A stretch of DNA of 64,000 nucleotides from an uncultured Verrucomicrobiae bacterium. Lineage in GTDB: Bacteria; Verrucomicrobiota; Verrucomicrobiia; Chthoniobacterales; JAATET01. Made by a program: the position numbers and the translations under genes. Of this stretch, positions 1 to 64,000 are shown piece by piece. A model generated the notes under the pieces. It was given only the letters and a program-made list of their open reading frames with translations, ran no database searches and was not told where the DNA came from. The DNA lies in NCBI GenBank assembly GCA_963761705.1, contig CAVXHK010000003.1, positions 430,794 to 494,793 on the forward strand. The letters are read 5' to 3'. Positions within the stretch are counted from its first letter, which is position 1. Each line of letters begins with the position of its first letter.

Positions 1-385
1 CGCGGAAATGGCGGGTCATCTTTTCGTCGGTGAAGACGCCGGCGATCACGAGGGGGCCGAAGAAATCGCCCTTGCCGGATTCGTCGATGCCGAAGTGGGG
101 GGTGAGAAGCTCGGGGTCGAGCGGCTCCTCGGCGTCGTAACCAAAGATGGCCTCGCCGAGGACCTGGGGTTCGAGGGTGAAGGTGATGAAATCCTCGAGG
201 CCGCGGCCTTGGAGGAGGACCTTGGGGCCTTTTTCGTAAACGGCGACCGTGAGCTTACCCCTGCGAGCGGCGTAGTGCGTGTAAGGTTTTTCCTCGAAGT
301 CGAAATTCTGCGCAACGAGGGCGGCGCGGAGGGACTCGACCTGGGCGGGGGTGAGGGGTTTGGTGTAGGTGGTGAGCGGTGGCAC
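1..385 (-). CDS. rnhC: Ribonuclease HIII (5' part; runs off the window)
   Basis: Not in the ORF track. Manual translation from GTG at 385 gives MPPLTTYTKPLT...VAVYEKGPKVLLQG...HFGIDESGKGDFFGPLVIAG, i.e. the N-terminal TBP-like domain plus the RNase HII/HIII catalytic motif. Confidence 0.9.
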   Translation of the reverse strand, partial: MPPLTTYTKPLTPAQVESLRAALVAQNFDFEEKPYTHYAARRGKLTVAVYEKGPKVLLQGRGLEDFITFTLEPQVLGEAIFGYDAEEPLDPELLTPHFGIDESGKGDFFGPLVIAGVFTDEKMTRHFR

Positions 386-401
386 GGGATACGAATACGG
401 T

Positions 402-432
402 TTTGAACAGAAGGTAACGAAGGAAACAAAGG
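402..432. repeat. Short interspersed purine-rich repeat (TTTGAACAGAAGGT family)
   Basis: 402-415 is identical to 53404-53417; both continue with degenerate AG-rich units. Confidence 0.6.
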
Positions 433-1422
433 GTGAATTTTGATTCAGCGCGGTTTCGTCGAGCTTTGACGGATTGGTTCGCGGAGGCGGGACGGGATTT
501 GCCCTGGCGGCGGACGACGGATCCTTACGCGGTGTTGGTGAGTGAGTTCATGTGCCAGCAGACGACCGTGGCGGCGGCGGTGCCCTACTTCGAGCGGTGG
601 ATGGCGCGGTGGCCGACGGTGGGGGAACTCGCGGCGGCGGGGGAGGATGAGGTGTTGTCGGCGTGGGAGGGGCTGGGGTATTACTCGCGGGGGAGGAATC
701 TGCTGGCGGCGGCGGTGGCTGTGGTGGAGCGGTTTGGTGGGGTGGTGCCGGAGGGTTACGATGATCTGCGGAGTTTGCCGGGAGTGGGGGAATACACGGC
801 GAACGCGGTGCGATCGTTTGCGTTCGACCGGGCGGCTCCGGTGGTGGACGGGAACGTGGCTCGCGTGCTGGCACGGGTGTTCGATTACGAAGATGTGATC
901 GATTCGGGGACGGGAAAGGCTTGGCTGCGGGAGACGGCTGGGGAATTGCAGGTTCTCACGCAGGGGCGCAGAGGCGCCGAGGGAGGAAGGATTTATAATT
1001 CTGCGATCATGGAATTGGGGGCGCTGGTCTGTCGTCCGCGATCGCCGCTTTGTTTGGCGTGTCCGGTGCGAGAATTTTGCACGGGGAGGGATCACGCGGA
1101 GGGGCTGCCGGTGAAGCGAGCGCGGACGAAGGTGACGAAAATCGCGGATCGGCGGGCGTGGATTTTGGCGGACGGGGGGATTTGGCTGGAACGTTCGAGC
1201 GGTCCGCGGTGGCGCGGGATGTGGCTGCTTCCGGAGTGGGAGGAGGGTGGTGGATTGTTGACGGTGGAGACCTATCCGATCACCCGGTATCTCGTGCGGA
1301 TGGAGGTGGTCGCGGGGGTGGTGCGGGATGGGTTGCGGCGGTTTGCGGTCGGGGAACTGGAGGAGCTGGCCGTTCCGGCTCCGCATCGGCGGGTGATGCG
1401 ACGATTGCTGGGAGCGTCCTGA
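433..1422 (+). CDS. mutY: A/G-specific adenine glycosylase
   Basis: RDLPWRR, VSEFMCQQT, WEGLGYYSR, HhH-GPD LPGVGEYTA...VDGNVARV, and the Fe-S motif CRPRSPLCLACPVREFC. Confidence 0.95.
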   Translation: MNFDSARFRRALTDWFAEAGRDLPWRRTTDPYAVLVSEFMCQQTTVAAAVPYFERWMARWPTVGELAAAGEDEVLSAWEGLGYYSRGRNLLAAAVAVVERFGGVVPEGYDDLRSLPGVGEYTANAVRSFAFDRAAPVVDGNVARVLARVFDYEDVIDSGTGKAWLRETAGELQVLTQGRRGAEGGRIYNSAIMELGALVCRPRSPLCLACPVREFCTGRDHAEGLPVKRARTKVTKIADRRAWILADGGIWLERSSGPRWRGMWLLPEWEEGGGLLTVETYPITRYLVRMEVVAGVVRDGLRRFAVGELEELAVPAPHRRVMRRLLGAS

Positions 1423-1441
1423 GTTCGTAGGATGCGTCGCG

Positions 1442-2662
1442 ATGGCGGCGGGATCGGGTTCACGAAAACGGAATGGAGCGATGGCGATTTGTCTGGCGCT
1501 GACTTTACTGAACTACCTCGACCGGGTGGTGATCTCGTTTGCGATCTCGCCGATCCAGCAGGAATTCGGGTTGGATAACTCGCAGTTTGGGCTGTTGATG
1601 TCGGCGTTCGCTCTGGGGACGCTGGCGGTGAACGGGTTGGCTGGGGTCCTGTTGGATCGTGGGAGCGTGCGGCTGCTCTGGGGTGGCGCGGTGCTGCTGT
1701 GGTCGGTGGTGATGATCGGGCAGGGGTTGGTAGCCGGATTGACTGCGTTTCTCGCGCTCCGGTTTTTGCTTGGCGTGGGGGAGGGTGTGAATTTTCCGGC
1801 GATGAACCGGGTGATGGCGGATTGGATGCCACCGGATAAGTTGGGGAAGAGTCTGGCCGTCGGTCTGGTCGGAGTGCCGTTGGCGTTGCTGATCGGGGGT
1901 CCGCTGTCGTCGCAGATGATCACGAGCTTCGGTTGGCGAGGGACGTTTGGCGGGTTGGGAGGGGCGGGACTCGTTCTGGGGGGACTGATGCTGTGGCGCT
2001 ACCGGGACGGGCCAAATCGCTCGATGCGGGTGGTGAGTTCGAACGGGATCGTGCGTTGGCAGGATCTGCTGCGAAACCGGACGATGCTGGCGACGTGCTG
2101 GTCGTTTTTTGCGTTCGGATACGTTCTGTTTTTCGGCGTGAGTTGGTTGCCGGGATATTTGGAACAGACCTACGGAATCGACCTCAAGGCGACGGGTTGG
2201 TTCTCGGTGTTGCCGTGGGGAATCGCGCTGGGGCTGATGGTGCTGGCGGGCTGGCTTTCGGATTGGCTGATGGCGCGGACGGGGAGCGTCCGGGTGGCGC
2301 GGGTGCATCTCATTTGGATTGGTCAGGCGGTGGCGGTGGGATTCTTCGGGGCGTTGCTGTTGGTTCGGGATCCGGTGCTGGCGGTGGTGTGTCTGTCGCT
2401 GGCGATCGGGTTCGCGATGATGCCGAACGCGCCGTTTTACTCGATTTGCACGGATCTTTTTCCGAATCAGTCGGGGGCGGCGACGGGGATCCTGGTGACG
2501 TTTTTTTCCGCGTCGGGAATCGTGTCGCCGCTTCTGACGGGGTGGTTGAGCCACGTGTTTGGGGGATTTGAGGTGGCGATCGGGGCGTTGATCTTGATCG
2601 TGGGTTCGGCGGTGTTTGGGATGGTGGCATTCGCGCGGCCTGATGCTAGGTTAGCGGCATGA
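1442..2662 (+). CDS. MFS transporter (anion:cation symporter-like)
   Basis: [18 protein letters not shown] and GWLSD motifs; about 12 hydrophobic segments. Start may be 1481. Confidence 0.85.
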
Positions 2663-3852
2663 GTTCTTTGATTTCTGAGCCGGACGAGACCGGGCACTTC
2701 GGTGAATACGGCGGGATGTTTGTGCCGGAGACGCTGATGACGGCGCTGCAGGAGCTGGATGGAGCCTACGCGGAGGCACGCAAGGATGCTGCGTTTCGGA
2801 CGGAGTTGGCGGGGTTGCTGAAGGATTTTTGCGGGCGGCCGACGCCGCTTTATTTGGCGGAGCGGATGACGGAGCGGCTGGGAGGGGCGAAGATTTACCT
2901 CAAGCGCGAGGACCTGCTGCACACGGGTGCCCACAAAATCAACAACGCGGTGGGGCAGATCATCCTGGCTCGGCGGATGGGGAAGAAGCGGGTGATCGCG
3001 GAGACGGGGGCGGGTCAACACGGGGTGGCGACGGCGACGGTGGCGGCACGGTTCGGCTGTGAATGTACGATCTACATGGGCGCGGTTGACATGGAGCGGC
3101 AGGCTCTCAACGTGGCGCGGATGCGGTTTCTGGGGGCCAAGGTGGTCGCGGTGACCGCCGGACAGGCGACCCTCAAGGAAGCAGTGAATGAAGCGATGCG
3201 GGACTGGGTGACGCACGTGCGATCGACGCATTACATCCTCGGGACGGCCTACGGGGCGCACCCGTATCCGAGGATGGTGCGGGATTTTCATCGGGTGATC
3301 GGCGACGAGGCTCGGCGCCAGATTTTGCAGCGGGAGGAGCGGTTGCCGGACCTGCTGCTGGCTTGCGTGGGGGGTGGGAGCAACGCGATCGGGTTGTTTT
3401 ACCCGTTTCTCAATGACGACGCGGTGCGGATGGTCGGCGTCGAGGCCGGGGGTCGCGGGATAGCCAAGGGGGAGCACGCGGCTCGGTTCCAGGGTGGTCG
3501 GCTTGGCGTGCTGCAGGGGGCGAAGACTTGGTTGCTGGCGGACGAAGACGGTCAAATCGAGTCGACGCATTCGGTGTCGGCTGGGTTGGATTACGCCGCG
3601 GTTGGGCCGGAGCATTGTTACCTCCGGGACCTGGGGCGGGTGCAATACGACTTCGCGACGGATGACGAGGCGCTGGGGGCGTTTCGGACGTTGGCGGAAG
3701 TGGAGGGGATCATCCCGGCGCTGGAGTCAGCGCACGCGGTGGCCTACGCGATGAAGGTGGTGCCGGAGATGTCGAAGGATGAGATCGTGGTGATCAACCT
3801 GTCCGGGCGCGGGGACAAGGACGTGGATCAGGCGGCGCGGATGTTGCTCTGA
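2659..3852 (+). CDS. trpB: Tryptophan synthase beta chain
   Basis: [15 protein letters not shown] (PLP lysine), [26 protein letters not shown]. Confidence 0.97.
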
Positions 3853-4006
3853 GGGTCGACGGTCGGGACGTCGTAAAGTCGTAAAGTCGAAGGTCGGTGA
3901 GGGGGGCTTTGGGAGAACTCGGCGGAGAGGCCGGGGCCGGGTGGGCGCGCGGGTGCCGTGGGGAAGTGGGACGACAGGGGGACTAGCGCGTCCCGACCAG
4001 GTTGGA

Positions 4007-5095
4007 CTAATACAGCTCGACGGGGGAGCGTTTGCCGTCTTCGGGGCTTCTGGTGTTGGCTTCGGCTTCGCCGAGGGTGGCGGCGCGGAGCTTTTTGACT
4101 TCTTCATCGAGGGTCGTGTGGGCCTCGAGGCTGAAGTCGGTGGGGGGGACGAGGTTCTTTTTGAACTGGGCGATGTTTTCCAAAGCCGGGCCGATCGTGG
4201 AATCCGGGATGGCGCTGACGATGTCGGAGGCTTCGGTGATCATCTCGACGCGGTGGCAGATCATGAGGAGGTCGTTGCCGGCTTCGAGGCCGAAGCGGAG
4301 GGTGTCGGCTAGGCCGTAGTGATTGAGGATGGCGCCCATGTCGAGGTCGTCGGTCATGGTGAGTCCTCTGAAACCGAGGTCGGTCTTCAGGAGATCGGTG
4401 GTGATGACTCGGGACAAAGAGGCGGGTCGGTCGGTCGTTTCCAAACCGTCGATGGTGATGTGGCCGGTCATCATGGAATCAACCTTGTCGGCGAAGTAGC
4501 GGAAGACGGCGAGTTCGTGCTCTTCCATCAGTTCGCGGGAGCGGGAGATCCGGGGAAGTTCGTGGTGGGGGTCGAGGCCGGCGGAGGTGTAGCCGGGGAA
4601 ATGTTTACCGCAGCTGAGGATGCCGGTGCCGCGGAGGGCGTCGTTGAAGATGCCGGCGAGGTGGATGACTTGCGCCGCGGTCTTACCGTAGCAGCGTCCT
4701 TTGACGGAGTTGTCGGCGTCGTCGTCGAAGGAGATGTCGAGCACGGGGCAGAGGTCGAGGTTGAATCCGAAGAGGCGGAGGAGGTGGCCGGTGAGCTGAC
4801 CGTGCCAGCGGACGAGATCGGGATCGCCCTTTTCGCGAAGCTGCTGGGCATTCGGCGGTTCGGCTCCGATCTCGCGGAGGCGGGAGACGCGGCCGCCCTC
4901 CTGGTCGATGGTGATGATGGGTTCGATCTCGGAGAGATCGCGAAGATCGTCGAGGAGGCGGCGGAGTTGGGTGGGCGACTCGATGTTGCGACTGAAAATA
5001 ATGAAGCCACCGGGCTGGATGCGGCGGAAGAGGGCGGCGGTGTCGGACGAGAGGGTTTTGCCGGGGACGCCGACGAGGAGAGTTTGGCCAGTCAT
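4007..5095 (-). CDS. nagZ: GH3 beta-N-acetylhexosaminidase (NagZ-like)
   Basis: IDQEGGRVSRL, KHFPG and TDDLDMGA motifs. Start reassigned to ATG 5095 (MTGQTLLVG). Confidence 0.85.
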   Translation of the reverse strand: MTGQTLLVGVPGKTLSSDTAALFRRIQPGGFIIFSRNIESPTQLRRLLDDLRDLSEIEPIITIDQEGGRVSRLREIGAEPPNAQQLREKGDPDLVRWHGQLTGHLLRLFGFNLDLCPVLDISFDDDADNSVKGRCYGKTAAQVIHLAGIFNDALRGTGILSCGKHFPGYTSAGLDPHHELPRISRSRELMEEHELAVFRYFADKVDSMMTGHITIDGLETTDRPASLSRVITTDLLKTDLGFRGLTMTDDLDMGAILNHYGLADTLRFGLEAGNDLLMICHRVEMITEASDIVSAIPDSTIGPALENIAQFKKNLVPPTDFSLEAHTTLDEEVKKLRAATLGEAEANTRSPEDGKRSPVELY

Positions 5096-5104
5096 GGAAG
5101 CTTT

Positions 5105-5125
5105 GATTTTCGATTTTCGATTTTC
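5105..5125. repeat. Tandem heptamer (GATTTTC)x3 in the divergent nagZ/nadD spacer
   Basis: Read directly: gattttc gattttc gattttc. Confidence 0.8.
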
Positions 5126-5149
5126 GAATGGAAGGTAATACTGCGGGGC

Positions 5150-5728
5150 GTGGCGAATGAGCAGGTTGGTCTTTTTGGAGGTTCGTTTGATCCGATTCAC
5201 TTTGGGCACCTGATTCTGGCGCGGGAGGCGCTCGAGCAATTTGGGCTGGATCGGGTGGTCTTTATTCCCGCGGGGGTTTCGCCGTTCAAGCTGGAAGCTC
5301 CGCCGGTGGCGGCGGGGTTGCGGGTTGAGATGGTGCGGGGGGCGGTGGCGGGGGAGCCGGGGTTCGAGGTGGATGATCTGGAGGCGGTGCGGGAGGGGGC
5401 TTCGTTCGCGGTGGAGACCGTCGGGGAGCTTGGCGGGAAGGGTGGCCGGCTGGAGGGGGCGGAGTTTTTTTACTTCATCGGGGATGACAACGTGGCGGAT
5501 CTGGGGAAATGGCGGGAGATCGAGGCGCTGCGGGAGCTGGTGACGTTTGTGGTGTTGACGCGGGAGGGGGTGGCGGTGCCGCCGGAGTTCCCGGTGGTGC
5601 GGCGGACGGTGGACATCTCGTCGACGGAGGTGCGGAATCGCGTTGCGCGGGGGCGGTCGATTCAATACCTCTGTCCGGAATGCGTGTGTGCGGTGATTGC
5701 TCGGGAGAATTTGTATGGTGACGGCTGA
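5150..5728 (+). CDS. nadD: Nicotinate-nucleotide adenylyltransferase
   Basis: GLFGGSFDPIHFGH, FIGDD and ISSTEVR motifs. Start reassigned to GTG 5150. Confidence 0.93.
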   Translation: MANEQVGLFGGSFDPIHFGHLILAREALEQFGLDRVVFIPAGVSPFKLEAPPVAAGLRVEMVRGAVAGEPGFEVDDLEAVREGASFAVETVGELGGKGGRLEGAEFFYFIGDDNVADLGKWREIEALRELVTFVVLTREGVAVPPEFPVVRRTVDISSTEVRNRVARGRSIQYLCPECVCAVIARENLYGDG

Positions 5729-6119
5729 GGAAGGAACGAGAGCGGCTGGGACGACCGACGCGGAGGATCTGGCGCGAGCTTGCGCGGAATTTGCGGCTGA
5801 CCGGAAGGCGGAGAACATCACGGTGATCGACCTGAAGGGGCGGTCGTCGTTCTGCGATTACTTTGTGATCTGCAGCGGGCTTTCGGACCCGCAATTGCGG
5901 GCGATCGGGGCCTCGGTGCGGTCGGGGGTGCGGGAGCGGTTCGGGTTTGGGCCCTATTCGGAGGACGGGATGGCGGTGAGTCGGTGGATCGTGATCGATT
6001 ACGCGCAGGTGGTGGTGCACGTGTTTCACCACGAGGCGCGGGCGTTTTACACTCTGGAGGATCTGTGGGGAGACGCGCCGCGGTTGGCGGGGGATTGGCA
6101 GGAAGTCAAAACGGAGTAG
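5715..6119 (+). CDS. rsfS: Ribosome silencing factor (Iojap)
   Basis: DRKAENITVIDL, DYFVICSG, WIVIDY..VVVHVF...R.FY.LEDLWGD; directly after nadD, a common arrangement. Confidence 0.93.
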   Translation: MVTAEEGTRAAGTTDAEDLARACAEFAADRKAENITVIDLKGRSSFCDYFVICSGLSDPQLRAIGASVRSGVRERFGFGPYSEDGMAVSRWIVIDYAQVVVHVFHHEARAFYTLEDLWGDAPRLAGDWQEVKTE

Positions 6120-6122
6120 GGG

Positions 6123-6308
6123 ATGGATATCGTCGAGGAGATCGGGGTGGAGTGTCCGCACTGCGGCGAGGAGTTTTTCATTGAGGTCGAGACGACGACG
6201 ACGGAAGTGGTGATGATCGAAGACTGCGCGGTGTGCTGCCGCCCGATCAACATTCGGGTCCGCTGTGAACCGGGTGCCGTGGTGTCGCTGGACATCTCGC
6301 CGGCGTGA
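6123..6308 (+). CDS. CPXCG-motif cysteine-rich small protein
   Basis: CPHCGE...IEDCAVCCRPI. Confidence 0.8.
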   Translation: MDIVEEIGVECPHCGEEFFIEVETTTTEVVMIEDCAVCCRPINIRVRCEPGAVVSLDISPA

Positions 6309-7006
6309 ATTGGTCGCGGGCGGTGGTGGCGGGGCTTGTGGGCTGCGCCGTCTTCGGGAGTGGAACTGCCAGTGGATTCGAGATTGGCCTGAAAACGGGC
6401 GAAACACTCGAGGTCGACCGAGTCGTCAAGGTGTTCCCGGCGGCGGTTCAGTTGCAGTTAGGAGATGGGTCGCTGCGGATGGTGCACACGAAAGATTTGC
6501 TGCCAGCCGCGATGGAGGCGCTGGCGCGGGAGTCGGTGGCGGCAGCGGGTGCTGAGAAAATCGAGAAGGTCCCCGCTGAGCCCGTCGAACGGTCGGTGAG
6601 TATCGACATGGACGTGGTGAACGTGGGTTCGAAAAGTTCGACCCGCTACAGCTATTACTCGAGGTGGGGGAGCAACATCCGGACGATGACTTCGGGCAAA
6701 GTCGATGAGCTGCGGCTCACGCTGCGCAACCGACCGATGCTGACGGTGCAGGTCGTTTTGGTGATCGGTGGGGCGACGGAGGTGCAGGACGTCGAGCTGG
6801 TACAAAGTCGGGAGGTGCCGGTGCGCATCGAGGTGGGCGGCGGATCGCGGACGGTCACGGATCTGCGGTGGCTGCGAATCTACAAAGTCGAGCGGCAGCC
6901 GAAGGACACTTGGTTCGCGCAGGTGCTCCACGATGGGCGCGTGGTGGGCGAGGCGGGAAGTCTGCCTGGACACGAGGCGGGTAAACCTTTGATCGCTCGA
7001 CAATGA
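6305..7006 (+). CDS. Hypothetical exported protein
   Basis: Signal-peptide-like N-terminus; GTGA overlap with the upstream gene. Confidence 0.6.
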   Translation: MNWSRAVVAGLVGCAVFGSGTASGFEIGLKTGETLEVDRVVKVFPAAVQLQLGDGSLRMVHTKDLLPAAMEALARESVAAAGAEKIEKVPAEPVERSVSIDMDVVNVGSKSSTRYSYYSRWGSNIRTMTSGKVDELRLTLRNRPMLTVQVVLVIGGATEVQDVELVQSREVPVRIEVGGGSRTVTDLRWLRIYKVERQPKDTWFAQVLHDGRVVGEAGSLPGHEAGKPLIARQ

Positions 7007-7062
7007 ATCGACCGGGTGTCGAAGTGGTTGCGCGGGGTCGGGTTGTGGACTAACCGTTTGGG

Positions 7063-7893
7063 ATGATTCTTGGTCAGAGCAAAGCCATCGTCCGGCTGTT
7101 GGAGGACGATGATCCGGAGACGGTGCGGCTCGTGAAGGAGCAGCTCCTCCAGGCGGACGACGCGGTGCTCGATGAGTTGCGGGATCTGAAGGATTGCAGC
7201 GCAGCGGCGGCGGGGCACGCGCTGGACGTGCTGCGCGCGGTCGAAGATCGCGATGCGGAGGGGGACTTTGGGCTGCTGTGCCATTTTTTTGGGGATCACC
7301 ACGATCTGGAGCGTGCGAACTGGATGCTGGCGCGGGCGTTGATGCCGGAGGCTGAGATCGGACCGCTCGAGACGAAGGTGAACGCGTGGGGGAGGCAGTT
7401 TTTGGTGAAGAGCAGTGGGGCGGTGTCGAGCCGGGAGCGGGTGATTCTGCTGGCGAAGTTTATGGCGGGGGAATTGGGTTTTCGCGGGAACACGGAGGAT
7501 TATTACAGCGAGCGAAATTGTCTTTTTCCCGGCGTGATTGAGACGCGAATGGGAATCCCGATCGCGCTGACGCTGCTCTACAAGATGGTGGCTGCGAGGG
7601 CGGGGATGTGCGTGGCGGGGGTTAATCTACCGGGGCATTTTATCGCGCGGCACGGCGATCTGTATTTTGATCCGTTCCACCGGGGGCGGATCATGACGAA
7701 GGCGGACTGTCTGGCGATCTTGGCGAAGCAGCAGTTGTCGCTCTGCGATGGACACCTGGCCGATGCCAGCCCGCGGCAATTGCTCATCCGGACACTGGCG
7801 AATCTGCTTTACGTCTACGATCTGCGGCGGGATCAGGAGAAACACGCGAAGGTGGATGGGTGGATCCGGGCGCTGACGGCAGATGTGAAATAG
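7063..7893 (+). CDS. SirB1/transglutaminase-like domain protein
   Basis: GFRGNTEDYY, R.GIPI.L, GVNLPGHF, YFDPF..G. Confidence 0.85.
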   Translation: MILGQSKAIVRLLEDDDPETVRLVKEQLLQADDAVLDELRDLKDCSAAAAGHALDVLRAVEDRDAEGDFGLLCHFFGDHHDLERANWMLARALMPEAEIGPLETKVNAWGRQFLVKSSGAVSSRERVILLAKFMAGELGFRGNTEDYYSERNCLFPGVIETRMGIPIALTLLYKMVAARAGMCVAGVNLPGHFIARHGDLYFDPFHRGRIMTKADCLAILAKQQLSLCDGHLADASPRQLLIRTLANLLYVYDLRRDQEKHAKVDGWIRALTADVK

Positions 7894-7957
7894 GGGGGTG
7901 GTGCGGGTGCCCGGGGAGGTTTTTGGGATGCTCGTGCGGTTTTTCTGGCTGCGTGAG

Positions 7958-7982
7958 GCCGAGCTGGAAGCCGGCGCTGCCC
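7958..7982. repeat. REP-like palindrome (GCTGGAAGCC family)
   Basis: gccgagctggaagccggcgctgccc; relatives at 9263-9312 and 57079-57102. Confidence 0.55.
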
Positions 7983-8001
7983 ATGTAGCCCCAAGTAGTT
8001 T

Positions 8002-9255
8002 ATGAAGGTTGAGGTTGTTAATACGGGGACGGAGTTGATGCTCGGGGCGGTGGTGAATTCGCATCTGGCCTACTTCGGAGCGGGGCTTTTCTCGGTGGGG
8101 TTGCGGATTGATCGGGGCGTGGCGGTGCCGGATGGAGCGAAGATTCGGGACGCGTTGGTGGAGGCTTTTGATCGTGGGGCGGAGATTTTGCTGGTGACGG
8201 GTGGGTTGGGGCCGACGTCGGATGATCTCACCCGCGAAATCGTGGCGGAACTGCTGGGATTGCGGTTGGTGCGGGATGAGGCCGTTTTGCAGGGAATCAA
8301 GGATCTGTGTGCGGGACGGGGGTTTGATTTTCAGGAACGAATGGGGCGGCAGGCGATGGTGCCGGAGGGAGCGGTGGTCTTGCCGAACCGAAGCGGAACG
8401 GCCCCGGGGCTCTACGTGCCTCCGGTCGAGGCTCCGTCTTGGCGGTCGCCGCATTTGTTTCTGCTGCCGGGGCCGCCGCGGGAACTGAAGCCGATGTTCG
8501 AGGCCGAGGTGTTGCCGAGATTGCGAGAGCTGACGGCGGGGTCGGTGGTGAAGATCTGCCGGACTTACCGGTGCGTCGGAATCGGGGAGTCGATGGTGGA
8601 GGCGCGGTTGGGGACGCGGCTGCAGAGCGTGGCTGGGTTGGAGGTCGGGTATTGCGCGCGGCCGAACGAGGTGGATTTTCGGTTGATTGGGGAAGTGGCG
8701 TTGTTGAATTCGGTCGACGCGGAGGTGCGCGCGGAGCTGGCGGATTTCCTGGTGACGATGGAGGCGGAGGGGCTCGAAACGGTGGTGGTCGCGGAGCTCG
8801 CGAAGCGCGGACTGACGGTGGCGACGGCGGAGTCTTGCACGGGGGGATTGCTGGCGAGTCGGCTGACGGATGTGCCGGGAGCTTCGGCGGTGTTCCTGCG
8901 GGGCTGGGTGACCTACGCGAACGAGGCGAAGGTGGATGAACTGGGCGTGGACCCGCAGGTGATCGAGGCGGAGGGAGCGGTGAGCGAGAGTGTGGCGCGG
9001 GCGATGGCGGTGGGGGCTTGCGAACGGGCCGGGGCGGATTTTGCCTTGTCGACGACGGGGATCGCGGGGCCGGGTGGGGCGACGGAGGGGAAGCCGGTCG
9101 GGACCGTTTTCATTGCGCTAGGGCGGAGAGGTGGGGAGGTGAAGGTGTGGCGGGAGAGCTTCCCGACGGATCGGACGACTTTCAAAATGTTGGTCACGCA
9201 GGCGGCCTTGAACGCGTTGCGGCGGGTGGTGAGTGGGGATGGACCCGCTGCTTGA
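8002..9255 (+). CDS. cinA: Competence/damage-inducible protein A (with C-terminal NMN deamidase domain)
   Basis: GTELMLG..VNS, TGGLGPTSDDLTRE, LPGPPREL, AESCTGGL, STTGIAGPGG. Confidence 0.93.
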   Translation: MKVEVVNTGTELMLGAVVNSHLAYFGAGLFSVGLRIDRGVAVPDGAKIRDALVEAFDRGAEILLVTGGLGPTSDDLTREIVAELLGLRLVRDEAVLQGIKDLCAGRGFDFQERMGRQAMVPEGAVVLPNRSGTAPGLYVPPVEAPSWRSPHLFLLPGPPRELKPMFEAEVLPRLRELTAGSVVKICRTYRCVGIGESMVEARLGTRLQSVAGLEVGYCARPNEVDFRLIGEVALLNSVDAEVRAELADFLVTMEAEGLETVVVAELAKRGLTVATAESCTGGLLASRLTDVPGASAVFLRGWVTYANEAKVDELGVDPQVIEAEGAVSESVARAMAVGACERAGADFALSTTGIAGPGGATEGKPVGTVFIALGRRGGEVKVWRESFPTDRTTFKMLVTQAALNALRRVVSGDGPAA

Positions 9256-9262
9256 TCGAAGA

Positions 9263-9312
9263 ATCCCGGGCTGGAAGCCCGGGATGAGCAGGCTGGAGTC
9301 CTGCGCTCCCCC
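9263..9312. repeat. Tandem REP-like hairpins downstream of cinA
   Basis: Perfect stem atcccgggc-tggaa-gcccgggat followed by gcagg-ctggagt-cctgc-gctcccc. Confidence 0.6.
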
Positions 9313-9321
9313 TTTTGTTCA

Positions 9322-11481
9322 GTGAACGACGACGGGGTGCGGGGGGTGGTGGAGCGGGTGACGTTCCACCACGAGGAGTCGGGCTTTTCCGTTCTTCGGG
9401 TGCTGGTTCGTGGGCGGAAGGACCTGGTGACCGTGATCGGCAACGTGGCGACGGTGACGCCGGGGGAATGGATCACGGCGGAGGGTCGATGGGTGAGAGA
9501 CCGTGAGCACGGGCTGCAGCTGAAGGCGGAGCGGGTGGAGACGCAGCCGCCGGATTCGCGGGAGGGCATCGAGAAGTATCTGGCGAGCGGGATGATCAAG
9601 GGAATCGGGCCGGTCTACGCGAAGAAGCTGGTCGCGCAGTTCGGGGAAGAGGTTTTCTCCGTGATCGAAAACGAATCGGCACGGTTGCAGGAGGTCGGGG
9701 GGATCGGGGTGGAGCGGCGGCGGGCGATCAAGGAGGCGTGGGCGGAGCAGCGGGTCGTGCGGGAGATCATGGTCTTCCTGCACGCGAATGGGGTGAGCAC
9801 GAGCCGGGCGGTGCGCGTTTACAAAACCTACGGAGAGGAGGCGATCGCGCGGATCCGGACCGATCCGTATTGCCTGTCGCGCGACATCCGGGGCATCGGG
9901 TTCAAGAGTGCGGACGCGATCGCGGCAAAGCTGGGACTGGCGGGCGACAGCGTGCTGCGGGTGCGGGCGGGGTTGGCACACTGCCTGGACGAGGCGGCGG
10001 GCGATGGGCATTGCGCAATGGTGCGGGGAAAATTGGTGGGGGCGGCGGGGGAGTTGCTCGGGGTGGATGGCGACCTGGTTGAGCGGGTGTTGGCGGGTGC
10101 GTTGGAGCGGCAGGAGTTGGTGGCGGACGCGCCGGGCGGGCGGGATTTGATCTTCTCGCCCACGATGCTGGCGGCGGAGCGCCTGGTGTCGGAGCGGTTG
10201 CGGGCCATGGCGGAGCGGGCGTCGACCGCGTATCCGGAGATCGACGTCGATCGGGCGCTGGTCTGGGTGCAGGACTCGACGGGGAAGCTGCTGGCGGAGT
10301 CGCAGGCGGCGGCTCTCCGGATGTCGCTGGTTCGGGCGATCGCGGTGGTGACCGGCGGGCCGGGCGTCGGGAAAACGACCCTGGTGAACTCGATTTTAAA
10401 AATCCTGAGCGCGAAGGGGGTTCGTTGCGTGCTGTGCGCGCCGACGGGACGGGCGGCCAAGCGATTGGCCGAGTCGACGGGGCTGGCGGCGATGACGATT
10501 CACCGGCTGCTGGAGCCGGAGCGCGGCGGTGGCTTCAAGCGGCACGAGGGAAACCCACTCGTTGGCGATTTGTTCGTGATGGACGAGGTCTCGATGGTGG
10601 ACGTGCCGCTGATGGCGAGGTTTCTGCGGGCGCTGCCGCGGCGGGGGAACTTGCTGCTGGTGGGGGACGCGGACCAGCTGCCGAGCGTCGGGCCGGGCTT
10701 GGTTCTCCGGGACGTGATCGCTTCGGGAGCGGTGCCGGTCGCCCGACTGGACGTGGTGTTTCGTCAGGCCGAGGCGAGTGGGATCGTGACGGCTGCTCAT
10801 TTGATCAATGCCGGTGCGTTGCCGGAGCTGGCCCACCGGGAAGGGTCGGATTTTTACTTCATCGAGCGGGAGGATTCGGCGGCGGCATTGGAAACCGTGA
10901 TCGAGCTGGTGGCCAGGCGAGTGCCGGGAAAATTCGGGTTCGATCCCGTTCGCGACATCCAGGTCCTGTCGGCGATGAACAAAGGGACTCTGGGGGTGCG
11001 AAGTGTGAACGCGCGTTTGCGGGAGGAGCTGAATCCGGCGCGGGAAGGGGCGGGGGAGGTCGAGCGTTTTGGCGCGATTTTTCGGGCGGGAGACAAGGTG
11101 ATCCAGACGCGCAACAACTACGACAAAGAGGTCTTCAACGGCGACATCGGCGTGGTGCGGGCGGTCGATCGGACGGAGCGGGAAGTGAGTGTGGAGTTTG
11201 ACGGGCGGCGGGTCGTTTATGAGTTTGGAGAAATGGACGAATTGGAGCCGGCGTGGGCGATCACCGTGCACAAAAGCCAGGGGTCGGAATTCCCGTGCGT
11301 GATCGTGCCGGTAGCCATGGAGCAATTTGTGCTCTTGCAGCGGAACCTGATCTACACGGCGATCACGCGAGGCAAGGCCTTGGCGATCGTGGTCGGTCAG
11401 CGCAAAGCGCTGGCCGCAGCGGTGCGGAATGACCGGGTGCGGGAGCGGGTGAGTGGTCTGCGAGCACGCCTCGAGATCTGA
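9322..11481 (+). CDS. recD2: ATP-dependent RecD-like DNA helicase
   Basis: N-terminal OB/HhH region (IKGIGP), Walker A GGPGVGKTT, DEVSMVD, VGDADQLPSVG, TVHKSQGSEF, YTAITRGK. Confidence 0.95.
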   Translation: MNDDGVRGVVERVTFHHEESGFSVLRVLVRGRKDLVTVIGNVATVTPGEWITAEGRWVRDREHGLQLKAERVETQPPDSREGIEKYLASGMIKGIGPVYAKKLVAQFGEEVFSVIENESARLQEVGGIGVERRRAIKEAWAEQRVVREIMVFLHANGVSTSRAVRVYKTYGEEAIARIRTDPYCLSRDIRGIGFKSADAIAAKLGLAGDSVLRVRAGLAHCLDEAAGDGHCAMVRGKLVGAAGELLGVDGDLVERVLAGALERQELVADAPGGRDLIFSPTMLAAERLVSERLRAMAERASTAYPEIDVDRALVWVQDSTGKLLAESQAAALRMSLVRAIAVVTGGPGVGKTTLVNSILKILSAKGVRCVLCAPTGRAAKRLAESTGLAAMTIHRLLEPERGGGFKRHEGNPLVGDLFVMDEVSMVDVPLMARFLRALPRRGNLLLVGDADQLPSVGPGLVLRDVIASGAVPVARLDVVFRQAEASGIVTAAHLINAGALPELAHREGSDFYFIEREDSAAALETVIELVARRVPGKFGFDPVRDIQVLSAMNKGTLGVRSVNARLREELNPAREGAGEVERFGAIFRAGDKVIQTRNNYDKEVFNGDIGVVRAVDRTEREVSVEFDGRRVVYEFGEMDELEPAWAITVHKSQGSEFPCVIVPVAMEQFVLLQRNLIYTAITRGKALAIVVGQRKALAAAVRNDRVRERVSGLRARLEI

Positions 11482-12012
11482 CTCAGCTAAGAAGCGGGGA
11501 CGTGAAAATGTTTTGACGGACGGCGGACAGCGCTGTCCCCGTTAACCGATCTTCAACTGGCGGGTTTGAGTCAGCCGAGGGACGCGAGGAAAGGGTCCAT
11601 CTCGGCGTGACCCCAGAGGTGGGACCCATCGGAAGTAGAGTCTCAGGCGGGCACTCGCACGGGGGAGAGGCTGAAGCCTGGCGAGAATTCTGGCGCGATG
11701 TCCCCAGTTCTGGGAAGCGGAATGGGAAAAACTTCGACCGTGATCGGCCGGGATGAGCTGGGAATGCGGGTCACTTCCTCGAATCCCGTAATCCAACCGG
11801 GTACCGTTCCGGGGTGAGTTGATGCCCTTGAGTCCGGAGAGTGAAAACTGTGTCCGACCCTCGGTCGCCGTCCGTAACTTTCGACCCACAGGTGGGATAG
11901 AAACGGGAACGTTTTTGAGCGACTGTATCCGCCGGCTTGCGCGTTCCAAACGCTGCCCGGGTCTCCGAAAGTTGTCCCACAACCATCTCAAAACGAGTGC
12001 TTTAAGAGTAAA

Positions 12013-12094
12013 TGCTCGAGGAGGGACTTGAACCCACACTCCTTGCGGAACCAGATCCTAAGTCTGGCGCGTCTGCCAATTTCGCCACTCGAGC
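12013..12094 (-). tRNA. tRNA-Leu(TAG)
   Basis: GCTCGAG acceptor stem, D arm GGCGAAATTGGCAGACGC, anticodon arm CCAGA-CTTAGGA-TCTGG, long variable arm, T loop GGTTCAAGTCC; CCA not encoded. Confidence 0.96.
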
Positions 12095-12224
12095 GGTGGG
12101 TGCGGAGCATACAGAGGATTTGGGCCGTGTGAATTGGGAAATTGCGCGGCGCTGCCAGTGGCCGATTCATTTGACATCGTCGGGGGGGCGGAGCACTGTC
12201 CTCGCTTCGTACTCTGATCCATCT

Positions 12225-13376
12225 ATGAATTTTCTTAATAAAGTCCGCTGGCTGAACAGCGCGTTTCTGATTGGCACCTTCGTGACGACTTGCACGGCGG
12301 TGCCTTTGTTTATCTGGACCCACGGTGTGGATCTCTTTCAAGCCACGCTGTTTGTGTTCTTTTTCCTGGCGACCGGCTTCAGCATCACGCTGGGGTATCA
12401 CCGTCTGTTTTCTCACCTGACCTTCAAAGCGAAGTGGCCGGTCAAACTGTTTACGCTTCTCTTCGGGGCGGCGGCCTTTGAGGGTTCGGCGCTCGGGTGG
12501 TGCGCGGATCACCGCAAGCACCACAAGCATGTCGACCACGACGAAGATCCCTACGACATCTCGAAAGGATTTTTTCACGCTCACATCGGGTGGCTTCTCT
12601 TCCGTCGTGGCCCCGACACGCCGCTCACTTGGGTGCGCGATCTGGAGAAGGACAAAATGGCTTGGTGGCAGCACCGGTATTACGCGCTAATCGGAGTCGG
12701 GATGGGCTTCGCACTACCAGCGTTGATCGGCTATCTCTACGGTGGCGGGACGGCGGCACTGGGCGGTTTCCTGCTCGCTGGCGTTGCGAGGGTTGTTTTC
12801 GTGCATCACATGACGTTCTGCATCAATTCGCTCTGTCACTGGATCGGCGATCGGCCGTATTCGTCGGCGATCTCGGCGCGGGACAGTTTTCTCATGGCCC
12901 TCTTCACGTTTGGTGAGGGCTATCACAACTATCACCACGAGTTTCAGTACGACTACCGCAATGGCGTGAAGCCTTGGCAGTTTGATCCGACGAAGTGGGT
13001 GATCTGGACTCTGAACAAGCTGGGCCTCGTCTCGAATCTTCGCCGCGTCGGTGAGGAGCGGATCGTGAAGGCTCAGATTCAGGAGCAGCAGCGGCACTTG
13101 GACGAGCATCTAAAAACCTACCAGGGTGCGATCTGCGAATCGGTTCAGGCCATGATCGCGTCCGCGCAGGAACGGATGCACGCGGCCGTCGAGAGCTGGG
13201 AGCACCTCCTGGCGGAGTCACGCGAAGCAGCTAAGCGTCACGGTGCGATCTCGCGTCAGCGGCGCGATGAGCTGAAGCGTGAGCTCGCAGCTGCGACGGA
13301 TCGGCTGCGCGACGCAATGCGTGAGTGGAGCGAGGCGCGGAAGATGGCGTTCAGTTCGGTGGCGTTGCCGGCGTAG
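12225..13376 (+). CDS. Delta-9 acyl-CoA/acyl-lipid fatty acid desaturase with C-terminal helical extension
   Basis: Three His boxes HRLFSH, HRKHH and HNYHH, plus GEGYHN and DPTKW. Start reassigned to ATG 12225. Confidence 0.92.
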   Translation: MNFLNKVRWLNSAFLIGTFVTTCTAVPLFIWTHGVDLFQATLFVFFFLATGFSITLGYHRLFSHLTFKAKWPVKLFTLLFGAAAFEGSALGWCADHRKHHKHVDHDEDPYDISKGFFHAHIGWLLFRRGPDTPLTWVRDLEKDKMAWWQHRYYALIGVGMGFALPALIGYLYGGGTAALGGFLLAGVARVVFVHHMTFCINSLCHWIGDRPYSSAISARDSFLMALFTFGEGYHNYHHEFQYDYRNGVKPWQFDPTKWVIWTLNKLGLVSNLRRVGEERIVKAQIQEQQRHLDEHLKTYQGAICESVQAMIASAQERMHAAVESWEHLLAESREAAKRHGAISRQRRDELKRELAAATDRLRDAMREWSEARKMAFSSVALPA

Positions 13377-13605
13377 GCTGGGGCGGACGCCGCTTTATTC
13401 GAGGTTGGGCCGCCGGTCCGTTTCGTTGTGGCGGTTTGGTAGTGGGCTTGGCGACTAGAAGGGTTTCGCAGAATTCGTCGACTCCGGTCGGGACCGACTC
13501 CCTGGATCAACCTGACTAGAATCTGGTCTGGTCGCTCGTTCTGGCGGAGGTCGCGACCCTGGACCGGGAGGGTCTCTCCTCCCGTGGAACCTGGTGTGTG
13601 ACTTC

Positions 13606-13630
13606 CATCGGTCGGAGGCCGGATGACACG
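13606..13630. repeat. REP-like element (ATCGG...GGAGGCC.GATGACACG)
   Basis: Close match to 56039-56062, which lies inside purK. Confidence 0.5.
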
Positions 13631-13736
13631 GGAATGGCAGCGAGTTCTGGGGCGGCGATCGTAAATCCTCGCTCCTTGGAAGAAGTCTTTGGGGATCAAC
13701 GATGGGGGGGCGCTTTGATTGCTTTGTTCCGGCTCG

Positions 13737-15242
13737 CTATCGGGTGATTTCCCGGACGGAGATGTTGACGGTACCGTCGGCGGTTTTTCTCACGTCGGTG
13801 ATGAGAAAGGGTCGCTCGCCGCCGCGGCTGACTTGGTTACCTTCGGTGGGTGGCTGGCTGCCGGCGGGGTATTCGACGATGACGCGAGTGGTTGCTCCGG
13901 TGGCTCCAGAGTTGGAGCGGAGGACGGCTCGATTGGTCCCGGAAGCGGTGACGACGAAATCACCGGAGAGGTAAACGCGGTCTCCTGAGACGGGTTGCCC
14001 GGCGAGGGCGGCGGATTCGTTTACACCGACCAAGCGACCGCGGGGCATCTGGCCAGCGGGGTAGGTTTCCCAACCTCCGGCGGCTGCGTTCGCGACGGTG
14101 GGTGGTCGGCTCGATGAGGAATTGAAGGGTTTGAGTGGGACGGACGGAGCGACCGTGGGTGCCGGAGTCGGTGGCGCAGCGGCAACCGTGGTGCCGTTGA
14201 CCGGAACGGCGGGACGGACCGGGAGCGTCGGATCGATGGTCGGAACGGGCACCGCCGGTGGTGGCGTGTCCGCAACCACCGGCCCGGCGGTCGGCTCCGG
14301 CGTCGGGGCGGGCGCTCGCGGCTCCGGCGTGGCTCCGGCGAGGTCGGTGGCTGGTTGAACGCGGATGAGTTCGTTGGCGGCTGCGGCGGGTTCGCCCCCG
14401 GCGGTCGCTGTGGTGGTGTCGAGTCCGGCCTTGCGACGGTAGGTGGCGTAGCGGGCATCGGCGTCGGCGATCTTCGACTTCGAGAGGATGGGGAGGCCGG
14501 CTTCGACGTTGAGGCTGGTCGGCGGATCGAGGGTGAAGCTGCCAGGACCGGCGGAGGCCGTGTAGCTTGGATAGTGAATTGGGACGACGGTGAGCTTGAG
14601 ACGTCCGTCGGAAAGCTTCTCGACGTTCGTGATGGCGGTGAGGTCCTGGGTTCGCTGAATCGGGATGTCTAGACCGGTGAGGAGGCTGCGGTGGAGGGCG
14701 GGGATCATGCGCTCCTCGGCGGGAAAGACGTGCTCGATGAGAACGCCTGGATTGTCGGTGTCTTGAGCGAGCGCGACGACGCCGGACTTGATGAAGTCGT
14801 CGCTCGTGAGCTGGTAGGAATCGAGGATGTTGAAGCGACCGGTCACGTAGGGGACGAGGCCCTGACGGTGCTGGTAGTTCTCGAGGTATTGGCGAAGGAG
14901 GACGTTGCTTTCCTTTTTCAGATCGCGGGTGGTCATTTTCCCGTACCGGTCGAGGAGCTTGTTGGCGTCGAGGAACTCGCCCTTCGGAGCTTGGAGGATC
15001 TCGAAGCGCTTGGGGGGGTCGATTTTCTTCATCTTCTGAAGGATCGAATAACTGAACGGCTCCTCGGGGTGTCCGAAGACGTAGTAGGTGCCCATCCAGC
15101 AGATGAGGACCAAGCCGATGAGGAGGACGATGAAAATGGACCACCCGAGGAGGTCGGCGCGACGCTTGGGTTCGGCTGATTTCGTCTTGAAGCCGCGGGA
15201 GGTGCTCCGGCGGCCTCCGTATTTCGAGCGGGGTTCGGGCAT
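13737..15242 (-). CDS. Hypothetical single-pass membrane protein with Pro/Ala/Thr-rich linker
   Basis: Basic N-terminus, one TM helix, globular domain, PAT linker and small C-terminal domain; codon usage looks coding. Confidence 0.75.
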   Translation of the reverse strand: MPEPRSKYGGRRSTSRGFKTKSAEPKRRADLLGWSIFIVLLIGLVLICWMGTYYVFGHPEEPFSYSILQKMKKIDPPKRFEILQAPKGEFLDANKLLDRYGKMTTRDLKKESNVLLRQYLENYQHRQGLVPYVTGRFNILDSYQLTSDDFIKSGVVALAQDTDNPGVLIEHVFPAEERMIPALHRSLLTGLDIPIQRTQDLTAITNVEKLSDGRLKLTVVPIHYPSYTASAGPGSFTLDPPTSLNVEAGLPILSKSKIADADARYATYRRKAGLDTTTATAGGEPAAAANELIRVQPATDLAGATPEPRAPAPTPEPTAGPVVADTPPPAVPVPTIDPTLPVRPAVPVNGTTVAAAPPTPAPTVAPSVPLKPFNSSSSRPPTVANAAAGGWETYPAGQMPRGRLVGVNESAALAGQPVSGDRVYLSGDFVVTASGTNRAVLRSNSGATGATTRVIVEYPAGSQPPTEGNQVSRGGERPFLITDVRKTADGTVNISVREITR

Positions 15243-15254
15243 GGCTCGGGTGTC

Positions 15255-15602
15255 TTAGGCGGAGGCCGCGGCGGTCTCGGCGGGCTCGAACGACGTGCCG
15301 CAGCCGCAGCTACGGATGGCGCGCGGGTTGACGATCTTGAAACCGGCTCCAGCGAGGTCGTCGATGTGGTCGAGCGTGCAGCCGTCGAGGTGGTCGGTGC
15401 TGTCGCTGGCGACGAAGACGCTGACGCCGTCGCGGGTAGAAATCTCATCCCCGTCTTGGCGTTCGCCCATTTCCATACCGTATTGCAAGCCGGCGCAACC
15501 GCCGCGCTCGACGGAGAGGCGGAGACCGTGGCCCGCGGGGGCGGATTTTTCCGCGAGCAGGCTTCGCAGTTGTTCCGCTGCGTTTTCGGTTATAGAAAGC
15601 AT
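15255..15602 (-). CDS. Fe-S cluster assembly accessory protein (IscA/HesB/ErpA family)
   Basis: GGCAGLQY and NPRAIRSCGCGTSF. Confidence 0.93.
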   Translation of the reverse strand: MLSITENAAEQLRSLLAEKSAPAGHGLRLSVERGGCAGLQYGMEMGERQDGDEISTRDGVSVFVASDSTDHLDGCTLDHIDDLAGAGFKIVNPRAIRSCGCGTSFEPAETAAASA

Positions 15603-15777
15603 GGGGCAGTTTTATGGGTGGTCGTGCGCGAAGTCAAATGATGCGGCGGGAAAACCGTGGGCGGATGCCGGGATTTTTGCTTCTGCTGGTCCGTTTGTTG
15701 GAGGCGTTGGTTGCCGGTCGGAGCCGGAGCGAACCGGAGACCGCCGCTCTGGGCAACCCGGTGCCACGGGGGGTGAG

Positions 15778-17624
15778 ATGGGATTGATCAAGCGGTTGCC
15801 GGAGGAGGTGGCGAGCCAGGTCGCGGCGGGGGAGGTGGTGGAGCGACCGGCTTCGGTGGTGAAGGAACTCGTAGAAAATGCCCTCGACGCTGGGGCCACG
15901 CGGATCGACGTCGAGTATCGTCGCGGTGGAACGGGCTACATTGTAGTGGCGGACGACGGACGGGGGATGGATCGAGAGGATGCGGTGCTTTGCCTGGAAC
16001 GGCACGCGACGAGCAAGATCCGGACGGGGCGTGATCTTGAGACGGTGGCGACGTTTGGGTTTCGGGGGGAGGCGGTGCCGAGCATCGCGAGTGTGTCAAA
16101 GTTCCGTCTGACGACGCGGGAGCACGGGGCGGCGGAAGGTACGGAGATCGTGGTCGCGGGCGGAAAAATCGAGGACGTGCGGGCGAGCGGAGCGGCGGAG
16201 GGAACGCGCATCGAGGTGCGGAGTCTGTTTTATAATCTCCCGGCGCGGCGAAAATTTTTGCGAGGAGAGCGGACGGAGGCGGCGCACATCGAGCAGGCGT
16301 TTCTGGTGGCGGCGCTGGCGAATCCTGGTGTGCGCTTCACGCTCACAAAAGACGGGAAACAGACGCGGCTCCTCGCGGCGGGAAGCGACTTGCGGACGCG
16401 GGTGCGAGATCTGAGCGGAGCAGATTTTTTACGTTCGCTGTTTACGTTTGATGAATTTTCGCACAACGGACTGGCGATCAGCGGGTTGCTGGCGCGACCG
16501 GGTCACGGGCGGGGCGACCGGTCGCAGCAGTTTTGGTTCGTGAACGGGCGGGCGATCGTGAGCAGCGTGTTGTCGCAGCCGCTGCGCGAAGCTTACGGGA
16601 CGGCCCTGCCGAAAGGGATGCAGCCCCCGGCGGTGCTGTTTGTGCGGATGGACGCTCGGGAGGTGGATTGCAACGTGCACCCGGCGAAGCGAGAGGTGCG
16701 GTTTCGCGACGGGATCGCCGTGCGGGAAGCGGTGGGGGCGTGCGTGCGGGCGGCGTTGGAGGTCGTGAGGGAAGGAGCCGGGCTCCGGTCGTCGAAGTCA
16801 AGTCGGCGGCCGAGCGGCCCGTGGCGAAGGATGAGTTCCGGGTGGACAATATCCTTGCCCAGCGGCGCCGGGAGCTGGAGTCGGACGGTAGCGATGAAGC
16901 GGAAAAGTGGGATGGGCCAATTGATCGGCCCACGCCGGACGAGCCGTTCCACGAATCGCCGCGGCCGCCTGAGCGGTTCATCGAATCGCCGCTACAGAGG
17001 TTTTTCATTCCAACGGAGGCCCCGCTGCACCCAGAGCTGGCGACGGCAGCGGAGCGATTTCGGTTCGTCGGGCGGCTCGGGGAGCGGCTTGTAGTGATGG
17101 AGGACGCGGCGGGGATGGTGCTGCTGGATCACCGGGCGGCGCGGGAGCGGATCTGGTTCGAACGGACGCTGCGGCAGATGGAGTCCGGGGTTGGGACCTC
17201 CCAGCGGTTGCTACTCCCGGCGGTTGTGGAGCTCGCCCCGCGGGACGAGGCTTGGGTGCGAGAGAATCTCAACGCGCTGGAGCGGGTGGGAATGCTGGTC
17301 GAGCCGTTTGGACGGGGAAGCGTGAAGGTCGACGGGGTGCCGCCGCCGCTCGGGGGAGTGCCCGCCGCGGAGGTGCTGCTGCGCCTGATCGACGACGGGC
17401 GGGCGACCGGTGCTCCGGGGCGCGCGCGGGCGGTGGAGGAGGCGATCGCGCGGTCGGTGGCGCGCTTTGCTCCCGCGGAGGATCTGCCGGGCGACACGAG
17501 GGGGCTGCGTGATTTCCTCGACGAGATGATGGCTTGCGATCTGCCCTACACGTGCCCGAGCGGGAAGCCGACGCTCGTGCACCTTTCGTTCGCGGAGCTG
17601 GCCCGGAAATTTGGGCGAGGGTGA
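15778..17624 (+). pseudogene. mutL: DNA mismatch repair protein MutL, split by a -1 frameshift near 16770-16785 (real lesion or sequencing indel)
   Basis: The N-terminal GHKL domain (AAGEVVERPASVVKELVENALDAGA, TFGFRGEA, DCNVHPAKREVRF) is in one frame. The C-terminal endonuclease domain (DHRAARERI, CPSGKPT) is in another. Confidence 0.85.
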
Positions 17625-17632
17625 CTTTTCAA

Positions 17633-17672
17633 GGTTCTGAAGTTTTGAGGTTTTGAAGTTTTGGGGTTCTGA
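17633..17672 (+). repeat. Five tandem octamers RGTTYTGR
   Basis: ggttctga agttttga ggttttga agttttgg ggttctga. Confidence 0.75.
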
Positions 17673-17684
17673 GATAGTCCGGCG

Positions 17685-18149
17685 ATGCACGAGAGCTTGA
17701 GGATCGAACCGGCCACCTTGGATGACCTGCCGGTGCTGGCGGATCTGTTGCACGATCTGTTCACGCTGGAGTCGGATTTCGTGCCGAACCGGGTGAAGCA
17801 AACGCGCGGGCTGGAATTGATCCTGGAGGATCCGTCGCGGGGGCGGATTTTTGTGCTGCGGAATGATCACTCGATCATCGGCATGATCAATCTACTCATC
17901 ACGATCAGCACGGCCGAGGGTGGATTTGTGATGTTGCTCGAGGATCTGGTCGTTCACTCGGATCATCGGGGGCAGGGGTTGGGATCGAAGTTGTTAGAAC
18001 ACGCGGTGAACTTTGCCCGGGAGAAAAAATTTCTGCGGATCACCCTGCTGACGGACCGGGCGGATCAAGGACCGATCGATTTCTACTGTCACCGGGGTTT
18101 TGTCGTGAGTGACATGCAGCCTCTCCGGATGGCGTTGGGGGAGAATTAG
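17685..18149 (+). CDS. GNAT family N-acetyltransferase
   Basis: Motif A LEDLVVHSDHRGQGLGSKLL; FY...GF. Confidence 0.9.
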   Translation: MHESLRIEPATLDDLPVLADLLHDLFTLESDFVPNRVKQTRGLELILEDPSRGRIFVLRNDHSIIGMINLLITISTAEGGFVMLLEDLVVHSDHRGQGLGSKLLEHAVNFAREKKFLRITLLTDRADQGPIDFYCHRGFVVSDMQPLRMALGEN

Positions 18150-18151
18150 AA

Positions 18152-18829
18152 ATGGGATCGGGTGACGGCGAGCTTGGTTTTGCGCGGGTCGATACGGAGC
18201 GGCGGGAGCGTTGTGGCCGGGCGGAGGTGATCTATTGTCCGGGCAAAACGGCGGACGAGGTGGCGGGAATCGCCGTCGAGTTGAGGCGGCGCGGCGAGAT
18301 CGTCTTGGCGACGCGGGTGACACGGGAGCAGGCCGACGCCGTGGCTGCGAGTTTGCCCGAGAGCGTCCATCACGAGCGGGCGCGGTGCGTGACTTGCGGG
18401 GTGCCGGAGCCGAATGGCGGGCGGTGGGCGGTAGGCATCCTGAGTGCCGGCACGGCTGATCTTGCGGTGGCGGAGGAGGCCGCGGTCACGCTGGAGGCGT
18501 GCGGCCAGCGGGTCGAAAGGTACTGGGACGTGGGGGTGGCGGGATTGCACCGGTTGCTCGGTCAGCTGGATGCGGTGCGGGGTTGCGGGGTGCTGATCGT
18601 GGTGGCGGGGATGGAAGGTGCGCTGCCCAGTGTGGTCGCGGGTCTGGTCGACATGCCGGTGATCGCCGTGCCAACGAGCGTCGGATACGGGGCAAACTTT
18701 GGTGGGCTGGCGGCGTTGCTGGGAATGCTGACGAGCTGCGGGAGCAAGGTGACGGTGGTCAATATCGACAACGGCTTCGGCGCGGCGAGCGCGGCGGATG
18801 CGATTCTGCGATTGGTTTCGCGGGAGTAG
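18152..18829 (+). CDS. larB: Nickel-pincer cofactor biosynthesis protein LarB (PurE-like)
   Basis: EVIYCPGKT, SAGTADL.VAEEA, DVGVAGLHRL, AGMEGALPSV, PTSVGYGA, VVNIDNGFGAA. Confidence 0.92.
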   Translation: MGSGDGELGFARVDTERRERCGRAEVIYCPGKTADEVAGIAVELRRRGEIVLATRVTREQADAVAASLPESVHHERARCVTCGVPEPNGGRWAVGILSAGTADLAVAEEAAVTLEACGQRVERYWDVGVAGLHRLLGQLDAVRGCGVLIVVAGMEGALPSVVAGLVDMPVIAVPTSVGYGANFGGLAALLGMLTSCGSKVTVVNIDNGFGAASAADAILRLVSRE

Positions 18830-19159
18830 CGCAGGATTTTTGGAATAAATCGGAGGGTGGAACCCGGTGAAGCCGGGCACCCGTCGCGCCCCGCGATTTT
18901 TGGTTCCAGCGCTCGTCTGCTGACCGAGCTTGTCGTAACCGTGCGACAGCTGATCGTTTTTCCGTTGGCGGAGGCGGCGTTCGAGTCGGGCGGTGTGCAG
19001 GTTCTGCGGGTCGAGAACCGATGGTTGACCGGTGGTGAGGGCGACCATTTTCCACCCACCTTGCCCCAAAGAGTGGACGGCTCGGCTGAGGTCGTGGTGG
19101 CGAGAGTGGCGAGGATCGCGAGAGTTGATTTTCGCTCACTGGTCCCGCATGGTGAAGGG

Positions 19160-20935
19160 ATGCGTTCCCTCGTGTGTTTTTCGGTTGTTGCCGGGTTGGT
19201 AAATTTGGTGGCCTCGGCCCGGGCTCAGAGTCCGGAGAAGCCGGAGCGGAAGCTACCGCTCAGCGTGGCGAATGGCGGATTTGAGCGATCTTACGGAGTC
19301 GAGAATCCCTGGACGGGCGTCAATTCGAAAGGAAAGCTGGATTCCTTCCGGGCCGCGGTCCCGGTCCTGACGGAGTCGGGGGCGATCGGCAAGACGCCGA
19401 TGCCGGTCTCGGTGGCGATCCACGACATGAACAACGATGGGTTGCCGGACCTCGTTACGGGGGATCCGAAGGGCTACGTGCGGATCTATTTCAATCAAGG
19501 GACGCCGACCGAGCCGAAATACACGACGGGCGAACTGGCGCAGGCCTACCTGTCGCAGCCGGTCGAGGAATTTGAGGGACGCGACTACACGCGCCTCGCT
19601 CCGCGGGTGAGCGTGGCAGAGCTCGGCGGTTCGCCGCAACTGCTGATCGGCAACTACTTTGGCGAAATCTTCATCCTGCCGAACAAAGGCAGCGCCCAGC
19701 AGCCGTCATTCGCGCAGCCGCCGGATCTCACGCGACTCATGATTCCGACGACAGCGAAAGGAAACGCGCGCTGGGGCAACGTTTTCGCGCCCGTGATGAT
19801 CGATTGGAACAACGACGGCAAGCAGGACATCCTGATCGGCGAGGGCTCGTATTCTGCAAACAACATCCACCTCGCGATCAACGAAGGGACGAACGGCTCG
19901 CCGAAATTCTCCGAGAACAATCGGCACGTTTTGGCCTTCGGCGACGGTCGCGAGCAGCTGACCCCGGCGGTCGTGGATTACAATGCCGACGGGCGTCCCG
20001 ACCTCCTCGTCGGCGCGCGTGACGGGAAGATCGGTGTCTATCTGCAAACCGACCAGCCGTGGGAGCCGGGGGTTGAGTTGCCCTTCGCTTCGTTTCTCTC
20101 GGGGGGTGGCAAGCCACTGGCGGCTCGTGGGATCACGACCATCGCGGCGGGTGATTTGAACGGAGACAAGAAGTTCGACGTTGTCGTCGGACAGGCCGAC
20201 GGCAACATCTCCTACGCGCTGAATACCGGGACGCTGCAGGAGCCGAAATTCGACGCGCTCAAAGAGTTTGGCGGGGCGACTCCGTTCCCCGCGATGCGCT
20301 GGCCTTCCGGCTGGGACGTCTCGCTGGGGTTGGAGCGCGGGAACAACCTCGCCTTCGTGTCGGTCGTGGACGAGGAGCCGGCCGAGGGAAAGAGCTGCTT
20401 GAAGATCGGCTACGTGCCGAACCCGAACGTCGTGATGCCGAGTCCTCTGAACGTCCTCCCGGCTCGCGGGAACTTCGATTTGGAGAAAGGATACAACGGG
20501 AACTTCTCCGCGAATGAGCTCATGGAGTCGGCTCCGTCGAACTTGGTGATGCTCCGGCAGCGGACGCCTTCGCGCCTGAAGATCGGCGATTCCTACACGC
20601 TCAGCTTCATGGCAAAGGGGAATCAAGTTAGTGACGCGGAGGTCTCGGTCATTTTCGATCAAAGCGAAAAAATTGGCGAGGATCAGATCGTGCGGGGTGA
20701 CCGCGGGCGGGCGACGGTGAAGCGCCAAGTCGAGTTTGAGCGTGTGCGCGAGTCCGAAGATTTCTCCGTTGGCTCGACGTGGCGCGAGGTGAAGTCGATC
20801 TTCACCCCACGATTCAAGAGCAGCATCCTGAACAAATTGGACGCAACTCGTTCGGTCGACATCGAAATCATCTTCGAACTCAAGCCCGGCGATGGTGTGC
20901 TCTACATCGACGACGTGAAGTTGACGAAAAATTAA
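19160..20935 (+). CDS. Secreted FG-GAP/VCBS-repeat protein with carbohydrate-binding-like domain
   Basis: Signal peptide; repeats DMNNDGLPDL, DWNNDGKQDI, DYNADGRPDL and DLNGDKKFDV; NGGFE and YIDDVKL CBM-like motifs. Start reassigned to ATG 19160. Confidence 0.8.
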   Translation: MRSLVCFSVVAGLVNLVASARAQSPEKPERKLPLSVANGGFERSYGVENPWTGVNSKGKLDSFRAAVPVLTESGAIGKTPMPVSVAIHDMNNDGLPDLVTGDPKGYVRIYFNQGTPTEPKYTTGELAQAYLSQPVEEFEGRDYTRLAPRVSVAELGGSPQLLIGNYFGEIFILPNKGSAQQPSFAQPPDLTRLMIPTTAKGNARWGNVFAPVMIDWNNDGKQDILIGEGSYSANNIHLAINEGTNGSPKFSENNRHVLAFGDGREQLTPAVVDYNADGRPDLLVGARDGKIGVYLQTDQPWEPGVELPFASFLSGGGKPLAARGITTIAAGDLNGDKKFDVVVGQADGNISYALNTGTLQEPKFDALKEFGGATPFPAMRWPSGWDVSLGLERGNNLAFVSVVDEEPAEGKSCLKIGYVPNPNVVMPSPLNVLPARGNFDLEKGYNGNFSANELMESAPSNLVMLRQRTPSRLKIGDSYTLSFMAKGNQVSDAEVSVIFDQSEKIGEDQIVRGDRGRATVKRQVEFERVRESEDFSVGSTWREVKSIFTPRFKSSILNKLDATRSVDIEIIFELKPGDGVLYIDDVKLTKN

Positions 20936-21903
20936 TGGCTGCCGCTCGCGTGCGCACGGCCTTCGTCATGGGAGCGGGCCTCGGATCCCGCCTGCGTCCG
21001 CTGACCGATTCCCGGCCGAAGCCGCTGGTGCCCGTTTTCAACAAGCCGTTGGTCACCTTTGCTCTCGACCACCTGCTGTCGGTTGGCGTCGAGCGGTTCG
21101 TGATTAATACCCACCACCTCGCCAACCGGTGGGCGGAGTTCCTTCCGGGCGCGACGTACCGCGGCGCCGCGATCGATTTCGTCTTCGAGCCCGAATTGCT
21201 CGAGACGGGTGGCGGAATCGCGAACGCGGTCGACCGAGTCAGCTGGCTGCGGGATGAACCCTTTTTTGTCTACAGCGGCGACGTTCTCACGGACGTGGAT
21301 CTTGGACGCCTCGCGATGGAACACGCCGCGAGCGGCTGCGACGTGACGGTCGGGCTGCGGGCAACGGGTCTGAGCGAAGCCATCGCCTGCCGCGATGGCC
21401 GGGTGATCGATTTCAAAGGGCGCCACGGCCACACCGGCGAATACGATTTCGCCAACGTGTCGATCTGGACGCGCAACTCGGTCGAGTGGCTCCCGCCAGC
21501 GCGTGAGAAGGCACCTTTTTTCCCGGTGCTGGCGGATCGGCTCGGGGGCGGAGGGAGGGTCGGTGGCGTCGTGCTGAACGACGGGGAGTGGTTTAACGTC
21601 GGGACGCGCGACGAGTATCTCCGAGTCCACCGCGTGATTGATGAATCCGGCTGGAGACCCGCTTATCTCGCCTCGGACGATCCTTGGCCCGTGCGGGTGC
21701 ATCCGACTGCAGAGGTCGCCGACGATGCCGTCATCGAGCAAACCGTTGTCATTGGAGCGCGGTCTCGCGTGGGTTCGCGGGCGAACTTGCGTGATTGCGT
21801 CGTGTGGGACGAAGCCGGGATCGACGCGGACGGTCAGCTGCACCGGTGCGTGGTTCGGGATTTTCAAATTGCCAGCGGGACGCGTACGGGCGAGGACATT
21901 TGA
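20935..21903 (+). CDS. Sugar-1-phosphate nucleotidyltransferase (MurU-like)
   Basis: MGAGLGSRLRPLTDSRPKPL, INTHHL, LETGGG; C-terminal left-handed beta-helix; next to an AmgK-like kinase. Confidence 0.85.
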   Translation: MAAARVRTAFVMGAGLGSRLRPLTDSRPKPLVPVFNKPLVTFALDHLLSVGVERFVINTHHLANRWAEFLPGATYRGAAIDFVFEPELLETGGGIANAVDRVSWLRDEPFFVYSGDVLTDVDLGRLAMEHAASGCDVTVGLRATGLSEAIACRDGRVIDFKGRHGHTGEYDFANVSIWTRNSVEWLPPAREKAPFFPVLADRLGGGGRVGGVVLNDGEWFNVGTRDEYLRVHRVIDESGWRPAYLASDDPWPVRVHPTAEVADDAVIEQTVVIGARSRVGSRANLRDCVVWDEAGIDADGQLHRCVVRDFQIASGTRTGEDI

Positions 21904-21918
21904 CCCTCTTTTGACCCA

Positions 21919-22908
21919 ATGCAGCCCGATTTTGTGATTTCCCAGACCCGCGAACGTTTTCCCGATCTGGGTCTGTCGGACGTGAGCGTTGTGCCGATTG
22001 AAAAGGGAGGCTCCGGGCGAAAATACTACCGCATCGCGGTCGGCGACGGGTCGTCGATGATCGTGGTGAAGTATTCGCCCGAGCGGACGGAGAATCTCAA
22101 GTTTGTCGATCTCGCGATTTTCCTGGACGCGAGTGGCGTGCGCGTACCGCGGATCCACTTCCACGATCCCGCCGAGGGGCTCATCTGGATGCAAGACCTT
22201 GGTTCGCAGGATCTTTGGAGTCTACGCGATGAGTCTTGGTCCGTGCGCGGCCCAGCCTACCGTTCCGCCATCGACGCCGTTTACGAGCTGCACACGTCGG
22301 CCTCCCGGGCGTTCGAAGCCTCGCCCGTGTCCGTCGAATTGGAGTTTGACGAGCAGCTGTATCTTTGGGAACAAGGATACTTCGTCGAGCATTGCCTAAT
22401 GGGGATTTTTGGACTCGATGCGAACGCCGCTGCTCGGGCGGCGGCCTTGCCGATCCTTGGCGAAATGGCGCTGGCGCTGTCCCGCGAGCCGCGCGTGCTG
22501 GTGCATCGCGATTTTCAGTCGCAAAACGTCCTCGTCTTCGGGGGGCAAGGCTGGCTCATTGACTTCCAAGGCCTGCGCCCCGGTCTTCCTCAATACGATC
22601 TCGCTTCGTTGCTCTACGACCCCTACGTCACCCTCACCGACGGCGAACGATCCGAGCTGTTGACCCACTACCGGGACCTCGCAGCGAAGCGGGGGGTTGC
22701 GGTCGGTGATAACTTTGAAGAAATCTTCTGGATGTGCGCGGCGCAGCGATTGATGCAAGCGCTCGGGGCCTACGGGTTTCTGGGACTGCGCGGGGGTCGA
22801 CCTGACTTCCTGGAATACGTCCCCGCCGCCCAGCGTTCGCTCCGAGAGGTGGCGAAGCGCATCGACGGAACCGACGAACTCATCCAACTGCTCGAAAATC
22901 TCCCGTGA
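21919..22908 (+). CDS. APH-fold phosphotransferase (AmgK-like anomeric sugar kinase)
   Basis: GGSGRKYYR, HRDFQSQN, IDFQG, YDLASLLYD, QRLMQALGAY. Confidence 0.85.
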   Translation: MQPDFVISQTRERFPDLGLSDVSVVPIEKGGSGRKYYRIAVGDGSSMIVVKYSPERTENLKFVDLAIFLDASGVRVPRIHFHDPAEGLIWMQDLGSQDLWSLRDESWSVRGPAYRSAIDAVYELHTSASRAFEASPVSVELEFDEQLYLWEQGYFVEHCLMGIFGLDANAAARAAALPILGEMALALSREPRVLVHRDFQSQNVLVFGGQGWLIDFQGLRPGLPQYDLASLLYDPYVTLTDGERSELLTHYRDLAAKRGVAVGDNFEEIFWMCAAQRLMQALGAYGFLGLRGGRPDFLEYVPAAQRSLREVAKRIDGTDELIQLLENLP

Positions 22909-24905
22909 AAAGTGAATACCCGCCCACCGTTGTCATCGAAAACATCTCGCCGCTCGTTTCGCGCGGCAAACACCCCGTCAAGCGCGCGGTCGGCGAGGAA
23001 CTCACCGTCGAAGCCGACATCTTCAAGGAAGGTCACGACGTCGTACGGGCGAGCTTGAAGTGGCGACCGGTCGGCGCCGACACTTGGCACGAGACGGCGA
23101 TGACGCCGCTCGTGAACGACCGCTGGACCGGCACGTTGTCGGTGAGCGAGCCGGGTCACTGGGAGGCGGTCATCCAAGCTTGGGGCGACGATTTCCTGTC
23201 TTGGCAGGACGAGGTCGTCAAAAAGGTCGACGGAGGGCTGGAGAATCTGACGAGCGAGTCGCTGGAAGGTGCGCGCATGCTCCGCGATGCCGCCAAACGC
23301 TCGAAGGACTCGGCGGACAAGAAGCTCCTCGAGAAATTCGCGAAATCGCTCGAGTCCTCGACTCCCGCTGAACTGAAAGCCATCGCGATCGACCCCGAAG
23401 TCGAGGGGCGCATGGAGTATCTGCTGGACCGAACCCTCGCGACGACGGCGGACCCAGTCATGCCGATCTGGGTCGACCGCAAACGGGCCGCTTACGCGAG
23501 CTGGTATGAATTTTTCCCACGCTCTGCCGAAGGCAAGCCCGACTCGGGATCGACCTTCCGCGATTGCTTGCCTCGCATCGACGACGCGAAAGCGATGGGC
23601 TTCGACGTGATTTATTTTCCGCCGATCCATCCCATTGGGGTATCGAACCGCAAGGGTCCGAACAACACACTCAACGCTGGTCCTGGCGATCCCGGGGTGC
23701 CTTACGCGATTGGCAATTCAGCGCAGGGCGTAAACGGCGGTGGTCACAAGGACGTCGCGCCAGAGCTCGGCACGCTCGAAGATTTCGACTGGCTCGTTGG
23801 AGAGCTGCACGACCGCGACATGGAGATCGCGCTGGATTTTGCCATCAATTGCTCGCCCGATCATCCCTACGTGCGCGACCACCCCGATTGGTTCTTCAAG
23901 CGTCCGGACGGCACGATCAAATACGCGGAGAATCCCCCGAAGAAATATCAGGACGTCTATCCGCTCAACTTCCACTGCAAGGACTGGCGAGCACTCTGGG
24001 ACGAACTTCGCGATGTTCTCATCTTCTGGGCCGATCGCGGCGTGAAGATCTTCCGCGTCGACAACCCGCACACCAAACCCTTCTCGTTCTGGGAATGGGT
24101 TATCGCCGAAGTGCTGGCCAAGCACCCGGACGTCATTTTCCTGAGCGAGGCCTTCACCCGGCCCAAGATGATGCAGGAGCTGGCGAAGGTCGGCTACACG
24201 CAGAGCTACACGTATTTCACCTGGCGCGAGACGAAAGAGGACCTCACGGAGTACCTTGAAGAACTCTGCCAGGGGCCGATGGCGGACTACTTCCGCGGAA
24301 ATTTCTTCACCAATACGCCCGATATCCTGCCCGAGCACCTCGTCACCGGTGGACGTCCGGCATTTCTCATTCGCGCGGTTCTGGCGACAACGCTTGTGCC
24401 CGTTTACGGGATCTACAGCGGCTTCGAACTGTGCGAAAATGACCAGTTTCCTGGCAAGGAAGAGTACAATCACTCCGAGAAATACGACTTCAAGGGCCGC
24501 GACTGGAACGCCCCGGGGAACATCAAAGACTGGATCACCGCCCTCAACCGTGCCCGCCGCGAGAACCGGGCGTTGCAGGAATACCGCAACCTAGCGTTCC
24601 ACAAGTCCGACAACGACCAGATCCTCTTTTTCAGCAAGATGACTGCGGGTCGCGACAACATCGTCTTCGTGGCCGTCAACCTCGACCCATTCGCGACTCA
24701 GAGCGGCTTCGTCGACGTGCCGGTGCAGGACTTTGGACTGCTGCCGGGCGGCCGCTACCGGGTGCGCGATCTGCTGTCGAACGAGACTTTCAACTGGTCA
24801 GGCAGCCGCAACTTCGTCTCCCTCGATCCCCGAAACCGCCCCGCCCACGTCCTGGTCGTTGAACGCTGGACCGGCCGCGAGGCCGGCAGAGACGTGTTCG
24901 AGTAG
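22905..24905 (+). CDS. glgE: Alpha-1,4-glucan:maltose-1-phosphate maltosyltransferase
   Basis: WYEFFPRS, AENPPKKYQD, FRVDNPHTKP, FLSEAFTRP, QSYTYFTWR, NTPDIL. Confidence 0.95.
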   Translation: MKSEYPPTVVIENISPLVSRGKHPVKRAVGEELTVEADIFKEGHDVVRASLKWRPVGADTWHETAMTPLVNDRWTGTLSVSEPGHWEAVIQAWGDDFLSWQDEVVKKVDGGLENLTSESLEGARMLRDAAKRSKDSADKKLLEKFAKSLESSTPAELKAIAIDPEVEGRMEYLLDRTLATTADPVMPIWVDRKRAAYASWYEFFPRSAEGKPDSGSTFRDCLPRIDDAKAMGFDVIYFPPIHPIGVSNRKGPNNTLNAGPGDPGVPYAIGNSAQGVNGGGHKDVAPELGTLEDFDWLVGELHDRDMEIALDFAINCSPDHPYVRDHPDWFFKRPDGTIKYAENPPKKYQDVYPLNFHCKDWRALWDELRDVLIFWADRGVKIFRVDNPHTKPFSFWEWVIAEVLAKHPDVIFLSEAFTRPKMMQELAKVGYTQSYTYFTWRETKEDLTEYLEELCQGPMADYFRGNFFTNTPDILPEHLVTGGRPAFLIRAVLATTLVPVYGIYSGFELCENDQFPGKEEYNHSEKYDFKGRDWNAPGNIKDWITALNRARRENRALQEYRNLAFHKSDNDQILFFSKMTAGRDNIVFVAVNLDPFATQSGFVDVPVQDFGLLPGGRYRVRDLLSNETFNWSGSRNFVSLDPRNRPAHVLVVERWTGREAGRDVFE

Positions 24906-25034
24906 ACGAAAGCGCGAAGCGGCGGGTCATAACTCCGACTGAGCCGCTGGGAACATCCTCCGGACGATAGCGTCCGACGGCTTCGCAACTGACTGAGTCG
25001 CGTTTGTGCGCAGCGCAGTTATTTTTTTGCAGAA

Positions 25035-25050
25035 TGGCAAGTTTCTTGCT
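25035..25050 (+). promoter_or_regulatory. Sigma-54 (-24/-12) promoter motif for the PEP-CTERM gene
   Basis: TGGCAAGTTTCTTGCT has GG-N10-GC spacing and lies 100 nt upstream of the ATG. Confidence 0.65.
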
Positions 25051-25149
25051 TCTCGGGCGTGTGACGAAAACGTCACTTCGATAGGTCGGGACTGACTTGC
25101 GACAATGTCGGAGTCACCTACGGTTTCGCGGCCCGCCGACTGAACGGTC

Positions 25150-27621
25150 ATGATTTTTACTCAATCGATTGCATCCACCATGAAAAACAAAATTTCTTTC
25201 AGGACCCCGAAGACCTTCCGCGCTGCCTTGCTCGCGCTCATTTGCGGCGGGTCTCTCGGAACCGCCCATTTCCTGCATGCGGCAACACCGATCTCGTTCA
25301 GCGGCACGACCTACTCGGAAAATTTTGACGGGCTTCCGAGTGCCACACCCGATCCGACCTTTGCCAGTGCGGGTCCATTCGATGTCCCTGGCATTGCCGG
25401 GTGGAGTTTTTTCAAAGCCGAGGGCAATAGTGCCCCCGCGTTGTTCCGGGTTGGCGATGGCAGCGCAAACAGCGGAAGCATGTATAGTTTCGGCTCAGTT
25501 GGAAGCTCCGACCGTGCTTTGGGAGGTCTCGCCAGCGGATCAGGGGGTTACCAGTTCGGTGCGGTTTTCACCAACGATACGCTTTCAACGCTCACCTCAT
25601 TTACGCTGAACTACAACGGGGAGCAATGGCGCTACGGTGGGTCTGGCGATCGTCAGTCGCCGTTCGTTTTCGAATACAGCCTGAACGCCCCGGACATCAC
25701 GAGCGGTATCTTCAGCCCGGCCCCTTCGCTCAATCTGACACCAACGATCACCACCGGGGAAAACGGTGGGGCGCTCGACGGGAACCTCGCCGCGAACCAG
25801 ACGACGATCAGCTCAACAACCTCCGGATTTCTATGGCAGCCGGGAACGACGCTGACGATTCGGTGGACGGACACCAACAACGCGGGATCAGACGACGGCC
25901 TAGCGGTCGATGACCTTAGCTTTGATGCCGTTGCCGGCTCATTTTCGACCTTGGTTTGGAATCAGACCGGTGGGGACTGGAATACGACCGATGCCAACTG
26001 GACGGGCGAATCGACCGTCTACAGTGACGGCGACTTGGTTCAATTCACGGATGCGAACGTCGGAACCGTCAATCTCGACGCGGGCGGCGTTTCGCCGATT
26101 CAGGCGCAGGTGACAAACACCACCGGAACCTACTCGTTCGTTGGCGGTCCGCTCACGGGGAGTGGCTCCCTAGTCAAAACGGGTGCGGGCACTCTTGAAC
26201 TCGGCGTGACGACCGACATGACCGGCGGGATAACGATCAACGAAGGAACCGTGAGAACGACGGATAGTAACCTCCTCGGCGACAGCCTCGCGATCTCTGT
26301 CAACAGTGGCGGAGTTCTCGATCTCGCCGCAAATACCGACCAGATTGGCAATCTGTTCCTCACCGGCGGAACCGTTCGAACGGACGGGTTGAGCGGAGTA
26401 GTGGTTTTAGGTCAGTCGGTCAACGTTCTCGCGGACGCCGGCGGCTCATTCATCGAGGGATTCGTGGCTACGAACGGGATCGCGCCAGATTTCTCGGTCG
26501 CCGACGGCGCAGCAGCCATCGACCTGACGATCAGCGCGTCATTGCTGGGAGCCGACCGGATCACTTTCGAGGGACCGGGAACGACTGCCCTGAACGGTGA
26601 TAACATTGGTCACTCGGGCGGCATTTCACTCAACGCGGGAATTCTGGAGTTGGCATCGAATACTAGCCTAGGAACGGGTTCGTTGTTTTTCAACGGTGGC
26701 ACGGTCCGGGCCTCCTCGGATTTGAGCGGAGCAAACGCCATCAACGTGACGGTGAGTCACGGCGGAGACGCGACCGTGGATGCCACGGCGAACGCGATCG
26801 AGTTCACAAGCTTCAGCACGTCATTCGGCTCAGCTGCAAAGACGCTGACCGTCCTCGGAGACGTAACGATCTCTGGGGTGATCGCGAATGGTGGAGCGGA
26901 AGGGCAATTTGCAGGTGTCTTGAATAAAGCCGGCAGCGGAACCCTGACACTCACCCAGCAAAATACCTATACCGGAATCACCACGGTCCAGGGAGGTACC
27001 TTGGCTTTGGCGGACGGTGCTGGGATCTCGGCGAGTTCGTCGATTCGCGTCGATGCTGGGGCGACCTTTGACCTCTCGGCTCAGACCACGGAATACGTGA
27101 TCACAAAGAACGCCGAGGTGACGCAGAGCCTGCAGGGTGGTGGCGTGGTCGTCGCACCAACGGCGGGTCTGGTCGTGAACGGAGATCTTGCTCCCGGGGG
27201 TCCGTTGGCTGCTACGTTGACGCAGACGCTAACCATCCAGGGTGGCCCGGTCACGTTCGGGAGCGAGTCCAGCCTGACGATGCAGCTGGCGGGTCTGCTC
27301 GGAGCGGAGTTTGATCAGTTAGTTGTCTCGGAGGGCTTGCTGACTCTGGATGGAACGCTCGTGCTATCTCTCTCCGGGGGATTCGTTCCAACCGAATCCG
27401 ATCAGTTTACGATCGTCTCAGGTCTACAGGGGATCTCCGGAGCCTTCGCAAACGCGGCCTTTGGCGATCGAGTGGCGTTCGCCGATGGATCGTTCCTCGT
27501 CAGCCTCTCGGGAAATGACGTTGTTTTGTCGAACTACATGCCTGTCCCCGAGCCGACTACGATTCTATTGCTAGTTATTTCCGGAGTTGCTCTCTACGCC
27601 TATCGCCGTCGAGCCGCTTGA
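25150..27621 (+). CDS. PEP-CTERM sorting-domain protein with autotransporter-associated beta-strand repeats
   Basis: Signal peptide; repeats GSLVKTGAGTLEL...GGITINEGT and LNKAGSGTLTLTQQNTYTGITTVQGGTL; C-terminal VPEPTT + TM + RRR. Start may be 25180. Confidence 0.92.
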   Translation: MIFTQSIASTMKNKISFRTPKTFRAALLALICGGSLGTAHFLHAATPISFSGTTYSENFDGLPSATPDPTFASAGPFDVPGIAGWSFFKAEGNSAPALFRVGDGSANSGSMYSFGSVGSSDRALGGLASGSGGYQFGAVFTNDTLSTLTSFTLNYNGEQWRYGGSGDRQSPFVFEYSLNAPDITSGIFSPAPSLNLTPTITTGENGGALDGNLAANQTTISSTTSGFLWQPGTTLTIRWTDTNNAGSDDGLAVDDLSFDAVAGSFSTLVWNQTGGDWNTTDANWTGESTVYSDGDLVQFTDANVGTVNLDAGGVSPIQAQVTNTTGTYSFVGGPLTGSGSLVKTGAGTLELGVTTDMTGGITINEGTVRTTDSNLLGDSLAISVNSGGVLDLAANTDQIGNLFLTGGTVRTDGLSGVVVLGQSVNVLADAGGSFIEGFVATNGIAPDFSVADGAAAIDLTISASLLGADRITFEGPGTTALNGDNIGHSGGISLNAGILELASNTSLGTGSLFFNGGTVRASSDLSGANAINVTVSHGGDATVDATANAIEFTSFSTSFGSAAKTLTVLGDVTISGVIANGGAEGQFAGVLNKAGSGTLTLTQQNTYTGITTVQGGTLALADGAGISASSSIRVDAGATFDLSAQTTEYVITKNAEVTQSLQGGGVVVAPTAGLVVNGDLAPGGPLAATLTQTLTIQGGPVTFGSESSLTMQLAGLLGAEFDQLVVSEGLLTLDGTLVLSLSGGFVPTESDQFTIVSGLQGISGAFANAAFGDRVAFADGSFLVSLSGNDVVLSNYMPVPEPTTILLLVISGVALYAYRRRAA

Positions 27622-28033
27622 TTTTGTCACTTCGAAACTGGCTTGCGGCAGATGGGCCCACTTATCTTGAGCAGTTGGATCTTCGCTTGAAACACGTTTT
27701 GAGTAGATCCCTATCCAGCCCTTGAGAAGTAGCTTTGACAAAATCTTCTAAAGGTCAGCTCCCGCATTCGTCGAGGCAGGGGTTCGGCTGACGGATCGAT
27801 CGTTAGCGAAAGGTTGAACTTAAAGACGATTTTTCTGGAGGCAATATCCTACAGTTGCTTGTCGGGTGCTTCATAAAAAACGGGGGCGCGAGCCAGTATC
27901 CGAATGAGCTAAAAGTATCCCCAAGTTGCTCGTTCTGCGGTTTCATCTAGTGCGAAAGCCCTTTAATCGTAAGGCGCTAGTTAGCCTCGTCCAAACGATT
28001 TTTTGCCCAACGGTGATTCCGAGAGTTTTTGAA

Positions 28034-28669
28034 TTATCGTATGAGGTCTGGTGTACGCTCCATGTCGTGTATGAGCCAAGGCGTTGACCCCATTGAGAGC
28101 AAAATTCCCCTGTAAGCAGGAGCTCTTTTTTGAGTCACTGCGTCATAGCCCTCCCCGTTGCCATCCGGGAGCCAATCAATCGAATCGATTACCAGGTCGT
28201 TTACCACGATTTCAACGCGTGCCGCCACGGGTGTACCGAATCTTTCCGTGGCGTTTGGGCTTAGATACATCACGGCCGAGGAAGTACCCTCCTTAACGTT
28301 GGAGTAGGTGATTTCGCCAGTGAGGTTGCGAAGACGCGACTTTTTTCCAATCTGTGGGTCAACAATCATCGAGTAGCGAAACGTGACGTTGTCCGTCCAT
28401 GGATCCGTCGTCTTGAAATCGCAGACCAATTTGGCCCAGTTTTCAGTTGTCCCCGGAAGCGCTTCCTGAATGAATTTGAACTCTACTCCCGAGATATTCT
28501 CGTCCGGTTTCGCTCGTTGTGATTCGTTGGGAATAGGTTGTGCTGAGATGCTCGGAAATGAATCGACGACACCTACGAACGCGATCAACAAAAGCAGAAA
28601 GCGTTCAGTTTGAGGGAGGAAATGCCTAACCTTTATTCTTCGGTTGAAACGAATTGGGTCTGCCGTCAT
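28034..28669 (-). CDS. Amuc_1102-like pilus-associated exported protein (paralogue 2)
   Basis: WAKLVCDFKT...LTGEITYSNV...VMYLSPNATERFG...TPWL; clearly similar to 28695-29249. Family call is from recalled motif pattern. Confidence 0.6.
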   Translation of the reverse strand: MTADPIRFNRRIKVRHFLPQTERFLLLLIAFVGVVDSFPSISAQPIPNESQRAKPDENISGVEFKFIQEALPGTTENWAKLVCDFKTTDPWTDNVTFRYSMIVDPQIGKKSRLRNLTGEITYSNVKEGTSSAVMYLSPNATERFGTPVAARVEIVVNDLVIDSIDWLPDGNGEGYDAVTQKRAPAYRGILLSMGSTPWLIHDMERTPDLIR

Positions 28670-28694
28670 TTTAAGAATCGCGGGTTTCGCGGGA

Positions 28695-29249
28695 TTAGCG
28701 GACTAACAGGTCTGGGGATTTGGATGCGTCGACCGTCAGCCAGGGTGTTTCGTAAACTGACTTTAGCATTCCGTTGACTTGAGGGAGCGCCTGCAAATCT
28801 TCGGGGAGCGCTTCACCCCACGACTTTTCACCGGAGATCCGGTCGCCGCGAAAAATTTCAACCTTGATTCCGAGCGGCTTCCCATACCTTTCAGTCGCGT
28901 TCGGGCTGATGTAGATGATGCCCCTTGAAGTCCCAGCCGGGACGTTCATGTACGTCAATCCACCAGCTAATAATCGCTTTTCATCGCCGCCCGCACCCTT
29001 CACAAGGACGTAAAAATTCATGGATACACCGTCAGTCCACTTATCGACGGTCTTAAAATCGCAAACAATTTTAGTCCAAGTAAGGTTTGATTCTGGAAGG
29101 CTTGCAGCAACGACTTCGATTTTTTCTATTTTGGTCGTTTCTTCATTGTCGATAGGGGCTTGAGCTCTCAGGTCCGAAGACGTTGAGAACACCCAAGCCA
29201 GACTGCTAGACAACAGGGCCAGCGATGGAAGGATTTTTCGATAGCTCAT
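28695..29249 (-). CDS. Amuc_1102-like pilus-associated exported protein (paralogue 1)
   Basis: Signal peptide; WTKIVCDFKT...LAGGLTYMNV...IYISPNATERYG...TPWL; ATGA overlap with the upstream large gene. Confidence 0.6.
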   Translation of the reverse strand: MSYRKILPSLALLSSSLAWVFSTSSDLRAQAPIDNEETTKIEKIEVVAASLPESNLTWTKIVCDFKTVDKWTDGVSMNFYVLVKGAGGDEKRLLAGGLTYMNVPAGTSRGIIYISPNATERYGKPLGIKVEIFRGDRISGEKSWGEALPEDLQALPQVNGMLKSVYETPWLTVDASKSPDLLVR

Positions 29250-31933
29250 TGGACAAATTGGCGGATAATTTTAGGAGTTAGCTGAGAGGAGGTGCCGCTG
29301 GCTGTTGGCAGCATCTGGATTTCGGTAACCAAGGTGACTCGGGACAGCGTTCTACCCAGATTTCTGGCTTCGCCAACTGAGTAGATGGTGAAAGTCTGCG
29401 ACGATGTCGTAAGCGCTGGGGTGACGTTTCCGACCAGTCGTTCTTTTTCGAATTCCGTCGTTCCGTCCGCAAGGAAAACTGGATCATCTAAGACATCAGA
29501 TGCCTTAAAAAATGGGCCTGCCGAATTCGCAGTCAACGCATTGATGAGCGGAAGCGGCTGGGCCAAGGAGGGGATTTCGGTCAAGAGTGCTTGGATCGTT
29601 GCGCGCTTTGGAGTGTTAGGATTGACGAGACCGTCCGTCTCGAACTGATCAAATGCGTTCAGCTGCCGGGGGCTGTCGCCAAGTTCAACGTAGTCGAGTA
29701 ATCGCCAATCTGCGGTTTCATAGGGTGACTCGAACCGCTCGGCATCGTGAAACATGGTCAACGTTTGCCAAGGTGCACCCGCGTGAATGAAGCCAAGCTC
29801 CGATAACGACCGCAAAGCGACATCACCGGGCTCCTTGCTCGGTTCGTACCCCTGTGCAAAAGTCGGAAAGTGGTTCTTTGTTCCTTCGGATCGCGACCAT
29901 TGCCCAGCTTGTGGACCCAACGTTTGCAGTTTGTCGCGATCGGGATTCGGCTGTGCAGCATACATGTCGTCACCGCTCGTGGGCGCATAGCCGGTTGCCG
30001 TTGAGAAGCCCGTCGTTCCAGACGGTGACCATCCTTCGGCTCGGAAATTCATTCGCGGATCACCTTGGTAGTGCCAGTCTATTTGACTCCATCCGAAACC
30101 AAGTTTGAACTTTGTCGGAGAAGCCTCTAACGGGAATGAGGTGGGGGACCACGAACGGGCCTTGTCCGCTTGCATGGACGCTTCTTGAACCAGGTATCGT
30201 TGACCGTTCAAGTAGTAGATTAAACGAGCGACTTCCGGGTAGGCCGTCAAGCTATTGAATCTTACCCCTCCCGCACTGATAGAATAGAACCCGTTAGCGA
30301 GGTCAAAGGAGCCGTGGTACGTCCGCGGGAAGAGGGAATATCCCTTCGTATCGCCTGGCGCTTTTGGCTCAAAATATTTTGTACCATTTCGAACCGCGTC
30401 GTCCGACGAATACCCGGACTGTTGTGCCAGCCAACTCCGCAGAATGTAGTTTTCTTGGATGTTGGGTCCTCGGTTACCGCCTTCAACGGTGCCGTCAAGT
30501 CGGAATTGGAGCTCAGCTTGATAGCGAGTGTCTGCACCAATTGTGATTCGAGCTCTTTGAGCCCACGGATAGCCGAGGCCAAACCAACCGAGGAGCCGCG
30601 AAGAAGAAACGAAGGAGCCATTCCCATTGAAGATGAAGCCTTGGCCGATGTAAATGATGTAGGGATGTCCACGGACTTCAGAAATCCCACCGTCAACATC
30701 GTCCCCGTGACGAGCCTCTAGCCCAAAGACGGTTGGACGAGGAGGGGGCGGTTGGAGTATGTGATTGTTATTCGGGTTGTTTGGAGAGGAGATCCCGGTG
30801 CCGGCTCCAGCGGGTTCTGGTCCCGGCGAACCATCCGTCGTCGGGATGATGTCTTCGTCAATATAGTCTAGGATATTCGCAACGATTTGTCGGGCTTGAG
30901 TCGGGTCCCCATTGCCGTCCAATTCTGGGAACAGCGTCCGTAAAATTTCAAGATTGCCGTAGCCCCAGTCGTTCTCTTCATTCGCCGGATAGTTCCCGTC
31001 CTCATTGAGTAGATTTTTGACCAGTTCGAACCGTTCACTGCTAGGACCCTGCTCAAGCGGAAGTTGAATATAGCTTTCCGAGAAAACCTCGTTCCCTCTT
31101 CGGTCCAAGGCGGTGTAGGTGCCGCCATCGAGGTATCGTTTCAGCCGGGTCAAATTGAGTTTTGGGTTACCCTCTGGAGTTAAGAGAGCTGAGGGCGAAT
31201 TAAGCGTTGCGTCGAAATCGGTGATAGGAGTTGGATTATCCGAGATGAAGTGATTGACCGTCTTTGGAGTCAACAGTTGGAGGTTGGACGGGAGGTCGGG
31301 ATCGGAACTTTGCGCTGTCGCGAAATTAGCGGCGAGCTTGTTGGAAAGGTCTAATCCGTTTCGGGAGAAGAGAGGGATCTCGGACAAACTCTCGAGTTTG
31401 TCACGGTTAGGGATGCCTGAAAAAACATTGAAGTTTTGCTTCGCGCTTCCCGCATCGAGCCAATACGCGAAGCGGGCAATCTCATCGCCATCCTCATCGA
31501 GCAGTTGTTTCCAAGCCGCTGTTCGGGTCGCTGACGTTCCTGCCGCCTGCGAACCAGACCCAACAACCTCTATAACGGTAGTTTCCCCGTTTTGTCCGGA
31601 TGAAAGCTCAATTGCAGTCTCCAACTCGTCTGAATCAAGAATTCCGACGCGCACCTCGGCGGTTTCCGTTGCAAGCCCGCGGTCTTTGTAGGTGACAACG
31701 TAATGGAAACGGGAATCCGCAAGACTATTGGTGAGCAGTGCTTCCGCATCGGCAAGCCCTGCTTCCGCCGCAAGTTCGGCGGTCTCTCGATTAAGGTAAC
31801 TCCGGGCAGTTTGCCTTTCGACCGTCATACTCTGGAGGAACGCCGTTACGATTATCGTAAGGACAACGACGGCTAGAAGAGTTGAGATGAGGGCAGAGCC
31901 AGAATGGAGGCGACGGTGGTCACGCATATACAA
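29246..31933 (-). CDS. Large PilX/GspK-like protein (Verru_Chthon cassette protein A-like)
   Basis: GSALISTLLAVVVL (no Glu5), A..AAEAGL, RFAYWLD...K.N, NILDYID.D, ELGFIH, C-terminal SQTFTIYSVGEA. Confidence 0.75.
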   Translation of the reverse strand: MYMRDHRRLHSGSALISTLLAVVVLTIIVTAFLQSMTVERQTARSYLNRETAELAAEAGLADAEALLTNSLADSRFHYVVTYKDRGLATETAEVRVGILDSDELETAIELSSGQNGETTVIEVVGSGSQAAGTSATRTAAWKQLLDEDGDEIARFAYWLDAGSAKQNFNVFSGIPNRDKLESLSEIPLFSRNGLDLSNKLAANFATAQSSDPDLPSNLQLLTPKTVNHFISDNPTPITDFDATLNSPSALLTPEGNPKLNLTRLKRYLDGGTYTALDRRGNEVFSESYIQLPLEQGPSSERFELVKNLLNEDGNYPANEENDWGYGNLEILRTLFPELDGNGDPTQARQIVANILDYIDEDIIPTTDGSPGPEPAGAGTGISSPNNPNNNHILQPPPPRPTVFGLEARHGDDVDGGISEVRGHPYIIYIGQGFIFNGNGSFVSSSRLLGWFGLGYPWAQRARITIGADTRYQAELQFRLDGTVEGGNRGPNIQENYILRSWLAQQSGYSSDDAVRNGTKYFEPKAPGDTKGYSLFPRTYHGSFDLANGFYSISAGGVRFNSLTAYPEVARLIYYLNGQRYLVQEASMQADKARSWSPTSFPLEASPTKFKLGFGWSQIDWHYQGDPRMNFRAEGWSPSGTTGFSTATGYAPTSGDDMYAAQPNPDRDKLQTLGPQAGQWSRSEGTKNHFPTFAQGYEPSKEPGDVALRSLSELGFIHAGAPWQTLTMFHDAERFESPYETADWRLLDYVELGDSPRQLNAFDQFETDGLVNPNTPKRATIQALLTEIPSLAQPLPLINALTANSAGPFFKASDVLDDPVFLADGTTEFEKERLVGNVTPALTTSSQTFTIYSVGEARNLGRTLSRVTLVTEIQMLPTASGTSSQLTPKIIRQFVQ

Positions 31934-31934
31934 T

Positions 31935-32780
31935 TCAGGGGGCTACGCTGGCTGCGGCTGCGGCATTGGCAGATTGGGCGACTGGTAAATCGACGCGGAT
32001 AACGAATGTCCTGGCATTTTCAAGGTAGGTAGGGGTGGTCGCGTCTTGCCATATCGCTTTATCATCACCCCACCTGTCGGCGGTGTCTTGATTTACGGCG
32101 ACGATTTTGATTTCGACAACGTTCGGCATCGGCTGGCTGGAGCTTTGATCAAACTCCGTCAAGGCAGGCCCAGATGTGACAGTCTTTGGCGTGACGATGA
32201 ATGCTGCGATGTTCCGCGCGAGCACCTCGACGGTCTTCGACGGGAGCGGGGTCGCGACCGTCCCATCCGTAAAGAACGGAGTTGATTGGCCGGTCGAAAT
32301 ATTCTCGAAAGTGTCATCGCTGCTGATGAAATATCGATAGAGGTTATACGAACCAGTTGCCGACGCCCCGGTCGAAGTATTTCCCCAAGCGAGGAAGTAG
32401 CCGACGGCGCAGAGATCGCCTTCACTGCCCTGCTCCTGAGCTGAGTCAGGCTTTGCGGTTACGAAAAACAAGCTGTTCGCGATGCCATCGGGAGCAGGTC
32501 CGCTCACAAGGTCTTCGATATCGGATCGAGATGTGCGCCAGTCGAAAAATTTCTCTTCGATCGACGGGTGGATGGATTTGAGATCAGCCGCGATAGTGTT
32601 GAATGCAGCGCGAGCCTCGCGGTAGCTGTCGACACGGTTTTCGCTGTCCCTCCAAAGGCGGGATGCGCCATCAACCATCGACAGAAGAATCAGGAGCAAA
32701 ACGGATAGGACCGTGATAGCAACGAGAAGCTCCAAGAGCGTAAAAGCCGTTCGACGGCATCCGGACGGAGGTCGGATCAT
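31935..32780 (-). CDS. Prepilin-type N-methylation protein, PilW/GspJ-like (cassette protein C-like)
   Basis: AFTLLELLVAITVL, REARAAF..IAADL, GDLCAVGYF. Confidence 0.8.
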   Translation of the reverse strand: MIRPPSGCRRTAFTLLELLVAITVLSVLLLILLSMVDGASRLWRDSENRVDSYREARAAFNTIAADLKSIHPSIEEKFFDWRTSRSDIEDLVSGPAPDGIANSLFFVTAKPDSAQEQGSEGDLCAVGYFLAWGNTSTGASATGSYNLYRYFISSDDTFENISTGQSTPFFTDGTVATPLPSKTVEVLARNIAAFIVTPKTVTSGPALTEFDQSSSQPMPNVVEIKIVAVNQDTADRWGDDKAIWQDATTPTYLENARTFVIRVDLPVAQSANAAAAASVAP

Positions 32781-33280
32781 TAGGGTGGAGGAGCGGAGGG
32801 AGGCGTTTTACGGCGAATTATTGACGAGAATGAATAGCTCGTACTCCCGGCGCTGTTAGCCGGAGCCTCCGCAGGTGTGACGATCTGGATGGATACTGAA
32901 GTCAACCCAACCGCTGGATCGTCTGGCGAAAAAGTGACAGATGCTAAAAACTTTGGACTGTCTGCATGGAGGGAGTCGGTTGCTGCCTCGCTTCCTTCGG
33001 CCGTTCCGTTCTCAAAAAAATTAAGATTCTCGGTTGTGCTGCTCGTCAGATTAGTGGCTTGTCCGTCACCGAAATAAGGAGGATTCGAATTGAGTCCTGA
33101 AAAAATCGAGCTTGCAATGAAGGCCACTTGAGTTTCGTCCTGGGCGGCCGTCGCCGCGTCCAAGGCAACTGGGAATAGACCTAAAATTCCAACTAGTGCG
33201 AATGAGATTATCCCGACCGCAAGAACGATCTCGATCAGTGAAAAAGCGGCTTGGCCCCGGCGGATCGCCCGGGCCATCAT
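32780..33280 (-). CDS. Prepilin-type protein, PilV/GspI-like (cassette protein B-like)
   Basis: AFSLIEIVLAVGIISFALVGILGLFP. Confidence 0.8.
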   Translation of the reverse strand: MMARAIRRGQAAFSLIEIVLAVGIISFALVGILGLFPVALDAATAAQDETQVAFIASSIFSGLNSNPPYFGDGQATNLTSSTTENLNFFENGTAEGSEAATDSLHADSPKFLASVTFSPDDPAVGLTSVSIQIVTPAEAPANSAGSTSYSFSSIIRRKTPPSAPPP

Positions 33281-33990
33281 CGTGTTTCGTTCGAGCTAGA
33301 CTTGAAGTCAGTCAAAGTTGTGATGTCGAGGCGCGCCCTACCGGTGAATCTTGCGAAAGCAATCCGTTCGAAATCGGACAACTTTGCTTGCGTCCCAGCT
33401 TCACCCCTCACGCCCTCGGTGATGAAGAGAGTCAGGTTTGCGTCATTTGCGCTTGGATACGAGATCGCTCCAGACGGGTTGAACTGGACGTAGGATAGCT
33501 TGCCAGCCTCGCCTGCTTCCAATCCTGGTGGCTCGTAGTTGCTCGGGAGCGATGCTGGTTTCGACAGAGTCGTCGGTGTGACAATGGTGTTAGCAAGTGA
33601 GTAGAGGAGAACTTTGTCTGGAAGATCGATCCATTTGGTCAGCTGGACGGGACCAGTGCCCGGAGATGTTGTTTCCCAAATAGGGCGATCTCGAATGACC
33701 ATGAGCGCGTCAGGATCCGGAAAAGTCCGACGGCGGAGAAGGACGTAGGTGTTGGCCCCAGATTCAAGTGCTGCAACCCGGGCTTGCTCGAAAGTGTTCA
33801 TCAAAGTCGTAACAGCTGCCTTTCGGCCGATCGTGCTGCCAAAGTTGCTCAACGAGGGAGCGAGGAGGCTGAGCATGACGACCATGATGGCCATGACGGC
33901 GATGAGCTCGACGAGGGAGAAGGCACCGCGATGGCCTCGGAGCCTGCACTGCAGGGCAACGTTGGAAGGTTCTGTTCGACCGAATGGCAT
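33277..33990 (-). CDS. Prepilin-type protein, FimT/GspH-like (cassette protein D-like)
   Basis: GAFSLVELIAVMAIM, EQARVAAL, VQFNPSG, FTGRAR. ATG 33990 has an AAGGAG ribosome-binding site upstream. Confidence 0.8.
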   Translation of the reverse strand: MPFGRTEPSNVALQCRLRGHRGAFSLVELIAVMAIMVVMLSLLAPSLSNFGSTIGRKAAVTTLMNTFEQARVAALESGANTYVLLRRRTFPDPDALMVIRDRPIWETTSPGTGPVQLTKWIDLPDKVLLYSLANTIVTPTTLSKPASLPSNYEPPGLEAGEAGKLSYVQFNPSGAISYPSANDANLTLFITEGVRGEAGTQAKLSDFERIAFARFTGRARLDITTLTDFKSSSNETR

Positions 33991-34267
33991 TCTCAACTCC
34001 TTGCAGGGTGTGGCGTGGGTCCGCAAAAGACAAAATGTGCCAACATTGTGACTTGATTCAAGTGATTGTTTGTCAGCGAAATACGGGTTGACGGGCGCGG
34101 GGTGTTCAAGCGGAGCTAGTTTCGGGCTTCTTGCCGACCAACTGGATCGCGGAACCCGAGAGGGCGGTCGGTGGTTGAACGGTGGTGTGAGCATGAAAAT
34201 CAGCAGCCGGTCGCTTTTTCTCCGAAGGCTCTTCAGTCGAAAAACAAGCGTGACTTGGAAACAACTC

Positions 34268-34283
34268 AGCACCCTCCGTGCCA
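34268..34283 (-). promoter_or_regulatory. Sigma-54-type promoter motif oriented toward the pilin cassette
   Basis: Minus strand reads TGGCACGGAGGGTGCT (GG-N10-GC), about 280 nt upstream of 33990. Confidence 0.5.
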
Positions 34284-34467
34284 AACGGGAATTTCGCGAG
34301 TGTCGCTGTTGCTCTGCGTTTGCAGGAATTTGCACGGTCAGCTGGAAGGCGGCGGTGATGTCGAATTGGGGGTTCGTTTGTTCAAGATACAGCCAAATTG
34401 AGGGCGGGCTGCGAAATTTCTTCGGTCTGGATCTTCCCGGCTATCAACAGCTACAAAAATCACTTCT

Positions 34468-34722
34468 ATGGGCATTCTTTCTTGGATCATTTTTGGCCTC
34501 ATCGCTGGGGCCGTCGCGAAACTCATCATGCCCGGGAAGGATCCGGGAGGTTGTATCATCACGATCATACTCGGCGTCGTTGGGGCCTCGGTTGGTGGCT
34601 GGATTGGGACGCTGTTGGGATTTGGCGGGGTGGATGGTTTCAACATCGGCAGCTTTGGTGTGGCGGTGTTGGGCGCGATCGTACTGCTTTTGATCTATCG
34701 CCTCGTTTTGGGTCGGAAGTAG
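34468..34722 (+). CDS. GlsB/YeaQ/YmgE family membrane protein
   Basis: MGILSWIIFGLIAGAVAKLIMPGKDPGG...GAIVLL. Confidence 0.92.
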   Translation: MGILSWIIFGLIAGAVAKLIMPGKDPGGCIITIILGVVGASVGGWIGTLLGFGGVDGFNIGSFGVAVLGAIVLLLIYRLVLGRK

Positions 34723-34769
34723 GGTCGCTGGGCGAGGGAATGCCTTCCCTGCCTTTGATTGCGGCGCGG

Positions 34770-35693
34770 TCAGACGTCCTTGGGGCGGTAGATGATGATG
34801 CCGGCTTGGTCGCTGGATCGCTTGAGGTAGTCCGTGATGGTGGTGTCGAGAATGACCTTGCGACCGAGGTCCCGGTTGGAGGTCGCGTGGAGGAATCGGG
34901 CGCGGTCCCCGTCGCGAACGATGAGGCCGACGTGCGAAGTGTAGCTGCCGTGCCAGGTGCTGGTGATGGCGACGACGTCGCCGGTGCGGAGTTGGTTCTC
35001 GATCCCGCGGACCTGGGCGCGGGGGATGTGGTAGACGGGAAGGGCGGAGACATCTTTCTGAATGCGGGCCATTTCCGGGAGGAGTGAGCGATCGCTGCGG
35101 AGGTAGCGGTAGCTCTTCCAGGCGGAGGTCATTTCAGTGATGTCGCGGCGAATGCGGACACCGCCGAGAGAGCGGGTGGGATTTTCGGACAGACCGCGCT
35201 GGGTGTTGTCGGCGAAGACTTCTTCGAGGAAGTGCATGCGTGACAGGTAACCGCCGGTGCAGCGGCCGTCGCGGTAGCGCTCGAGTTCGATCATGGCGAG
35301 GAGGTCCCGGGGTTCGTAGGGGGGTGCCTGGGCCTTGATCATGCGGGCGAAGGCGAGGGAGATCTCGTAGAAGGTCCAGCAGTCGAGGCCGTTGAAGTTG
35401 GCGGACGGAGCTTCGATCCGGTCGTCGATCTCGAGGGTGTAGTTGACGTAGGGGGTGCCGACGAGAGCCTGGCCGACCGTGGCGGTGCGCTCGCCGATGG
35501 GAAGGGCGCGCCAGTTTTCGCGAACGGCCCGGGCGACGAGTCGATTGAACTCATCCTCGCCCTTGAAGACGGTGCTGAGCGGGAGTCGGAGTGGCGGATT
35601 CCTCGGCGGGGTGGTGCCGGCGTGGACGGTGGCCGGGGAATTGGCGAGAAATGCGAAGAGGCCGGTGAGGAGGAGCGGCGGGAAATTTTTCAT
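34770..35693 (-). CDS. DUF1460 / N-acetylmuramoyl-L-alanine amidase-like (NlpC/P60 superfamily) exported protein
   Basis: Signal peptide; GTPYV..TLE, LDCWTFYE, RYRDG...Y.SR.HF, SHVGL, FLHATS. Confidence 0.8.
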   Translation of the reverse strand: MKNFPPLLLTGLFAFLANSPATVHAGTTPPRNPPLRLPLSTVFKGEDEFNRLVARAVRENWRALPIGERTATVGQALVGTPYVNYTLEIDDRIEAPSANFNGLDCWTFYEISLAFARMIKAQAPPYEPRDLLAMIELERYRDGRCTGGYLSRMHFLEEVFADNTQRGLSENPTRSLGGVRIRRDITEMTSAWKSYRYLRSDRSLLPEMARIQKDVSALPVYHIPRAQVRGIENQLRTGDVVAITSTWHGSYTSHVGLIVRDGDRARFLHATSNRDLGRKVILDTTITDYLKRSSDQAGIIIYRPKDV

Positions 35694-35808
35694 TCGAGGC
35701 GAAGAGGAAAAGAGTCGGTCGAGCGAGAGGATTTCGCAAGGGATGCGCGTCGGGCCTTGTCATTTTCGAGTGGGAGGTGGAGCATGATCGAAACCTCCTT
35801 TACGACTT

Positions 35809-36369
35809 ATGCCCGCAGAAAATTCCGGTAACTGGCAGCTCAAAAAATACGACGACGGCGAAATCTTTGGCCCGGTGAATTTCGGGAAGATCCTGGAGTG
35901 GGCGGGGACGGCGCAGATCGCTCCGCAGGACATGCTCTCGGAGGACGGTCTCGTCTGGACGAAAGCTCCGATGATCCCGGCACTCAAAATGGACTGGATC
36001 GTGAAACTGGACGAGGGGCACTACTACGGGCCGACGACGGTCGGGGCGTTGTTGCAGTTTTTGCAGAATTTCGAAATTTCAGAGAAGACGGTGGTGCTCG
36101 ATTGTTGCTCGGGTGAGGAGATGCCGTTCGGCGAGTGTGCCTTTTTCCCGAAGGAGCAGAAGGAGGTGACGACGGAGGACCTGATGGCGCGGGCGCCGTC
36201 GAAAGGGATCATCCGGCTGAGCTTGCAGAAGCGGATCCGGGAGTTGGAGGTGAATCTGCTCGAGAAACGGCGGCAGGTGGACCTGGCGGCGGATACGATT
36301 CATCAGCTCGAGAATCGAGTGCGGGAGCTGGAGGCGCGGCTTCGGGAAGTGCAGGGCTTCGGGAAGTAA
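35809..36369 (+). CDS. Hypothetical protein with two GYF_2-like 'GP' repeats and a C-terminal coiled coil
   Basis: EIFGPV...and HYYGPT...; heptad-like C-terminus. Confidence 0.65.
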   Translation: MPAENSGNWQLKKYDDGEIFGPVNFGKILEWAGTAQIAPQDMLSEDGLVWTKAPMIPALKMDWIVKLDEGHYYGPTTVGALLQFLQNFEISEKTVVLDCCSGEEMPFGECAFFPKEQKEVTTEDLMARAPSKGIIRLSLQKRIRELEVNLLEKRRQVDLAADTIHQLENRVRELEARLREVQGFGK

Positions 36370-36467
36370 CGGAAGTCACGAAGATTTCCGAACGCGGGTT
36401 GCCGAACTTCGGCACGAGGCTGGTGCCGTTCCTTGAAGTGTCGGTTGGCGGTGCCTATCAGTCTTCG

Positions 36468-36866
36468 ATGGAGCGGGTTTTTGTCTACGGGACGTTGAGA
36501 CGCGGAGATTGTCGGGATCTGACCGTCTCGTTCGGCGGGGGGCGGTTCGTTCGAGAGGGGAGGGTTCACGGGCGACTGTTTGATCTTGGGGAGTATCCGG
36601 GGTTGCGAGTCGATGCGGTGGCGGGCTGGGTGACGGGGGAGATTTTCGAGGTTTCGGAGGAGACGTTGGGGCGCTTGGATGAGCTGGAGGGATTCGACCC
36701 TGAGCGGCCAGCGGAGAGTGAGTATCTGCGGATTCGGGTGTCGGTAGCTGGTGGCGAGGCGGGGGAAGTTGTGGAGAGTTGGACCTACGAGATTGCGGAG
36801 CGGGTCTGCGTTGGGTGTCGGCGGATCGCGAGTGGGGATTGGTTGCTCGACCGGGCGGGGCGGTAG
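36468..36866 (+). CDS. Gamma-glutamylcyclotransferase family protein
   Basis: [25 protein letters not shown]. Start reassigned to ATG 36468. Confidence 0.88.
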
Positions 36867-36916
36867 GGAGGTTGGGCTTGCGTTTGGGGGGTGGGTCGAT
36901 TTTCCTCGTCGCACTT

Positions 36917-38902
36917 ATGAGCCTTGATTTTGATTCCCTTACTTTGGCCAGCCGCGACGCGCGGGGCCTCGCGATTGATGCCGTTGTGAAGTCGGCTTCC
37001 GGACACCTTGGGTTGCCCCTCGGGGCGACGGAGATCGGGGCGGTTCTCTACGGGCACGCGATGAAGCACAACCCGGCAGATCCGACTTGGATCAACCGGG
37101 ATCGCTTCATTTTGTCGGCGGGACACGGGAGCATGTTCCTTTACGCTTGGTTGCACCTGTCGGGCTATGGCGTGAGCCGGGAGGACGTGGCTGCGTTCCG
37201 CCAGCTGCACAGCAAGACGCCGGGACATCCGGAGCACTTCGAGACGCCGGGCGTCGAGGCGACGACGGGCCCGCTCGGGCAGGGCGTGGCGAACGCGGTG
37301 GGTTACGCGATTGCTTCGAAATTGGCCGAGGCGAAATTCAACACGGCGGAGCACGTTATTTTCGATCATCACGTCATTTGTCTGGCGGGCGACGGCTGTC
37401 TCCAGGAAGGCGTGGCTCAGGAAGCTTCGGCTCTCGGGGCTCACCTCGGCTTGGATAACCTGATTCTCTTTTACGATTCGAACAACGTGACGCTCGATGC
37501 GATGGGGCCGGTGTCGCAGAGCGAGGACACCGGGGCGCGCTACGCGGCTTACGGTTGGGACGTGCACGAGATCGACGGGCAGAACCTCAACGCCGTCGAG
37601 TCCGCCTTCGAGAAGGCGAAGGCGGCGACGTCGGGCAAGCCGCAATTCATCATCGCGAAGACGATGATCGGAAAGAGCATTCCGGAGGTCGAGGGCACGC
37701 AGAAGGCTCACGGTGAGGGTGGTGCGAAGTTCGCCGACTCGGCTCGAGAAGGGCTCGGACTCCCGGAGGAGAAATTCTTCGTCGCGCCGGAGACGGAGGC
37801 GTATTTCGCACGGCACCGGGAATCGTTGGTGGCGGACTACGACGAATGGACGAAGACGTTCGACGCTTGGAAGGCCGGGAACGCGGATCTGGCTCAGGAG
37901 CTGGCGGACGCGAAGGCGAACAAAGTGCCGGATCTCTCGAGCGTGATCCCGGAATTCGATCCGGAGGAGAAGCTGGCGACTCGCAAGGCGGGGAGCGCGA
38001 TCCTGCAAGCGGTCGCGAAGGCGATGCCGTTGGTCATCAGCGGAAGCGCGGATCTGCACGGCTCGACCCTCAACTACATCAAGGACGGTGGAAATTTTGA
38101 CCGCGAGGACCGGGGTGGGCGCAACTTCCACTTTGGCATCCGCGAGCACGCGATGTGTGGCATTCTCAACGGCATCGCTTACGATGGGATCTTCCGTCCG
38201 AGTGGCGCAACGTTCCTCGTCTTCAGCGATTACGCGCGGGGATCCATTCGTTTGGCGGCGCTATCGAATCTGCCGGTGGTTTACATCTTCACGCACGATT
38301 CGGTTGGCGTGGGTGAGGACGGACCGACGCACGAGCCGGTCGAGACGGTCGCGGCCTTGCGGGCGATCCCCAATCTGGACGTGATTCGCCCGGCGGATCC
38401 GGAGGAGACGGCTGGAGCGTTCGCGGCGGCCTTCGAGCGAGTGGATGGACCGACGATGCTGGTGCTCACGCGGCAGGGTGTGCCGACGATGAACGACGTG
38501 CCGGTCGCGGCTCGGCGCGAGGGTGCGATCACGGGTGGCTACATCGCCAAAAGGGAGACTGGCGAGCTGGAGACGATTCTCATGGCTAGCGGTAGCGAGG
38601 TGCAGCACGCGATGAAGGCGGCCGAAACGTTGGGCGCAGGGACGCGAGTTGTCTCGATCCCTTGTTTCGAGCGGTTCCGGCGTCAGTCGGCGGCTTACCA
38701 GGAAGAGGTGCTGCCGAGCGCTTGCCGGAAACGAGTGAGCATCGAGGCGGGCGTGTCGGATCCGTGGTTCCGATTCGTGGGCTTGGATGGGAAGGTCGTT
38801 GCAATCGACCGGTTTGGTCTGAGCGCCCCGGGTGGAACCGTGATGAAGGAGCTGGGAATGACGGCCGAGAGCGTCGTCGAAGCGGCTCGGTCCTTGATCT
38901 GA
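36917..38902 (+). CDS. tkt: Transketolase
   Basis: [55 protein letters not shown]. Confidence 0.97.
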
Positions 38903-38915
38903 AAAAGGTAATTTC

Positions 38916-39896
38916 TCAAATGAACTCGCCGAGGAGTTTGTCGAAGCGTTTGGCGGGATTGCTGTAGGCGGGGTAGGATTTTCCTTCGGTGTTTTCCGGG
39001 CGGAAGCGCCACTGTTTGTAGGCCCAGAGCCAGCACTCGGGGCGGGCGCGGATGGCGGGTTCCATCGCGTCCCAGCAGGCTTGGGTGATTGCTTGCGGCG
39101 TGGCGTTGGCTGGGAGTTCGATGGGGGGATGGTAGGTCATTTCGAAGCGGCCATTGGGGGCGGGGCGCACTTCGCAGGGAACGGGGAGAGCGTTGGCGCG
39201 TTGGACAACGACGGCGAGGAGCGGCGAGACGGGGGTCCAGAGGCCAAAGCATCGGATTGGGATGGCTCCGTGCTTGGGGTCGAGGGATAGGTCGGTGACG
39301 GCTCCGGTTTTTCCACCGGCCTTGAGGTGCTTGAGGAGGCGGACGAGGGCGCGGGTTTGCGGGATGACGGTGTGGCCGCAGCTGGATCGGAGGGAATCGA
39401 AGATCGGACCGAGGAGGGGGTTCTTAAACTGCTGGGTGACGATGAGGCCGGGGGTGACGGCGTGGGCGCTGGCGTGTCCGAACCATTCGAAATTCGAGAA
39501 ATGGAAGGTGTAGTAGAGGGCGGCACGGGTGTTGTCCAAGTGGACGGGGTGGTCTTGGAGGCCTTCGATACTGACGAAGTGGTCGATATTTGCGCGGTTG
39601 AGATTGGGGGACCAGAAGAGGCAGAGCATGGCGCGGGCAAAGCTCTGGTAGCTGGCTCGGGCGATCTGGGCGCGGTCGTCGGCGGTTTTTTCCGGGAAGA
39701 CGACCGCTAGATTCGCGTGAGCGTTGGACCGGCCGCGGGCGTCGAGGTGGTAAGCGGCGGAGCCGACCGCGGTGGCGAGGGGTTCGAGGGCTTCGTAGGG
39801 GAGGAGGGGAATGAGGTCGGCGGCAGCGCGGAGGGCGGCGTGTTCCAAGCGGTAGCGGAGACGCTTGAGGGCGGGGAGCGTGGAAAGGTCGGGCAC
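38916..39896 (-). CDS. Lipid A late acyltransferase (LpxL/HtrB family)
   Basis: HFSNFEW, D....P..G, IRARPECWLWAYKQWR. Probable GTG start at 39896. Confidence 0.82.
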   Translation of the reverse strand: MPDLSTLPALKRLRYRLEHAALRAAADLIPLLPYEALEPLATAVGSAAYHLDARGRSNAHANLAVVFPEKTADDRAQIARASYQSFARAMLCLFWSPNLNRANIDHFVSIEGLQDHPVHLDNTRAALYYTFHFSNFEWFGHASAHAVTPGLIVTQQFKNPLLGPIFDSLRSSCGHTVIPQTRALVRLLKHLKAGGKTGAVTDLSLDPKHGAIPIRCFGLWTPVSPLLAVVVQRANALPVPCEVRPAPNGRFEMTYHPPIELPANATPQAITQACWDAMEPAIRARPECWLWAYKQWRFRPENTEGKSYPAYSNPAKRFDKLLGEFI

Positions 39897-39941
39897 CGGA
39901 GAATTCGAAATTGCCAATGTGGAATTAGAAATGGCGAGCCG

Positions 39942-41459
39942 CTACGCGGGTTTGGTTTCGATTCTCGGAAAGACGGGAGTTGGGGTGCCGAGGGTATGTC
40001 GGTCGGGGAGACCGCCCCAGTCGGTGTGCGCGAGGGTGAGGGTGACGGGGTCGATGGCGAGTTGAGAGGCGATCTTTTCTGCGGATGACGGGACGATCGG
40101 AGCGAGGAGGATCGCGAGGATGCGGGTGGTTTCCGCCAGGTGGTAGAGGACCTTGTCGAGCTGGGCGGCGTTGGCTTCCTCTTTGGAAAGTTTCCAAGGG
40201 GCGGTTTGGTCGACGTATTGGTTCGCGGCGTTGGCGAGGGTGACGATGGCGTCGATGGCGGCGCGGGGGTCGCGGCGCTCGAAGGCGGCGTGGTAGTTGG
40301 CGACGGCGGTCTCGGCGGCGGGTCGGAGGCCCTCGGTGGCGTTGGAGCGGAGGGTGCCGGCCCGGTATTTTTTTGCCATGTTGAGGGTGCGGTTGAGCAG
40401 GTTCCCGATGCCGTTGGCGAGGTCGGCGTTGACGCGTTCTTCGAGCCGGGTAGGATTGAAATCGGCGTCGCGGCCGGTGACGATGTCGGCGAGGAGATAA
40501 TAGCGGACGGCGTCGGGGCCGTATTTTTCGATGAGTTCGGCGGGGTCGATGACGTTGCCGAGGCTCTTGCTGATCTTGGCGCCGGAGAGGTTCCACCAGC
40601 CGTGGACGAGGAGCGGCGGGATGTCGTCGTCGGCGAACCCGATGGCGTGAAGCATGATGGGCCAGTAGACGCCGTGGGCTGGGATGAGGATGTCTTTGCC
40701 GATCACGTGGAGCGACGGCGGGCGGAAGTGGTCGGAGCCGTAGCCGCCGAAGGAGATGTAGTTGATGAGGGCGTCGAACCAGACGTAGGTGACAAAGTCG
40801 GCATCGAAAGGGAGCTCGATGCCCCACTGGAGGCGCGTCTTCGGGCGGGAGATGCAGAGGTCTCCGGTGAGGCGCTCGACGGCGTTGCGAAGCTCGGTGA
40901 GGCGGAAGGAGGGGGTGACGTGAGTGGGCCGGGCGTCGAGGAAGGCGAGGAGCCAGTCGCGGTGCTGGGCGAGCCGGAAGTAGTAATTTTCTTCGTCGAT
41001 CTCGACGACCTCGCCCCACTCGGGACCGAAGTTGCCGTCGGGTGCGCGCTCTTTCTCGGTGACGAATTGCTCCTGACGGACGCTGTAAAAACCGGACTGA
41101 GTGGATTTGTAAATGTGGCCCGAGTCGTAGAGGCGTTGGAGGATGGCTTGCACGCAGCGGACGTGGAGCGGATCGGTGGTGGCCGCCCAGGCATCGTGGC
41201 TGATGTCGAGTTTGGCCCAAAGTTCGCGGGCTTGATCGCTGAGCTTGGCAACGAATTTGGCGGGGGGAACGCCGAGCTTCTCGGCGGATTGCTGAACTTT
41301 CTGGCCGTATTGGTCGACCCCGGTGAGGAAGAAGACTTCGCGTCCGAGGCCGCGCTGGTAACGGGCGAGGGAGTCGGCGAGGACTTTTTCGTAGGCGTGG
41401 CCGATGTGCGGCGCGCCGTTGGTGTAGTCGATGGCGGTGGTGATGAAATACGGTGTCAC
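39942..41459 (-). CDS. metG: Methionine--tRNA ligase (short form)
   Basis: ITTAIDYTNGAPHIGH, YVWFDALINY, GKDI...H, KISKSLGN, DLAN..GNLLNR. Confidence 0.93.
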   Translation of the reverse strand: MTPYFITTAIDYTNGAPHIGHAYEKVLADSLARYQRGLGREVFFLTGVDQYGQKVQQSAEKLGVPPAKFVAKLSDQARELWAKLDISHDAWAATTDPLHVRCVQAILQRLYDSGHIYKSTQSGFYSVRQEQFVTEKERAPDGNFGPEWGEVVEIDEENYYFRLAQHRDWLLAFLDARPTHVTPSFRLTELRNAVERLTGDLCISRPKTRLQWGIELPFDADFVTYVWFDALINYISFGGYGSDHFRPPSLHVIGKDILIPAHGVYWPIMLHAIGFADDDIPPLLVHGWWNLSGAKISKSLGNVIDPAELIEKYGPDAVRYYLLADIVTGRDADFNPTRLEERVNADLANGIGNLLNRTLNMAKKYRAGTLRSNATEGLRPAAETAVANYHAAFERRDPRAAIDAIVTLANAANQYVDQTAPWKLSKEEANAAQLDKVLYHLAETTRILAILLAPIVPSSAEKIASQLAIDPVTLTLAHTDWGGLPDRHTLGTPTPVFPRIETKPA

Positions 41460-41556
41460 GATCCCGTGCAGGGAATCACACCGAGGGGCGGGCGGACGAG
41501 GGGAAATGGTGGGGCGAGTTTTTCACCGGAAGGGGGGAAGAAGTCGAAGGAGTGAT

Positions 41557-43899
41557 CTAGCGGCGGATGACCCGGAGCTTGAGAACCTTGGACCGGTTGC
41601 CGGCAGCGTCGAAGGCGCGGATCTTGACGAGGGTCGTGCGCTTGTCGGGATCTGGACGAACGACGGCGCGCCAGCGGGGGCCGGGTCCTCGGGTGGGCTT
41701 GAAGCCGCCGCGTTGGCCGCGAATTTTGAACTCGACGCGGGCGATGGAGACGTTGTCGGTGGCCTGACCGCGGAAGACGATGCGGCGGCGGGTGGACTCG
41801 ACGCGGCGGCGGCCTTGGACGCGGACGCGCGGTCGCGTGAGGTCGGGCGCGATGGCGGGAGGGGTGGTGGGTGGAATGAAGAAGACGTAGGCGGCACCGG
41901 AGTCACTCGCAGTGTTGTCGTTGATGGCGAGGGGATTATTGATGCCGGCGGCGTTGCTGTCTTCCCGGGTGGCTCCGATGATTGCGGTGTCGCCCGAGAT
42001 CGCGACCGAGCCGCCGAACTCGTCATCAGGATCGGCGTTGGCGGATTTAAGGTAGGCTCGTTGGAACCAGGTGGTGCCGGAGCGGGAGAAAAGGTAAGCC
42101 GCGCCGGACTCGCCGGTCGTGTTGTCGGCTTGCTCACCGTCGACGCCGGTGGCGATGGAGTCCTCGAAGATCGCCCCGACGACGAGATTCGCTCCCGAAA
42201 GCGCAACGGATCGGCCGAATTGGTCGCTGAGCTCGGCGTTGGAGGCTTTGAGGTAAGTTTCGGGAAACCACGTCGTGCCGCTTCGGACGAAGGCGTAGGC
42301 CGCGCCGGCATCGAAGGTGAGGTTGCCGGTCTGGTCGCCGTTGATGCCGGTTGCGCCGCTGTCTTCGAACGGGGCGCCGACGACGAGACTGTCTCCCGAG
42401 ATGGCGAGCGCCGTGCCGAATGAGTCTGCCCCATCGGTGTTTGTCGACTTGGCGTAGGCTTGCTGGGTCCACGTGGTGCCCGAGCGAATGAAGACGTAAG
42501 CCGCTCCGGATCCGGCGCTGGCGTTGTCGGTCTGGTCGCCGCCGATGCCGGTCGCGCTGCTGTCTTCGAGGGGGGCGCCCACGGCGACGGTGTCGCCGGA
42601 GATGGAAACGGCGGTGCCGAAGCGGTCGCCAGCGTCGGAGTTCGACGCTTTGAGGTAGGCTTGCTGACTCCAGAGGTTACCCACCCGAGCGAACACGTAA
42701 GCGGCTCCCGCGCTTGGCGCAGCGCTATTGAGTTGGTTGCCGTTGATGAAATTCGAGTCGCTGTCTTCGAACCGGGCACCGACGACGATGGTGTCGCCCG
42801 AAATGGCGACCGCGCTGCCAAACTCATCGTTGGCGTCGGAGTTCAGCGCCTTGAGGTAGGCTTGCTGGGACCAGGCGGCTCCGGTGCGGACGAAGACGTA
42901 GGCGGCTCCGGCGGCCGAGGCGGCGCTGTTGTTCTGATTGCCGTTGACCCCGTTGGAGTCGCTGTCCTCGAGGTTTGCGCCGACGACGGCGGTGTCGCCG
43001 GAGATCGCGACCGCCGCGCCGAAGTTGTCGCTGTCGTCGGTGTTGGAGGCTTTGAGGTAGGCCTGCTGGATCCAGGTCGTGCCGCTGCGGACAAAGACGT
43101 AGGCCGCACCGGCGGAGTTGAGGCCGTTGTTCGTCTGGTCGCCGCCGATGCCTTCGGCGGTGCTTTCCTCGCCGGTGGCTCCGACGATGGCGGTGTCGCC
43201 GGAGATCGCGACCGCGCCGCCGAAGCGGTCGCCCGCGTCGGTGTTCGAAGCTTTGAAGAAGGCCTGCTGGGCGACGGGGTCGATCGTGACCGGGTAGCGG
43301 GCGTCACGGTCGTCGACTTCGATGGCAAAGCCTTTGGCACGGGGGACAAAGCGAGTGGGCAGAGTGCGCCCGTCGGCGTCCCAGGCCAGGAGACCGTCGT
43401 AAGTGAGAATGGTCGCGCCGGCTGGGTTGGTGAACTGGACGACGTCGGGGGTGACCGTCGGGGCGAGGCTGCCGCGGACGGCGAGGCTGAGAAGCAACGG
43501 ATCGCCGTCACTGGCGGCGGGGCGTTTGGTGAGGGTCCAACCCTGCTGGAGGCCGTGGGGGTGATTGACGAACCACTCGGAGAGCGCGGGTGAGCGGCGA
43601 ATGGCGAGGCGGTTTTCGTCGGCGGTCGCCGAGTTGGCGGGATCGCGCTTGGCGAGTTCAAGCCCCCAGGTCCAGTCGGCGCCGTCGGGGGTGGCGAGGA
43701 AGCCGCGGTCGTCGAAGGCGATTGTCCAACCCTGGGAGGGATTGCGGGCGACGTGGGTGCCGTCTGGTTGGACGGTGATCCGGTTTCTCCAGGCATCGTG
43801 GGCGGCTCGGATGCCGGTCCAGTCGGAGTTGGCGATGGGGGCACCGTGCGCGCCGGTGAGAGTGGCGGCGATGGTGAGAGCGAGGAGTAACGATTTCAT
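41557..43899 (-). CDS. Secreted FG-GAP (integrin-like) seven-repeat protein with Arg-rich C-terminal domain
   Basis: Signal peptide; YPVTIDP; seven ~67-aa repeats QQAYLKASN..D.FG.AVAISGDT.VVGA...GAAYVF; basic ~95-aa C-terminal domain. Confidence 0.88.
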   Translation of the reverse strand: MKSLLLALTIAATLTGAHGAPIANSDWTGIRAAHDAWRNRITVQPDGTHVARNPSQGWTIAFDDRGFLATPDGADWTWGLELAKRDPANSATADENRLAIRRSPALSEWFVNHPHGLQQGWTLTKRPAASDGDPLLLSLAVRGSLAPTVTPDVVQFTNPAGATILTYDGLLAWDADGRTLPTRFVPRAKGFAIEVDDRDARYPVTIDPVAQQAFFKASNTDAGDRFGGAVAISGDTAIVGATGEESTAEGIGGDQTNNGLNSAGAAYVFVRSGTTWIQQAYLKASNTDDSDNFGAAVAISGDTAVVGANLEDSDSNGVNGNQNNSAASAAGAAYVFVRTGAAWSQQAYLKALNSDANDEFGSAVAISGDTIVVGARFEDSDSNFINGNQLNSAAPSAGAAYVFARVGNLWSQQAYLKASNSDAGDRFGTAVSISGDTVAVGAPLEDSSATGIGGDQTDNASAGSGAAYVFIRSGTTWTQQAYAKSTNTDGADSFGTALAISGDSLVVGAPFEDSGATGINGDQTGNLTFDAGAAYAFVRSGTTWFPETYLKASNAELSDQFGRSVALSGANLVVGAIFEDSIATGVDGEQADNTTGESGAAYLFSRSGTTWFQRAYLKSANADPDDEFGGSVAISGDTAIIGATREDSNAAGINNPLAINDNTASDSGAAYVFFIPPTTPPAIAPDLTRPRVRVQGRRRVESTRRRIVFRGQATDNVSIARVEFKIRGQRGGFKPTRGPGPRWRAVVRPDPDKRTTLVKIRAFDAAGNRSKVLKLRVIRR

Positions 43900-43982
43900 G
43901 GACCAGTGAGATTTGCCGGAGTGACCCGCTAACGACCGCGACGGCCGGCGGGAACTGGGAGGTATCTCCGGGAGTTTTTTTG

Positions 43983-44011
43983 ATTGTCGCGCTCGAGAAG
44001 CTTCGGTTCAA
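43983..44011 (-). promoter_or_regulatory. Sigma-70-like promoter for the FG-GAP gene
   Basis: Minus strand TTGAAC-N17-GACAAT with an AT-rich upstream tract. Confidence 0.4.
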
Positions 44012-44390
44012 GGGAAACTTCGTAACCAGATAAGTATCATAACATATTAAACGGCGAAACTCCGCGACCGAGCCTCGCAAAGGCCCGGTCGCGCACGCTG
44101 ACGCGATGGTGGACGTGACGAGACCTCGGCGGGAAAAGTCTGCGGGTGTGACTGCGAAGGCCGCCAAGCGGGCAGGACAAGGTCGCCGAGCGGAAGGCGC
44201 GCTTGGTGCCCGCGGAGGGCTGGGAAACACGTGGGCGCGGGTTCGGCTGACGACCCGGCGAACGACCGTGCGAGGAATCGTAAGCTGGGAATGGACGCTG
44301 GCTCTTTCCGGTCACAGAGGGCGGTCGAAAAGGGATGTTCCAAGGCGACTTCGTGATCGGATGAGATTGGTAAGAAAACCCGGGGTAGAC

Positions 44391-44840
44391 TCAATCGCGT
44401 GACCGTCGCCGCATCCGAACGCGGAGGGGAGCGGACTCGGTGCCGGCAAGATCGGTGGCGGTGACGACAACGAAACTGACGCCGCGGGCGGCGCGGATCC
44501 GCCGACTCCAAGCGGATCCGCTGACGCTGGCGGGAATGGCGCGACCGCGGGTGAGGACGGTGACCGAGCTGAGGGGAAGCAGGCTGGCGGCGACGCCGCG
44601 CAATCGGACGCGGGCGCGGGTGAGGCGGCGGAGTTTGCCCGGCTTCCGAACGGAAACGACGGGTTGGCCGTTGGGCAGGATGGTGGCGGTGATGGAATCG
44701 AGGACGAGCGGGGGATCGCCGAAGCCCCGGGTGATCTCGAACTCGAGGACGTGGGAGGTGGCCGTCGCGAGGGCATCGAAGGTCTGGGTATTCCACGGAT
44801 TGCCGTCGATCCCCGAGACGAACAGCTCCGGCGTTTCCAA
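44391..44840 (-). pseudogene. Short or 5'-truncated ORF ending in the same Arg-rich C-terminal domain
   Basis: PVVSVRKPGKLRRLTRARVRLRGVA...W.RRIR...V.ATDLAGTES.PLRVRMRRR. No signal peptide; TTG start only 27 nt from the divergent pssA start. Confidence 0.55.
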
Positions 44841-44867
44841 CGCGGTCCGGTTCTGTATTCTGCCGCG

Positions 44868-45677
44868 ATGCGGGACCCGAACGAGCCGAAGATTTACCTG
44901 TTGCCGAACCTGATGACGGCGGGGAATCTGTTCTGTGGGTTTGCGGCGGTGCTGCGGATCATCGAGGGGACGCTGCTCAGCAACGGGGAGGCGCTGGCGA
45001 GTGGGAAGTATCACGAGGCGATTGCGTTTATCCTGGGGGCCTGCGTTTTTGATCTGCTGGACGGGCGGGTGGCGCGCTTGGGGGGGAACGAGAGTCCGTT
45101 TGGGCGGGAATTCGACTCCTTGGCCGACGTGGTGAGCTTCGGGGTGGCTCCGGCGTTGCTCGTCTTCGACATCGTGCTGAGGGAGTTCACGCGGACGGGG
45201 TGGGTGATCGCCTTTTTCTACCTGCTGTGCGGGACGCTCAGGTTGGCCCGTTTTAATTGCGTGGCGGCGTTGAGCAGCGAGCAGGCGAACAAGGAGTTTC
45301 GGGGGTTCCCGATCCCGGCGGCGGCGGGGGTGATCGCGTCTCTGACGCTCTTCATGCTGTGGATGGAGGAGGGGCAGCGGGAGATCGGGAACTGGAAATT
45401 CGTGCTGCCGCCGCTGATGGTTTTCCTGTCGGTGCTGATGTTCAGCGGGGTGCGGTATCCGAGTTTCAAGTCGATCAATTGGCGGACGCAGCGGTCGATT
45501 CCGGCGTTTTTGATTCTGATCGTGGTGCTGGTCTTCAGCGCTTTGAATTACGAGTGGATGCCGGCGATTTTGTTCGTCGCGTATCTGGTTTACGGGTTTG
45601 TGCGGCCCTACATTTCGAAGGCGTGGCGGCGGACTTTCGAGGATGACGCGGAGGATCCGAACGGCGATGCAGCTTGA
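44868..45677 (+). CDS. pssA: CDP-diacylglycerol--serine O-phosphatidyltransferase
   Basis: LPNLMTAGNLFCG, DLLDGRVAR...FGREFDSLADVVSFGVAPA, LRLARFN. Confidence 0.92.
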   Translation: MRDPNEPKIYLLPNLMTAGNLFCGFAAVLRIIEGTLLSNGEALASGKYHEAIAFILGACVFDLLDGRVARLGGNESPFGREFDSLADVVSFGVAPALLVFDIVLREFTRTGWVIAFFYLLCGTLRLARFNCVAALSSEQANKEFRGFPIPAAAGVIASLTLFMLWMEEGQREIGNWKFVLPPLMVFLSVLMFSGVRYPSFKSINWRTQRSIPAFLILIVVLVFSALNYEWMPAILFVAYLVYGFVRPYISKAWRRTFEDDAEDPNGDAA

Positions 45678-47061
45678 TTTTTCGCTGAGCGAACCGGACG
45701 ACGCCGACGCGGACGGAGTGGTTGAGGACGAGGGGCCGCGGGTGTTTTCCGTGGGGGAATTGACGCGCGCGGTGCGCGACGTGCTGGAGGGCGAGATCGG
45801 GGAGGTGTGGGTGCAGGGGGAGGTGTCAAATCACCGCCTGCAGTCTTCGGGGCACCAGTATTTCACGCTGAAGGACGCGAGGAGTCAGGTTTCTTGCGTG
45901 CTGTTTGCGGGGGCCGCGCGGCGGGCGGGTCCGGCGCGGTTGGCGGACGGGGTGGAGGTGCAGGTCTTCGGTGAGCTGACGGTTTACGAAGCGCGGGGGC
46001 AATATCAGCTCGTGGTGCGGCAGGTCCGGGAAGCGGGGGTCGGGGCCTTGCAGGCGAAATTCGAGGCGCTGAAAGCGCGTTTGGCGGCGGAGGGCTTGTT
46101 CGACGTGGAGCGGAAGCGGGAGTTGCCACGGTTTCCGAGGCGGATCGGGGTGGTGACGTCGCCGACGGGCGCGGCGGTGCGGGATTTTCTCAACGTGCTG
46201 ACTCGGCGGATGCCGGGGGTCGAGGTGCTGGTGCATCCGGTGCGGGTTCAGGGGAAGGGGGCGGCGGCGGAGATCGCGGCGGCGGTGCGAGATTTTTCCG
46301 AGGAGGGATTGCTGCCGGAAGTGGATCTGGTGGTGGTGACGCGGGGGGGTGGGAGTTTGGAAGATCTGTGGGAGTTCAACGAGGAGGTGGTGGCGCGGGC
46401 GATCGCGGAGTCGGCGGTCCCGGTGGTGAACGCGGTCGGGCACGAGATCGATTTCACGATCGCAGATTTTGTGGCGGATTTGCGGGCTCCGACGCCGAGC
46501 GCGGCGGCGGAATTAGTCGCGCCGGACGGGGCGGAGCTGCGGCGGGTCGTGGAGGCAGCTGGGGTGAGGCTGCGGCGGGAATTGGGGTCGGCGGTGCGGT
46601 TCGCGCGGACGCGGCTGGATGGCTTGGTGGGCGTTGGGTTGGGTCGGGTGCCGGAGCGGGTGCTCCGGGAACGGCGTCAGGTGGTGGATGGATTGGCCGA
46701 GGATCTGCTGGCATCGGTGAAGGATGGGGTGCACGAGCGGCGGGAGCGGGTGCGATACGCGGGCGAAGTGCTGCGGGCGCGGCGGCCGGACGCAGCGCTG
46801 GCCGTTGTGCGGGAGCGGCTGGGGGAGGTCGGGAAACGACTGCTGGAACTGACTGAGCGCCGGGTTAGGGACGACCGGCGGCGGGTGGAGTCGGCGCGGG
46901 GGTTGCTGGCGGTGCTGAGTCCACGGGCGACCTTGGCGCGCGGGTTCACGATGACGATGGGCGCGGACGGGAAGGTGGTGCGGCGGGCGGCGGGGGTGTC
47001 GGCGGGGGATGAGTTGGTGACGCGGTTCGCGGATGGGGACGTGGGGGTGCGGGTGAGATGA
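45667..47061 (+). CDS. xseA: Exodeoxyribonuclease VII large subunit
   Basis: VWVQGEVSN...SGHQYFTLKD, VTSPTGAAVRD, RGGGSLEDLW.FN, VGHEIDFTIADFVAD.RAPTPSAAAE. Confidence 0.96.
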   Translation: MQLDFSLSEPDDADADGVVEDEGPRVFSVGELTRAVRDVLEGEIGEVWVQGEVSNHRLQSSGHQYFTLKDARSQVSCVLFAGAARRAGPARLADGVEVQVFGELTVYEARGQYQLVVRQVREAGVGALQAKFEALKARLAAEGLFDVERKRELPRFPRRIGVVTSPTGAAVRDFLNVLTRRMPGVEVLVHPVRVQGKGAAAEIAAAVRDFSEEGLLPEVDLVVVTRGGGSLEDLWEFNEEVVARAIAESAVPVVNAVGHEIDFTIADFVADLRAPTPSAAAELVAPDGAELRRVVEAAGVRLRRELGSAVRFARTRLDGLVGVGLGRVPERVLRERRQVVDGLAEDLLASVKDGVHERRERVRYAGEVLRARRPDAALAVVRERLGEVGKRLLELTERRVRDDRRRVESARGLLAVLSPRATLARGFTMTMGADGKVVRRAAGVSAGDELVTRFADGDVGVRVR

Positions 47062-47152
47062 TTTTTTCCGGAAGAGGTGAAGAATTTCTCGGTCGCGAGC
47101 TTTCACGGAACGGGATTGAGTTCCGAGGGCAGGTCGCGATGGTGGATTCCAA

Positions 47153-47854
47153 ATGAGCGTCCTTCGTCGGATTTTCCATTGGCCTCGGCGGCACGTGGCT
47201 TTGTTGGTCACGTTGGTCACGGTGATGCTGGTGCAGCCGCTGGCTCACGAGATGCGGGCGGCTTGGGGGGCTTACGATGCGCTGGCGTCGGTGATCGCGC
47301 TGGCGGTGTTGCTCTTCGTCTTCGATTCGCGGCGGGAGCGCTTGCTTTCGACTGCGCTGCTGGCTCCGGCGGCGTTGGCGGCGGTTGTGCGTTACTGGGA
47401 GGCGGGGGAAAAGTCCTTTCTGCCGCTGGAATTGATTTTTCACTTCAGCACGCTGGTTTTCTACGGTTACGCGGCGGGGGTGATTTTGCACGGTATCGTC
47501 AAGCGGCGGGGCGTGCGGGCGGATGACGTGATCGGGGCGCTGTGCAGCTATCTGCTGCTGGGGCTGGCTTGGTCGAGCTTGTATCAGGCGATCGAACTGT
47601 GGTCGCCGGGGTCGTTCGTGATCCACTCCGACATGGCGGTGAATCTGACGAGTCGGCACGCGCGGCAGGCGTTGTTCAATTACTTTAGTTTTGTCACGTT
47701 GACGACGCTGGGTTACGGCGACGTGACTCCGGTCAATCACGTGGCGGCGACGTTCGCCTGGCTGGAGGCGACGTTTGGACAGTTTTACATCGCCGTGGTG
47801 GTGGCGCAGGTCGTCGGATTTCGGATGGCACAGGCGGGGCGGACGCGGGGCTGA
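47153..47854 (+). CDS. Potassium channel family protein
   Basis: Pore signature YFSFVTLTTLGYGDVTP. Confidence 0.85.
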   Translation: MSVLRRIFHWPRRHVALLVTLVTVMLVQPLAHEMRAAWGAYDALASVIALAVLLFVFDSRRERLLSTALLAPAALAAVVRYWEAGEKSFLPLELIFHFSTLVFYGYAAGVILHGIVKRRGVRADDVIGALCSYLLLGLAWSSLYQAIELWSPGSFVIHSDMAVNLTSRHARQALFNYFSFVTLTTLGYGDVTPVNHVAATFAWLEATFGQFYIAVVVAQVVGFRMAQAGRTRG

Positions 47855-47887
47855 TTTTTGGACCGCAGGCAGGGGAGAAGCTGAAGA

Positions 47888-48724
47888 GTGAGCGGGTTTT
47901 TTGGGATCGGGCTTGTGGAAAAACGGATTCTCCCGCTTATTTCACGCGTGGTGCGATTTCTCGGCAGGCAGGCTCTCGGCGTCGTCGCCGAGTTGGGTGA
48001 TTACGCTGTTTTTACCGGGACGTCATTTCGGGCGGCGGTCGGTTCGCGGCGGCTCGGGCGACGGGTCGCGCGGGCGATTTATGAGCAGGGGACGTTGTGT
48101 CTGCCGGTCATTCTGATCGTGGGGACGTTCACGGGTCTGGTCTTGGGGCTGCAGGGGTATTACGTGTTGAACCGCTTCGGTTCGGAAGGATTGCTGGGAG
48201 CGCTCGTCTCACTGAGTCTGGTTCGGGAAATGGCTCCCGTGCTCGCGGCGCTCATGCTGGTCGGGCAAGCCGGGTCGGCTTTGGCTGCTGAGTTGGGTAT
48301 CCAGCGCAACACCGAGCAGATCGTCGCGCTCGAGACGATGGGGGCAAGCAGTCATGGGTACCTCGTCGCGCCGCGGTTGCTGGCGTCGCTGGTGACTTTT
48401 CCGCTGCAGACGGCGCTGTTCGTCGGCGTGGGCTTGTGGGGTGGAAGTTTGTCGGGATCGCTGCTTTTGGGGGTGGAGTCAGGGGTTTATTGGTCGTCGG
48501 TCGAGCGGGCGGTCGGAGTGGAAGACGTGCGGGAGTGTTTCATCAAAGCAGCGGCGTTTGGGGTTCTCACGATCAGCGTCTGCGCGTTTCACGGCTTCAA
48601 CGCTCACCGGTGCCGGTCAGCGACGGGGGCGCGGGCGGTGAGTGCTTCGTCGACGCGGGCGGTTGTGCACTCGAGCATTCTCGTGCTGGCGGCGGATTAC
48701 GCGATTACCTCGTTTTTGGTCTGA
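47888..48724 (+). CDS. mlaE: ABC permease, MlaE family
   Basis: REMAPVLAAL, GSALAAELG...EQIVALETMG...LVAPR. Confidence 0.88.
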   Translation: MSGFFGIGLVEKRILPLISRVVRFLGRQALGVVAELGDYAVFTGTSFRAAVGSRRLGRRVARAIYEQGTLCLPVILIVGTFTGLVLGLQGYYVLNRFGSEGLLGALVSLSLVREMAPVLAALMLVGQAGSALAAELGIQRNTEQIVALETMGASSHGYLVAPRLLASLVTFPLQTALFVGVGLWGGSLSGSLLLGVESGVYWSSVERAVGVEDVRECFIKAAAFGVLTISVCAFHGFNAHRCRSATGARAVSASSTRAVVHSSILVLAADYAITSFLV

Positions 48725-49539
48725 TGGGAGCGGAGACGGAAAATGGTGCTCGATTTCTGCGGATAGACGGGCTGCGCAAGAGCTTCGGGGGGCGAGAGGT
48801 GCTCAAGGGCGTGAGCCTCGACGTGCGGCGGGGCAGCCTCTTTAGCGTGATTGGGCCGAGCGGGGCGGGAAAGTCGGTGTTCCTCAAGTGCTTGGCCGGC
48901 ATCGAGCGTCCGGACGGCGGCGAGATTTGGTTCGACGGGCGGCAGCTGGGCATCGGGAACGCCGTGACGCGTCGAAATTTCCGCCGGCGGTGCAGTTTTT
49001 TGTTCCAGAGCAACGCGTTGTTCGATTCGCTCACGGCGATGGAAAACGTCGCGCTCCCGCTCGAGCAAACGAGTGACGTGCCGAGGGAAGAGATCCGCGA
49101 GCGCAGCCTCGAAGCGCTGCGGCAGCTCGAACTCGAGGAGCACGCCGACCATTACCCCGGCCAGATTTCCGGCGGCATGCAGAAGCGTCTGGCGCTGGCG
49201 CGGGCCATCGTCACGCGACCGGAGCTGGTCTTTTTCGATGAGCCGACGGCTGGGCTCGATCCGCTGCGGCGGAACGCCGTGTTTGCGATGATCGCGAAGT
49301 ATCAGCGCCAATTTGGCTTCACGGCGCTGGTCGTGACGCACGATCTTGCTGAGGCGCTCATCGCGAGCGACCGGGTTGCCTTGCTCAACGGGGGGCAGAT
49401 GTGTTTTGAGGGGACGGCGGCGGAGTTCGACGCGTCCACGCACCCGACGGTCTGCGATTTTCGCGATAGTGCCACCGCACTTGGCAACACCCTTGCTTCC
49501 ATCCGGCGGGGCGAAGACACTCCGCCCGAAAACTTATGA
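48724..49539 (+). CDS. mlaF: ABC ATPase, MlaF family
   Basis: GPSGAGKS, ISGGMQKR, FFDEPTAGLDP, VVTHD. Confidence 0.88.
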   Translation: MGAETENGARFLRIDGLRKSFGGREVLKGVSLDVRRGSLFSVIGPSGAGKSVFLKCLAGIERPDGGEIWFDGRQLGIGNAVTRRNFRRRCSFLFQSNALFDSLTAMENVALPLEQTSDVPREEIRERSLEALRQLELEEHADHYPGQISGGMQKRLALARAIVTRPELVFFDEPTAGLDPLRRNAVFAMIAKYQRQFGFTALVVTHDLAEALIASDRVALLNGGQMCFEGTAAEFDASTHPTVCDFRDSATALGNTLASIRRGEDTPPENL

Positions 49540-50024
49540 AACAAACCCGACTCGAAATTCTGGTGGGTTCCTTCGTCCTTCTCGGGATTGTCGCGATCGC
49601 CTACCTCGCGATCAAGATCGGCTCGGGATCGATTCTTGGTGGTGACACCTACGAACTCGAAGCTCGCTTCGCGAACGCCGGCGGGCTGAACAAGGGTAGT
49701 AGTGTCCTCATGGCCGGCGTGACGGTAGGACGCGTCGAGGGCGTCGAGATCGATCCAGCGGATTTCAGCGCCATCGCCACGATGCGCGTGCGCACGGCTC
49801 TCCAGCTGCCGACGGACACGATGGCGTCGATCAAGACGACCGGTCTCATCGGCGACAAATACGTCGCGCTCGCTCCCGGCGCCGACGAGACCTACCTCGA
49901 ATCCGGCAATCGCATCATCATGACCGAGTCGTCCGTCGATCTCGAAGGACTCATCAGCAAAATGGCTTTCGGCAGCGTGGAGTCCGAAAGCGCCTCGGCG
50001 GACGAACCTCTCACCAGCCCATGA
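49536..50024 (+). CDS. mlaD: MCE-domain protein MlaD
   Basis: ARF.NAGGL..GS.V.MAGV.VGRV, IKTTGLIGDKYV. Confidence 0.92.
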   Translation: MKQTRLEILVGSFVLLGIVAIAYLAIKIGSGSILGGDTYELEARFANAGGLNKGSSVLMAGVTVGRVEGVEIDPADFSAIATMRVRTALQLPTDTMASIKTTGLIGDKYVALAPGADETYLESGNRIIMTESSVDLEGLISKMAFGSVESESASADEPLTSP

Positions 50025-50602
50025 AAGTTTACTCTCTCCTCTTCGCAACGACGCTCATCCTCGCCCACGCCGGCTCGGTTCTGGCGGCGACCGCCGACGC
50101 CGACAAGCGTCTCCACTCCGCGGTGGACGGTGCTCTCGCCGTCGCGGCGAAGGCCTCCACCCCCGCCGGTCTCGAGCAAAGTTTGCGTCCGGTGCTGAAA
50201 AAATACATCAGCTTTGAGGCAATGACGCGCCGTGCGGTGGGCCCGGGTTGGCGTCAATTCTCCGGCGGCCAACGGGACGAAGCGACGAATCTCTTCACCA
50301 CGCTCATCATCCGCACTTACAGCGCAAAGCTGACCCCCGGCGAGCAGCCCGACATCACCTACGGAAGTGCGACCGAGCCCGCGGCTGGGCGCGTCGAGGT
50401 CCCGACGGAGCTGAACTACCGCGGCGGCAAATACGGAGTGACTTACCGGCTCGAAAAGATCGGCGATTGGATGATCACCGACGTCGTGATCGAAGGCGTG
50501 AGCCTGATCGCAAACTACCGCACCCAACTTGACGCTCAGTTTAAAAACGGTGGCGCTGCGGCGGTCATCAGTGCTCTCAACCAATCCGTAGCCAAACCCT
50601 GA
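50021..50602 (+). CDS. mlaC: Periplasmic phospholipid-binding protein MlaC
   Basis: AVGPGWR, DVVIEGVSLIANYRTQ. Confidence 0.9.
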   Translation: MKVYSLLFATTLILAHAGSVLAATADADKRLHSAVDGALAVAAKASTPAGLEQSLRPVLKKYISFEAMTRRAVGPGWRQFSGGQRDEATNLFTTLIIRTYSAKLTPGEQPDITYGSATEPAAGRVEVPTELNYRGGKYGVTYRLEKIGDWMITDVVIEGVSLIANYRTQLDAQFKNGGAAAVISALNQSVAKP

Positions 50603-51465
50603 TGAAAATCCGACCCACCCGCCTCTCGTCACTCTTCGCGCTCAGTTCGCTGGCGCTGTTCAGCGCCTGCTCCACCGCTTCGAAAAAGCCGGCGACGTCG
50701 GACGCGGCCATCGTCGCCGGGGAGGAATGGGAGCTTGGTGACGAAGGCAGTGGGCGCACCGTGGCTTCGAACGCGGAAGAGATCGACGATCTGGCTGCGG
50801 AAGACGATCTCGACGAATACTCGGCCGCCGTCGTGGCGGATCCGCTCGAGCCGTTGAACCGCGCGACGTTTATGCTCAACGATGGGATCTACACCGTGCT
50901 CCTGCGCCCGATTTCGACGGGCTACGAATACGCGGTTCCCGAGTTCGCTCGGACCGGGGTGACGAACGCGTTCGAGAACGTCAAATTTCCGGTTCGTTTC
51001 GTGAACCACACGCTGCAGGGCAAGTTTGGCCGGGCGGGTAAGGAGACCGGGAAATTCCTGGTGAACAGCACGCTGGGCGTAGCGGGATTCATGCGCGCGG
51101 CGGAACGGTTTCCGGCCCTGGCTGATCTACCGGCGGCCGACACGGGTCAGACTTTTGCCAAGTGGGGCATCGGTCACGGCCCTTACCTCGTGCTCCCGAT
51201 TCTCGGGCCGAGTAGTGTGCGGGACACCGTGGGCTACGCGGGTGATTACGCGTTGAATCCGGTGAACTGGGTGAACTTCATTTACTGCGGCTACGAGTTT
51301 TTCTGCCCGCCGAATTGGACGATTGTCTTCCCTGCCGTGAACACGTTGCAGGCGCTGCCGGGTTCGCTCGCCACGCTCGATGCTGCGACCGAGAACGCGC
51401 TCGACCGCTACATCGCGGCACGCACGGCCTACATCCAGTATCGCGCAGCGGTCGCCGAGCAGTAG
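50602..51465 (+). CDS. mlaA: VacJ/MlaA lipoprotein
   Basis: Lipobox FSAC; DPLEPLNR, NSTLG, DTGQT..KWG...GPYLVLPILGPSSVRD. Confidence 0.92.
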   Translation: MKIRPTRLSSLFALSSLALFSACSTASKKPATSDAAIVAGEEWELGDEGSGRTVASNAEEIDDLAAEDDLDEYSAAVVADPLEPLNRATFMLNDGIYTVLLRPISTGYEYAVPEFARTGVTNAFENVKFPVRFVNHTLQGKFGRAGKETGKFLVNSTLGVAGFMRAAERFPALADLPAADTGQTFAKWGIGHGPYLVLPILGPSSVRDTVGYAGDYALNPVNWVNFIYCGYEFFCPPNWTIVFPAVNTLQALPGSLATLDAATENALDRYIAARTAYIQYRAAVAEQ

Positions 51466-51569
51466 GGAGAGTTCATTCCAGCGGCGCTTTCGGGAGGGGT
51501 TCCGGACGGGTCTTTGCAGGCAGCCGGTATGATGAGCTTCACGGAAGTTTGGCAACGGCCGGTGAACCG

Positions 51570-52001
51570 TCATTCGGCGATCTTGACGCCGAGGGCGGTG
51601 AGGGTCGCGAAAAGGATGCACCAAGGGATCACTCCGATGGCGAGGGCGGCGGTGAGCTTCCACTTGGGAGCGCCGAGGGAAAGCCCGAGGAGGGCGCTGG
51701 TTTGGGGACCGATGGTGACGGGGGCGATGAGGGCCAACGCCCAGAGGCCGTAGCGATCCCAGATCCGGTAGATGCGACTCGTGCGGTCGGGCGTCGGCGA
51801 GACTTTGAGCTTTCGCATGAGCCAGGCGCGGAGGGGTTCGCCGGCGAGGGCGACAACCAGGCCGCCAGCGGCGTAGCCGATCCAGGCGATGATCGCCGTG
51901 GCGACGACGGGAAGGCCGAAGGCGACTCCCGCTGGGAGAGCACCGATGAAGTAGAAGAAGCCGAGGGTCCAGACGGCGGCGATGGATCCGAGTAACTGCA
52001 T
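51570..52001 (-). CDS. Small multi-TM membrane protein (small multidrug export-like)
   Basis: About four TM segments; IWDRYGLWALAL.AP...GP. Confidence 0.65.
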   Translation of the reverse strand: MQLLGSIAAVWTLGFFYFIGALPAGVAFGLPVVATAIIAWIGYAAGGLVVALAGEPLRAWLMRKLKVSPTPDRTSRIYRIWDRYGLWALALIAPVTIGPQTSALLGLSLGAPKWKLTAALAIGVIPWCILFATLTALGVKIAE

Positions 52002-52172
52002 GGGGGAAGGCGTAGCAGGGTTTGGGGGGAGTGGGGGTGGGAATTTTGGCCCCCGGGGTGGCGGGGACGCTGGGAGGAGGTCACGGCACCCGCGGTGCGC
52101 TTGCCCGACCCGGGCTTGGACGAGGGCTTGCCGTGCAAGCTGGGTTCCGAGCCTTCGGCTCAGAGACTTGTC

Positions 52173-52847
52173 TCAATTTACCGGGTTGAAAATCGGGGTG
52201 TCGAAGTGGAAGAGGCGGGTGGCGAGGTCGTTGAGTGCCAAGCGGGCGTCGGTGAAGCCGGCGGAGAGTTCCTCAAAAATCGCGTCCAGCTCGAAGCGAC
52301 GGGCATCGCGGTGGTTGGCGGCGGCGTGGAAGCTGGAGCGGCCGAGGCTCTCGTAGAAGGAGAGGTCGGGCGCGCCGCGCTGGGCGCGTTGGTCAATGTT
52401 GTCGGCGAAGACTCCGGCGAAGAAGAGGGCTGAGTTGGCGAGGTGGGCGCGGAGGCGGAACGCCTCGGCGGGGCTGGCCTCACGCAAGGCGAGGAGGAGA
52501 TCGGATAGGTAGGGCGCGGGGGTCGCAGCGGTGCCGCGTCCGGTGTGGGAATAGGCTTCCAGCATCGCGGCGATGTAGTCGGCGGCGTCGCGACTGGACA
52601 CGCTGGTGTTTTTCAGGACTCTCCGGCAGAGGACGTAGAAGTAGAGGTGTGCGGAGATGCGCAGATTGTCAACGGAATCGAGGATCGCGTCGGCGAGGGC
52701 TTCGTGCTCGAGGACCTCGTCGCGGCTGTCGGCATCGAGGAGGAGATCGGCGAGGGAGACGGCGTCGCGGGGCGAGTGGCTGAGCGAGCGGACAATGAAA
52801 TCGAAATCATCCGCGGTGAACCGGGCACGACAATTGGCGTGAATCAT
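52173..52847 (-). CDS. Conserved-looking hypothetical helical protein
   Basis: MIHANCRARFTADDF...LYFYVL...HLANSALFFAGVF...FYE.LGR. ATG 52847 lies just after a sigma-54 motif. Confidence 0.7.
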   Translation of the reverse strand: MIHANCRARFTADDFDFIVRSLSHSPRDAVSLADLLLDADSRDEVLEHEALADAILDSVDNLRISAHLYFYVLCRRVLKNTSVSSRDAADYIAAMLEAYSHTGRGTAATPAPYLSDLLLALREASPAEAFRLRAHLANSALFFAGVFADNIDQRAQRGAPDLSFYESLGRSSFHAAANHRDARRFELDAIFEELSAGFTDARLALNDLATRLFHFDTPIFNPVN

Positions 52848-52864
52848 TCCGGGTCCTATTTTAG

Positions 52865-52880
52865 AGCACGGAGCGTGCCA
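52865..52880 (-). promoter_or_regulatory. Sigma-54-type promoter motif
   Basis: Minus strand TGGCACGCTCCGTGCT (GG-N10-GC). Confidence 0.6.
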
Positions 52881-52886
52881 GCAAAA

Positions 52887-52926
52887 AGTTTTGAAGTTTT
52901 GGAGTTTTGAGGTTTTGAAGTTCCGG
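52887..52926 (+). repeat. Five tandem octamers RGTTYTGR (last one degenerate)
   Basis: agttttga agttttgg agttttga ggttttga agttccgg; same unit as 17633-17672. Confidence 0.75.
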
Positions 52927-52940
52927 GTAATTGAACGGGA

Positions 52941-53408
52941 GTGAGGATCGTGCGGATGGAGAGGCGGGCGGAGTGGGCGGCTCATTTGGCTTCGTGGCAC
53001 GGGAAAGAGTGGGGGCACCTGTACGCCGACTGGGATGCGGGGGCGGCGTTGACTGAGTTTCTGGCGGAGCCGGGCGAGGGGTTGCCGGTGACGTTCGTGG
53101 CGTTGGAGGGCGAGCGGATCGTGGGGTCGGTGAGTGTGGTTTTTGGAGACATGCCCGGAGCACCTGAGGAATGGAATCCTTGGGTGGCGAGTCTGATCGT
53201 CGATCGCGAGGTGCGGGGACGAGGGGTGGGGACGAGGTTGATCGGTTTCGCGGTGACGGCGGCGAAGGAGGCCGGGCACGGGAAGATCTGGTGTCTGACG
53301 GAGGAGCGTCAGAGCTTGTTCGAGCGGGCGGGGTTCGAGCGGGTGGCGGAGGAAGCGATGAACGGATGGTCGGTTTCCGTGATGCGGAGAGATACGAATA
53401 CAATTTGA
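52941..53408 (+). CDS. GNAT family N-acetyltransferase
   Basis: PWVASLIVDREVRGRGVGTRL; FERAGF. Confidence 0.85.
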   Translation: MRIVRMERRAEWAAHLASWHGKEWGHLYADWDAGAALTEFLAEPGEGLPVTFVALEGERIVGSVSVVFGDMPGAPEEWNPWVASLIVDREVRGRGVGTRLIGFAVTAAKEAGHGKIWCLTEERQSLFERAGFERVAEEAMNGWSVSVMRRDTNTI

Positions 53409-53520
53409 ACAGAAGGTCGCGAAGAGCGCAGAGGGGTGAAAGCGGGGGCGGCTCCCGCTGACGCGGGTTGCCGACTCATTCTCTGAATTTCTTTGCTACC
53501 ATTGCGACCTTCGGTTCGAA
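53404..53520. repeat. Inverted pair of GAACAGAAGGTCGC-type repeats between convergent genes
   Basis: tttgaacagaaggtcgc (53404-53420) versus gcgaccttcggttcgaa (53504-53520). Confidence 0.6.
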
Positions 53521-53529
53521 GGTGCATTT

Positions 53530-55416
53530 TCACCGGGCGAGGATCGTTTCGACCGCCTCCGTGACCTCTTCCGCCGTGATGGCTTCCATGCAGCGGAAGT
53601 CGAGGGGGCAGTTTCTTTGGTAGCAGGGGGAGCACTCGACTTGGTGGCGGATGACGATGTGGTGGTCGCCGAGTGGACCCGTCAAGAGAGGCTCGGTGCT
53701 GCCGAAGAGGGCGACGCACGGGACGCCGAGGCTGGCGGCGAGGTGCATCGTGCCGGTGTCGTTGGTGACGAGGGTGTGGAGGCGTTGCAGCTCTTCGAGG
53801 AGTTGGGCGAGAGTGGTGCGACCGGTGAGGTCTTCGACTTTACCGTCGAAGCCTTGGAGGATGTCCGCCGCAACCGGGGTGTCGGCGGCGGTGCCGACGA
53901 GGACGAGGGTGGCATCGGGATGTTTTTCCGCGAGGCTCTGCATGACTTTTCGAAAGCGGGTGGGATACCAGCGTTTGGCGGGACCGTATTCTGCGCCGGG
54001 ACAGAGACCGATGCGGAGGGGGCCGGTGGGCTTGGGTGCGGGGGGAATGACGAGTTCGCCGCGTTCGGCTCCGACGCTGTCAGCCATGCGGAGGTAATGG
54101 TAGGCCTGGTGGCGGGGCCACATTCGTTTTTTTTCGGGACGGACGACGTGGTTGAGCATCCACTTGCGGCTCTCGCCTTCGTAGCCGACGCGGCGGGGGA
54201 TGCCACCGAGCCAGGTTTCGAGGGCGGTGCGGGAGCTGTTGGGGAAGATGATGGCGACGTCGAAACGGCCGCGGATGCGCCGGGCGACTTTGAAGACGCC
54301 GGCGTCGGACGGAACGGCGATGACGTCTTGCACGCCGGGGACGGTGCGCCAGTAATCGGCGAGTTTTTCCCGGGTGAGAACGGTGACGCGGGCGTCGGGG
54401 CGACCGGCGGCGATGGCGCGGACGGCGGGGCTGCTCATCACGGCGTCGCCGAGCCAGTTGCTGGAGCGAATGAGGATGCGGAAGGGTTTCAAGGTCGCGG
54501 GGTCGGTGGTTGGAGGAAGGTACACGCCGCGTTTGGTGCGGGCTAGGAGGAAGTCGGGGTGGGGGGTCTTCCAGCGGTTGTGGACCCAGAACCAGTCGGC
54601 GGGAGACTCGCGGATCTGGGATTCGAGCGCGGCGTTGATGTCGGCCGTGAGCTGGTCGGCGTCGTCCGGGTCGTAGGGGATCGGCGGGCGGATCGAGAGC
54701 CGCCATTTCGCGAAGCCGACGGTGAAGCAGGCCATCGGGACGACGCGGGCGCCGGTGCGGGTGGCGAGCGTGGCGGACAGCGGCGAGGTCGAAGCTAGGG
54801 CGTTAAAAAATGGGATCCAGAGGCCGGAGTCGCCGGCGTGCTGATCGACGAGGACACCGACGAGATTGCCTTCCCTGAGGTAGGTGAGTGCTTTGGTGAG
54901 CCCGCGTTTGCGGTCGAGTGTGGCGGTGCCCTTGGCGCGGCGGTCGCTGTTGATGAGGTCGTCGAGTCTCTTGTTGCGGAGGGCCTGGTAGATGGTGGCG
55001 GATTTCCACGGGCGGGCGAGGTAGTTGGCTTGGGCGAGAAGTTCCCAGTTGCCGAGGTGAGAAATGGTGAGGACCACGCCCTTGCCGGCGGCGAGTCCGT
55101 CGGTCATGTGCTCGTGGCCTTCGATGGTCATGTGGCGGGCGAGCTGCTCGTCGGTCATCACGGCGACTTTGAAGGCCGAGCAGGTGTTGGCACCGAGGGT
55201 GGTGAAATGCCGAAACGTGAGGTGGCGGAGCTCGGTGGGAGATTTCTCCCCGCCGAAGGCTTTGGCGAGATTTGCGTGGGCGAGGCGGCGGTAGGGCGGG
55301 AGGGCGAACCAGAGAATCGCGCCGATGGCTTGGCCCACGGCGAAGCAGATCGGGAGGGGGAGGGCGCGAATCGTGGTGACGACGGCGAGTGCGAATGCGT
55401 AAATGACTCGTTCCAT
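53530..55416 (-). CDS. Fusion of lipid A acyltransferase (LpxL-like) and LPS heptosyltransferase II (WaaF, GT9)
   Basis: N-half HLGNWE, VDQHAG, WFWVHNRWK; C-half NWLGDAVM, CPGAEYGPAKRW, TNDTGTMHLAA, LFGST. Confidence 0.88.
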   Translation of the reverse strand: MERVIYAFALAVVTTIRALPLPICFAVGQAIGAILWFALPPYRRLAHANLAKAFGGEKSPTELRHLTFRHFTTLGANTCSAFKVAVMTDEQLARHMTIEGHEHMTDGLAAGKGVVLTISHLGNWELLAQANYLARPWKSATIYQALRNKRLDDLINSDRRAKGTATLDRKRGLTKALTYLREGNLVGVLVDQHAGDSGLWIPFFNALASTSPLSATLATRTGARVVPMACFTVGFAKWRLSIRPPIPYDPDDADQLTADINAALESQIRESPADWFWVHNRWKTPHPDFLLARTKRGVYLPPTTDPATLKPFRILIRSSNWLGDAVMSSPAVRAIAAGRPDARVTVLTREKLADYWRTVPGVQDVIAVPSDAGVFKVARRIRGRFDVAIIFPNSSRTALETWLGGIPRRVGYEGESRKWMLNHVVRPEKKRMWPRHQAYHYLRMADSVGAERGELVIPPAPKPTGPLRIGLCPGAEYGPAKRWYPTRFRKVMQSLAEKHPDATLVLVGTAADTPVAADILQGFDGKVEDLTGRTTLAQLLEELQRLHTLVTNDTGTMHLAASLGVPCVALFGSTEPLLTGPLGDHHIVIRHQVECSPCYQRNCPLDFRCMEAITAEEVTEAVETILAR

Positions 55417-55501
55417 GAAGAGTGATGCGGTCGGGGACAGTAGGCGGACGGAGACGGAGACGGGAAGAAATTCCGCGACGGCGGGGGGGGCTGCGGGGAC
55501 G

Positions 55502-56671
55502 GTGCGGCGAGTGGTTGGTCCGGGGTCGACGATCGGGATGCTGGGCGGCGGCCAGTTGGGGCGGATGTTTGCGCTGGAAGCGCGGCGGCTGGGGTATCGG
55601 GTTCACGTCTACGAGCCGAAGGCGGATTCGCCGGCTGGGCAGGTTGCGGACCGAGAGGTGAACGCGGAGTGGTCCGATCTGGCGGCGTTGCGGGAATTCG
55701 CAGCGGGGGTGGACGTGGTGACGTATGAATTCGAGAACATCCCGGTCGACGCGGTGGCGGCGGTGGCCGAGAAATGTGAGGTGCTGCCGGGGGCAGGGGT
55801 GTTGCACGTCTGTCAGAACCGGGAGCGGGAGAAGACGTTTTTGCGGGAGAATGGGTTTCCGTGCGCGTCGTTTTGGGTGGTGAGCTCGGCGAGGGAGCTG
55901 GCGGTGGCGATGGGGGAGCTTGGCGAGCTCGGGGGCGTCCTCAAAACAGCGGAGTCGGGGTATGATGGGAAGGGGCAGGTCAGGGTGATGGTGACGAAGG
56001 CCGAAGGTCGGAGTGGCGCGTCGCGCGGTGAACTGGGTGATCGGCAGGAGGCCGATGACACGAGTGAGGATGCCTTGGTGGTTTGGCGGGAGCTGGGGGT
56101 GGAGCGGGCGGTGCTGGAAGGGTGGGTCGAGTTCGAGAAGGAGTTCTCGGTCATCTGCGCTCGGGGGCGGGACGGAGTGGTGAGCGTTTTTCCGGTTGCC
56201 GAGAACGTGCATCGGGATCACATCCTGGAGCGGTCGATTGTGCCGGCGGGAATACCCGACGCGGCGGCGGCGGAGGGGATGCGGATCGCGGCGGAGATCG
56301 CCGAGCGGTTGAACGTGGTGGGCGTGATCGCGGTGGAATGTTTTCTGTTGCGGGATGGATCGGTGCTCGTGAACGAGATGGCGCCGCGGCCGCACAATTC
56401 GGGGCACTTTTCCTTCGATGCGTGCGTGACGAGTCAATTTGAGCAGCAACTGCGGGCGGTGTGTGGGCTGCCGTTGGGGTCGGTCGAATTGCTGCGACCG
56501 GTGGTGATGGTCAATCTGCTCGGAGATCGGTGGACGGACGGGGAGCCGGATTGGGCGGAGTTTTTGGACGATCCGGACGCGAAGTTGCACCTTTACGGGA
56601 AGGTGGAGCCCCGGGCGGGGCGGAAAATGGGGCACGTTTGTCTGCTCGGAGGAAACGCTGGCGATGAGTGA
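55502..56671 (+). CDS. purK: N5-CAIR synthase (ATP-grasp)
   Basis: GMLGGGQLGRM, TYEFEN, GYDGKGQ, NEMAPRPHNSGH, SQFEQQLRA, RKMGH. Start uncertain. Confidence 0.93.
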   Translation: MRRVVGPGSTIGMLGGGQLGRMFALEARRLGYRVHVYEPKADSPAGQVADREVNAEWSDLAALREFAAGVDVVTYEFENIPVDAVAAVAEKCEVLPGAGVLHVCQNREREKTFLRENGFPCASFWVVSSARELAVAMGELGELGGVLKTAESGYDGKGQVRVMVTKAEGRSGASRGELGDRQEADDTSEDALVVWRELGVERAVLEGWVEFEKEFSVICARGRDGVVSVFPVAENVHRDHILERSIVPAGIPDAAAAEGMRIAAEIAERLNVVGVIAVECFLLRDGSVLVNEMAPRPHNSGHFSFDACVTSQFEQQLRAVCGLPLGSVELLRPVVMVNLLGDRWTDGEPDWAEFLDDPDAKLHLYGKVEPRAGRKMGHVCLLGGNAGDE

Positions 56672-57038
56672 GGTCAACAGCCGGGTGGTGAAGGTGGAGA
56701 CGCCTTGGAAATTGATCGTGACGGCGGTTTCAGTCGGGGTGCTGTTGTTGTCGGGGATCTTCTTTGCGGTTTGGACGAGCGGGCAGGGGGTGATGGCGGC
56801 GAGGATGACGGGAACGGTGGTTGAAAAGGATTTTTTCCCGCTGGCGGAGGAACAGATTACGTTTGGGGTTGATGGTCTGAAGACGGGGAGCGTGGAGGGG
56901 AATTACACGCTGACCGTTGACGTGCCGATGATGGATGGGACGGTGGAGGCCTACACCGTGGAGCGGCTGGGGAAGGAGCGCTGGGAGGCGGTGCGAGTGG
57001 GGGACTCGTTTGACGTGGGGCCGCTGTTGGTGCGGTAG
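56664..57038 (+). CDS. Hypothetical single-TM protein
   Basis: One TM helix followed by a small beta-rich domain; overlaps the purK stop. Confidence 0.65.
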   Translation: MSEVNSRVVKVETPWKLIVTAVSVGVLLLSGIFFAVWTSGQGVMAARMTGTVVEKDFFPLAEEQITFGVDGLKTGSVEGNYTLTVDVPMMDGTVEAYTVERLGKERWEAVRVGDSFDVGPLLVR

Positions 57039-57155
57039 GCCTGCCGTGGATCGGAGGTTCGTTTTTGCGCGGGAGCTCGCGGGCCGGAAACCGGTGCTCC
57101 CCAGCCTGATTTTGAACGGTTTGCGGGGTGGCGTGTCTGTTTTCTTTCCAATTTT

Positions 57156-58148
57156 ATGAGTAGTGTGTCCACGCAAGAGCTGAATCGAGAAGTCCAAGGA
57201 ACAAACCAATGGGTGCAGCCGTTACTGCAGGAAATCGGGAAGGTGGTGATCGGGCAGAACGTTCTCGTGGAGCGTCTGCTGGTTGGTCTTCTGACCAATG
57301 GTCACGTTCTCTTGGAAGGTGTGCCGGGATTGGCGAAGACGCTGACGGTGCGGACGTTGGCTGCGAGCATCAACACGGGATTTCAGCGGTTGCAATTCAC
57401 GCCGGATCTCTTGCCAGCCGATTTGGTCGGCACGATGATCTACAATCAGAAAGACGGTGAGTTCAGCACGAAGCTGGGGCCGATTTTTTCAAATTTAATC
57501 CTGGCGGATGAAATCAACCGGGCCCCGGCGAAGGTGCAGAGTGCGCTGCTTGAGGCGATGCAGGAGCGGCAGGTGACGATCGGCGAGAAGACGTTCAAGC
57601 TGCCGGATCCGTTCCTGGTGCTCGCGACTCAGAATCCGATCGAGCAGGAAGGGACCTACCAGCTGCCGGAGGCACAGTTGGATCGGTTCATGTTGAAGGT
57701 GAACGTCGGGTATCCGACTCGCGCGGAGGAGCGGGCGATCCTCGACGCGATGGCGACTTCGGCCCCGAAGTTGGACGTGAGCGCGTTGGTCGAGCCGGAG
57801 CAAATCATCCGCGCGCGGGAGGTGGTGAACTCGGTCTTCGTCGACGACCGGGTGAAGGATTACATCGTCGATATCGTGTGGGCGACGCGCGATCCGCGGT
57901 CGTTCAAACTGAACCTCGATGGGTTGATCCGCTACGGTGCGTCGCCGCGGGCGACGATTTTCCTGACGCTGGCCGCGAAGGCGAACGCCTTCCTGAATGG
58001 ACGTGGCTACGTGACGCCGCAGGACGTGAAGAGCATCGGGCTCGATATTCTGCGCCACCGGGTGGCCGTCAGCTACGAGGCGGAGGCCGAGGAGGTGACC
58101 AGCGAGATGGTGGTCGAGAAAATCTTCGCTGGAATTCCGGTTCCCTGA
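57156..58148 (+). CDS. moxR: MoxR family AAA+ ATPase
   Basis: LEGVPGLAKT, QFTPDLLPAD, ADEINRAPAKVQSALLEAMQE, GASPRA. Confidence 0.95.
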   Translation: MSSVSTQELNREVQGTNQWVQPLLQEIGKVVIGQNVLVERLLVGLLTNGHVLLEGVPGLAKTLTVRTLAASINTGFQRLQFTPDLLPADLVGTMIYNQKDGEFSTKLGPIFSNLILADEINRAPAKVQSALLEAMQERQVTIGEKTFKLPDPFLVLATQNPIEQEGTYQLPEAQLDRFMLKVNVGYPTRAEERAILDAMATSAPKLDVSALVEPEQIIRAREVVNSVFVDDRVKDYIVDIVWATRDPRSFKLNLDGLIRYGASPRATIFLTLAAKANAFLNGRGYVTPQDVKSIGLDILRHRVAVSYEAEAEEVTSEMVVEKIFAGIPVP

Positions 58149-58189
58149 TTCGGCGGCGGCTCGGTCGAGCCCGTTGCTGAGTGGTTGTC

Positions 58190-59074
58190 ATGCAGGACCC
58201 GAAGGAAATCCTCAAAAAAATCCGGAAGCTGGAGCTCCGCACGCGCCGGCTGGTTGAGGCTTCGTTTGCGGGGGCCTACCAGTCGGTCTTCAAGGGGCGG
58301 GGGATGAATTTCGAGGAGGTTCGGGAGTACGTTGCGGGGGACGAGATCCGGACGATCGATTGGAACGTGACGGCACGAATGGATGCGCCGTTCGTGAAGA
58401 AGTTCACCGAGGAGCGCGAGATGACGGTGATGCTGCTCGTGGACGTGAGTGCGTCGGGGGATTACGGGAGCGTCGAGAACAGCAAGCGGGAGCTGGCGGC
58501 GGAGGTTGCTTCGATTCTGGCGTTCAGTGCGATTCAGAATAACGACAAGGTTGGTTTGCTCCTCTTCACCGATGAGGTGGAGCTTTTTATTCCGCCGAAG
58601 AAGGGTCGGTTGCACACCCTGCGGTTGATTCGGGAGATGATCTACTTCGAGCCGCGGGCGACGGGAACAGACGTGGGGGCGGCATTGGATTATCTCAACA
58701 AAGTTGTGCCGCGGAGGGCGGTGGTGTTTCTCATCTCGGACTTCTTCGCGCCGGATTTCTCGAAAGCGCTGACGGTGACCGGGAAGCGGCACGATCTGGT
58801 GGCGATGCCGGTGATTGATCCGGGTGAGGAGGAATTGCCGGAGATCGGGATCATTACCCTCCAGGACGCGGAGACTGGGCGGCAGATCGACATCAACACT
58901 TCGGCGCGCTCGGTGGCGAATGCGTTCGTGGCGATTCAGGACAAGCGGCACGCGGAGCTGGAGCGGATGTTTCGGAAGCGGCGGATCGACGTGATTGCGT
59001 TGCGGACGGACCGGGATTATCTCATGCCGCTGCGGGCATTTTTTGAGAAACGCGAAAGGAGACAAGGGGCGTGA
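58190..59074 (+). CDS. DUF58 domain protein
   Basis: FKGRGMNFEEVREY..GDEIRTIDWNVTAR, VDVSASG, FLISDF. Confidence 0.92.
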   Translation: MQDPKEILKKIRKLELRTRRLVEASFAGAYQSVFKGRGMNFEEVREYVAGDEIRTIDWNVTARMDAPFVKKFTEEREMTVMLLVDVSASGDYGSVENSKRELAAEVASILAFSAIQNNDKVGLLLFTDEVELFIPPKKGRLHTLRLIREMIYFEPRATGTDVGAALDYLNKVVPRRAVVFLISDFFAPDFSKALTVTGKRHDLVAMPVIDPGEEELPEIGIITLQDAETGRQIDINTSARSVANAFVAIQDKRHAELERMFRKRRIDVIALRTDRDYLMPLRAFFEKRERRQGA

Positions 59075-59583
59075 ATCCGGAAACTGCGGCTACTCCCGCT
59101 CCTTTGCACGACATCGCGGGACCGGTGGAATTTTTCCCTTACCCGGTGTGGGCGGTGGTGCTGGCGGCGCTTGCCGTCTTGGCGGTGCTTGGGTTGCTCG
59201 TTTGGTTTTTCTTTCTGCGGAAGCGGTCTTCGCGGGTGGCCTCGAGCCGGGATCGGGCGAGGCGCAAGTTGAGCGAGTTGCGGGAGCGGGTTGGGACGAC
59301 GGAGGTTTACGACTTCAGTATCGAGGTGTCGGAGGTGTTGCGGCGGTTCATTGAGGAGACGCGGGGGCTGCGGGCAACGACGCAGACGACGATGGAATTC
59401 CTGGCGGCGATCGCGAACGATCCGCAGTTTTCGGACGCGGAGCGGGGGTTATTGGCGACGTTTTTGGAGAAGGCGGATCTCATCAAATTTGCGCGGATTC
59501 ACGCGACGGACGAGGATAGTCGCGGGTTGTTGGAGAGCGCGGTGGGGTTTGTCGATGAGAGCGCGAAGGGGGTGAGAGCGTGA
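59071..59583 (+). CDS. Bat-operon membrane protein (DUF4381-like)
   Basis: LHDIAGP + TM helix; QTT.EFL, ADLIKFA. Confidence 0.75.
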   Translation: MNPETAATPAPLHDIAGPVEFFPYPVWAVVLAALAVLAVLGLLVWFFFLRKRSSRVASSRDRARRKLSELRERVGTTEVYDFSIEVSEVLRRFIEETRGLRATTQTTMEFLAAIANDPQFSDAERGLLATFLEKADLIKFARIHATDEDSRGLLESAVGFVDESAKGVRA

Positions 59584-60602
59584 GTGGGTTTGAGTTCATG
59601 GGAGTCGGTTTTGCGTATCCCTGGGTGTTGCTGTTGTTGCTGCTCATTCCCATTCTGGCCGTTCTCAAGGGGAAGTTTGGGGGGACTCCGGGGGTGGTAT
59701 TTTCTTCGACGACGAGTTTGGAAGCGATCGGCGTGCGGCGGCGATCGCGGGCGGGGGATCTGCTCACGGCGCTTTCGCTGCTGGCGTTTGCGGCGTTCGT
59801 GGTGGCGGCGGCGCGTCCGCAGTCTGGGCAGACGATCACGCGGACGGAGGCGAGTGGGATCGACATCATGCTGGCGATCGACGTGTCGGGGTCGATGCTC
59901 GCGGAGGATTTTTCGATTGGGAATCAGCGGGCGAATCGGCTGGAGGCGGTGAAACGCGTGACGCGGGAGTTTATCGAGCAGAGACCGAACGACCGCATTG
60001 GGATCGTGGCGTTTGCGGGTCAGGCCTACCTGGTAAGTCCGTTGACGCTGGATCACGATTGGTTGCTGAAGAATCTGGAGCGGGTGCAGATCGGGATGGT
60101 GGAGGACGGAACGGCGATCGGGTCGGCGATCGCGTCGGCGGCAAATCGCCTGAAGGACAAGGAGGCGAAAACCAAGTTGGTGGTGCTGCTGACGGACGGG
60201 GACAATAATTCGGGGAAGGTGACACCGCTCACGGCGGCGGAGGCGGCGAAAGCGCTGGGGATCCGGATCTACACGATTGGCGCGGGGACGCGGGGTTCGG
60301 CGCCGTATCCGATGCGATCAACGACGGGGAGGCTGATGGGGTATCAGAACATCCCGGTGCAATTCGACGAGGAGACTCTCAAGCAGATCGCGTCGATCTC
60401 GGGGGGTGAGTATTTCCGGGCGACGAACACGGCATCGTTGGAAAACATTTTTGGCGAAATCGACAAATTGGAAAAATCCAAAGTCGAGGTTGAGAAGGTG
60501 GCGCAATACACGGATTGGTTTCACTGGGCGATCTTGCTGGGTGTGGTGACGCTCACGGGCGAGGTCCTGCTTTCACAGACGATATGGAGACGACTGCCGT
60601 AG
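59580..60602 (+). CDS. batA: BatA-like VWA domain protein
   Basis: MIDAS DVSGSM, PLTLD, GTAIG, LLTDGDNN, IYTIG. Confidence 0.88.
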   Translation: MSGFEFMGVGFAYPWVLLLLLLIPILAVLKGKFGGTPGVVFSSTTSLEAIGVRRRSRAGDLLTALSLLAFAAFVVAAARPQSGQTITRTEASGIDIMLAIDVSGSMLAEDFSIGNQRANRLEAVKRVTREFIEQRPNDRIGIVAFAGQAYLVSPLTLDHDWLLKNLERVQIGMVEDGTAIGSAIASAANRLKDKEAKTKLVVLLTDGDNNSGKVTPLTAAEAAKALGIRIYTIGAGTRGSAPYPMRSTTGRLMGYQNIPVQFDEETLKQIASISGGEYFRATNTASLENIFGEIDKLEKSKVEVEKVAQYTDWFHWAILLGVVTLTGEVLLSQTIWRRLP

Positions 60603-62594
60603 AAACTGGACTGACTTTCGGGGAGCCGCTTTGGCTCTGGGGGTTGATGTTGGTGCCGTTGCTGGCGGCGTTTTTCTGGCGTGCCCAGGTGAAACGGAGC
60701 GGGGCTCATCGAGCGGATCGTGGCGCCGAGGCTGCGGCAGCAATTGGCTTCGGGCGTGAGTCTTCGGATGCGTTGGATCCGGACGGGGCTGATTCTTCTG
60801 GCGATCGGGTTGGCGGTGGTGGCGATGGCGAAACCACGGATGGGTTACGTGCAGCGGGAGATCAAGACGAAGGGGCGGGACGTCCTCCTGGCCATCGATA
60901 CCTCGCGGAGCATGCTGGCCACGGACGTGACACCGACGCGCCTGGCGAGGGCGAAATTGGTTTCGCAGGATCTGATGCTGTTGCTGCGCGGCGATCGGCT
61001 CGGGGTGATTGCGTTCGCGGGGTCGGCGTTTTTACAGGCTCCGCTGACGTTGGATGACAACGCGGTGCTGACGACGTTGGACGAGTTGGACACGGACGTG
61101 ATCCCGAGGGGCGGGTCGAATCTGGCGGCGGCGATCCAGACGGCGATCGATGCTTTCGGAAAGGCCGAGGGGGTGATGCGGGCGCTGGTGATTCTCACGG
61201 ATGGTGAGGAACTCGACGCGGACGGGGTGGCGGCGGCGAAGCGGGCTGGAGAGGAGGGAATCCGGATTTTCACGATTGGGCTGGGTTCGGCGGAGGGAGC
61301 GCTGATTCCGATTCGGACGGCGGACGGGCGGCAGGGTTACGTTTTGGACTCGGCGGGGCAACCGGTGAAGTCGAGTTTGGACGCGGCTCGGCTCGGCGAG
61401 ATCGCGGAAGTGACCGGGGGCTTTTACACGCAGCTCACGCCGGACGTCGCGCGGGAGGTTTTTACGAAAGGGATCGAACCGCTGGAGGAGCAGGAAACGG
61501 GTTTGATGTCGTCGAGGCTACCCATTGAGCAATACGAGTGGCCGCTGGGGGGCGCGCTGATCTGCCTGACGCTGTGGATCTTGCTGGGCGAGGGGCGCTG
61601 GGCGGCGGGCCGGACGGGGGCGCGGGTGAAGGCGACCGCTCTGGCAATGGCGTTGGTGTCGGTGCAGGGAAGCGTGGTGGCGAGCGGGATGGAGAGTTAT
61701 CGGGCGGGGGATTACGCGGGGGCGATGGCAGCGTTCGAGGCGGAAGCTGAGCGGCTGCCGGAGTCAGAGAAGTTGAAGTTCAACGCCGGAGCGTCGGCTT
61801 ATCAGGCGGGGGACTACGCGAAGGCGGTGGATTTATTTACGGATGCTCTCTTGTCCGACGACGACGGTTTGCGGGAGAACGTGGAATATAATCTGGGCAA
61901 CTCCTTGGCGCGCCGGGGCGAGGCGGCGAAGTCGGAGGAGGGGAAGAAGGCGGATTGGACGGACGCGATTGATCACTACACCGCGGCGCTGGACCTCGAC
62001 CCCGGAAATACGTTGGCGGAGGAGAACCGTGAGATCGTGCGGAAGATGCTCGAGGACCTGAACCAGAAGCAGGAAGAGGAAAAAAAGCAGGAGCAGGACA
62101 AACAAGACGACGAGAAGCAGGACGATCAAGAAGGCGAGGATCAAAAGGAGAACGATCAGAAACGGGATGAAGAGAACGAAGACGAGGGGAAGCCGGACGA
62201 GCAAGACGGTGAGAAGGGGGATGAGCAGGACGATCAGGAGGGCGAATCGGGAGATGAACAATCCGACGACGAGAAGCCGCAGGATTCGGAGGGGGACGAG
62301 CAGGACCAGGATGAGTCAAACGACGGTGAAAGTTCGGGGGAACAGGATCAGCCGGGTGCGGAGCCGACGCCGACCCCCGGGGACCCGAAGGAAGGAGATC
62401 TGAAGTCCCAAGGTGGGGACGAAGAGCCGGAAGAAGGCGAGCAAGCCGGGGAGGCCGAAGGGGCTGAGGAGGTGCCTGACGGCGAGATGTCGGAGGCGCA
62501 GGCTCGCAGCCTGTTGCGATCCATGCAGGGAGACGAGGAGCGGGTGCAAATGATGGAACGTCAGGATGAACGCGGCGTGCGGCGGGATTGGTAG
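60584..62594 (+). pseudogene. batB: BatB-like VWA + TPR (BatC-like) fusion with acidic tail; +1 frameshift at the G run 60701-60704
   Basis: The N-terminal segment LTFGEPLWLWGL is in a different frame from the VWA body (DTSRSM, LTDGE). Removing one G restores KRSGLIERIVAPRL. Confidence 0.8.
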
Positions 62595-62632
62595 ATTTGG
62601 TAAATTTGAAATTTGGAATGAGAAATTTGAAA
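62595..62632. repeat. Degenerate heptamer array (AATTTGA-like) overlapping the batD start
   Basis: aatttga aatttgg aatgaga aatttga; a similar array is at 39901-39937. Confidence 0.55.
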
Positions 62633-64000
62633 TGGGTGGTGGCGTTGGCTGCGGTCGCGGTGGTGGGGGCCGGGACCGTTGACGCGGCGGTGAAGGCGGA
62701 GTTGTCGGCGGATCAGGTGGCCATGGGGGTGCCGGTGCAGTTGCAGATCAAGGTCGAGGGGTCGGCGAACGTGCGGGTGCCGCGGACGGTCGACGTGGAC
62801 GGACTGCTCATCAGTCAGCGGGGGTGGTCGTCGGAGGTGCAGCAGCGGGGGAATCAATCCACGTCGATGGCGGTGATCACGTACCAGGTGCTGGCGCAGC
62901 GAGAGGGAATCTTCGAGATCCCAGCGATCAATTTGCAGGTTGATGGGCAAATGGTGACAACGAACCCGGTGACGCTTGAAGTGACGGGTGGCGGGGCGCC
63001 GCAGTCGCGGCGGGCGACCCCGGTCTTCCCGGGAACGGGTGGTCAGGCGACGGCGACGCCTGAGCCCGCGCCGAGTGAGCCGGACCCGGACGCTCGGCTG
63101 GCTTTCGCCGAGATGGTGATTCCGCGCGAGTCGGTGTTCGTCGGGGAGATGGTGCCCGTCGAAATCCGATTTTACTTCAACAAGAATTACGGGTTTCGGT
63201 TGTTAGCGGATCAGCCGACGTTGAGCGGGGAGGGATTTACCGTCGAGGATCTGACGGCTCCGAAACGCGGTGAGCAAATGGTCGGCGGAACGGCGTATCA
63301 CGTTTTCAGTTTTCAGAGCGCGATCACGCCGGTGAAGTCGGGCGAGTTGGAGATACCCGGGGTAACGATGCCAGCGATCGTGCAGGTGCCGTCGCAGGCG
63401 CCCCGGGGGTTTGACGACATTTTCACGCAGTTTTTCGGGAATTCGATGATGACGGATTCGGAGCAGCTGAACGTGACGACTGATCCGGTCAAGCTGGCGG
63501 TGAAGTCATTGCCGCGGGACGGGAGGCCGGAGAATTTCAAGGGGGCAATCGGGGATTTCACGCTCGCGATCGACGCGGATCCGAAGACGACGGCGGCGGG
63601 TGATCCGGTGACGTTGCGGGCTCAGGTGAACGGGCGGGGAAACTTCAGTGCGATGGGCGAGCCGGCGTTGGTCGGGGTGGAGGGCTGGAAGTCGTACCCG
63701 CCGTCGGCGAACTTCGAGGCGGCGGATTCGGTCGGGTTCGGGGGCGTGAAGACGTATGACTTCATGATCGTCGCGACGGCGAAGCAGACGGAGACGCCGG
63801 GGGTGGAGTTCTCGTATTTCGATCCGGCGAAGGAAGAATACGTGACGCTCGAGGGGAAGCCGATCGCCGTGGTGGCGGAGGCAGCGGTCGCGACGCCGAC
63901 GCCGGACGCGGGCGGAGCGCCCGCGGGAGCTGACGAGAACGGCGCGGTCGCCGCGGTGGGATCCGCGAATCCGGACGTGCCGGGGCGGGCGGGCGTGCTT
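62618..64000 (+). CDS. batD: BatD-like protein (partial; runs off the window)
   Basis: Not in the ORF track. Manual translation gives MRNLKWVVALAAVAVVG..., with later LP...RPENFKGAIGDF and FSYFDP motifs; expected position in the bat operon. Confidence 0.85.
   Translation, partial: MRNLKWVVALAAVAVVGAGTVDAAVKAELSADQVAMGVPVQLQIKVEGSANVRVPRTVDVDGLLISQRGWSSEVQQRGNQSTSMAVITYQVLAQREGIFEIPAINLQVDGQMVTTNPVTLEVTGGGAPQSRRATPVFPGTGGQATATPEPAPSEPDPDARLAFAEMVIPRESVFVGEMVPVEIRFYFNKNYGFRLLADQPTLSGEGFTVEDLTAPKRGEQMVGGTAYHVFSFQSAITPVKSGELEIPGVTMPAIVQVPSQAPRGFDDIFTQFFGNSMMTDSEQLNVTTDPVKLAVKSLPRDGRPENFKGAIGDFTLAIDADPKTTAAGDPVTLRAQVNGRGNFSAMGEPALVGVEGWKSYPPSANFEAADSVGFGGVKTYDFMIVATAKQTETPGVEFSYFDPAKEEYVTLEGKPIAVVAEAAVATPTPDAGGAPAGADENGAVAAVGSANPDVPGRAGVL

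Follow-up and report, generated by a model that had tools for sequence, protein, structure and literature searches.

What does the AT-rich block in this verrucomicrobial chromosome encode, and how would its products work together? The block (positions 24906-34467) lies within the window, the 64,000-nucleotide stretch of DNA that we analyzed. It was recognized in the earlier note as an AT-richer island, and its composition agrees: the GC content is 0.546, compared to 0.627 and 0.637 in the 10-kb flanks. When measured in 1-kb steps, GC is 0.51-0.59 over 25001-35000 and 0.60-0.70 in the rest of the window. Among 3470 genome windows of 9.5 kb, the block falls within the lowest 2.6%, and its GC skew is weak compared to the strong skew of the genome. 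The block showed neither flanking repeats nor tRNA or mobility genes.

Most of the block is taken up by a minus-strand unit that would form a single six-gene operon, running from 33990 down to 28034. The first three genes encode prepilin-like proteins that share the motif AF(S/T)L(V/I/L)E: D237 (33277-33990; AFSLVE), which is in the GspH/FimT position; B166 (32780-33280; AFSLIE), which is GspI/PilV-like; and C281 (31935-32780; AFTLLE), which is in the GspJ/PilW position. The true ATG of D is at 33990, preceded by AAGGAG, and the 352-aa entry in the ORF list is over-extended. The fourth gene encodes A895 (29246-31933), a giant GspK/XcpX-like minor pseudopilin of 895 aa with a pilin-type long N-terminal helix that lacks Glu at +5. 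Two genes for Sec-signal proteins, S184 (28695-29249) and S211 (28034-28669), complete the unit. All six reading frames are intact and their junctions are coupled. D and B overlap by 4 nt and B and C by 1 nt, C and A are separated by 1 nt, the start of S184 overlaps the A stop by 4 nt, and S211 follows after a 25-nt gap. Thus, the claim of four coupled prepilin-like genes was correct as to tight coupling but not as to number, since the unit has six genes, and the proposed FimT-PilV-PilW-PilX order is equivalent to the GspH/I/J/K-like order that we find. No other genes accompany the 895-aa protein as constantly as the two S genes, which had been missed.

The best NCBIfam matches were to GspK, PilV, GspJ, and Verru_Chthon A-D, with the gene order being D-B-C-A. 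All matches were confined to the N terminus, approximately the first 50-100 residues, and curated cut-offs were missed by D, B, C, and A (e.g., 72.4 versus 256.5 and 23.6 versus 332.3). The GspK model match scored 35.2 against a cut-off of 130, and the curated GspJ and PilV cut-offs were likewise unreached. B166 matched TIGR02523 (pilV) below the cut-off, with an E value of 4.7e-6 and an alignment to profile positions 1-103 of 139. Because the D237 and C281 profiles matched pilins in the PDB only through the N-terminal helix, we designate D as GspH and C as GspJ on position and size. The earlier assignment to the Verru_Chthon families was not supported by the curated cut-offs. As all four proteins scored below the TIGR cut-offs, with matches at the N terminus only, the cassette is, by the curated sequence test, a divergent type and not a Verru_Chthon member. 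Two further cassettes in the same genome pass these cut-offs. In a literature search, the term "Verru_Chthon" was found in no paper.

To place A895, we compared its predicted structure (pLDDT 71.9, pTM 0.76) with known structures. The best matches were XcpX (5vtm_X; Z 12.2, 225 residues, rmsd 3.6) and GspK (3ci0_K; Z 11.2, 243 residues), followed by ComZ (Z 8.7), with unrelated rows at or below 5.2. Foldseek alone gave no significant match for A895. The XcpX and GspK alignments extend across model residues 41-895, with the pilin core assembled from both chain ends and an insert of ~650 aa between them, part of which (roughly 422-619) forms a beta-sandwich. According to the model, A895 is therefore a GspK/XcpX fold with a ~650-aa insert. 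Profile searches revealed that the ends are conserved and the middle is variable across the A superfamily; among 1.84 billion representatives, the middle part of A895 is shared by just 41 clusters.

For the S proteins, several comparisons converged on Amuc_1102. Alignment with the Amuc_1102 family using hhalign gave a probability of 98.7% (E 1.8e-16, 156 columns), the S profile matched PDB entry 7dsz (E 9.4e-5), and 7dsz was the top Foldseek match of the S model (pLDDT 81.4; E 2.6e-9, TM 0.67). A reciprocal hmmsearch of the ORFs of this genome linked S and the Amuc_1102 family at E 2.9e-10. S184 carries a precomputed PF28178 "Amuc_1102" annotation, while S211 scored 17.4 bits against NF042424, below the cut-off of 55. 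Profiles and models thus place S184 and S211 in the Amuc_1102 family as divergent tandem paralogs. A canonical Amuc_1102 copy, present as a single gene nearly throughout the order (33/41 genomes), is encoded elsewhere in the genome.

The order of the genes is conserved. Full-length A895 homologues are present in five of 40 relatives, each preceded by D-B-C and followed by an S gene, such that the order D-B-C-A-S recurs in all five. At public loci, S follows A in 14/14 and the complete order is found in 12/14. Pairwise similarities (36 pairs, 9 loci) were correlated for A and S (r 0.83) and for C and D (r 0.85), compared to only 0.32 and 0.29 for S with C or D, respectively.

The contents of the site vary between species. 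Three species of the genus carry a low-GC cassette at this one site; in the genome under study, the four remaining cassettes are not low in GC. At the glgE/yeaQ site in two sister species (G001 and G005), the D, B, and C proteins are 43-59% identical to those in the window, compared to 88-94% for the flanking proteins. Their A genes encode proteins of 1035 and 981 aa that are of a different type and are followed by unrelated genes of 243 and 248 aa. G001 contains two versions of the cassette, which share the flank and D: they are 96.6% identical over the 7.8 kb before the D/B junction but diverge beyond it. Since sister species carry different A-plus-accessory pairs at the same chromosomal site, the idea of an exchangeable module is supported. 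The A-plus-accessory part is swapped between related genomes, and B and C to a lesser degree. This replacement suggests that the module at this hypervariable, low-GC locus may set filament-tip specificity.

Such a tip would depend on a machine encoded elsewhere, as had been proposed, and no T2SSE, secretin, or peptidase match was detected within the window. In one relative (G031), the orthologous cassette lies directly behind genes for a GspL-like protein, GspM_b, and a secretin, in a T2SS-like cluster. The best matches of these machine genes in the genome under study fall in a GspL/M/secretin/GspE/GspF cluster that lacks pilin genes (G000:C1:1519646-1527415). From synteny in this one relative, that cluster is the most likely machine. 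An Amuc_1098-1102-like cluster could serve instead, because the S proteins are paralogs of the product of its first gene. The genome contains five cassettes, three GspE-like ATPases, and a single prepilin peptidase.

On the plus strand, the block encodes an 823-aa PEP-CTERM protein (25150-27621) with an N-terminal signal peptide and PATR (autotransporter-associated beta-strand) repeats. It exceeds the cut-offs of TIGR02601 (56.8 bits versus 19.85), Pfam PATR (52.9 versus 27), and TIGR02595 PEP-CTERM (23 versus 16), and is just under that of Pfam PEP-CTERM (17.5 versus 20.7). These matches bear out its description as an exosortase substrate with beta-strand repeats, and exosortase genes are present in the genome. 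In the relative G014, a 35%-identical homologue follows S on the same strand.

The GG-N10-GC motifs that had been noted before both units, at 25035 and 34268, are present. A sigma-54-like -24/-12 motif, TGGCAAgtttcTTGCT (25035-25050, plus strand), lies 100 nt upstream of the PEP-CTERM gene, just after a terminator-like hairpin and T run downstream of glgE (25004-25028, plus strand; pattern scan only). A second, TGGCACggaggGTGCT (34283-34268, minus strand), precedes the start codon of D by about 280 nt. They represent two of the five one-mismatch matches in the window and two of the 43 matches in the 3.5-Mb genome, and both are intergenic and correctly oriented. Such a motif occurs within 350 nt upstream of only 11 of 3006 crude genes, and TGGCAAgtttcTTGCT is the only motif with at most one mismatch upstream of any of the 30 ORFs that overlap PEP-CTERM hits. 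At the corresponding position upstream of D, G005 and both copies in G001 have TGGCAC-N5-CTGCT, and G014 has a form with two mismatches. No motif was found upstream of D in L022 or L025, in L024, where D follows a secretin gene, or at any of the remaining four cassettes in this genome. In a four-species alignment of the region upstream of D, conservation is highest in a block at 34022-34072 (minus strand), a candidate operator or proximal promoter containing the palindrome ACTTGAaTCAAGT (34051-34063, minus strand). As this better conserved block is closer to D than the ~280-nt motif, D may have a working promoter other than TGGCACggaggGTGCT. Folding of the D leader RNA was not unusual (z +2.0). 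The genome encodes one RpoN and one detected NtrC-family activator, which scores 379.5 against a PrsR cut-off of 502.6 and scores higher for NtrC. From promoter sequence, we infer that both units depend on sigma-54, making co-regulation through these putative promoters plausible.

We consider it reasonably probable that all of these elements belong to one arrangement: a six-gene tip-complex operon, a separate machine, a specificity module, and a shared sigma-54 switch. The operon would encode the complex that primes or tips a type II secretion pseudopilus or type IV-like fiber. This complex would combine three small prepilin-like proteins, occupying the GspH, GspI, and GspJ positions, with a giant cap that has the GspK fold; the ~650-aa insert of the cap, with its beta-sandwich domains, would be located at the far tip of the filament. 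The two Sec-exported Amuc_1102-fold proteins would be dedicated partners of this cap, acting as a chaperone, a dock, or an added tip part. The genome's only prepilin peptidase would process the subunits, and the filament would be built by the machine at G000:C1. The operon and the convergent PEP-CTERM/PATR gene would probably be switched on together by one NtrC-family activator. Gene content, folds, conserved order, the variability of the locus, and the presence of the motifs are observed, whereas assembly into a tip, the machine used, binding of A to S, and a functional link to the PEP-CTERM protein are steps that we infer.

The cassette could be a cargo-specific pseudopilus tip, with each cassette serving its own neighboring cargo, a reading that we regard as unlikely. 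It is equally doubtful that the giant cap binds a C-terminally tagged surface protein encoded nearby, in this block the PEP-CTERM/PATR protein, after exosortase processing and pushes this cargo through the secretin. Each of the five cassettes in this genome lies 0.5-6.9 kb from a PEP-CTERM gene; in 100000 random placements, all five came within 6.9 kb at a rate of 3e-5, but the 6.9-kb threshold was picked post hoc and a sum-of-log-distance statistic gave a p value of only 0.033. Among the PEP-CTERM matches listed for close relatives, a gene lies within ~2 kb behind S at the loci L021, where it is a PATR homologue on the same strand, L022, and L023. At the distant loci L052, L053, and L060/L061, large proteins with a choice-of-anchor J domain or a common 70-aa C-terminal tail are encoded directly after S. 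The rare sigma-54-like motif on both the PEP-CTERM gene and the operon also fits. However, the neighboring PEP-CTERM proteins (823, about 760, 275, and 253 aa) are not orthologous, no PEP-CTERM gene separates the syntenic G001:C2 cassette from glgE, and a tagged neighbor is absent at six of 12 assessable public loci. The claimed linkage of cassette and PEP-CTERM gene therefore stands in this genome, where 5/5 cassettes have one within 7 kb, but is patchy and inconstant across orthologous loci.

Less probable still is that the operon encodes minor pilins of a surface type IV-like fiber made by the Amuc_1098-1102-like machine (G000:C4:150392-159889), with S replacing or supplementing canonical Amuc_1102, A895 as the tip adhesin, and the PEP-CTERM gene a mere neighbor in a surface-protein island. 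The S proteins are paralogous to the protein heading that cluster, whose Amuc_1102 gene is, as noted, nearly universal in the order, and the third-ranked structural match of A895 is ComZ, a pilin into which a large domain is inserted. The Akkermansia cluster proteins are described as abundant in the envelope and have been proposed to make up pili-like structures (PMC5332112). Nonetheless, the two best structural matches of A895 are T2SS proteins, and the G031 cassette is joined to GspL/GspM_b/secretin genes and separate from that genome's canonical Amuc_1102 locus. That the block is a horizontally acquired leftover, unexpressed or no longer working, is very improbable. Its low GC and weak skew would fit, as would the A895-type gene of G001, which is split in three pieces beside a Mutator-family transposase. 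In opposition to decay are the six intact frames with coupled junctions, the order kept in 12/14 public loci, the low-GC cassette at one site in three species, and the lack of flanking repeats, tRNA, or mobility genes in the block.

Returning to the tip-complex reading, one close known counterpart is the T2SS tip, GspH-I-J-K or XcpU-V-W-X (PDB 3ci0, 5vtm), with which the cassette shares gene order and a GspK-fold cap. Lack of Glu at +5 is a trait of GspK that A895 also displays, and one relative's cassette adjoins GspL-like, GspM_b, and secretin genes. However, the A895 cap is about three times larger, with its long insert, the window cassette is detached from its machine, five cassettes share a genome with three GspE-like ATPases, and the prepilin motif has Ala, not Gly, before Phe. 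The allelic minor-pilin and pilin islands of Pseudomonas aeruginosa similarly place alternative tip or minor pilin sets at one conserved site. Those islands lie beside the major pilin, within a type IVa pilus system, and are not known to involve an Amuc_1102-like or PEP-CTERM partner. ComZ, the Thermus thermophilus competence pilin (PDB 6qvi), resembles A895 in that a large beta-rich insert breaks the pilin fold, but just 118 residues align, the taxon differs, and the inserts are unrelated in sequence.

Amuc_1102 of Akkermansia muciniphila (PDB 7dsz; NF042424; PF28178) shares fold, family, and association with a secretin-type filament system with S184 and S211. The S proteins differ in their ~18% identity to 7dsz, in scoring below the NF042424 cut-off, in their tandem duplication in the window, and in ending a minor-pseudopilin operon, whereas Amuc_1102 heads a machine cluster (Amuc_1098-1102, pili-like). 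For the putative switch, the part of PMC9850573 consulted describes an RpoN-dependent PEP-CTERM gene with TGGCAC/CTGCTT motifs: pepA of Aquincola tertiaricarbonis, controlled by PrsK/PrsR and preceded, as in the window, by a TGGCAC / (C/T)TGCT -24/-12 motif (PMC9850573). Exosortase genes accompany the PEP-CTERM gene in this genome too. Here, however, the sole activator is below the PrsR cut-off, the motif is at only one of the 30 ORFs over PEP-CTERM hits, and the pseudopilin operon has the motif too. Finally, the Verru_Chthon cassette (TIGR02596 D, TIGR02598 B, TIGR02599 C, and TIGR02600 A; NCBIfam/TIGRFAM) shares the four-gene order, prepilin-like N termini, giant last protein, and phylum. 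The window proteins match only the N-terminal 50-90 profile positions, far below the cut-offs, A is 895 aa compared to 1296 model positions, and Amuc_1102-like genes are attached; compared to the genome's other four cassettes, this one is low in GC. Overall, the locus looks like an exchangeable version of a gene cassette that is known but has gone unstudied.

The block (24906-34467) is bordered on the left by glgE (22905-24905; GlgE N/S and C domains) and on the right by a small yeaQ/GlsB-type gene (34468-34722). Its first element, found by pattern scan, is a terminator-like hairpin with a T run (plus strand, 25004-25028). Downstream on the same strand lies a gene for an 823-aa protein (25150-27621), which starts with a signal peptide, carries PATR/TIGR02601 repeats, and ends in a PEP-CTERM domain. 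On the minus strand lie four prepilin-like genes, D (33277-33990), B (32780-33280), C (31935-32780), and A (29246-31933; 895 aa, hereafter A895), in GspH-, GspI-, GspJ-, and GspK-like positions, and two Amuc_1102-like genes, S184 (28695-29249) and S211 (28034-28669). Gene calls in our scripts are longest-ORF approximations; a 352-aa version of D from the ORF list is over-extended, and AAGGAG precedes the ATG at 33990. From D to S211, neighboring genes overlap by 4 nt (D/B), 1 nt (B/C), and 4 nt (A/S184) or are separated by 1 nt (C/A) and 25 nt (S184/S211). The six genes are one tightly coupled series. The earlier note had described a unit of four genes; D-B-C-A stands, but the unit extends further, through S184 and S211.

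As that note had observed, the block is AT-richer than its flanks (GC 0.546 versus 0.627 and 0.637). It falls within the lowest 2.6% of 3470 genome windows of 9.5 kb, and the genome's four other cassettes have ordinary GC contents (0.61-0.67). We found no direct repeats flanking the block, no tRNA near it (the sole tRNA is 13 kb away), and no integrase, transposase, or other mobility gene within the window. For these reasons, we dropped the idea of a fresh mobile insertion and read the block as a hypervariable locus. Replication-strand GC skew in this genome is unusually strong, mostly 0.1 to 0.3 absolute in 20-kb windows, with sign switches on contigs C1 and C4; within the window, 1-kb values are mostly 0.2-0.38 and are near zero at ~19-34 kb. 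The block's flanks also encode large FG-GAP repeat proteins (18857-20935, plus strand; 41557-43899, minus strand). Further along, 57156-62594 (plus strand) encodes a MoxR-type AAA_3 ATPase, a DUF4381 protein, a BatA/VWA protein, and a VWA/TPR protein, as in aerotolerance (Bat) operons. The lone Rfam match at E ≤1, to a snoRNA model, reached 20.6 of 40 bits, under the gathering score, and was set aside as chance.

The prepilin motif AF(S/T)L(V/I/L)E is present in D, B, and C, all of which match N_methyl models. A895 keeps the hydrophobic helix and has Ser in place of Glu+5; absence of Glu+5 is a GspK trait. The four adjacent genes stand in D-B-C-A order, with prepilin-type N termini on the small ones. 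The Verru_Chthon models cited in the earlier note (TIGR02596, D; TIGR02598, B; TIGR02599, C; TIGR02600, A) did not supply the expected support, as all four proteins score under the curated cut-offs (D, 20.8 against 70; B, 30.5 against 51.4; C, 72.4 against 256.5; A, 23.6 against 332.3). The matches are confined to the N-terminal helix region, from profile positions 1-50 up to 1-89, and the best model per protein runs D, B, C, A along the operon. The nearest NCBIfam models are these four plus PilV, GspJ, and GspK, whose curated cut-offs are likewise unreached (GspK, 35.2 against 130; GspJ, 17.5 against 64.85; PilV, 27.1 against 52.2) and whose matches also lie in the N-terminal helix region. 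Since two other cassettes in the genome pass the Verru_Chthon cut-offs (C2:153049-157832 and C1:1781987-1786759), the window cassette is best regarded as a divergent type rather than a weak copy produced by a poor search. The genome holds two more cassettes that are partial by these models. Profiles of D and C, built from ten orthologues each, match solved pilins through the N-terminal helix only; the identities of D as GspH and of C as GspJ are positional.

For A895, we relied on a structural model built from a shallow, 15-sequence alignment (mean pLDDT 71.9, pTM 0.76). Foldseek returned nothing from the PDB at E 0.001 or better. With VIA-align, the top structural alignment was to XcpX (5vtm_X; Z 12.2, rmsd 3.6, 225 residues), followed by GspK (3ci0_K; Z 11.2, 243 residues) and ComZ (Z 8.7), with all others at Z ≤5.2. 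As modeled, the A895 cap subunit has a GspK fold. Since the XcpX and GspK alignments both span A895 residues ~41 to 895, the pilin core would be drawn from both ends of the chain, with ~650 residues inserted. Residues 422-619 weakly resemble the Ig-like β-sandwich of GH2 enzymes (Z ~5). A word-based search recovered 14 proteins among 5.8 billion clusters. Searching 1.84 billion representatives with an A895 profile gave 4386 matches at E ≤0.001, 1318 at ≤1e-10, and 131 at ≤1e-30. Single-stretch matches occur in 41 rows only (E ≤7e-75), after which values drop to 2e-47; beyond this point, most rows match in two to four stretches, the best at profile positions ~1-262 or ~600-886. This pattern of split matches indicates that the ends of A895 are common to a large superfamily of giant caps and that the middle is specific to a small family.

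S184 and S211, which share 36%-39% identity, have predicted Sec-type signal peptides and no prepilin motifs. Aligning an S family profile (eight members) with one of canonical Amuc_1102-family proteins (seven) using hhalign gave a probability of 98.7% (E 1.8e-16, 156 columns), and the S profile matched the Amuc_1102 structure 7dsz in the PDB at E 9.4e-5. The same entry was the best Foldseek match of an S184 model (pLDDT 81.4, from a shallow 15-sequence alignment), with E 2.6e-9 and TM 0.67 over 173 columns; the next entry was at 7e-4. PF28178, named Amuc_1102 in the Atlas, is precomputed on S184, on its closest homologue, and on 27 of the 30 nearest Atlas clusters. The 55-bit cut-off of NF042424 is unreached (S211, 17.4 bits; S184, no match), and a genome search with this model finds only the canonical copy, which is also the sole other match of the S profile in the genome's ORF set (E 2.9e-10). 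Profile and model comparisons together indicate that S184 and S211 are homologous to the Amuc_1102 family, S184 having the predicted fold of 7dsz. The canonical gene is single copy in 33 of 41 genomes of the order (a tally that includes the unpublished G016). In this genome it heads a cluster encoding a 582-aa protein, two smaller proteins, and two secretins, mirroring the Amuc_1102-to-1098 cluster of Akkermansia. The accessible part of one study proposes that the products of that cluster, abundant in the envelope, form pili-like structures; Amuc_1102 shares the cluster with Amuc_1100, and no function is assigned to it there (PMC5332112).

How general is the gene order? A895 matches occur in 24 of 40 relatives (including G016), mostly over the first 60-100 residues only. 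Full-length matches were found in G014, G010, G031, G035, and G001, the G001 gene being broken into three. Each of the five has D, B, and C before the A895-type gene and S directly after it; counts across relatives are not independent. Screening public genomes, one for each of 185,579 species, yielded 14 loci, 13 labelled as Verrucomicrobiota lineages and one as a Pirellulaceae bin; four of the 14 may, by gene layout, be the same genomes as our relatives; one A895 homologue was assigned to Terrimicrobiaceae by its source. By tblastn, an S-like gene follows A in all 14, and D-B-C-A-S is present in 12; of the other two loci, one is on a contig beginning within A and one has only 1.7 kb upstream. 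Two S genes occur at the window locus only. Among 36 pairs from nine loci, in a crude mirror comparison uncorrected for relatedness, similarities correlate between A and S (r 0.83) and between C and D (0.85), and S correlates less with C (0.32) or D (0.29). This contrast fits two putative sub-modules, {D, C} and {A, S}. Behind a single D-B-C set, G014 has a tandem pair of giant cap genes that differ in type (L021:5171-8254 and L021:9427-12219), each with its own small downstream gene, one of 289 aa (with a weak DUF4397 match) and the other an S gene.

Relatives carry different cassettes at the glgE/yeaQ site. In G001, D, B, and C are 59%, 43%, and 52% identical to those of the window, A is of another type (1035 aa), and an unrelated 243-aa gene follows. 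In G005, where the site lies beside yeaQ, an AmiA-like gene, and a transketolase gene, the corresponding identities are 47%, 43%, and 50%, with a 981-aa A and a 248-aa gene. Flanking proteins at the site are 88%-94% identical in these two genomes, and the cassettes are again low in GC (0.559 in G001, 0.539 in G005). G002 and G004 have no cassette in the 12-13 kb stretch beside glgE. The 243-, 248-, and 289-aa genes behind other A types have no detectable relation to the S family or to each other. G001 also contains a second copy, on a 20.6-kb contig. Over 7.8 kb of flank, as far as the D/B junction, it shares 96.6% identity with the first; past that point the two are unrelated. Between the two copies, protein identity is 75% for D, 45% for B, and 54.5% for C. 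The second copy carries a broken A895-type gene, S, a Mutator-family transposase gene, and a PEP-CTERM gene. On this contig (C5, locus L023), the A895-type gene is split over three reading frames (L023:9216-12063), and the transposase region (L023:13248-14432) lies between S and the PEP-CTERM gene. Whether the second copy is a strain variant or a duplication, the comparison shows that the distal part of the cassette has been replaced. The proposal of an exchangeable module is borne out by the other A-plus-accessory pairs at the same site in G001 and G005 and by the divergence of the two G001 versions. Across these loci, the cap is exchanged together with its accessory protein while the chromosomal site stays conserved.

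Each unit of the block is preceded by a sigma-54-like motif, TGGCAAgtttcTTGCT (25035-25050, plus strand) before the 823-aa gene and TGGCACggaggGTGCT (34283-34268, minus strand) ~280 nt upstream of D. The sigma-54 consensus is TGGCAC-N5-TTGCW, with the core GG-N10-GC. A scan that allowed no more than one mismatch to this consensus, with GG and GC kept invariant, gave 43 sites in the genome, most of them within ORFs. Intergenic sites that point toward a gene number about eight, including both of the window's; of 3006 crude genes, only 11 are preceded by a site at a distance of 350 nt or less. The motifs reported in the earlier note are therefore both intergenic and oriented, in a genome that encodes rpoN and an activator. 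One-mismatch sites also lie upstream of D in both G001 copies (TGGCACgctgaCTGCT) and in G005 (TGGCACgccgaCTGCT), each the sole such site in its ~20-kb locus, and G014 has a two-mismatch form. The motif was not found upstream in the relatives' loci L022, L024, and L025 or at the four other cassettes of the genome. Among 30 ORFs over PEP-CTERM matches, only the 823-aa gene of the window is preceded by a one-mismatch site. At E ≤1e-10, a search for sigma-54 activator domains recovered a single protein (G000:C2:69449-70987, G000 being the genome of the window), an NtrC-family response regulator under all curated cut-offs (ntrC, 446 against 559; PrsR, 380 against 503). Since it is the single activator found, the whole sigma-54 regulon may depend on it. 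Another intergenic site, TGGCACgccaaCTGCT (G000:C2:29319-29334), lies 63 nt upstream of a gene for an NMT1-like ABC substrate-binding protein and shares a CTGCT element with the relatives' cassette motifs.

The best conserved part of the region upstream of D is 34022-34072 (minus strand), which is shared by three species of the genus and partly by G014 and contains the palindrome ACTTGAaTCAAGT (34051-34063). This segment, a candidate operator or proximal promoter, may be the real control site rather than the distal motif. A scan for sigma-70-type promoters found none in either upstream region. A structured leader RNA was abandoned, as the fold is no stabler than shuffles (z +2.0). One report describes an RpoN-dependent PEP-CTERM gene with TGGCAC and CTGCTT elements (PMC9850573).

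With a tag over the TIGR02595 cut-off (23 bits; cut-off 16) and an exosortase in the genome, the 823-aa protein is a predicted PEP-CTERM exosortase substrate. Its score for Pfam PF07589 is under the cut-off (17.5 against 20.7). EpsH-family exosortase matches lie at C1:1835420 (over the cut-off) and C1:313944. In an Atlas search, the N-terminal part of the protein matched unnamed clusters only, all below 0.9. Across the genome there are 28 PEP-CTERM matches; distances from the five cassettes to the nearest one are 490, 6937, 2780, 1567, and 4950 nt. Random placement (100000 trials) put all five within 6937 nt, a threshold chosen post hoc, at a rate of 3e-5; a sum-of-logs statistic of the distances gave 0.033. 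Elsewhere, L021, L022, and L023 each have a PEP-CTERM gene no more than ~2 kb from S (that of L021 is a same-strand PATR homologue of 35% identity), and two such genes lie near the same-site cassette of G005. The syntenic cassette on G001:C2 has none between the cassette and glgE. PEP-CTERM neighbors occur in two of the 14 public loci; in four, large proteins encoded downstream bear a choice-of-anchor J domain, a common 70-aa C-terminal tail, or both, and two stop right after S. The recurring cassette/PEP-CTERM linkage proposed earlier thus holds for all five cassettes of the genome and fails in L024 and L025, where no PEP-CTERM gene was found near S, and in six public loci, which have nothing of either kind. 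The link is real as a neighborhood tendency in the A895-type cassette family. An open-access paper that mentions both PEP-CTERM and pseudopilin does not, in its accessible passages, treat this linkage.

The ~70-aa C-terminal domain is common to large proteins just downstream of S in distant loci (L052:4938-8843, L053:11313-14303, L061:5162-8320, and L060:14041-14772 and 15739-16983). It is not PEP-CTERM, follows the pattern IVRTxD...DQDGVPxGxER..FSxPxG..K.FLRLxSxL, and is absent from the genome of the window; two of the proteins also have a choice-of-anchor J domain. The tail may be an undescribed sorting or secretion tag.

No gene for a GspE/PilB-type ATPase, secretin, or prepilin peptidase lies within the window, in keeping with the suggestion that the core machine is encoded elsewhere. 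Genome-wide, there are three long T2SSE ATPases, several PilT-like ones, four secretin genes, and a single prepilin peptidase. Directly before the cassette of the relative G031 are a prepilin gene and genes for a 425-aa protein, a GspM_b-type protein, a 426-aa protein, and a secretin; the best matches to the 425-aa protein, GspM_b, and secretin cluster at G000:C1:1519646-1527415. This T2SS-like cluster encodes a GspL-like protein, GspM_b, a 217-aa possible lipoprotein, a secretin, GspE, and GspF. It has no pilin or pseudopilin gene in cis, and the genome's five cassettes are detached from it. We prefer it as the putative partner machine because of synteny in one relative, G031.

The PEP-CTERM link could reflect either co-regulated surface remodeling or a cargo and its adaptor. 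We consider it most likely, and somewhat better than an even bet, that the block encodes an exchangeable tip module, under sigma-54 control, for a pseudopilus or type IV-like filament, with a GspK-fold cap, dedicated Amuc_1102-like partners, and a machine elsewhere. It is rather improbable that the cassettes are instead cargo-specific pseudopilus tips that carry PEP-CTERM or similarly tagged surface proteins across the outer membrane. Each GspHIJK-like cassette would then form an adaptor with its accessory protein, here Amuc_1102-like, and load one neighboring tagged protein onto the shared pilin-less T2SS-like machine, and sigma-54 would switch on cassette and cargo together. The proximity of tagged proteins to all five cassettes speaks for such an arrangement, and the loci with no tagged neighbor speak against it. 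Were it true, it would give the Amuc_1102 family a first function, as partner of a giant cap subunit.

An Amuc_1102-like protein accompanies the giant GspK-fold cap in 14 of 14 loci, and cap and accessory are swapped together; these two observations yield a concrete hypothesis that can be tested for both families. If tagged proteins are indeed linked to the cassettes, this bears on how exosortase substrates traverse the outer membrane; if they are not, the locus still offers a clear case of a filament tip that varies by modules, in a phylum that has been little studied. Verru_Chthon-type cassettes have been catalogued already and are unstudied; we found no literature using the term "Verru_Chthon," subscription journals being outside the scope. 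The minor pseudopilins of the T2SS are encoded in the gsp cluster, with GspD, E, F, L, and M, whereas the window cassette is without such neighbors. Its G031 orthologue does adjoin gsp-type machine genes, as T2SS pseudopilins do.

Follow-up and report, generated by a model that had tools for sequence, protein, structure and literature searches.

The window (the whole stretch of 64,000 nucleotides analysed here) encodes two copies of a strongly basic Ig-like domain that closes each of the proteins carrying it in the genome of origin. This C-terminal domain (CTD) is a specialised polycationic member of the Big_7/Glucodextran_B Ig-like superfamily, not a new fold, and is attached to many unrelated passengers. 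We give about an even chance to the reading that it acts as a modular electrostatic tail retaining exported proteins and not as a stereospecific secretion signal.

A preliminary description of the window had proposed that two neighbouring ORFs share an Arg-rich C-terminal domain with a common residue pattern. Both ORFs exist (Table 1). Compared pairwise, their tails are 28% identical over 71 aa, with a BLASTP E-value of 0.009 for that one comparison. The likeness is real although this score is weak: an HMM built from the two tails and run on the 36,805 six-frame stop-to-stop ORFs of at least 50 aa from the 3.5-Mb genome retrieved 20 ORFs in round one (E ≤ 1e-3) and converged on 34 domains in 34 ORFs, and the proposed pattern is the consensus of this family. 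All 34 envelopes end no more than 23 residues before the stop codon (19 of them at the final residue) and no internal or tandem copy occurs among the 34 copies of this genome. The domain is likewise terminal in 20/20 copies sampled from genera g2 and g4 and in 30/30 copies of the full census of one genome (G010) of another genus. Matches number 17 to 81 per genome in 14 of the 16 other genomes of the family. Numerous and invariably C-terminal copies had been anticipated, and both expectations hold. A terminal Arg-Arg pair is found in 18 of the 34 ORFs versus 3 of the 20 sampled from g2 and g4, and is not required for the CTD. GC3 does not differ between CTD genes and reference genes; a crude gene caller recovered 17 of the 34. 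The CTD-bearing genomes come from a single family, in which genera g1, g2 and g4 have the domain and the fourth genus, g3, lacks it. Genomes of the order's other 15 families have 0–3 weak matches each; 11 of the 284 other genomes of the order have 1–3. The family comprises soil and sediment Verrucomicrobia of uncultivated type.

Table 1. Features of the two CTD-encoding loci, in window coordinates.
Feature	Position	Strand	Evidence
Gene of secreted 780-aa FG-GAP_2 beta-propeller protein with basic CTD	41557..43899	-	ORF list, Pfam; stop codon 41557-41559
Sec-type signal peptide, about aa 1-19, MKSLLLALTIAATLTGAHG before A	43843..43899	-	Translation and rule-based scan; predicted cleavage site
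FG-GAP_2 repeat (beta-propeller) region, about aa 200-675	41875..43302	-	Pfam, tblastn match extent, charge
Pro/Thr-rich linker PPTTPPAIAP, aa 676-685	41845..41874	-	Direct sequence reading
Basic C-terminal Ig-like domain (CTD), aa 686-780	41560..41844	-	HMM envelope aa 689-780, E 1.1e-23
ORF2, 5'-truncated gene relic, no convincing start	44391..44840	-	Paralogue comparison, signal-peptide scan
CTD copy of ORF2, ends ...RMRRRSRD	44394..44666	-	HMM envelope aa 389-476 of 479-aa open frame, E 8.5e-15
Last ~46 aa of ORF2's lost passenger domain, NPWNTQTFDALATATSHVLEFEI...	44709..44846	-	BLASTP to paralogue

The first copy ends a protein with seven FG-GAP_2 repeats (Pfam, E 5.5e-75). The repeat region is acidic (net charge −20 over its last 290 aa, pI 4.1) and the CTD has a net charge of +23, a pI of 12 and the last residues ...LRVIRR; the succession of acidic FG-GAP protein, Pro linker and basic tail is present as first described. 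Homologues of this passenger are widespread and most of them stop near residue 673-690, that is, without a CTD (tblastn). None of five CTD-less genomes matched the passenger in a search run without a positive control.

The second copy (net charge +18) lies in ORF2, which had been regarded as an unrelated neighbouring gene. Its passenger remnant is 65% identical over 46 aa to a paralogous segment (C1:1061763-1062635; BLASTP, E 7e-14). In the only paralogue (C1:1061763-1062712), a signal peptide is followed by a beta-sandwich domain, DUF642-like by eye, and a CTD; this gene is itself frameshifted. Because the match to this paralogue starts only at about position 44846, with no homology detected upstream by BLASTP, ORF2 is a 5'-truncated relic of a gene of that architecture. 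No signal peptide was found on it by translation and rule-based scan. The open frame upstream overlaps a plus-strand gene with a CDP-alcohol-phosphatidyltransferase-type motif, read from its translation. At E ≤ 1e-6, no ORF2 orthologue was found in five genomes of the same genus, again in a search without a positive control.

The AF2 model of the CTD is an eight-strand beta-sandwich (pLDDT 92.3), in line with the Ig-like nature first suggested. It matches 1ug9 in Foldseek (TM 0.71) and superposes on glucodextranase domain B (1ulv_A residues 685-773) with Z 11.4 and rmsd 2.6 over 88 aligned residues; the solved relatives of the superfamily are accessory domains of glycoside hydrolases. Pfam's own models miss most copies. 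The window CTD scores 19.5–20.3 bits against Big_7 (PF17957; cut-off 24.1), and the eight Big_7 matches genome-wide at E ≤ 0.01 all lie within CTDs, two of them reaching the cut-off. Glucodextran_B (PF09136) exceeds its cut-off in one CTD of this genome (L030, 32.6 bits) and in one of G010 (36.9 bits). A search with the CTD profile returned 27,205 representative proteins at E ≤ 1e-3. The best 150 are giant tandem-repeat proteins, and the five of these that were scanned are all Glucodextran_B/Big_7 arrays (family E-values 1e-37 to 7e-84). The word-indexed protein search found only the query itself with the window CTD region (1 of 128 candidates) and, with the CTD alignment, 42 matches, mostly generic Big_7/Big_13 proteins. 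Atlas neighbours are Big_7 clusters, all with scores below 0.9 that make them leads only. Accordingly, neither its fold nor its family is undescribed; the preliminary description had named it a candidate undescribed sorting or anchoring signal. The text portions reached by a full-text literature search held no published description of the basic CTD.

The CTD has in common with Big_7/Glucodextran_B the D-x3-P-x-V start, the G-x-A-x-D loop, a Trp, the A-x-D-x-x-G-N motif and the fold. Ordinary members, by contrast, are mildly acidic, internal and tandem, whereas the CTD is highly charged, single and terminal: the 809 ordinary copies in 115 of the best 150 matches have a mean charge of −3.8 (sd 3.7), 0.9% of them reach +9, and 1.6% are located within 25 aa of the protein end. 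A plain match to a generic Ig-like family with no positional bias had been named beforehand as one outcome that would count against a terminal signal; the generic match was found, at superfamily level, while the lack of bias was not, the CTD subfamily being always terminal.

The CTD is about 90 aa long with a net charge of +9 to +25 (mean +19), a pI of about 12 and 28% Lys plus Arg. Ten of the 88 profile columns are at least 70% basic and another 23 are 30–70% basic. Almost all solvent-facing strand positions are Arg or Lys, and acidic residues are restricted to two conserved loops. The R:K ratio is 2.4 in the window's genus, 1.7 in g2 and 0.73 in g4, with a net charge of +10 to +24 throughout; what the domain conserves across genera is thus charge, not residue identity. 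The passengers are mostly acidic (mean pI about 6.3 overall, many at 4.1–4.8), some being neutral or basic. A different basic (+21) C-terminal tail is encoded at another locus (L036), with 19 matches in the genome, some of them tandem.

Passengers are unrelated and include beta-propellers, proteases, glycoside hydrolases, a lipase, a sulfatase, a PPIase and a BOF protein; GH32, GH43+CBM6/35, sulfatase, subtilase and lipase are found among the cargo in G010. On the whole this is cargo of a kind usual for the cell surface or the extracellular space. The CTD is joined to them by a Pro-rich linker. A crude rule detects signal-peptide-like starts in 25 of the 34 CTD ORFs versus 571 of 1604 control genes, in agreement with the expected signal-peptide cargo. 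CTDs sharing 55% identity or more form 22 pairs, and 18 of these link different passenger families; the domain has been shuffled between such families. Proteins made of a signal peptide and a CTD alone were found in two genera (in the window's genome, G000, and in G010), and since such proteins exist the CTD probably has an autonomous function. Genes adjoining CTD genes are regulators and housekeeping genes.

The genome also holds another C-terminal tag. A regular-expression scan for PEP-CTERM gave 35 matches, 24 of which were judged canonical by eye, and two exosortases are encoded; yet none of the 34 CTD ORFs carries PEP-CTERM, confirming the predicted mutual exclusion. Inspection of the alignment and profile revealed no hydrophobic stretch in the CTD. 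Models of the T9SS CTD (TIGR04183/PF18962 type A, and type B) were absent from the Pfam matches of 32 full ORFs at E ≤ 0.01 and from the NCBIfam matches of 32 CTDs at E ≤ 1. Pfam gave no match to PPC (PF04151) in 32 CTD proteins of this genome or 26 of G010. A gene set co-occurring with the CTD had been expected, and none emerged from the five candidates considered. The SprA model TIGR04189 had no match in G000, nor in any of 14 control genomes, so that this control was silent. Secretins number four to six in all 17 genomes of the family, those of CTD-less g3 included. Of 15 CTD-bearing genomes searched for a small double-secretin protein (L136), the window's own included, 8 gave a full-length or C-terminal match. 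Exosortase occurs in 37 of 41 genomes, g3 again included, and its distribution does not track the CTD. The LuxR regulator adjoining a CTD gene was found in 5 of the 16 other genomes of the family.

For the function of the CTD our sources are composition and architecture, and this evidence leans to binding of anionic surface polymers over a secretion route. The passenger would be exported by Sec and then act outside; the CTD would adhere to a polyanion non-covalently, by charge, and so retain both exoenzymes and proteins resembling adhesins on the surface of the producing cell or in its matrix. The likeliest polyanion would be the cell's own lipopolysaccharide or an acidic exopolysaccharide, and a dedicated sorting enzyme would be unnecessary. 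The finding that candidate machinery does not co-vary with the CTD fits a partner of this kind. Strict C-terminal placement may reflect an export constraint, since Sec translocation would be impeded by a block of +20 close to the signal peptide (the positive-inside rule). Against retention by charge stands that a strict single terminal copy is, by analogy, a hallmark of true sorting signals (T9SS CTD, PEP-CTERM, LPXTG), and that modules binding the wall or LPS non-covalently often come in tandem or at the N-terminus. A dedicated partner would predict the sharp lineage restriction as well, and a gene for such a partner may still exist, the co-occurrence search having covered five candidates. 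Some passengers are of the cyclophilin, soluble glucose dehydrogenase and BOF families, which are periplasmic in model bacteria; the surface location is therefore not certain.

The CTD could instead be a true secretion or sorting signal like that of T9SS, recognised by a lineage-specific outer-membrane or periplasmic machine. Such a machine would carry the cargo over or onto the outer membrane, perhaps with cleavage of the CTD and covalent attachment of the cargo. We hold this reading to be rather unlikely. It would account well for one copy at the extreme C-terminus (34/34, 20/20, 30/30) of many signal-peptide proteins (25/34), which is how a T9SS CTD behaves, and for tens of diverse cargo proteins per genome, the shuffling among passengers, the exclusion of PEP-CTERM, the sharp phyletic range, and a size and beta-sandwich fold like those of T9SS CTDs. 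It accounts poorly for proteins with nothing but a signal peptide and a CTD, if the domain were purely an export signal, and for the conservation of charge rather than of specific residues, with the terminal Arg-Arg lost in g4. No CTD matched a T9SS CTD model, the neighbouring genes are regulatory or housekeeping, and secretins, L136, exosortase and LuxR do not co-vary with the domain. A variant that combines sorting with charge recognition is similarly doubtful: the basic Ig tail would serve as an address label for a helix-less C-terminal route, so far unrecognised, by which cargo is sorted or attached to an anionic surface glycan specific to the lineage. Sec export would be followed by docking or by handover by an enzyme or outer-membrane partner, the whole being built on charge recognition of a Big_7-type domain.

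Somewhat less probable still is that the polyanion is external (soil minerals, humic matter, extracellular DNA or acidic polysaccharides) and that the CTD targets enzymes to it as a generic, CBM-like charge-based binding module. The evidence from charge is the same as for retention at the cell's own surface, the enzymes in the G010 cargo act on external polymers, and the solved superfamily relatives accompany glycoside hydrolases; yet PPIase, beta-propellers and the BOF protein are too diverse for a single substrate, such binding modules are normally found at either protein end and in tandem, and polyanions of this sort are ubiquitous, which leaves the narrow phyletic range unexplained. We find it improbable that the CTD has no targeting role, as a passive spacer, a folding or solubility aid balancing acidic passengers, or a product of compositional drift in a GC-rich genome. 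Its charge does roughly cancel that of acidic passengers, and C-terminal Ig-like accessory domains without an assigned role are common. Nevertheless, proteins composed of a signal peptide and a CTD have nothing to balance, neutral or basic passengers carry the domain too, and 17–81 matches per genome together with shuffling argue for a selected modular function; drift fits neither the acidic passengers in these very genes nor genus g4, where Lys instead of Arg maintains the charge. Arg/Pro-rich false ORFs are plentiful in the genome and ORF2 is not intact, so the tails might be wrong-frame or read-through translations of GC-rich DNA. This is hardly credible in view of their being in frame with Pfam-confirmed passengers, conserved as protein in three genera with R/K exchange, and modelled at pLDDT 92 with a solved-domain match of Z 11.4.

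Whole sets of exported proteins are defined by C-terminal tags, which have several times pointed the way to new sorting machines (sortase, exosortase, rhombosortase, T9SS). The tag described here derives from a common Ig-like repeat and is charged to about +20, strictly terminal and shuffled. If it is an electrostatic anchor, it would offer cheap, enzyme-free retention of exoenzymes on diderm surfaces and a ready polycationic module for display or immobilisation; a partner, should one exist, would amount to a new sorting system. A profile of the subfamily would enable annotation of this lineage's secreted and surface proteins, at present unlabelled by Pfam and NCBIfam.

Among known systems, PEP-CTERM resembles the CTD in tagging the C-termini of many secreted proteins in one genome and in the comparable kind of cargo, and differs in being a short motif followed by a transmembrane helix and a basic tail, cleaved by exosortase, whereas the CTD is a folded domain without a helix. 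With the T9SS CTD it shares a beta-sandwich of about 80–100 aa at the extreme C-terminus, tens of unrelated Sec-exported passengers and lineage restriction, without a sequence match to the T9SS CTD models. To our knowledge, T9SS is not known beyond Bacteroidota-related phyla and extreme positive charge has not been described as a feature of its CTD. An address label read by charge would correspond in function to the pairing of the T9SS CTD with A-LPS and to that of PEP-CTERM with exosortase; T9SS cargo is reported to finish on anionic LPS (PMC8545088, PMC13086638).

Retention by charge has its closest counterparts in the GW modules of Listeria InlB and Ami, which bind lipoteichoic acid, and in SLH domains, both non-covalent, charge-based surface anchors. 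These basic modules fix secreted proteins to anionic envelope polymers without sortase, the mechanism proposed here for the CTD. They have other folds, belong to Gram-positive envelopes and are usually tandem, whereas the CTD, in a diderm verrucomicrobium, is Ig-like and single.

The FG-GAP_2 protein of the window has a signal-peptide-like N-terminus, seven FG-GAP_2 repeats (Pfam, E 5.5e-75), a linker rich in Pro (PPTTPPAIAP) and a basic tail of 95 aa that ends in LRVIRR. The neighbouring minus-strand frame that ends at window position 44391 (ORF2) encodes a tail resembling it. Compared directly, the two tails are weakly alike (28% identity over 71 aa, E 0.009, a single BLASTP comparison). Their best Pfam matches are Ig-like and sub-threshold, Big_7 for the first (E 0.0016) and Glucodextran_B for the second (E 0.0046), and an NCBIfam search of both returned nothing relevant. 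An HMM built from the two tails was iterated at E ≤ 1e-3 over the 36,805 stop-to-stop ORFs (50 aa or longer) obtained by six-frame translation of the genome (G000; 3.5 Mb, four contigs). It retrieved 20 ORFs in the first round, then 32, 34, 34 and 34 domains in 34 ORFs. The shared C-terminal domain (CTD) of the preliminary description is therefore real, and its copies are, as supposed there, many and always terminal: in all 34 ORFs the envelope ends no more than 23 residues ahead of the stop codon, and in 19 at the last residue. No ORF carries two copies and none an internal one. Eighteen end in RR. Two copies are fragments, a 51-aa piece and a CTD with an internal deletion.

The passengers of the 32 ORFs scanned with Pfam (the window protein was scanned separately and the 51-aa fragment was left out) are unrelated to one another. 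They comprise NHL propellers (4, one being the copy with the internally deleted CTD), DUF7453 (4), glucose/sorbosone dehydrogenases (2), M10 matrixins (2) and one each of FG-GAP_2 (in addition to the window protein), DUF4394, cyclophilin, reprolysin-type metalloprotease, GDSL lipase, pAdhesive_15 and BOF domain. Thirteen have no passenger family, one of these consisting of a signal peptide and the CTD alone. The expected association with exported proteins was borne out by a crude rule (basic n-region followed by 10–17 uncharged hydrophobic residues within the first 130 codons), which finds a signal-peptide-like start in 25 of the 34 CTD ORFs and, for comparison, in 571 of the 1604 predicted genes that encode 250 aa or more. 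Such a start lies farther downstream in two more CTD ORFs; fragments and frameshifted genes are among the seven others. The CTD is also exclusive of PEP-CTERM, as had been proposed: a regular-expression scan of G000 gave 35 matches, 24 being canonical when judged by eye; the 34 CTD ORFs contain none. Passenger paralogues within the genome (E ≤ 1e-10) are 15 CTD proteins, no PEP-CTERM protein and three others, two of which are frameshift pieces of CTD genes. Two exosortase (EpsH) genes accompany the approximately 24 canonical PEP-CTERM ORFs.

The phyletic range was mapped by searching whole genomes, in samples of species representatives, with an alignment of 32 CTDs from G000 (A1); absence means not found in the genomes searched. 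The 40 relatives searched include 16 genomes of the family besides G000, of which 14 match at E ≤ 1e-5, with between 17 and 81 matches each. By genus these are 5/5 in the genus of G000 (g1), 1/1 in g2, 8/8 in g4 (7/7 without the unpublished genome G016) and 0/2 in g3, whose genomes are 97% and 81% complete. The other 24 relatives, which represent 15 more families of the order, yield a single match, in one genome (4.3e-8). In a 300-genome sample of the order (E ≤ 1e-8, 16 candidates scored per genome) one to three matches (best 1.3e-14) were found in 11 of the 284 genomes that lie outside the family, and in a 400-genome sample of the phylum (E ≤ 1e-10) five match (best 3.7e-13). The lone many-match genome there has several per ORF, that is, ordinary tandem arrays. 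The sole public contig with a CTD reached via the passenger (L046) bears the title of a Chthoniobacterales MAG. Among the top-listed matches of one g2 genome (G006) and five g4 genomes (G010, G011, G012, G014, G015), 20 were examined; all end within 14 aa of the stop, with charges of +11 to +24, and three end in RR. A full census of the g4 genome G010 gave 30 matches, all within 23 aa of the stop, the full-length ones at +9 to +25 and one copy frameshift-split. Of its 26 scanned ORFs 11 lack a passenger family. The others include NHL, FG-GAP_2 and DUF5122 propellers and DUF4394 (two ORFs each), GDSL lipase, subtilase with P-domain, DUF7453, a beta-lactamase-family protein, sulfatase, matrixin, GH32 and GH43 with CBM6/35. 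G010 too has a small protein that consists of nothing but signal peptide and CTD (L153).

In G000, 22 CTD pairs are at least 55% identical and 18 of them join different passenger families (FG-GAP, NHL, DUF7453, unknown), so the module has moved between genes. A CTD gene cluster with LuxR regulators common to g1 and g2 has unusually high identity (regulator 80% identical, DUF7453 CTD tails about 90% alike by eye). Its regulator was not found in two other g1 genomes (G001, G002) and matches weakly, at E 1e-20 to 1e-24, in three (G003–G005). Recent transfer of the cluster is possible. FG-GAP_2 homologues elsewhere end without the CTD, in other C-terminal modules. Those of other Verrucomicrobiota (L039, L051, L054, L065, L087, L105) share a recurrent module of about 70 aa ending in FYRAVQP, and those of Planctomycetota (L037, L038, L058, L103) a different one ending in LAITVLVP; both may be further lineage-specific C-terminal tags. 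Yet another basic, beta-sandwich-like tail, with a net charge of +21 over 124 aa, terminates an FG-GAP protein of a Verrucomicrobiales MAG (G692). It matches 19 times in the genome of that MAG, in some ORFs twice, and may represent convergent use of cationic tails.

Coordinates of the window, CTD-related loci and other features
Feature	Location	Strand
Window	G000:C3:430794-494793	
FG-GAP_2 protein, 780 aa	window 41557-43899	-
ORF2	window 44391-44840	-
Paralogue of ORF2	G000:C1:1061763-1062712	
Largest CTD cluster	G000:C1:1.05-1.08 Mb	
CTD cluster with LuxR regulators, g1	G000:C1:1050171-1068548	
CTD cluster with LuxR regulators, g2	G006:C207:15963-26684	
Signal peptide + CTD only	G000:C1:1554906-1555274	
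Exosortase (EpsH)	G000:C1:313893-314681	
Exosortase (EpsH)	G000:C1:1835402-1836232	
Double-secretin protein L136	G000:C1:1689950-1691491	
Different basic tail on an FG-GAP protein	L036:5044-5355	
Low-GC segment	window 25150-34335	
PATR protein, 823 aa	G000:C3:455937-458411	
VWA + TPR protein	window 60720-62594	+

ORF2 had been taken for a neighbouring unrelated ORF, a view that has to be revised. It has no signal peptide, and its longer open frame overlaps a plus-strand gene with a CDP-alcohol phosphatidyltransferase motif (read by eye in translation). Its sole paralogue in G000 encodes a signal peptide, a beta-sandwich domain (DUF642-like by eye) and a CTD disrupted by deletion and frameshift. 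Homology between the two begins only at window position ~44846, 46 aa ahead of the linker, so the 5′ two-thirds are missing and ORF2 is a 5′-truncated relic. An orthologue was found in none of five same-genus genomes (E ≤ 1e-6, a search without positive control). The CTD family thus undergoes birth and death.

Elsewhere in the window (1-64000), GC skew is strongly positive (0.17–0.35 in most 2-kb bins) whatever the gene strand, and falls to about 0–0.1 only at 20–34 kb, where GC drops to 0.52–0.57. The low-GC segment encodes a PATR (autotransporter-associated repeat) protein with a canonical PEP-CTERM end, an 895-aa ORF to which Pfam assigns no family and a 281-aa protein that has a prepilin-type N-methylation motif. 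The VWA + TPR protein, BatB/BatC-like by domains, is extremely acidic in its low-complexity C-terminal region, where 90 aa carry a net charge of −36.

The 34 CTDs of G000 have a net charge of +9 to +25 (mean +19), a pI of about 12 and 28% K+R. In a background of 809 domain copies (more than 60 profile positions, E ≤ 1e-5, from 115 of the 150 best global profile matches), a set biased to multi-repeat proteins, the mean is −3.8 (sd 3.7), 0.9% of copies reach +9 and 1.6% are no more than 25 aa from the protein end. Among 88 profile columns of 52 aligned CTDs (32 from G000, 20 from relatives), 10 have a basic share of 70% or more and 23 one of 30–70%. Acidic residues are limited to two conserved loops. 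Because basic columns alternate with hydrophobic ones along the strands, the whole exposed surface, rather than a single patch, is predicted to be cationic. The R:K ratio goes from 2.4 in G000 to 1.7 in g2 and 0.73 in g4 with charge retained.

The co-occurring gene set that had been anticipated did not emerge from five candidates. Secretin-domain matches number 4–6 in every family genome, g3 included; the small double-secretin protein L136 has a full-length or C-terminal-part match in 8 of 15 CTD-bearing genomes, its own included; exosortase was found in 37 of 41 genomes, again with g3; the LuxR neighbour of the CTD cluster occurs in 5 of 16 other family genomes; and the SprA model, which had no working control, matched no genome, control genomes included. 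The largest CTD cluster is flanked by LuxR/GerE regulators and housekeeping genes. L136 has two weak secretin-like regions and a C-terminal motif of about 65 aa (...GYVDLRGFPPGTEVKCPYSGKLFLAP), also found on separate ORFs of 140–170 aa in nearly all 41 relatives.

Strict terminal position, number and diversity of cargo, shuffling and lineage restriction are traits of a sorting tag, and they are what speaks for a true secretion or sorting signal with a putative partner. That reading is nevertheless doubtful, since Arg and Lys exchange freely, the domain can do without RR, some proteins have no passenger beside the tag, and no co-varying machinery was found among the five candidates. With bulk positive charge as the conserved feature, the same points favour an electrostatic anchor that needs no enzyme, a reading to which we give an even chance. 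The CTD would hold its exported passenger by charge on an anionic surface, in the simplest case the LPS or acidic exopolysaccharide of the cell itself. Targeting of the cationic domain to external polyanions is rather unlikely. The 300 residues ahead of the CTD are mostly acidic, many with a pI of 4.1–4.8; a passive charge-balancing or spacer domain is nonetheless improbable. That the tails should be an artefact is scarcely credible.

The fold and superfamily of the CTD are ordinary. The AlphaFold2 model from A1 is an eight-strand beta-sandwich (mean pLDDT 92.3, pTM 0.81). Foldseek places the SrpA adhesin at the top of PDB matches (E 8.9e-5), followed closely by glucodextranase 1ug9 (TM 0.71), the sulfite oxidase Ig-like domain and cellulase FN3-like modules. 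An independent all-against-representatives structural search has glucodextranase domain B on top (1ulv_A 685-773, Z 11.4, rmsd 2.6, 88 aligned). Profile matches to PDB sequences are weak (SiiE-type BIg, E 1.8e-4; glucodextranase, E 0.0034). The NCBIfam OmpL47-type domain matches 10 of 32 CTDs, best E 8e-7, all below threshold (40 bits for the member shown). Big_7 has eight matches in G000 at E ≤ 0.01, two reaching the cut-off and all within CTDs, so the genome is devoid of ordinary Big_7 domains. Atlas neighbours are Big_7 clusters (0.85–0.89), taken as leads only. Searched exhaustively with the profile, 1.84 billion representative proteins gave 27,205 matches at E ≤ 1e-3; the best 150 are long proteins with 7–46 matched stretches each, and the five scanned among them are all Glucodextran_B/Big_7 arrays. 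The alignment shows an N-terminal D-x3-P-x-V, G-x-A-x-D and A-x-D-x-x-G-N, which we take to be the usual skeleton of the superfamily. No model capturing the CTD was found in Pfam or NCBIfam, nor a description of such a domain in the abstracts reached by a full-text literature search. Of the proposal of an undescribed domain, the C-terminal bias thus stands, whereas the domain itself matches a generic Ig-like family: the CTD belongs to a known domain family, of which it is a new and strongly derived variant, and its use resembles that of known C-terminal tags.
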